NCBI GenBank assembly: GCA_002269645.1
Contig: NIVC01000756.1
Coordinates: 52,477-80,398 of the forward strand
Direction: 5' to 3'
From: Macrostomum lignano
Lineage: Eukaryota
DNA: 27,922 bases
The translations under genes and the position numbers were made by a program. Shown piece by piece: positions 1-27,922 of this stretch (positions are counted from its first letter, which is position 1; each line of letters opens with the position of its first letter). Below the pieces are notes generated by a model. The model saw only the letters and a list, made by a program, of their open reading frames with translations. It was not told where the DNA came from and made no database searches.

Positions 1-319
1 TTGTTTAAACCTACGCATGACGGCTTGGTCTATCTCTGTATCTGTCGTAGTTGTTTTAGAAACTCTATATGCCAAAAAGGCCGTCCTATTGCCCCAGCTG
101 CTTCTTATTAAAGTTACTTCAATTTCCATTAGATTGCATAGCTTAAAACTTAAACTCGAATGTGCCTGATTTTCAGCCAATATTTATTATTTATGATTGA
201 TTAATTGTTGTTCACACTTCAGTCCGTTTGTCATTGAGCATGCGATGACAACACACTGTCCTGTCTGTAGTTGATTTGCCCACTATATAGATGTGTCATT
301 GCTACAGAAGCACTTATAG

Positions 320-526
<207 letters not shown>

Positions 527-616
527 TAATCTCTGGGTTATCCTTGAAATCGCTTGGATCGAATCGTTCAATATACAAACTTCAGCATCCTAAATAGTGC
601 TTAAAGTCACCAATTC

Positions 617-1346
617 AATCGTCTGTAAATCGCCCTGATAATCGTCTGTAAATCGCCTCGATAATCGTCTGTAAATCGCCCCGATAATCGTCTGTAAATC
701 GCCCGATAATCGTCTGTAAATCGCCCGATAATCGTCTGTAAATCGCCCCGATAATCGTCTGTAAATCGCCCCGATAATCGTCTGTAAATCGCCCTGATAA
801 TCGTCTGTAAATCGCCCTGATAATCGTCTGTAAATCGCCCCGATAATCGTCTGTAAATCGCCCCGATAATCGTCTGTAAATCGCCCCCGATAATCGTCTG
901 TAAATCGCCCTGATAATCGTCTGTAAATCGCCCTGATAATCGTCTGTAAATCGCCCCGATAATCGTCTGTAAATCGCCCCGATAATCGTCTGTAAATCGC
1001 CCTGATAATCGTCTGTAAATCGCCCGATAATCGTCTGTAAATCGCCCTGAGAATCGTCTGTAAATCGCCCGATAATCGTCTGTAAATCGCCCTGAGAATC
1101 GTCTGTAAATCGCCCGATAATCGTCTGTAAATCGCCCTGATAATCGTCTGTAAATCGCCCCGATAATCGTCTGTAAATCGCCTCGAAAATCGTCTGTAAA
1201 TCGCCCGATAATCGTCTGTAAATCGCCCTGACAATCGTCTGTAAATCGCCCGATAATCGTCTGTAAATCGCCCTGATAATTGTCTGTTAATCGCCCCGAC
1301 AATCGTCTGTTAATCGCTCTGACAATCATCTTAAAAATCGCCCTGA
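617..1346. repeat. Intronic minisatellite, 22-24 bp unit AATCGTCTGTAAATCGCCC(C/T)GAT, about 31 copies
   Basis: Direct tandem copies inside the PKA intron 494-1510. It explains the repetitive ORFs 590-1234 and 607-1380. Confidence 0.98.
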
Positions 1347-1510
1347 GCCGCCCCAAAGCCGATTTTTTTCGGAAGTTCATAGAATTACTTACCTTGCTTT
1401 TAGCCTCATCAAAATCAGTCTCATCAGTCTACTAAAAATGATAAGTAGTATGATAAGCGCATTGTTATGAAATAAATAAGGCAATTTTCGCTTATTCAAT
1501 TTTTGCCTAG

Positions 1511-1798
<288 letters not shown>

Positions 1799-1857
1799 TG
1801 AAGATTATCGAATTTTTTCTCGCATGGCACAAAAAAAGTAGCATTATCTAGTTGTAC

Positions 1858-2507
1858 CCTAGCCAATCAGAATGATTTTGATGTGTCCTAGCCAATCAGA
1901 AGGATCGAGATAGTTCCTAGCCAATCAAAAGGATCCAAATGTGTCCTGGCGAATCAGAAGGATCCAAATGTGTCCTAGCCAATCAGAAGGATCGAGATAG
2001 TTCCTAGCCAATCAGAATGATTTTGATGTGTCCTAGCCAATCAGAAGGATCGAGATAGTTCCTAGCCAATCAAAAGGATCCAAATGTGTCCTGGCGAATC
2101 AGAAGGATCCAAATGTGTCCTGGCCGATCAGAAGGATCGAGATAGTTCCTAGCCAATCAGAATGATTTTGATGTGTCCTAGCCAATCAAAAGGATCCAAA
2201 TGTGTCCTGGCCAATCAGAATGATCCAGATGTGTCCTGACAAATCAGAAGGATCCAAATGTGTCCTGGCCAATCAGAAGGATCGAGATAGTTCCTAGCAA
2301 ATCAGAATGATCGAGATAGTTCCTAGCCAATCAGAAGGATCGAGATAGTTCCTAGCCAATCAGAAGGATCCAACCAAATGTGTCCTGGCCAATCAGAAGG
2401 ATCCAAATGTGTCCTGGCCAATCGGAAGGATCCAAATGTGTACTGGCCAATCAGAAAGATCCAGATAGTTCATAGCCAATCAGAAGGATCCAACTGAGCC
2501 AATCAGA
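1858..2507. repeat. Intronic minisatellite, 29 bp unit CCT(A/G)GCCAATCAGAAGGATC(N9), about 22 copies, with a 145-bp higher-order repeat
   Basis: The five-unit block starting at 1858 recurs at 2003 and partly at 2148. Confidence 0.97.
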
Positions 2508-2552
2508 ACTCAGGATCTAACTAACCCCGCTGACCCGCCCTTTGCACCCCAG

Positions 2553-2693
2553 GTGTACAAAAAGGAGGTGGAGGCGCCGTTCGTGCCCAAGTCGAAGGGC
2601 CCGGGCGACCCGTCCAACTTCGACGAATACGAAGAGGAGCCGCTGCGGATCGCCAGCTCGGAGAAGTGCGCCAAGGAGTTCGCCGAATTTTGA
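2553..2693 (+). CDS. PRKACA: PKA catalytic subunit, last coding exon (AGC C-terminal tail)
   Basis: Branch-like ctaac at 2521 and acceptor caccccAG|2553. Encodes [46 protein letters not shown], with the FDxY motif and terminal FxxF hydrophobic motif. TGA at 2691-2693. Confidence 0.97.
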
Positions 2694-4122
2694 CCGGACT
2701 GGCAGCCAGTTTGCTGAGCTCGCTGACTCTCTGACCCCCGCGCTCGGGATCTGGTGATTTCGCGTCAGTTTCTGTCCCGTTTATTCCCGTTTGTTTATTT
2801 ATTAATTTGTGTCACTTTGTTTTTTGTTCTACTTTTGATTCAACTGCTTTTAGAAGCAGAAACTGACTTGTCTGCTCTCGACTGGCCGAGTCTGTCGCGG
2901 CTCCCCCAGTCATGTTGCTTGTCTTTTTAAGCATTTCCTTGTGCTTGGGAGGCGAGGAAATCAGGAGGTCGCGAGTTCGAATCAGTTTTTTTCGCATGTG
3001 TTTAATGTTTATTACTATATATATACTCCACTCCGCTATATTTGATTTATTATTGTTATCGAATACTCATTGCTGTAGTCTGGAGATTAACTCGCTAATT
3101 GGATTAATTACCCGCTTTACTGTACTGCCCGTGCCACGTGTTGTCAGAGCCCCCCACAGCAGCCCCCTCCCCACACACCTGTGTTAACTGCGCGTACGTT
3201 ATCGAGATAGTAACTATTAGTAAGCAAAAGTACTTTGCCGTTGTATTATTTCAATCCTTTAGTATTCGAAAGAGACTATGTATCTGTAACTATAAGCGTA
3301 TAGTGCCAGTATCTCGAATTCGCACTCAACTTGTAAATTCTGTTTAACTCTCCGCACAGAGATAGAAAATATTCGTTCTATGCGCCTGACAGTAGACACA
3401 TTAGGATGCGATAAGTAGCAAGTGTTTTTTGTAGACTAGAAATCTTTTCTGTTCAGTCCCAGTGAGTGACAATGCAAGAAACTAATAGTACTAATAGTAG
3501 TGCTAGTCAGACAAGGCAAGGGTCAGTTCAAACTCGGTTTTCTAAACTTTTCAAATAGTACCTCTTGTTTATTTGTTATTTTGGATTTAACTAATTGTTA
3601 ATCCTCTCCTCTCCCTAGCGATCGCGCGACCTATCAAGATGTCTCCGTGTCACATGTAATACCATTCACTGATTCACACTGTCCCGCTTCTAATATTATT
3701 GACTTTTTATTTAGCAGTTTGTGATGCAGCAGTGCGGCTGCCCCTATTGGACAATATTATATACAAATACAAAGGCCTGCTCTGTATTATTTGAGTTTAG
3801 TTTAGACTTTTTGTTTCGGCGTTTTCATGTCACAGAACTTTTCCGCGAGGTAGCACAAACACTCGGGCTTACCTGTGTAAGCTTATCGAATTGTTGCTTT
3901 GCAACTTTAATAATATTTGGTCCCTGATGACAAATTTTCTCTTGTGTTCCTAGAGAATTGACTTTGCAGTATTGTAGTAATTTTCTTTCTTGGGTGGGAT
4001 GAAGAGGAGCAGCTGAGTTCCCCACCCATGAGGACTAAGTGCTGTCCTTCTGCTCTCTGCGTACTTGTGCGTACAAAGTCTGGGATCCGTCGTGAATCCC
4101 CGGATTTAGTGGGTTTGAAAAA

Positions 4123-4974
4123 AGCAGTCAAATTGTCAGCAGTCAAATTGTCACTGATTGTCAGCAGTCAAATTGTCACTGATTGTCAGCAGTCAAATTG
4201 TCAGCAGTCAAATTGTCACTGATTGTCAGCAGTCAAATTGTCAGCAGTCAAATTGTCACTGATTGTCAGCAGTCAAATTGTCAGCAGTCAAATTGTCACT
4301 GATTGTCAGCAGTCAAATTGTCACTGATTGTCAGCAGTCAAATTGTCACTGATTGTCAGCAGTCAAATTGTCAGCAGTCAAATTGTCAGCAGTCAAATTG
4401 TCAGCAGTCAAATTGTCACTGATTGTCAGCAGTCAAATTGTCACTGATTGTCAGCAGTCAAATTGTCAGCAGTCAAATTGTCAGCAGTCAAATTGTCAGC
4501 AGTCAAATTGTCAGCAGTCAAATTGTCAGCAGTCAAATTGTCAGCAGTCAAATTGTCAGCAGTCAAATTGTCAGCAGTCAAATTGTCAGCAAGTCAAATT
4601 GTCAGCAGTCAAATTGTCAGCAGTCAAATTGTCAGCAGTCAAATTGTCAGCAAGTCAAATTGTCAGCAGTCAAATTGTCAGCAGTCAAATTGTCACTGAT
4701 TGTCAGCAGTCAAATTGTCACTGATTGTCAGCAGTCAAATTGTCACTGATTGTCAGCAGTCAAATTGTCACTGATTGTCAGCAGTCAAATATTGTCAGCA
4801 GTCAAATTGTCAGCAGTCAAATTGTCAGCAGTCAAATTGTCAGCAGTCAAATTGTCAGCAGTCAAATTGTCAGCATTCAAATTGTCAGCAGTCAAATTGT
4901 CAGCAGTCAAATTGTCAGCATTCAAATTGTCAGCAGTCAAATTGTCAGCAGTCAAATATTGTCAGCTGTCAAAT
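4123..4974. repeat. Minisatellite, 15 bp unit CAGTCAAATTGTCAG with interspersed 10-bp TCACTGATTG inserts
   Basis: Tandem copies are visible. It is the source of the SAVKL/SQIVS/QQSNC pseudo-ORFs. Confidence 0.98.
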
Positions 4975-5122
4975 GCTAAAAATGTGAATCCCAAGATTCT
5001 TTTCCTACTCATAGAGTCAAAGTTCACTAACAAAACAATAACTTGCGAAAGTAAACTTGAATTCATTCATTGAAAAGTCCGGAAAGCTGTTGTTTTGGTC
5101 TATAGACTTACTCACTTAGGCC

Positions 5123-5200
5123 TAGGGATTGCAATCCTGAGATTGGCCAAATTCCGGGATTAAATCATAGGATCGAAAAAAACGGGATTTTGCAATGTAT
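5123..5200. mobile_element. Possible decayed hAT-like MITE end (TAGGGATTGCAATCC, GGGATT motifs)
   Basis: Starts TAGGG and carries GGGATT/AATCC motifs like the intact element at 19861. No clean second TIR or TSD was found. Confidence 0.3.
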
Positions 5201-5201
5201 A

Positions 5202-5433
5202 TCCAATATACTAAAAATGAGTTGTCTGTATGTATGTGGGTAGGTATGCGATAGATTTCAGAAAAATTAAGCCTGAAAACTAAAAAACTAGAAAACTTTC
5301 AAAGTTTGCTGACTTTGAAACTTCTGTACCGGTGCAAATTAAAAGAACATGATTTAAGGCGAATGATAACTAATTTCGAGTCGCGCACCGTTTGCCTGCC
5401 TGCGGTGCTCGGTGCAGCAACACATCGCCTGTA
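5202..5433 (+). mobile_element. Possible non-autonomous Helitron relic
   Basis: A|TC start followed by CAATATACTAAAAATGAGTTGTCTGTATGTATGT, resembling Helitron 5' ends. Hairpin GCACCG(5385-5390)/CGGTGC(5403-5408). The 3' end is CTGT rather than CTRR, so support is weak. Confidence 0.3.
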
Positions 5434-6282
5434 TATTTTTGGCTTTGCAATTCCTATATCATCAATTTGCCAACCGAAGTAGAACAAATCCACATGTTCT
5501 TAATTATAAATTTCTACGCTATAGTGTCATAAAGTTTACCGAATCGTTTTTATGGCTTGCTAAATAAAATTGCGTCTTTGTTCAGCCTTAGTTTGCATGA
5601 ATTGGGACAAAGCCTTCCGTTTTAGATAAATCACTCGGGCGCCTTGATTTTGTTTGAATGCTTAAGCGGACAGGGGGTCCTTTGGAATGGTGTGAGTTGG
5701 GGTGGGTGGTGGTGGTGTGACTGCTTGGCTGGTTGGCACTGTGGGGGTCTCGGGGGGGGCGACTGAACGATTAAACCAAACTACAACCATTAAGTTTGAG
5801 GCGGGGCGGGAAGAAGGGGTTGAGATTTTATTGCCTTCTTTGTTAACAAGTCACGACAGGACCATTCCACGCCTTGCGTGATGGGCCCGAACTTTTCCTT
5901 ATCTGTTTCAACTGTTGGTTCTAAAAAATTAATTTGCTAACATGTTTCTCTAAGTTTGTAAGATTTAGCTTATAGTCTGGATAAAATTCTTTAGCAAAAA
6001 AGGCAGCTCAAGTGCAATAGAAGCAGCTGTACACATTAACAAAACAAATTTTCTGTCTACTCTTGCTTTGGGGAGGTCTGGGCTTTTCTGGGTCAAGTGA
6101 TGTTAAATGATTCAGATATTGTAAATGTGACAATTATACAAATTCAGATTCCTGGCCGAAGCCAAATTTTGCATTTTGATATCCTGCTGAGATTTTTAAT
6201 TGCTTCAAAATTTCACTTTATTGGAAATTGGAGTTTTTTTATTAACGAACTGCAAAACGATTAACATCAAGATATAAAACAA

Positions 6283-6465
6283 GCACAGCACAGCACATCA
6301 TATCACAGCACATCACATGCTGTGACCTGTGACTGTGATGTGCTGTGCTGTGATGTGATGTTCTGTGCTGTGCTGTGCTGTGCTGTGCTTTGCTGTGCTG
6401 TGCTGTGCTGTGCTGTGCTGTGCTGTGCTGTGCTGTGCTATTGCTTTGCTGTGATGTGCTGTGGC
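6283..6465. repeat. Pentanucleotide microsatellite (GCACA)n switching to its reverse complement (TGTGC)n
   Basis: Left arm is 6283-6317 and right arm is 6318-6465. Confidence 0.95.
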
Positions 6466-7035
6466 AGCTCGTTTCTAATTCTAATCCTGTTTCTACTTCA
6501 TGTATATCAAACAGACGCCAGCCAGATCCTAAAAAAGAACAATGAGTTGAATTGAAATGAAGAGGAAAATAGTGAAACAAAATTTGCTGCACCTAAATAT
6601 GAATATGAAGATAAGAAAAAAAGTGAACGAAATAACGTCCACTTAGACCACTATCTTCTGTTTAATTATACGAGTGGATTTTGTGACCTGTGAGGGCAGA
6701 TAAATGTACAGCAAGGCAAGCTAGAACTCTGCAGAGGGCCAGGGGCATAGCGACTTTCAATTACAAGTTGATGTGATGTGAGTGTTAAGACCTGGCAAAA
6801 GACAAAGTAAAATGTCTAACAAGCATGATAACTCGAAAACATACGACAATGTGTACTTTTTGTAGAATCAAGAAATTTGCAATTGCAATGATAAACTCAT
6901 TGCGAGATATCCTTCTCCATTAAAACTTTATCAATTAATCAGACAAAGTTGAAGAGCTTGCCATTCTACTACCAGTAGGCTGTATTGAAAATATTAGCAA
7001 ATTTAAATCGTTAGCATCTTGAATTCTTCCGCTCA

Positions 7036-7078
7036 GCCAATCACCGACCGGGGAGGGGGGAGGCACGGATTGATTGGC
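7036..7078. promoter_or_regulatory. Putative nanos proximal promoter: two oppositely oriented CCAAT boxes flanking a G-rich box
   Basis: AGCCAATCA at 7035-7043, GGGGAGGGGGG at 7050-7060 and TGATTGGC at 7071-7078, 130-170 bp upstream of ATG 7209. Confidence 0.55.
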
Positions 7079-7208
7079 GGGTAAACCTTGACTTAAACCT
7101 TGGGAGTTTTCTCAATTCCTTTCTATTCCATCCACCCTGCTGCTCTGCCCATAGTTCAACTGTAGCAAAACTGGTAATCATTTATCAACCAGCATTTTTT
7201 GTTCAATT

Positions 7209-7276
7209 ATGTCAGAATTTCCATACGAAATCGAGCTGCAGCTGCAGCTACTGTTTCTGGCTTTGCAGAAGGACAG
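7209..7276 (+). CDS. nanos: nanos, predicted coding exon 1 (MSEFPYEIELQLQLLFLALQKD)
   Basis: ATG at 7209 and strong donor CAG|gtaaat at 7277, phase 2. It joins acceptor tcactccAG|7480 in frame (AG+T = Ser), giving a 173-aa protein. Confidence 0.7.
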
Positions 7277-7479
7277 GTAAATATTTTTAAATATGCTGAC
7301 TCGGTTTATATTCCATGATATGATATGAGTAGAATAGAATCATACCAGTTATTTAGTAACTGTCATATTGGCAGTGTAAATGACAACTACAAATGTATGT
7401 AGTCTATAGAGTGCAGATTTAGGCTTTAACAACTTTGACATGTTGACATCCTGCTGGTGCTGATCTTTCATCACTCCAG

Positions 7480-7933
7480 TCCGTCCGGTCACCACCCGCC
7501 ATGCAGCAGCGAGCCGGTGCTGGTGCAGGGCACCTATAGCGCCGATAGCGGCAGCAGCGTCGCCGCTAGCATCGACCCGAGCCCGAAGCCGAAGTCGTTC
7601 CTCCAGCCGCTGCTGCCCGTCGGAGCCCCTCAGCAGCACGAGCAGCTTCGGGCCATCCTGCAGAAGCACGAGCGCCGGCCCTACCGCCCAGTGCTGTGCG
7701 TGTTCTGCAAGAAGAACAACGAGCCCGAGTCGTTCTACCGCGGCCACACCGTCAAGGACGGCAACGGGGACGTCGTCTGCCCGGTGCTGCAGAGCTACGA
7801 GTGCCCGATCTGCCACGCCACCGGGACGGCCGCGCACACCGTCAAGTACTGCCCGGTTGGCAACGGGGTCGCCAGGCGCGGGGGCGGCGGCGGCGGCGGC
7901 GGCAGAGTCTGGAGTCAGGCCAAGCGTAGCTAA
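7480..7933 (+). CDS. nanos: nanos, exon 2 with tandem CCHC zinc fingers
   Basis: Exact Nanos spacing C-x2-C-x12-H-x10-C-x7-C-x2-C-x7-H-x4-C (CVFC...H...C...CPIC...H...C) at 7697-7852. Gly-rich C-terminal tail. TAA at 7931-7933. Confidence 0.97.
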
Positions 7934-8050
7934 AAAATGATTTTAACAAAGTTGCTCGAGAAATTTAAACAAATTAATTGCGAATTGGTGTGCATTGTCT
8001 TCACAAACTGTTTCTATTCTGCTTTTTTGGTTTTTTAACAAAATCCCAAT

Positions 8051-8208
8051 TGTAAATATTTCATTTCATTTTATCTCATAAACCCCTCGCATTTTACTGT
8101 CCTTTTCTACTCATTTATTATTGATAAATCATAACCATAAGCCACATTTATCTTCATATTCTAATCAATCATTTCATTTCAATTTCCGTTCTTCAGTTTT
8201 TGTAAATA
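8051..8208 (+). promoter_or_regulatory. Two Pumilio response elements (UGUAAAUA) in the nanos 3'UTR
   Basis: TGTAAATA at 8051-8058 and 8201-8208, between the stop (7933) and AATAAA (8252). Confidence 0.8.
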
Positions 8209-8251
8209 GCAATTTTAAATTTGACATTAACCAATTCCGCTTTGCTAATTC

Positions 8252-8257
8252 AATAAA
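8252..8257 (+). terminator. Probable nanos polyadenylation signal AATAAA
   Basis: First AATAAA after the stop, at the end of a U-rich 3'UTR of about 320 nt. Confidence 0.65.
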
Positions 8258-8292
8258 ATATCTAAATATTTGTTATACCGATGTAGGGAACT

Positions 8293-8348
8293 GTCGTCAT
8301 GGCAACTAATCGCGTCTGACGTGGTCACGTGACAACAGGCTGGGCGGG
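8293..8348. promoter_or_regulatory. Compact motif cluster: X-box, CRE/ATF half-site, GTCACGTGAC E-box, GC box
   Basis: GTCGTCATGGCAAC 8293-8306, TGACGT 8317-8322, GTCACGTGAC 8324-8333 and GGGCGGG 8342-8348. Confidence 0.6.
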
Positions 8349-8607
8349 CTAGTAATTAAATTGGGCTGGCCAGGACTGCTAGCGCACCTGCTGTTTGTTG
8401 CAAAACTCAGTTTCCATTTTCTAAATGCACCTAAATTGACGAATTGCAATTGTAATTGTGTTTCTGGCTAGTGGCGCAGTTCTAAATACACAGTTTGAAA
8501 CACATCACCAACACCAATGGAGCTGGAGTCCTGCAGTTTCAATATTTTTCGACCTCTTGAAATTTGAAAAGGCTTTTTAATTCAGTGATTCAAGTTTCAA
8601 GCAATTT

Positions 8608-9232
8608 AATGAGCTGCCAGCCTGTCACTCTTGTCTCAGTCAATGAGCCGCCAGCCTGTCACTCTTGTCTCAGTCAATGAGCCGCCAGCCTGTCACTCTT
8701 GTCTCATCCAATGAGCCCCTAGCCTGTCACTCACTTGTCTCATTTAATGAGCCCCCAGCCTGTCACTCTTGTCTCAGTCAATGAGCCCCTAGCCTGTCAC
8801 TCTTATCAATCAATAAGCTGCTAGCCTGTCACTCTTGTCTCAGTCAATGAGCTGCCAGCCTGTCACTCTTGTCTCAGTCAATGAGCCCCTAGCCTGTCAC
8901 TCTTATCAATCAATAAGCTGCTAGCCTGTCACTCTTGTCTCAGTCAATGAGCCGCCAGCCTGTCACTCTTGTCTCAGTCAATGAGCTGCTAGCCTGTCCT
9001 CTTGTCTCAGTGAATGAGCTGCCAGCCTGTCACTCTTGTCTCATCCAATGAGCCCCTAGCCAGTCACTCACTTGTCTCATTTAATGAGCCCCCAGCCTGT
9101 CACTCTTGTCTCATCCAATGAGCCCCTAGCCTGTCACTCACTTGTCTCATTTAATGAGCCCCCAGCCTGTCACTCTTGTCTCATTCAATGAGCCGCCAGC
9201 CTGTCACTCTTGTCTCAATCAATAAACTGCCA
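8608..9232. repeat. Minisatellite, about 34 bp unit AATGAGCCGCCAGCCTGTCACTCTTGTCTCAGTC, about 18 copies
   Basis: Tandem copies with 32-37 bp variants, lying between the convergent nanos and tetraspanin-like genes. Confidence 0.96.
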
Positions 9233-9574
9233 CCTTGATCTAGATAAGCTGCGAGGTTAAATTTTAAAGCAAATACTTTTCTTGCTACTGCAAGTAGCAA
9301 GTATTGTAAATGAAGTGTTTGCATGTATTTGATACGAGCTAAATGTGCATTTAGTGAACGATAAATGAAAATCGAGAAGCAAGCTCAGCTGAGTAACGCA
9401 GCTCGTAATACAAAAGCGAGATAAAATCTACTTAATGAAATGATGGGTGTCGGTTTGCTAAACTCGCTGCACACTCGTAGACTTGACGACTGGACTGGGC
9501 TGTACCAGCAAACGATAGCAGTTGCCCCAGTTGGTGGGATTCCCCATTCTCGGTTGGTGCGATTCTAATGAATT

Positions 9575-9580
9575 TTTATT
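9575..9580 (-). terminator. Probable polyadenylation signal of the tetraspanin-like gene
   Basis: tttatt on + (AATAAA on -), the first one after the stop at 10030. Confidence 0.5.
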
Positions 9581-9677
9581 GAGTTTTTTTACAGGATTCG
9601 TTTTTGCAATTTGTAAAGCATAGCATAGGAAGCTTCCAGTGCGGAACCGCGCAACCATTAAAAAATAGACAGCTGAT

Positions 9678-9985
9678 GAGATTCTGTCAGAGATTCTGTC
9701 AGAGATTATGTCAGGGATTCTGTCAGGGATTCTGTCAGGGATTCTGTCAGGGATTCTGTCAGGGATTCTGTAAGGGATTCTGTCAGGAATTCTGTCAGGG
9801 ATTCGGTCAGGGATTCTGTCAGGGATTCTGTCAGGAATTCTGTCAGGGATTCTGTCAGGGATTCTGTCAGGGATTCTGTCAGGGATTCTGTCAGGGATTC
9901 TGTCAGGGATTCTGTCAGGGATTCTGTCAGGGATTCTGTCAGGGATTCTGTCAGGGATTCTGTCAGGGATTCTGTCAGGGATTCT
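9678..9985. repeat. Minisatellite, 12 bp unit GGGATTCTGTCA, about 25 copies
   Basis: Near-perfect tandem array. It is the source of the IPDR/QGFC/ESLT pseudo-ORFs. Confidence 0.98.
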
Positions 9986-10029
9986 TTCCTCACTCACACC
10001 CACTAATCGCAGAAGCGGTCACACCGCTT

Positions 10030-11137
10030 TCACATCTGCTTGTCCATATCGAAAGTGACTCGGCCGCGACCAGCGCCAACCATTGGCAGCAGCGGCAGCG
10101 CGGCCTTCTCAGCAACCTCGGCGGTCGCAGACGAAGCCGACGTGGAGGCCGTCATTCCTTGCTGTCTGTGCAGATGTAGCGGAGGCCGCGGCGGCAGCGT
10201 GTTGACCAGGTCGGTGCCAGCGTCCATATTGACGTGAATCTCCAACGTGCGGATCTGGCCGTTGCCCTGCTGCTGAGCTGCCGCTGCCGGCTCCTCTTTG
10301 TCCCCGCCGACCCCAGCGCCGCCACCGTCGAGCCGGAGGCTTTTCTCCATCCGCTTCCGACGGACGTCGTAGCCGCAGAGAGCCACCGCCAGAGCAAAGT
10401 GACAGCCGGCGAAGACGAACAGCAGCGAGTAGGTGACGACCTGGTGCAGCTGCTTGCGGGCGGCGATGGCCTCGAGCAGGTCGGCAATGCAGTTGTCCTT
10501 GTGGAAGGCGAGCGCCAGACCCGGCGGCGGCTGTCGCTTTTCCCTTCTTCCAGGCGTCGCTGATGCTGTCGTGTGGTTGCACAGCCGCGGCAGGCGCCGG
10601 TCCAGCTTCCGGCAGCTGGCGAGGCCATCGCGGAACGGCCGGAAGCAGCTGAGACCTGGCCGCGAGCTGTCCAGTGTTGGACGGCCGGCGCAGGTCGCGT
10701 CCAGCGCCTCCCCCAGCTGCTCGCGCAGGTGATCATCGATGCGCACAGTCTGGTCGAAGGCGACCATGTAGCCGGCCAGGACGGACTCGCCGCACAGGCC
10801 GACCAGGAGGAAAACGCCCAGCGCCTTCGGGCTCTGGCAGCAGCAGGAGCAGAAGATGCTCAGCCAGACCAGGGAGACAACAAAGAACGGCACGGCCGCC
10901 TTCAGGCAGGGGTCTCGCTCCAAGAAGGAGGCGCAGCCGCCGAGCTGGCGGGTGCAGACCAGGTAGCCGATGCCGCTGGCCCCGCTCTGGGCGGCGGTGA
11001 GGCCCAGCAGGCCGCAGAGCAGGCCGGCCAGGCAGTGCCAGCTGCGCCTGTAGCGGCTGACCTGCGGCCGGCTGGGCGAGGCCCGCGGCAGCTGCAGGAT
11101 GCTGTCCACTAGGCAGCAGCACATGGCGGCGGAGCGC
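10030..11137 (-). CDS. Divergent four-transmembrane tetraspanin-like protein, main exon
   Basis: Long GC3-rich ORF with four hydrophobic segments. A CSCCC cluster lies between TM2 and TM3, TM3 contains a Glu, and a loop of about 105 aa with 5 Cys and an NHT sequon precedes TM4. Acceptor cccatcccgccgttgcgcAG|11137. Internal GCCGCCATG at 11124. Coding status is secure; the family assignment rests on topology only. Confidence 0.8.
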
Positions 11138-11278
11138 CTGCGCAACGGCGGGATGGGAAGTCGCGACGTTTATGATGGAGCTGACTTGTTAAGCTGTACA
11201 TGGCTGTCTAGAACGTTCCCATAGACGTAAAAAACAATCTCGTAAATTTTTTGCATCATTGGAAACAAAAGTTTTTCT

Positions 11279-11665
11279 GAGAATCGCCCCTCGGAGAATC
11301 GCCCCTCGGAGAATCGCCCCTCGGAGAATCGCCCCTCGGAGAATCGCCCCTCGGAGAATCGCCCCTCGGAGAATCGCCCCTCGGAGAATCGCCCCTTGGA
11401 TTCAATTTAATCGCCCTTCGGAGAATCGCCGCTTGGATTCAATTTAATCGCCCTTCGGAGAATCGCCCCTCGGATTCAATTTAATCCCCCCTCGGAGAAG
11501 TTCCCCTCGGAGAATCGCCCTCGGAGAATCGCCCCTTGGATTCAATTTAATCGCCCCTCGGAGAATCGCCCCTCGGAGAATCGCCCTCGGAGAATCGCCC
11601 CTTGGAGTCAATTTAATCGCCCCTCGGTGAATCGCCCCTCGGAGAATCGCCCTTCGGAGAGTCGC
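11279..11665. repeat. Intronic minisatellite, 15 bp unit GAGAATCGCCCCTCG with TTGGATTCAATTTAATCGCCC variants
   Basis: Tandem copies inside the predicted intron 11138-11925. Confidence 0.96.
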
Positions 11666-11925
11666 CTGTAAGGCACCAAGAAGACTGAGCATCCTAGTAG
11701 GAGGTTCGATACCTCTACTAGCCAATTTAATCTACTTGAAATGTCTTCTCATACTCTGGTCCAACCAGAGAAATTCTTGTTTTTTCTGTATCTAGTTGGA
11801 GATTTGCACTCAGAGGTTTAGAATCAGAATTTGGTGCTCAGAAACGATAAAAGTGCACATAATTGAGACTTCCGCTCCGGCTGCAGGCTTTGGCAGCCGA
11901 GTTTTGAGCAGCTGGCGCAACTCAC

Positions 11926-12128
11926 TGGCTGATGAATGCCTTGTAGCTTCGTGTGTGCCGCTGCGGCTGCTGCTGCAAGTGCTCCGCCGCCTCGGCCTGA
12001 CCATTGTCAGGTAGGAACTGTAAGTCAGCGCCGTTGCTAAGGTTACCGGTATTAGAGCCAATTAGCAGCCGCCGCCGCTGCTGCTCTGCCGCGCTGTCCA
12101 AAGTGAACACCGCTGACGGCTTTGTCAT
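11926..12128 (-). CDS. Predicted upstream coding exon of the tetraspanin-like gene (MTKPSAVF...SYKAFISQ)
   Basis: ATG at 12128 and consensus donor CA|GTGAGT at 11925, phase 2. It matches the phase-2 acceptor at 11137 (CA+G = Gln, then RSAAMCCC). Joined protein is 436 aa. The frame stays open upstream to 12284, so the true start is uncertain. Confidence 0.65.
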
Positions 12129-13777
12129 CCGCGGTGCCGGGGAGCGGCGCTCTGCCCTGCCCAGCTCGCGGCAGTTTTGTTGCAAAGTTATCCCGCTGGC
12201 CGGTCCAGAGCGGGGCAGAGCGAGGGGACGGGGGGGCAGCTCGCTTTGAGCAGAAGAGAGCGGAGCGGCGTTGCAATTGGGATTTTAGCAGTGAGTGAAT
12301 AAGGGGAGATCTGCCGGGTTACTGGGAGTGGCTGGCGCGAGCTCTGTCATAAATAATCCAGGACTGGGTCGGGATTGGGGAAGGGGAACAGACGGGAAGA
12401 TTCTCCCCTCCCCTCGCCGATCCCCATCTCGTCTCTGCTCCGCAACGGCCAAACTGCAGCGGATTGCCGCCTGCGACGCCCCCGCTTTCAGCCACCGCCG
12501 CCGCTTCCACCTCTCCGCCGCCTTTACTTTTTCCTTTTTCCCCATCTCTTCTCCCGGCTGCTTGCCGGGCTGAGGGGGGGGGGGGGGGCAAGTTTCGGGA
12601 GGCCACGGGAATCGGTCAGAAATGAGCTGAATGAGGAATGGGAGCGTAAAATGGGAGCGGGGGAGTTGGGGGGCGCATCTCCAGCCCGGCGGCGAGTTTG
12701 ACCTGCCGTGGCTCTGGTCCCAATCCTGTCGCCTTGTACTTTCCGACATCGCAACTCGCGGGGGGCAGGCCTAATTATTAGCAAATATAATTTTCCACTT
12801 GTTGCCGGGCATGAATGAATAATTATCCCGCACTAAATTATGGGCAGGGAGTAGCAACAGCCCGTGTTCTCGGCGCAAATTCTATAAGACAAGAGCCATG
12901 CTGAACTCGCGAGCTGGCGTTCAACTTGAGCACTGAATAACTGAAGGAAGGCCTGCCCTGCTCCCGTGTGTCTCTGTAGAAAGCGAACAGCGCTTGAAAG
13001 CTAAGAGAAAGTGAAGGCTTGAAGGAGACAGAGCAAACTAGTACAAGTGGGGGGGGGTCTATAGCCTGCCTTTCTGCTCAGCATTGGGGAAAACTTGACC
13101 CAACAAGCCATTCGCCTGTGTCGTCAAAGTCAAACTTTGCGGTGACCGATTCCTCTTGCACTCCACTGCAACGCCTGCCTGACAAGTCTACCCCTTGATC
13201 CGGGCTTCTGTCAGCCCTAACTCTGCCTCTGCCCCGGATTTGGGTGCACTAATTGAGTGCCAGACTGACAGGCAGACAGACAGCAGGCAGTTTGCGTTCA
13301 GGGACCAAATTGACTGCTGACGGAAGCCTCTAACGACAGGCGGGGTTGCCGTGGGAGGTTCGGAGAGTAATTAGCCGCCTGGGCTGCCTAATGCGCCGCT
13401 GGATTTGCCGACAGCAGCGCGGCCTAATCTGATCGACGTCAATGGGAGCGCTCGACACTTGTGCAGGCAAAGGCACACAGGCCATCCGCACGCCTCATCG
13501 ATGGGCTGTAGGCGATAAGTAGACTCAGGATGCAGGGTGGAGGCTGCGAGACTCATGCAAGGCGAATAATTCGATTTCATCATCTCCTACTAAATTGGGT
13601 CTAACCACGCTTTGAACCTCTGTCAACCAGACCCTTTGTGCATCGGTGCTATGTTTCGTTTGTAACCCATACCCGCGGCCCAAAACATAAACAAACCGAA
13701 AATACATAAATCTCCGTCGAAGACAGGAACTCCTCCTTAAACAAAATTGGTGTTGGACTTTTAGCGGCTTTCAGAAG

Positions 13778-14243
13778 CTCCGCTAGTCCCCAACCTTCAG
13801 GGGACTCCGCTAGTCCCAACCTTCAGGGGACTCCGCTAGTCCCCAACCTTCAGGGGACTCCGCTAGTCCCCAACCTTCAGGGGACTCCGCTAGTCCCCAA
13901 CCTTCAGGGGACTCCGCTAGTCCCCAACCTTCAGGGGACTCCGCTAGTCCCCAACCTTCAGGGGACTCCGCTAGTCCCCAACCTTCAGGGGACTCCGCTA
14001 GTCCCCAACCTTCAGGGGACTCCGCTAGTCCCCAACCTTCCTGGGGCTCCGCTAGTCCCCAACCTTCCTGGGACTCCGCTAGTCCCCAACCTTCAGGGGA
14101 CTTCGCTAGTCCCCAACCTTCCTGGGGCTCCGCTAGTCCCCAACCTTCAGGGGACTCCGCTAGTCCCCAACCTTCAGGGAACTCCACTAGTCCCCAACCT
14201 TCAGGGGACTCCGCTAGTCCCCAACCTTCAGGGGACTCCGCTA
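13778..14243. repeat. Minisatellite, 27 bp unit CTCCGCTAGTCCCCAACCTTCAGGGGA, about 17 copies, each with a 7-bp hairpin
   Basis: AGTCCCC/GGGGACT stem with an 8-nt loop in each unit. No unique spacers. Confidence 0.97.
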
Positions 14244-14524
14244 CTCCGCAGATTTCAACGCCCAACACGCCGACTACTTGCAGAAAAAGTGCAACAAAGT
14301 TTCCTATAAAAATATTACTCTGCATCTGCTGCTGAAATTCTATACACCGGAAGCGGCTCTCGCCTTGGCATCAAATATACGAGCTGGTAATTTCCGAGCT
14401 CAGCAACTTCGGAAAAATCCGATTGGTTGCTACACCCGGGATCTGGAGGAATTATTTTAGACAAGATCGAGTTGCCAATTATTATGCTAATGAGCTGCTG
14501 CTGCGTGGCCAAGATTTGCATGCC

Positions 14525-14622
14525 CTGACTGACTGACTGACTGACTGACTGACTGACTGACTGACTGACTGACTGACTGACTGACTGACTGACTGACTGA
14601 CTGACTGACTGGCTGACTGACT
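14525..14622. repeat. (CTGA)n tetranucleotide microsatellite, about 24 copies
   Basis: Direct observation. Confidence 0.98.
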
Positions 14623-16517
14623 AACATATAATTCCCTAGTCCAAGTGCTTCGTGTCAGGAGTCCTTGACCCGGCACAAAGCTGCAGGTTAATGACGTGTC
14701 GCTGGCCGATTTTGGCCTCATTTGGCTGGCCAGATCGAAGCGGCCGCTTGAAGAACAGCCGCAGCTGTCAATCAATTCGGGCCGGCCATGCTGGGTGCCA
14801 TTGGGACCCGAGTTCCCTCTCCCCGGCTGTGTCCAAACCAGCCTTATCGATTCGGATTTTACTCATCCGAGCAAGCCGATATATCGACACCAAATCCCCG
14901 AGCTGAGTTTTTGTCCTTTCTGTCTGCCGAAGCAAAAATCCCCAGAGTGCCCCCCCTCCAAACCCTCCCCGCTTCTCGAGTTCCGCCGGTGCCTCCCCAG
15001 CCCAGATGCGGATTTGACAGGCCTCCGGAGCAAGTGGATAACTGCGCACCCGTTTAATGGAGCGTCCGCCGGGTGGGCCCAGCGCCGCCTTACCGAAGGA
15101 GCAGACGAAGCCGAAGTCGCAGGATCCACAGCCGATTCTCCGAGCTTCTGCCGCCGCCGCCGCCGCCTCGGCCAGGGAGATTCGCCGTCAAAACCGCCGG
15201 GTGGGGATCCCCTTTTAGAGCAGGGATCGGAGTCAATCAAATTTGGATGCCAGCTCCCTCGCGCAGTGGCTCGCCGCCGTGTCCAACAGAGAGCGAGCGG
15301 CGAGAGCTGCTCCCCTGCTGCTCTCCATCGCTGTTGCTTCGCCTCCGCCAAGCCCGCGTGCTTTAGTGCGGGATTTTTCTCCCCCAGATACCGGCAGCGG
15401 GTGGGGGATGCCGGGCTGGCTAACAAGCGCCGAGAAACTGGAGGTCCGGAGGGTTGGCAGCAGTTCGAAGTTTGGCGACTAGCGAACGGCCGAGTAGCCA
15501 GCCTCCAGCGAAGCCTCATCTTATACTCCCAAATGAGGGATTTGAGAACCGCGGAGGCGCAGCAGCGGGACAGGCGGGAAGACAAAGCAAGGCAGGGCTG
15601 GCCTCCGGGATCTGCTCTAGAGTAAAAGGCCCAGCAGTAAAAGGGATTTCAAGTCGGCCCCAAACTGCAAATCAAATCCCAATAAGAGTTTCTCCCCTGA
15701 CCGCTGGCCTTGGCTCACCCAAGTTTATCCCCGCAGTCCCGCGCTGGATTTGAATAATTAAGTTTATACCCTCTGTATATCGTAGCGAAATAAAATACAG
15801 TGCAATGCTTGCTCATCAATATGATTAAAATCTACGATTTTTATTAGTTAATAATTGACTGAATTCAGTTGCCAGCTCGATCGGGTGGGTTGGCAGTTCA
15901 ACTCAGTCAGAGAGTTACAGCGAATGTCAGCAACTATTCTAGAAATTACAACTCAAACTTGAAAGCACGCACAACAACTAAATGTGCAATATACTCAAAA
16001 AGCACAGCTTAGAACGCGGGGAGTTTGCTGCTACTTCTAGTACGAAGCAATGTGCACTGACACTATTTTGAACCCTCCTCTGTAAAAAAATTGACTCGCC
16101 GTACGAAGAAGGCCAGGCCGGGACAACCTTCTGGGCGCTCTGGCAGGCGCGGGGTGACACACAATTTCCAGCCAAAAAACAAGTTGATCAGAGAGGTCAA
16201 AGCCGGGAAACTCACAGGACGGACTCGAGGTGCGGGATGCATGCAGAATTTTTTTTTAAAAATCTTCGGAATTCTGCCACAGAGCAGCAAGACAAGTGTG
16301 CAGGGCGTGGCTGGAATAGCGACAGACAGAATGAAGCAAAAATAGGAAAATATTAGAAAATGTGGATCCACGAGCATGGATACACCACTAACATCAGAGC
16401 TCAAGAAAATTAATAAAAGACCAGGAAATGTTAGCGTAAAGGCAAACACAACATTTACTTCTACAAAATTCATTTTAACAACTACAAAATTTTAAGGCTT
16501 TGAAGAGATGTCGGATA

Positions 16518-16655
16518 GGGGTAGAGAAGCCTGAATGACACGGGGTCAAAGGGTAGCGGAGCCTGAAGGACAAGGGGTCAAGGGGTAGTGGAGCCTGAAG
16601 GACACGGGGTCAAGTGGTAGCGGAGCCTGAAGGACACGGGGTCAAGGGGTAGCGG
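16518..16655. repeat. Short minisatellite, 32 bp unit GGGTAGCGGAGCCTGAAGGACACGGGGTCAAG, about 4 copies
   Basis: Direct observation, downstream of the ARL6 stop. Confidence 0.9.
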
Positions 16656-16773
16656 ATGATTGCCAAATCCGGCTGCATGTATTTTGAGCCTACAGTGTAC
16701 AACCTGAACTCTCTTCTCCTGGGTACAAATGAGTTCTAGATATTTCACCAAATAACCCCGCATTATAGTCACA

Positions 16774-16787
16774 GTTGCCATGACAAC
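16774..16787. promoter_or_regulatory. RFX X-box GTTGCCATGACAAC
   Basis: One mismatch from the ideal palindrome GTTGCCATGGCAAC and a full match to GTHNYY-AT-RRNAAC. It lies about 23 bp beyond the ARL6 stop. Confidence 0.7.
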
Positions 16788-16809
16788 ACGTCTTGGACCA
16801 GTCAACCAG

Positions 16810-17355
16810 TTATTTCCTCGGTGGCAGCCGGCGCACCTCCTCGGCCAGCCAGTCGATGCCAGCCTGCAGGCCCTCACCGGAGATGGCATTGCTAGGCACG
16901 ATGTTCCAGGACTTGTTGCTGAGGCAATCCTTCAGACCGAGCATCTGCGTGCACTTCACAGGTGACAGGGCATCTTTGTGGTCCATCTTGTTGGCGTAGA
17001 ACAGGAACGGGATGCCCCGTGTCCGGATGGCGTCGTGGGCCAGCAGCTGTTCCAGTTCGTCCTTGGCCACCACGAAGCGCAGCTTGTCCGAGCTGTCAAT
17101 CACAAAGATGATGGCATCGCAGTCGCGGTAGTAGTGCTCCCACATGTTGCGGTAGCGGCCCTGCCCGGACATGTCAAAGCAGGTCATGCGCAGATTCTTC
17201 ATCTCGAGGCGTTCAACGTTGAAGCCAACAGTCGGAACAATGTTCTGCATGGTGGCGTTGGCCGGCTTCAGCTTGTTGATGATGGTCGTCTTGCCACTGT
17301 TGTCGAGTCCCACCACCAGCACATTTGCCTCTCGCTTGCCCAGAGCGCTGCCCAT
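16810..17355 (-). CDS. ARL6: ADP-ribosylation factor-like GTPase 6 (BBS3), uninterrupted ORF of 181 aa
   Basis: ARL6-type motifs GLDNSGKTT (G1), [22 protein letters not shown] (G3), [18 protein letters not shown] (G4) and SNAISGEGL (G5). N-terminal MG. Confidence 0.95.
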
Positions 17356-18019
17356 CCCGGACGAGATAAAGCAGAGGGTTTAAAATTTATTGAATATGTT
17401 TAAATATGCGCAGGTATCATCTAGCTATATCATACTTAAAACTGGAAAGCCAGACCTATCGCATTTATCAAATACTTTACTGGCATCACACTTTATAGCT
17501 CGTATTGAAAATTCTGGCTATATCAAAAAGTATTCAATTAATTAGTAACTCATATTAAAATACGTAAGAAACTGTACAGAAGCACCGGAAGAGTCATTAG
17601 TAATTAGTAAGTACAAGGTACTTTAGTTCCAAAAGTCAGATACATACACGATCATTACTAGTAGTTTTTAGCTTGTGCAAAGCAAAACCAAGAAAAACCA
17701 GTTTCATTTGAATCAGGGAAAGATAGCAGAAGATTGCTTGAATAAATGAGCCTTGTGCACTGAAAGTATATAATAATCTAGAGATGTGTTATTTGATTAT
17801 TGAATCTTCTTAAAAAATTTGAGATATCATTTTACTGCATTTAAGAAACAAATAATTGTAAATGCAAGTAGGAATTGCTAAGAAACTATAATCTTCTTGT
17901 TATTAACTCATCGAGCTGATTTGTATTAAATAAAAAAATACTGGCACAATTATTATTCGTTTAACAGTATTGTGAAGAATAATATAGGATAACAAATATC
18001 CAGTCAAATAATTGCCATA

Positions 18020-18678
18020 TCCTATATACTAATAATGAAAATCTTTCTTGCTTGCTTTTTTATTGCCATATAAACGACCTAAAGTTAACATCCAATAAAA
18101 TTGTTTTGGGTGATCTTAGTATGACAAACTCTGAGTCTCAGCCATAATATTTCAGAGCTTTCCAAGCTAAGCGCTCACAAATTTAAATCGACAAGCTTCA
18201 TTTTTCTTCAAGTTTGGAAGGATGCGAGCAATTCCTTCGCATTCCTAAAAAACTTTGCTTTCAACCAAGTTAAATACAGCTAAATACACAGTAGTATTGC
18301 TTAAATAAAAATTTAAAGTAGAAATTTTATTTTAAAACTATTTTTATTTTACATGCAAAGCAAAATAGTTGTTCTTTAGTCATTTTGCTTGATTACAATA
18401 TGAAGGTTTTGTTTTTATAAAATAACATTAGGACAATTATCGCGGATTCATTGGGTTCATTCCAAGAAACCAAGGCAGATCAAAATCAATAAATATGCTT
18501 ACGCTTACCAACTGCAGTAAAGAAAGGGCTCATCGTCGGTCATTTGATTAAAAATTAAAAGCACCTTTCTTTACCTAAAGCGAAATCATAGCAGTATCGT
18601 TTTACCAATGAATGGCCCTTATTGTAGTAGTGTTTGGGACTAGCACCGATTGGCCCCCTGGCAATGTATGCAGTCTAG
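18020..18678 (+). mobile_element. Possible non-autonomous Helitron
   Basis: A|TCCTATATACTAATAATGAAAAT 5' end, imperfect hairpin ATTGGCC/GGCAAT at about 18649-18665, then CTAG|T at 18675-18679. Confidence 0.33.
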
Positions 18679-19860
18679 TACACTGGCATAGTCTAGCATG
18701 GAAAAGGGGGTTGTCCAGCATGGTTCAGACCTTGGCTGTTATAGAGATTAGTTATTATTATTTCTTTTAAAAAAAGAAGTGAATGAAGTCTAAAATTTTA
18801 TATTGTCTTTAAGTAGAAGATCTTGAACTAACTTTAACCAAAATGTCCTTATAGTTAAATGATAAATATATAATTTCATACTTTTATTTGGGTTTTACTT
18901 TAACAAATATAAAGAAAGCTTTTGTTATTATTTTTAATTACAGTAATTTTTACTTGCTTTATTATAACAATGTTCTAGCAAAATTGGACTAAAAATAAAC
19001 TCTTTAGAGGCTTTCTATAATACTAACAACAAAATTAATTTGCACTATCTATAATTGGCAATAGCCAATAGACTATATAGGGAAATATCAAAAATACTTG
19101 CCTTTAGGCTGATCTAAAAAATTGAGCTCTTCTAGTTTGATTCAAAGTAGAGACTTTTCGCTATATTTTATTTTTTTGTTTTGCAATATTATTTTCAAGT
19201 TTGAATTAGTGTACATAGTATAGCATTAGAAAATGATATCTATGGCCAAAAAGGATAGGATATAGGCCTAGAAGTCTTTTGTACAAGGCAAGTCAATGGT
19301 CTACATGTATAGCCAGTATAGGTAAAATCTATGGGCCAACAATGTATGCATCTATGCACACTACTCATAATACTATAAGAAGAATCTTGGGCACTAATTA
19401 AGTGATAATTTCAAAACATGCATGGCATTTCCAATGCTCTCTTTGAGGCATATCTAGAAAAGTTTCTCTAGTACCACCTCTATCTTAGCTTAGCATTTGG
19501 TACTATGTTATTTTAAGTGGCAATTATTATCTATTATGACTAGTGTTTCTAACTAACTATGGCAACTGCCTAATTGACTAACTGATTGTTGATCTTGTTT
19601 AATTGTTATATTTCCTATTAAAAATAATATTGCAAAACAAACTAGATTCTAAACAAAAGTTACTAGGCTTTAGAAGCTATACAAATAGCAAATCATTTGC
19701 CATTAGCCTTATTTCTATAGACCCAAATAGCAGGGTCTATTTTAGCTAATGTTTAGTACTTGTAGCAACTTTATTTATTTGTTTTTCACCTTCTATGTCC
19801 ATTGATCCTTTCTTGTGCATGGTTTTTGAATTTTGTTTTTTTTTTATTCTAATTGGCTAC

Positions 19861-20853
19861 TAGGGAATACAAAATCCCAAGTTTTGTCAATCCTAGGATT
19901 CCTGGGATTGGGATATCCTGGACTTTGCCAATCCTGGTTTCCCAACAAATGGGGCCGGGATCCTGGTATAAAAATGTTTCTAATTTTTGTTGCTGCAATT
20001 TTGGTTTACAAAGCCATTGAATCTGATTTTAAATGGCTTTTAATAATAAAATAGATTAGAACAAAATATTTTGGTATCAAGAAACTGACAGTGAGCTCTG
20101 AATTGGAATGTGATGTATAGATTGGCATATTAGACGTGCTATTTTACATGCCAATATCAGCTCAGGAAAATCACACTTGATTATGATATAGCCTGGGGAA
20201 TGATAGCTTATAAAGTTACGAGTATAGCCCAAGGTACTAATACCAGGGTAGAAAGGGTCAAGGGATCAGTTTTAAAGGTAAAGACTGCTTAAAGTACATA
20301 TAGTTCTACTACCACCTCTATGTTGGGCATCTAAAGGATGTCCCAACAGTGTTAAGAATGAGGTCTTTCATATAGGGGGGGGGGGGGAGCTTCTAATCTA
20401 TGCAAGGTTGAGACCCCCTGATTTTAGCTAGGTTTGAGATAGAGGGAGAGTTCAAATGAACAATGATTTGACTCTCATCTGGCAAGATATAGTGCTGTGA
20501 TTTGAAACAATAAGGAATTGATCTCATTGTTGACTTCACCTTCTGACCTATAGCCCTAGCCTTCTCACTAGCCTATATGTTTAAAAGATTAATAAATCAA
20601 AGTAGGACAACTAGGATATGATTTTCACCTGACAGAAGCTTAGCTACATATACTACTACTGGATAATGAATGATTGAATTATTGCAAGCCAGCATTGGGA
20701 TCCCAATGGTCAATCCTGGGATTTTCAAACCCTAGACAAGTGTGATCCTGGGATTTAGAATCTTGGGATTCAGGCATAATTGAATCCCAGGACTCAGAAT
20801 CCCAGGATTTGGGCCTAATCCCAGATTTTGGGATCTTGGAATTGTATTCCCTA
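19861..20853. mobile_element. Non-autonomous hAT-superfamily DNA transposon, 993 bp
   Basis: 12-bp TIRs TAGGGAATACAA (19861) and TTGTATTCCCTA (ends 20853). 8-bp TSD TTGGCTAC (19853-19860) / TTGGCTAT (20854-20861). Dense subterminal GGGAT/ATCCC motifs at both ends. No transposase ORF. Confidence 0.85.
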
Positions 20854-21492
20854 TTGGCTATGTCTCTGTATTTCATATAAATCATTTTACCCTGCCTTTT
20901 GGTTGTGCCTTCTACTCACTCTCTATTGCACATGCTGACTTGTTTTAATTATTATTTTCTACCCCCTCCCTTGCACTCTAATGCACAGTTTAAATTTGTA
21001 TTTGCTAGACATTTAACTTGCACAGTTAAGTGTCTTACAAATACTGTATATACATTTGGACCGGCATCTCACTTGCTTGGTTTTGTGTCTTCAACTCAAA
21101 ATAAATTACAAATAAATTATTTACAGTTATAATAGATTTTAGTGCTAGGCTTATAGTTACTATTATTACATTTCTCTGCAGACCTCTTTGCTTATTTTAA
21201 ATTAACTATTGATATGCTAAATAATGTATTAGCTATGTCAATTTATCTAGGGCTGTAAATCATTTTGAGCTTATAAAATTTTACTGCTCAATTTTATATC
21301 TAGGCAATAATTTATATCATAATTTAAGATATTTTAGTAAAGTAGTAGAGTTGTTTTAAAGTGATAAATGGAATGACAAATACTTGTGCATTAAGTTTTC
21401 TATTCTATTCATGATTTCCTTAAAATCTAGTTAAAGCCAAATGCAAAACGTCGCTCTTCCACTTCAGTGCACTGACTACCCATTAGCGAACC

Positions 21493-21903
21493 ATGTCTGC
21501 CATTAAGAAATGGTTTGAAGACAAAAAGCGCGAGAAGAAATTCTCTCGCATCGGCCCCGGCCAGCGCCTGTGCGACAGCAGCACCCAGCGGAATGCGCAG
21601 GCCGCCGCTGCTGCGGCTTCGTCCGCGTCCACTCCGCGCTTAGCGCCCTCGGCCTCCGCCGCCCGCGCCGGCGCCGCCGCTCTGGCCCGGTTGGAACGCG
21701 CCGAGGCCGAGAAGAAGGCGCCACGCCCGATCGGCGGGTTGCGGGGCAGCGGCCTGCGCACCGAGGCCGATGTTCGCCAGGTGATTCAGCAGGAGCAGCA
21801 GGACAGGCAGCTGGCCGTGGACAGATTCTCTGAGCCGGTTGAGATCAACACGGATGCCGCGCCAGTGCTAGCCGTTAAGGGCGTCTACTTCAAGTGCCCG
21901 CTG
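21493..21903 (+). CDS. UBXN6: UBX domain protein 6 (UBXD1), exon 1 with VIM-like motif
   Basis: MSAIKKWF...KF...GPGQRL, AAALARLE and AVKGVYFKCPL match UBXN6. Donor CTG|gttggt at 21904, phase 0. Confidence 0.9.
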
Positions 21904-21970
21904 GTTGGTGGCTCGCTGGCTTGTTGCGGGGCGGCTTCTGGCTTACTATTTGGGTTGCTCTAATTCAGTA

Positions 21971-22576
21971 CTAGAGAAATCCCCGCTCAGCTATGGGGAT
22001 TCCCACTCCATAACAAGCAGGGAAATCCCCGCTCAGCCATGGGGATTCCCACTCCATAACAAGCAGGGAAATCCCCGCTCAACAATGGGGATTCCTAATC
22101 CATAACTAGCAGGGAAATCCCCGCTCAGCTATGGGGATTCCCACTCCATAACAAGCAGGGAAATCCCCGCTCAGCCATGGGGATTCCCACTCCATAACAA
22201 GCAGGGAAATCCCCGCTCAACAATGGGGATTCCTAATCCATAACTAGCAGGGAAATCCCGCTCAGCCATGGGGATTCCCACTCCATAACAAGCAGGGAAA
22301 TCCCCGCTCAACAATGGGGATTCCTAATCCATAACTAGCAGGGAAATCCCGCTCAGCTATGGGGATTCCCACTCCATAACAAGCAGGGAAATCCCCGCTC
22401 AACAATAGGGATTCCCACTCCATACCTAGCAAGGAAATCCCCGCTCAGCTATGGGGATTCCCAATCCATAACAAGCAGGGAAATCCCCACTCAGCAATGG
22501 GGATTCCTAATCCATAACTAGCAGGGAAATCCCCGCTCAGCTATGGGGATTCTCAATCCATAACTACGAGGGAAAT
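21971..22576. repeat. Intronic minisatellite, 46 bp unit GCAGGGAAATCCCCGCTCAGCTATGGGGATTCCCACTCCATAACAA, about 13 copies, dyad-symmetric
   Basis: GGGAAATCCCC...GGGGATTCCC inverted pair in each unit. An ABC-ABC variant pattern gives a 138-bp higher-order repeat. Confidence 0.97.
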
Positions 22577-22924
22577 GCGCTGTCAGAGATGAAGGTTTCC
22601 CGTCAGAAACTGAATGACCCCGACAATAAGCCCTTGTTGCCCCCTGTTGTGGCGCGAGTTCTAAGTACGAGTATGGAGTATTGAGTACTTCAGTCGTATC
22701 GTATTTATGTTTCAATGTTTTCAATATTGTATTCAATTTTCGATCAACTCAAAGCTTTGCGTAAAATTTAATTCAAGCCAATCTGCCAAGTGTATACACT
22801 CAACGTGCATGCTTATTTACCAATATAAATAAAAAGCTGCGGAGTCAGTCGAGACTCCACGATTCTTATTCGCAATTCTCACTCAACCCACGCGTTCAAT
22901 ACACAACACCCCCACTCACTCCAG

Positions 22925-23379
22925 GTGAGCCCGGAGTCGCTGCCCTGGGAGGAGTGGAAGCCGAAGATCCGGCAGTTCCTGGCCGAGCAGATGGGTCAGG
23001 ACTCGGCCCTGTGCGCGGCTGTGGCCATCCGGACGCTGAACCCGGCCGACCGGGCTGAGGAGTGCGCCCAGACAATCGCCAAGTACGTCAACAATGTGCT
23101 GGCCAACCCGGGCGAGCAGAAGTACAGGCGAATCCGCCTCGGCAACGCGGTCTTCCAACAGCGCGTCCACCCCGCCTGCGAGTCTGCGCTCGACTTCCTG
23201 CTGGCCTGCGGCTTCCAGCGCCAGGCGGGCGACTCTGGCGAGGACTTCCTCGTCCTGCCGCCCGAGGCCGACTTGGAAGCGCTGGCCGCGGCGCTCGAGT
23301 GCCTGCAGACCGCCGAAGGCATCGAGCCGCTGCTGGACCGCTGCACCTCCCTGCTGGAGATCTCGCCCGGAAGTGCCGC
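22925..23379 (+). CDS. UBXN6: UBXN6 exon 2, PUB domain
   Basis: cactccAG|GTG acceptor. Encodes TIAKYVNNVLANPGEQKYRRIRLGNAVFQQRV...LDFLLACGF. Donor GC|gtaaga at 23380, phase 2. Confidence 0.95.
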
Positions 23380-23403
23380 GTAAGAGCCCGCAAATCTGTC
23401 TGA

Positions 23404-23670
23404 CCTTCACTCCCTTCTGATCCTTCTGACCTTCACTCCCTTCTGATCCTTCTGGCCTTCACTCCCTTCTGATCCTTCTGGCCTTCACTCCCTTCTGATC
23501 CTTCTGGCCTTCACTCCCTTCTGATCCTTCTGGCCTTCACTCCCTTCTGATCCTTCTGGCCTTCACTCCCTTCTGATCCTTCTGGCCTTCACTCCCTTCT
23601 GATCCTTCTGGCCTTCACTCCCTTCTGATCCTTCTGGCCTTCACCGATCTCCCTTCTGATCCTTCTGACC
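23404..23670. repeat. Intronic pyrimidine-rich minisatellite, 26 bp unit CCTTCACTCCCTTCTGATCCTTCTGG, about 10 copies
   Basis: Direct observation. It begins about 24 nt after the donor. Confidence 0.96.
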
Positions 23671-23675
23671 ATCAA

Positions 23676-24217
23676 TCTCCCTCAGATCCCGATTTATCTC
23701 TATTTCCTCTCAGATCCCCATTCATATCTAATCTCCCTCAGATCCCCATTCATATCTAATCTCTCTCACATCCCCATTCATATCTAATCTCTCTCAGATC
23801 CCCATTCATATCTAATCTGTCTCAGATCCCCATTCATATCTAATCGCCCTCAGATCCCCATTCATATCTAATCTGTCTCAGATCCTCACTCATATTTAAT
23901 CTCCCTCAGATCCCCATTCATATCTAATCGCCCTCAGATCCCCATTCATATCTAATCGCCCTCAGATGCCCATTCATATCTGATCTCTCTCAGATCCCCA
24001 TTCATATCTAATCTGTCTCAGATCCCCATTCATATCTAATCTCCCTCAGATCCCCATTCATATCTAATCTGTCTCAGATCCCCATTCATATCTAATCTGT
24101 CTCAGATCCCCATTCATATCTAATCTGTCTCAGATGCCCATTCATATCTAATCTCTCTCAGATCCCCATTCATATCTAATCACTCTCAGATCCCCGTTTT
24201 TCTCTAATCTCCCTCAG
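23676..24217. repeat. Intronic minisatellite, 28 bp unit CAGATCCCCATTCATATCTAATCTCCCT, about 19 copies
   Basis: Direct observation. It abuts the 26-bp array. Confidence 0.96.
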
Positions 24218-25315
24218 GTTGCCATCTATAGTCCCCTCTGGTCTCCTCTGCCCCATTTGCTCTCCCTCTTTGGGCCTCAGTTAACGTGACTCCACTTTGC
24301 TACTACGAGTATATCCATTTCCCCGCTTCTCTAACTACTTTAAGTAGCAAAGAGTTTCGCACATTTGTATAGATAGAGTTTATTGTGCATGCATTTTACC
24401 GGCTTCCCCGGTTAATTTGATTTTTGCTCAACTGGGCGAGCCAAGGCTGGATGTCGCACTGCTTCTATTGCCAAATTTGTTGCTGGATACATTAGATTTT
24501 GCCCGAGGTCGTGCTTCGATTTCTAAACGGCTATTATCGTGCTTGCGTGGGCGGCTGGGGTTCTTTTCCCATTTGATCCCCATGTCGTGATTCGTTAAAA
24601 TCCCGTCCGTCCTCATTTTGGCGTTCCGTCTGGCTTTTTCGCCTGTCGTTCCCGTGAATTCGAAAATGTCGAGTAGAGGCGCGTATTCACACTGGGAATA
24701 TTTTTGGCTTGGAACTCTAAATATCCCGTTTCTGTAGGCGTATTTTAAGCTTCTGTCTTCACTATGGCTGTCATCAGTGTTATGATTAATATTTTTTGTT
24801 TTGTTTCGAATAGCATGAGTGCCGAACTGCTCGTATAAGATTTTTTTCATTAATTTTGGCATTGGCCAGGATTAGCGAGGTTATTGCAAACCCTGATATT
24901 CCTTCGTTTGCTGATTTTGAATCCGAATGCTTATTATTGATAAATCCGGCATGGCTGCCGCGTGGAACAGTTCCCAGTTTCACCGCGTCACAGAAAGCAA
25001 GCGGGGATCTTCAAGTGCCTCGCTGCAATGGTTCTGCAATGCCTGTCCGCACACTTCACCGAATTTACGGCGTCAAAGCAAACCTGCCTCATCCGAAATC
25101 GCTTTGATGATTTTGCCTTTTTGATGACATTTAATCCGACTGAATGAGTGAGTGAGTCCGATGCTCTCCAGATCAGCTGCTCCTGTTGCAACTCGAACAT
25201 TTGCACACTTGGATTGAAATCCTAAGCGGGATCAAAACGTCATTAGGAATCCGTGCTCGAATGTTGTCATTTCTCTGGTTTAACCAACCAAGGGGTATTT
25301 CAATGTGTCAAATAG

Positions 25316-25577
25316 GCTTTCAAGGGTCGGAATGGATCTTTCAGGGGGTCAGAGTGGGTCTTTAAGGGGGTCAGAATGGCCTTTAAGGGGTCAAAATGGC
25401 CTTTAAAGGGTCAGAATGGGTCTTTGAAGGATCAGAATGGCCTTTAAGGGGTCAGAATGGGTCTTTAAAGGGGTCAAAATGGCCTTTAATGGGTCAGGAT
25501 GACCTTTAATAGTTCAGAATGACCTTTAGGGGTCAGAATGGCCTTTAAGCGGTCAGAGCGGCCCTTAAGGGGCCAAA
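25316..25577. repeat. Intronic minisatellite, 20-22 bp unit GGGGTCAGAATGGCCTTTAA, about 12 copies
   Basis: Direct observation of a degenerate tandem array. Confidence 0.93.
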
Positions 25578-25690
25578 TAACTCAATGTTTCAAGTAGGCA
25601 TCGATGTGAAAAATCGTGTTGCGGCGATCTCTGTAGTCATTGCCAGGGGCTTCATGCAAAAGTTTTAACAGTTTCTGATTTCAATTCCAG

Positions 25691-26174
25691 CTCAGTCGCT
25701 AACCGAGTCGCCCTGCCCGAGGATTTCTATTCACTGACGCCCGAGGAGCTCGAACTGGAGCGGCTCCGCTTGCGCCAGGCCGCCGAGTCCGAGGAGATGC
25801 TGCGGACGCGCCAAATGCGCGAGCGCGAGCGCCAGCGGGAGACCCGGCGCTACCGGTTCTGCCTGGTCCGCGTACGCCTGCCCGGCGGCCGCCTCATCCT
25901 GCAGGCCACCTTCGCCGCCACGGAGCAGCTGGCCGACATTTACAGCTGGCTACGCGACGAATGCCTGGAAGCTTCGGCTGCCACTGCCTTCCGATTGGTT
26001 TCGCCGGACAAGCGGCGTCTGGACGAAGCCGACGGGCGCACCCTGGCGGAGCTGGGGCTCTGTCCGGCCGCTGTGCTGGCGCTGGCCGTCAGCGCCGACG
26101 ATGGGGCAGCAGCGGCTGCGTCGGCCTCCCGGCTGCGGCCTGCGCTGGCCGCTCTTGTCCAGCCGCTGGTCTGA
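25691..26174 (+). CDS. UBXN6: UBXN6 exon 3, UBX domain and C-terminus
   Basis: tcaattccAG|C completes the phase-2 codon (GC+C). Encodes LPEDFYSLTPEEL...MLRTRQMRE...YRFCLVRVRLPGG...LQATF...LAELGLCPAAVL. TGA at 26172-26174. Total CDS is 1350 nt (449 aa). Confidence 0.95.
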
Positions 26175-26395
26175 GGGCGGCCGCCCCCTCCCTTGATTTG
26201 TTGGTTTAAAATATGCATGACAACCATCTGTATTCATTCCGCTTGCCCTTCTCTGTGACTGGCGCTTTGTATTTTGATGGGGGTCTGGCATACGCGAGTA
26301 CCGACAGCTCCTCAGTTCTGGCAAAACCGCGCACCAGCAAAAGAGTTTGTCAAAGTTTAGCACTTGTCGCTCACATTTGCCTGCCCCCTTCAACC

Positions 26396-26921
26396 CAGAC
26401 TCCGTCATGCTGTGCTCAGTCAGTCTCAGCCCGCCAGTCTCCTTCCCCTCAGACTCGCCATCATGCTGTGCTCAGTCAGTCTCAGCCCGCCAGTCTCCCT
26501 CCCCTCAGACTCACAATCATGCTGTGCTCAGTCAGTCTCAGCCCGCCAGTCTCCTTCCCCTCAGAGACTCCATCATGCTGTGCTCAGTCAGTCTCAGCCC
26601 GCCTGTCTCCTTCCCCTCAGAGACTCCATCATGCTGTGCTCAATCAGTCTCAGCCCGCCAGTCTCCTTCCTCTCAGACTCCATCATGCTGTACTCAATCA
26701 GTCTCAGCCCGCCAGTCTCCTTCCTCTCAGACTCCATCATGCTGTACTCAATCAGTCTCAGCCCGCCAGTCTCCTTCCCCTCAGACTCCATCATGCTGTG
26801 CTCAGTCAGTCTCAGCCCGCCTGTCTCCTTCCCCACAGACTCACCATCATGCTGTGCTCAGTCAGTCTCAGCCCGCCTGTCTCCTTCCCCTCAGACTCCA
26901 TCATGCTGTGCTCAGTCAGTC
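26396..26921. repeat. Minisatellite, about 54 bp unit CAGACTCCATCATGCTGTGCTCAGTCAGTCTCAGCCCGCCAGTCTCCTTCCCCT, about 10 copies
   Basis: Direct observation, downstream of the UBXN6 stop. It is the source of the three stacked + ORFs at 26213-27019. Confidence 0.97.
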
Positions 26922-27922
26922 ACTCAGTTAGCCAATCGTTAAGTAGCCACTCTGACCGCCTTACTCTGAGCACCTCTGAGCACTTTTTCCTGGCAGCTTT
27001 TTGTGCATCAGTCGTGTGAGTAAATGGATAATGCAATGGTCGGTTTCGGTTGATCAAAGCAAAGTACAATGGGCCAAGGCAAAGTGCACACTCGCGGCTC
27101 ATTTACAGGCCATCGTAATTAGCGAGACAGGCATGATTTGCGGTCAGGGGGTGCTGCAATCGATGGTAGCTAGCTGGCCTCAAGTAAGAGGCATCTGACT
27201 GCGCGCCTAATATACGCCTCGTACTCGTAAATGTATGGGTATGCAGTACATGTATCATAATTCATTATTCAGAGTTTAAGGCCCTAGTTATAATAGAAAG
27301 CAAAAATTTTCAAGTCAAAAAACCTGTTATTGGCTCCGTATTATACTTATCTAATTTCATTTATTTCTTTATTATTCCATTTATTATTTCAATGAAGCCG
27401 TAACTATCAGGATGCTTGCTAAGTTGTGGCTCTGGGTAAGTTCCAGGCATTTGCTGCAGTGGGATTGGCAAAAAGAAGTCGTGCAAATCTTTCAAATTTT
27501 TAATTATTTCTGCCTCTCGCTTTCAAGCCAGTCTTTTACTCTAATTGCATGCACCTGTTTGCGCTCCTCTGAGTCTCTCCTTTTCCCGGGCTTGGGGATC
27601 AGTGACCTTTCTGTTTAATTAGTAAATTATTTTTTGAATTGCTGCACTGTTTCTCTGAATACTATATTATTAATGCTTTGTATGTTGTTATAGAGTGACC
27701 CTTTTTGTCCACTTAGGGCGCTGCCGCCCTGTGCACTTAGTAAGACAATAAATAAGTTTTAATCTTTTGACATTTTCTCGTATTTGAATTCATATTTGAG
27801 TATTATATTTTGAGTATAAAAATTTTAGTATGTAGGAAGTATGCTGGTATTTGTACACTGACAGAATGCAATGGCGATCACTTTCCTTATTTAATTTGCT
27901 CGGAACTTTTATTGCCCCTGTG

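What the first reader, a model, noticed from the sequence alone, without database searches (positions are those of the whole stretch)
8048..8208. nanos 3'UTR carries two perfect Pumilio elements with Nanos-favourable flanks
Seen: AAT-TGTAAATA (8048-8058) and TTT-TGTAAATA (8198-8208), 150 nt apart, plus CPE-like TTTTAT (8069) and TTTTACT (8092). I found no such octamer in the presumed PKA or tetraspanin 3'UTRs. Established: Pumilio binds UGUAHAUA, and Drosophila Nanos clamps Pumilio onto sites with A/U-rich bases just upstream. Inference: a Nanos-Pumilio negative feedback loop on nanos mRNA itself, with possible CPEB activation.
Basis: partly seen in the sequence, partly recalled or inferred. 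Interest (0 to 1): 0.72.

Follow-up and report, generated by a model that had tools for sequence, protein, structure and literature searches.

The report
Pumilio sites in flatworm nanos 3'UTR
A nanos gene of the flatworm Macrostomum lignano carries two perfect Pumilio-binding motifs in its presumed 3' untranslated region, more than chance predicts, so Pumilio control of nanos (perhaps a self-limiting loop, as already proposed in flies) is a sensible but untested prediction, not a surprise.

Summary
TGTAAATA occurs at 8051-8058 and 8201-8208 (+). Both copies lie between the stop codon of a two-exon nanos gene (7209-7276 and 7480-7933; Pfam zf-nanos 9.8e-25) and the first canonical AATAAA (8252-8257).

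They are the only two UGUA tetramers in this G-poor stretch of about 340 nt. The chance of two or more such sites is 0.0002 to 0.013, depending on the null model. The A/U-rich "Nanos-favourable" flanks and the CPE-like motifs are at chance level.

The window comes from Macrostomum lignano. Two further genomic copies of the locus were recovered. Site 1 is identical in all three. In one otherwise intact copy, site 2 has lost its last base (TGTAAATT). The copies are about 99% identical even outside the UTR, so they say nothing about constraint. No orthologous UTRs could be obtained.

The zinc-finger residues that contact RNA in fly Nanos are conserved. The fly Pumilio-contacting tail is not.

Negative autoregulation of nanos through Pumilio has already been proposed in Drosophila. 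This is therefore a plausible new member of a known kind, supported by sequence only, and of moderate to low interest.

The parts
7209..7276 (+). nanos exon 1: ATG at 7209, 22 codons plus 2 nt
   Evidence: GT at 7277 and AG at 7478-7479 join it in frame to exon 2. Exon 2 has no in-frame ATG. Between the window and copy L002, exon 1 has one synonymous change, while the 80 nt upstream and the intron are heavily changed.
7277..7479 (+). nanos intron, 203 nt, GT...AG
   Evidence: Read from the sequence. Length is 198-206 nt in the other two copies, with the same ends.
7480..7933 (+). nanos exon 2 with the two CCHC zinc fingers (7697-7855) and stop codon TAA 7931-7933
   Evidence: Pfam PF05741 zf-nanos, 9.8e-25, residues 96-148. 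phmmer to PDB 5KL1 chain B and 3ALR, 1e-17.
7934..8275 (+). Presumed nanos 3'UTR, about 340 nt (74% A+U, 8.5% G)
   Evidence: Runs from the stop codon to about 20 nt past the first canonical AATAAA. There is no other A[AT]TAAA in between. The 3' end is inferred from sequence signals only.
8051..8058 (+). Pumilio-binding element 1, UGUAAAUA, preceded by C-A-A-U (8047-8050)
   Evidence: Identical in all three genomic copies. A UUUUA core follows 10 nt downstream (8069).
8201..8208 (+). Pumilio-binding element 2, UGUAAAUA, preceded by U-U-U-U (8197-8200). It fits DDWWUGUANAUA and lies 44 nt upstream of the poly(A) signal.
   Evidence: In copy L002, AGCAA at 8208-8212 is replaced by TTTT, giving UGUAAAUU.
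8213..8217 (+). UUUUA (core CPE) 35 nt upstream of the poly(A) signal. Further UUUUA at 7941, 8033, 8069 and 8092.
   Evidence: The count is at chance level (5 against 3.4, P 0.24).
8252..8257 (+). First canonical poly(A) signal, AATAAA
   Evidence: It is followed by T/G-rich TATTTGTTATACCGATGTAGGG at 8265-8286.

Best explanation
The two UGUAAAUA octamers are working Pumilio response elements in the roughly 340-nt 3'UTR of a Macrostomum lignano nanos mRNA.

**Proposed mechanism, all inferred.** A PUF-family Pumilio protein binds each 8-mer and recruits the CCR4-NOT deadenylase. That shortens the poly(A) tail and lowers translation and stability of nanos mRNA. This would keep Nanos protein low where Pumilio is active.

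**Where it would matter.** In planarian flatworms, pumilio is needed in all neoblasts, while nanos marks only the germline ones. The simplest role is therefore to silence nanos transcripts outside, or on exit from, the germline stem-cell state. Where Nanos itself is present it may join Pumilio on these sites, especially on site 2. That would make the loop self-limiting, as proposed for Drosophila nos.

**Shown:** gene identity, motif positions, and enrichment over chance.

**Inferred:** the 3' end of the mRNA, Pumilio binding, the direction of the effect, and any part played by Nanos.
For: - Two perfect 8-mers lie between the stop codon and the first AATAAA.
- P(two or more) is 0.0002-0.013 under three null models.
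- Both of the only two UGUA in the UTR extend to the same full 8-mer, and the surrounding sequence is unrelated, so this is not an internal duplication.
- Site density is 5.8 per kb, against 0.49 per kb per strand in AT-rich intergenic DNA of the same window and 0.125 overall.
- No other sense-strand site falls in any other presumed 3'UTR of the window.
- The context matches what makes such sites effective in human and frog reporter libraries:
  - UGUAAAUA is among the more effective variants, and A/U-rich flanks increase repression (PMC11602169). Flanks here are about 22-25% G+C.
  - Sites near the mRNA 3' end work better (bioRxiv 10.1101/2023.10.18.562922). Site 2 is 44 nt from the poly(A) signal.
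- Precedent in Drosophila: nos mRNA is depleted 6.7-fold by Upf1-Nos in a largely Pum-dependent way, and negative autoregulation is proposed (PMC11501031). The pum mRNA carries a perfect NRE (PMC5785226).
- Flatworm pumilio is needed for neoblasts, and nanos marks germline neoblasts (PMC3552358).
- The fly Nanos residues forming the pocket for the base at -1 (F321, T366, K368, Y369; PMC4995099) are identical here (F98, T143, K145, Y146).
Against: - There is no transcript, binding or expression data, and the 3' end is inferred.
- There is no test of conservation. The only comparable sequences are two near-identical copies from the same species. Even the non-UTR DNA at 8213-9400 is identical in them, so they carry no information on constraint.
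- In copy L002, whose nanos reading frame is intact, one of only two changes in the UTR removes the last base of site 2.
- About 19% of Drosophila 3'UTRs carry a Pumilio element, so one such site is common (PMC5785226).
- The predicted unpaired probability of the two sites (about 0.45) is below the UTR mean of 0.60.
- The P values are post hoc.
- The fly Nanos tail that contacts Pumilio is not conserved (PMC4995099).
Confidence: 0.5

Rival explanations
1. Chance. The two octamers are fortuitous in an A/U-rich, low-complexity UTR and do nothing.
For: The finding was selected post hoc from 28 kb. With the empirical rate of local AT-rich DNA, P is only 0.013. The UTR also holds other repeated 8- to 11-mers such as TTTTAACAAA and ATTTCATTTCA. 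Site 2 is imperfect in one intact copy. Three other distinct nanos loci could be examined (L003, L006 and the L004/L005/L007 group). Only L003 has a site within 800 nt downstream, and the very AT-rich L006 has none.
Against: Shuffle P values are 0.0002-0.002. Both UGUA extend to the identical 8-mer (P about 0.0015, or 1.7e-4 for identity). The gene is exactly the partner of Pumilio, for which such control has been proposed in flies (PMC11501031).
Confidence: 0.27
2. Pumilio acts as a co-factor of CPEB. The elements work with UUUUA-type cytoplasmic polyadenylation elements to mask and later activate maternal nanos mRNA in oocytes, as in the Xenopus cyclin B1 type of code, instead of simply repressing it.
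For: Site 1 is followed by UUUUAU 10 nt downstream, and by UUUUACU a further 17 nt on. Site 2 is followed 4 nt later by UUUUAAA, 35 nt upstream of AATAAA. UUUUA near the poly(A) signal is the core CPE in frog, mouse and human oocytes (bioRxiv 10.1101/2023.10.18.562922). Planarians have CPEB homologues that act in the gonads (abstract of PMC5544531, listed; paper not read).
Against: UUUUA and CPE counts are at chance in this T-rich UTR (P 0.24 and 0.66). There is no evidence for this code in flatworms.
Confidence: 0.1
3. The UGUA of site 2 is a CFIm (NUDT21) upstream element that helps 3'-end cleavage and polyadenylation, not a Pumilio site.
For: Its UGUA lies 51 nt upstream of AATAAA, about 70 nt from the expected cleavage site. 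From my own knowledge, not tested here, this is the zone where CFIm-bound UGUA elements are found in animals. UGUA is kept in the L002 variant.
Against: CFIm needs only UGUA, which does not explain the full 8-mer or its exact repetition 150 nt upstream, where it is too far from the poly(A) signal. The two roles do not exclude each other.
Confidence: 0.08

Closest known systems
Drosophila nanos mRNA negative autoregulation by Nos+Pum (PMC11501031, which also cites earlier neuromuscular-junction work)
   Same: The same gene pair and the same proposed logic: Pumilio, with Nanos, acts on the 3'UTR of nanos mRNA to lower it.
   Different: In the fly the sites were described as noncanonical, and the evidence is functional (6.7-fold depletion by Upf1-Nos, Pum-dependent). 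Here the sites are two canonical 8-mers and the evidence is sequence only, in a flatworm.
hunchback Nanos response elements (NBS+PRE, DDWWUGUANAUA; PDB 5KL1)
   Same: Two elements in one short 3'UTR. Site 1 has the AAU-UGUA junction of hb NRE2, and site 2 fits the 12-mer consensus. The zinc-finger residues that hold the -1 base are conserved.
   Different: No Brat site or Box A was assessed. Site 1 has C at -4. The Nanos C-terminal region that contacts Pumilio in Diptera is absent or not alignable (PMC4995099).
Feedback sites in mRNAs of PUF-pathway components (for example the perfect NRE in Drosophila pum mRNA, PMC5785226)
   Same: A regulator of the pathway carries the pathway's own recognition element in its 3'UTR.
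   Different: Here the mRNA encodes the partner (Nanos), not the PUF protein itself.
Xenopus-type PBE + CPE + hexanucleotide arrangement (cyclin B1-like)
   Same: A Pumilio element lies next to UUUUA motifs and close to AAUAAA (8201-8257).
   Different: The U-rich motifs are at chance frequency here, and nothing shows that such a code exists in flatworms.

Membership tests
Nanos gene (zf-nanos) | Two consecutive CCHC zinc fingers with Nanos spacing | tested here: met
   Pfam PF05741, 9.8e-25, 87 bits against a cut-off of 27. Alignment to fly and zebrafish Nanos structures at 1e-17.
Pumilio response element (PRE/PBE) | Exact match to UGUANAUA (UGUAHAUA) | tested here: met
   TGTAAATA at 8051 and 8201.
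Pumilio response element (PRE/PBE) | Lies in the 3'UTR of the mature mRNA | tested here: inconclusive
   Both sites lie between the stop codon (7933) and the first AATAAA (8252), with no canonical signal in between. No transcript or 3'-end data could be reached. nanos is not even annotated in the public assembly.
Pumilio response element (PRE/PBE) | More frequent than composition predicts | tested here: met
   P 0.0002-0.013, post hoc.
Pumilio response element (PRE/PBE) | Conserved in orthologous UTRs | tested here: inconclusive
   Only within-species copies were found. Site 1 is present in 3 of 3 and site 2 is perfect in 2 of 3. Flanking non-UTR DNA is equally identical, so there is no power. 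The metagenome scan gave too few nanos loci.
Pumilio response element (PRE/PBE) | Bound by a PUF protein, and mutation changes expression | not testable with these tools
   Needs EMSA, CLIP and reporters.
Fly-type Nanos response element (NBS+PRE clamp site) | DDWW immediately upstream of the PRE | tested here: inconclusive
   Site 2 is UUUU, which fits. Site 1 is CAAU, which fails at -4 but has the AAU of hb NRE2 (PMC5785226, PMC4995099). A/U flanks are expected by composition (P 0.16).
Fly-type Nanos response element (NBS+PRE clamp site) | Nanos zinc-finger residues that contact the upstream bases | tested here: met
   F98, T143, K145 and Y146 align with fly F321, T366, K368 and Y369 (numbering from PMC4995099).
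Fly-type Nanos response element (NBS+PRE clamp site) | Nanos C-terminal region that contacts Pumilio repeats 7-8 | tested here: not met
   The alignment to 5KL1 chain B stops at the end of the zinc fingers (query residue 149). The 24-residue tail is Gly-rich and unrelated. PMC4995099 states that this region is conserved only within Diptera.
CPEB-type cytoplasmic polyadenylation element | UUUUA(U) close to the poly(A) signal and above chance | tested here: not met
The motifs exist (8069, 8092, 8213), but counts equal expectation.

The most novel reading that the evidence does not exclude
Pumilio-mediated control of nanos mRNA, including Nanos-dependent negative feedback, is ancestral to protostomes or bilaterians. 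In this flatworm it would use two canonical sites, which are easier to dissect than the noncanonical fly sites. It would help set the soma/germline decision of neoblasts by keeping nanos silent wherever Pumilio acts without enough Nanos input.
Probability: 0.15. Interest if true: 0.55.

Novelty: new member of a known kind. Interest (0 to 1): 0.3.

Why it matters
**Biological stake.** In flatworms, nanos expression is what separates germline from somatic neoblasts, and how it is restricted is not understood. A Pumilio switch in its 3'UTR would give a concrete, testable post-transcriptional mechanism in an animal with working transgenesis and RNAi.

**Evolutionary stake.** It would also extend the recently proposed fly nanos autoregulation to a distant phylum.

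**Limit.** As it stands this is a motif-level prediction of a familiar kind. Pumilio elements are common, and regulators of this pathway are already known to carry them.

Tried and rejected
1. **Homologue search with the Nanos protein.** One distant hit only (P0001, 37% identity, a Tara Oceans contig). A second search with the zinc-finger region alone found nothing. No close orthologues were therefore available.
3. **Organism identification.** The ARL6-like gene showed the organism to be Macrostomum lignano. It also gave two more copies of the locus. They are too similar (about 99%) to measure constraint.
4. **Metagenome scan for nanos loci.** It returned 4 loci from 2 organisms. Together with L003 they gave one downstream Pumilio element, TGTAAATAAA overlapping a poly(A) signal. 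Gene ends were uncertain because of introns. This is too little for any enrichment test.
5. **Rfam and tRNA scans of the window.** Nothing found.
6. **RNA folding of the UTR.** The structure is weak (-27.8 kcal/mol over 342 nt) and the sites are neither especially open nor closed. Not informative.
7. **Internal duplication as the source of the two sites.** Rejected, because the flanks are unrelated.
8. **Overlap with the 3' end of the convergent - strand gene.** Rejected. Its AATAAA is at 9575-9580 on the - strand.
9. **Smaug-type CNGG loops.** None in the UTR.

Full report
**1. What is in the sequence**

The + strand reads cccAATTGTAAATAttt at 8045-8061 and cagTTTTTGTAAATAgca at 8194-8211. 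A pattern search finds TGTAHATA seven times on both strands of the window, against 1.39 expected from whole-window shuffles. The + strand sites at 8051 and 8201 are two of the seven. TTTTAT at 8069 and TTTTACT at 8092 are also present.

**2. The gene**

- The ORF 7457-7933 has a Nanos zinc-finger region but no in-frame ATG.
- A 68-nt first exon (7209-7276, ATG at 7209) joins it in frame through a 203-nt GT...AG intron (7277-7479).
- The 173-residue product hits Pfam zf-nanos at 9.8e-25.
- It aligns over residues 95-149 with Drosophila Nanos in the Nanos-Pumilio-RNA crystal structures 5KL1 and 5KL8, and with zebrafish Nanos 3ALR, each at about 1e-17.
- The stop codon is at 7931-7933.
- The first canonical poly(A) signal after it is AATAAA at 8252-8257. 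The next are ATTAAA at 8355 and AATAAA at 9221. T/G-rich sequence follows at 8265-8286.

Any mRNA that uses the first canonical signal therefore has a 3'UTR of about 340 nt containing both octamers. Site 2 would be 44 nt upstream of the signal. This 3' end is inferred from sequence only.

**3. Organism and other copies**

- The single-exon ARL6-like gene at 16810-17355 (-) is 99-100% identical to a protein annotated in Macrostomum lignano, locus tag BOX15_Mlig007684g3.
- Its contigs in assembly GCA_002269645.1 gave two more copies of the locus: L001 (NIVC01000756.1) and L002 (NIVC01002916.1).
- Both contain the nanos region. nanos is not among the genes called there.
- From my own knowledge, several near-identical copies fit the partly duplicated genome described for this species.

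**4. What the copies say**

- *L001.* The 3'UTR is identical to the window. Its coding region has a 1-nt deletion, a 1-nt insertion and a 6-nt deletion inside the second zinc finger. It is either a decaying copy or an assembly error.
- *L002.* The nanos frame is intact. The N-terminal part differs by many amino acids, while the zinc fingers are identical.
- *L002 UTR.* It shows only two changes. One is a shifted A/T run at 7937-7940. The other replaces AGCAA at 8208-8212 with TTTT, which turns site 2 into TGTAAATT. Site 1 is untouched.
- *No power for constraint.* From 7766 to 9400 the two sequences are otherwise identical, including 1.1 kb that is not UTR. The identity of the UTR is therefore no evidence of constraint.
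- *The hit on site 2 is not significant either.* A random event would overlap one of the two sites with a probability of about 0.1.
- By the fly rules, UUUU-UGUAAAUU would still count as an "NBS + relaxed PRE", a class that needs Nanos for binding (PMC5785226).

**5. Chance**

The stretch 7934-8280 is 31% A, 18% C, 9% G and 42% T.

| Test | Result |
|---|---|
| Mononucleotide shuffles, mean sites per UTR | 0.064 |
| Mononucleotide shuffles, P(two or more) | 0.002 |
| Dinucleotide shuffles, mean sites per UTR | 0.034 |
| Dinucleotide shuffles, P(two or more) | 0.0002 |
| Poisson, rate of the window's AT-rich intergenic DNA (17400-21450, 0.49 per kb per strand) | P = 0.013 |
| Both of the only two UGUA extend to [ACU]AUA | P about 0.0015 |
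| A/U at -3 to -1 of both sites | P = 0.16 |
| CPE-like set, observed against expected | 2 vs 2.1 |
| UUUUA, observed against expected | 5 vs 3.4 (P 0.24) |

- The flanks of the two sites are unrelated, so they are not an internal duplication.
- All P values are post hoc.
- The octamers are more than chance. The A/U flanks and the CPE-like motifs are not.

**6.

- No + strand match exists in 1-8050. This covers any 3'UTR of the PKA catalytic-subunit gene, whose last exon ends ...KEFAEF* at about 2693.
- No - strand match exists in 8000-17400. This covers the convergent - strand gene at 10030-11145, whose AATAAA is at 9575-9580 (-).
- That ORF has no Pfam match, so calling it a tetraspanin is unverified.

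**7. Established knowledge that bears on mechanism**

- The fly Nanos-Pumilio consensus is DDWWUGUANAUA. About 19% of fly 3'UTRs have a Pumilio element and 8% have the extended form. One element suffices for repression, and more elements give more (PMC5785226).
- In the crystal structure, hb NRE2 is AAAUUGUACAUA. Nanos F321, T366 and Y369 form the pocket for -1U, and K368 also makes contacts. The Nanos C-terminal region binds Pumilio repeats 7-8. That region "substantially diverges" outside Diptera, so the interaction cannot be predicted elsewhere (PMC4995099).
- Here the four zinc-finger residues are conserved (F98, T143, K145, Y146). The alignment ends with the zinc fingers, and the 24-residue tail is Gly-rich.
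- In human cells, UGUAAAUA and UGUAUAUA outperform UGUACAUA, and A/U-rich flanks increase repression (PMC11602169).
- In frog embryos, Pumilio elements promote deadenylation and work better near the 3' end. UUUUA is the core CPE (bioRxiv 10.1101/2023.10.18.562922).
- In Drosophila, nos mRNA is depleted 6.7-fold by Upf1-Nos but only 1.3-fold by a mutant that cannot be recruited by Pum. The authors propose negative autoregulation and note earlier hints from the neuromuscular junction involving noncanonical sites (PMC11501031).
- In planarians, pumilio RNAi causes neoblast loss, and nanos is the determinant that separates germline from somatic neoblasts (PMC3552358).

**8. Most likely mechanism**

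The octamers are Pumilio response elements that recruit deadenylation and repression to nanos mRNA (confidence about 0.5). A Nanos contribution, which would make this a true feedback loop, is possible but weaker (about 0.2-0.25 overall). It rests on fly-specific protein contacts that are not conserved, and on flanks that carry no information.

Rivals:
- Chance (0.27).
- A Pumilio-CPEB activation code (0.1).
- A CFIm upstream element for site 2 (0.08). This does not exclude a Pumilio role.

**9. Cross-species test attempted**

- The protein database holds no close Nanos relative.
- The single metagenome scan gave four loci from two organisms.
- With the Tara Oceans contig L003, only L003 has a downstream element, TGTAAATAAA at +598, overlapping a poly(A) signal.
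- Gene ends are uncertain, so no conclusion is possible.

**10. Verdict**

- It is a new member of a known kind: a Pumilio-pathway gene carrying the pathway's own element, with the same idea already proposed for fly nanos.
- Interest is moderate to low. It is a clean and easily tested prediction in a tractable flatworm. It is not surprising, and it is supported by sequence alone.

Noticed in passing
window 8317-8333: About 45-60 nt past the presumed nanos poly(A) site lies TGACGTGG (8317-8324) overlapping a perfect 10-bp palindrome GTCACGTGAC (8324-8333). This is an E-box of the CLEAR/USF type. It is identical in all three genomic copies and is possibly a promoter element of a neighbouring transcription unit.
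   Followed up: no
window 8608-9223: A tandem array of about 18 copies of a 34-bp unit (AATGAGCCGCCAGCCTGTCACTCTTGTCTCAGTC) lies between the convergent nanos and the - strand gene. The window holds at least a dozen further minisatellite arrays, for example 4123-4974, 9680-9985, 13778-14247, 21976-22576 and 26396-26921.
   Followed up: no
window 617-1346: A 23-bp tandem array (32 copies) has a + strand unit containing TGTAAATC, a 7-of-8 match to the Pumilio element. It lies upstream of the PKA exon at 1526-1801, presumably in an intron.
   Followed up: no
L001 18900-20561 (- strand), equivalent to window 7485, 7697 and 7820-7825: In the copy on NIVC01000756.1, nanos has a 1-nt deletion and a 1-nt insertion that shift the frame over about 70 codons. 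A 6-nt deletion also shortens the second zinc finger (HATGTAAHT to HATAAHT). It is a decaying copy or an assembly error.
   Followed up: partly
L002 10229-11931 (- strand), equivalent to window 6932-7765: The window and the L002 copy differ strongly upstream of about 7766: a promoter block at 7143-7174 is replaced, the intron has indels, and the Nanos N-terminal part has many amino-acid changes plus a 3-codon insertion. They are virtually identical from 7766 to at least 9400. This mosaic suggests recombination or gene conversion between copies.
   Followed up: partly
L001 and L002 (GCA_002269645.1): nanos is not among the genes called on these contigs of the public M. lignano assembly, and no identical protein is in the 5.8-billion-protein collection. 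The gene appears to be unannotated there.
   Followed up: partly
Its identity is open.
   Followed up: partly
L003 1661-1670: In a marine metagenome contig (Tara Oceans) encoding a distant Nanos (37% identity), TGTAAATAAA lies 598 nt after the called stop codon. It is a Pumilio element fused to a poly(A) signal.
   Followed up: no
window 21493-26174 (+): A multi-exon gene with PUB (22925-23383) and UBX (25770-26174) domains, a UBXN6/UBXD1-like protein, has minisatellites in its introns. Three TGTAHATA matches cluster at 21045-21125, just upstream of its first ORF.
   Followed up: no
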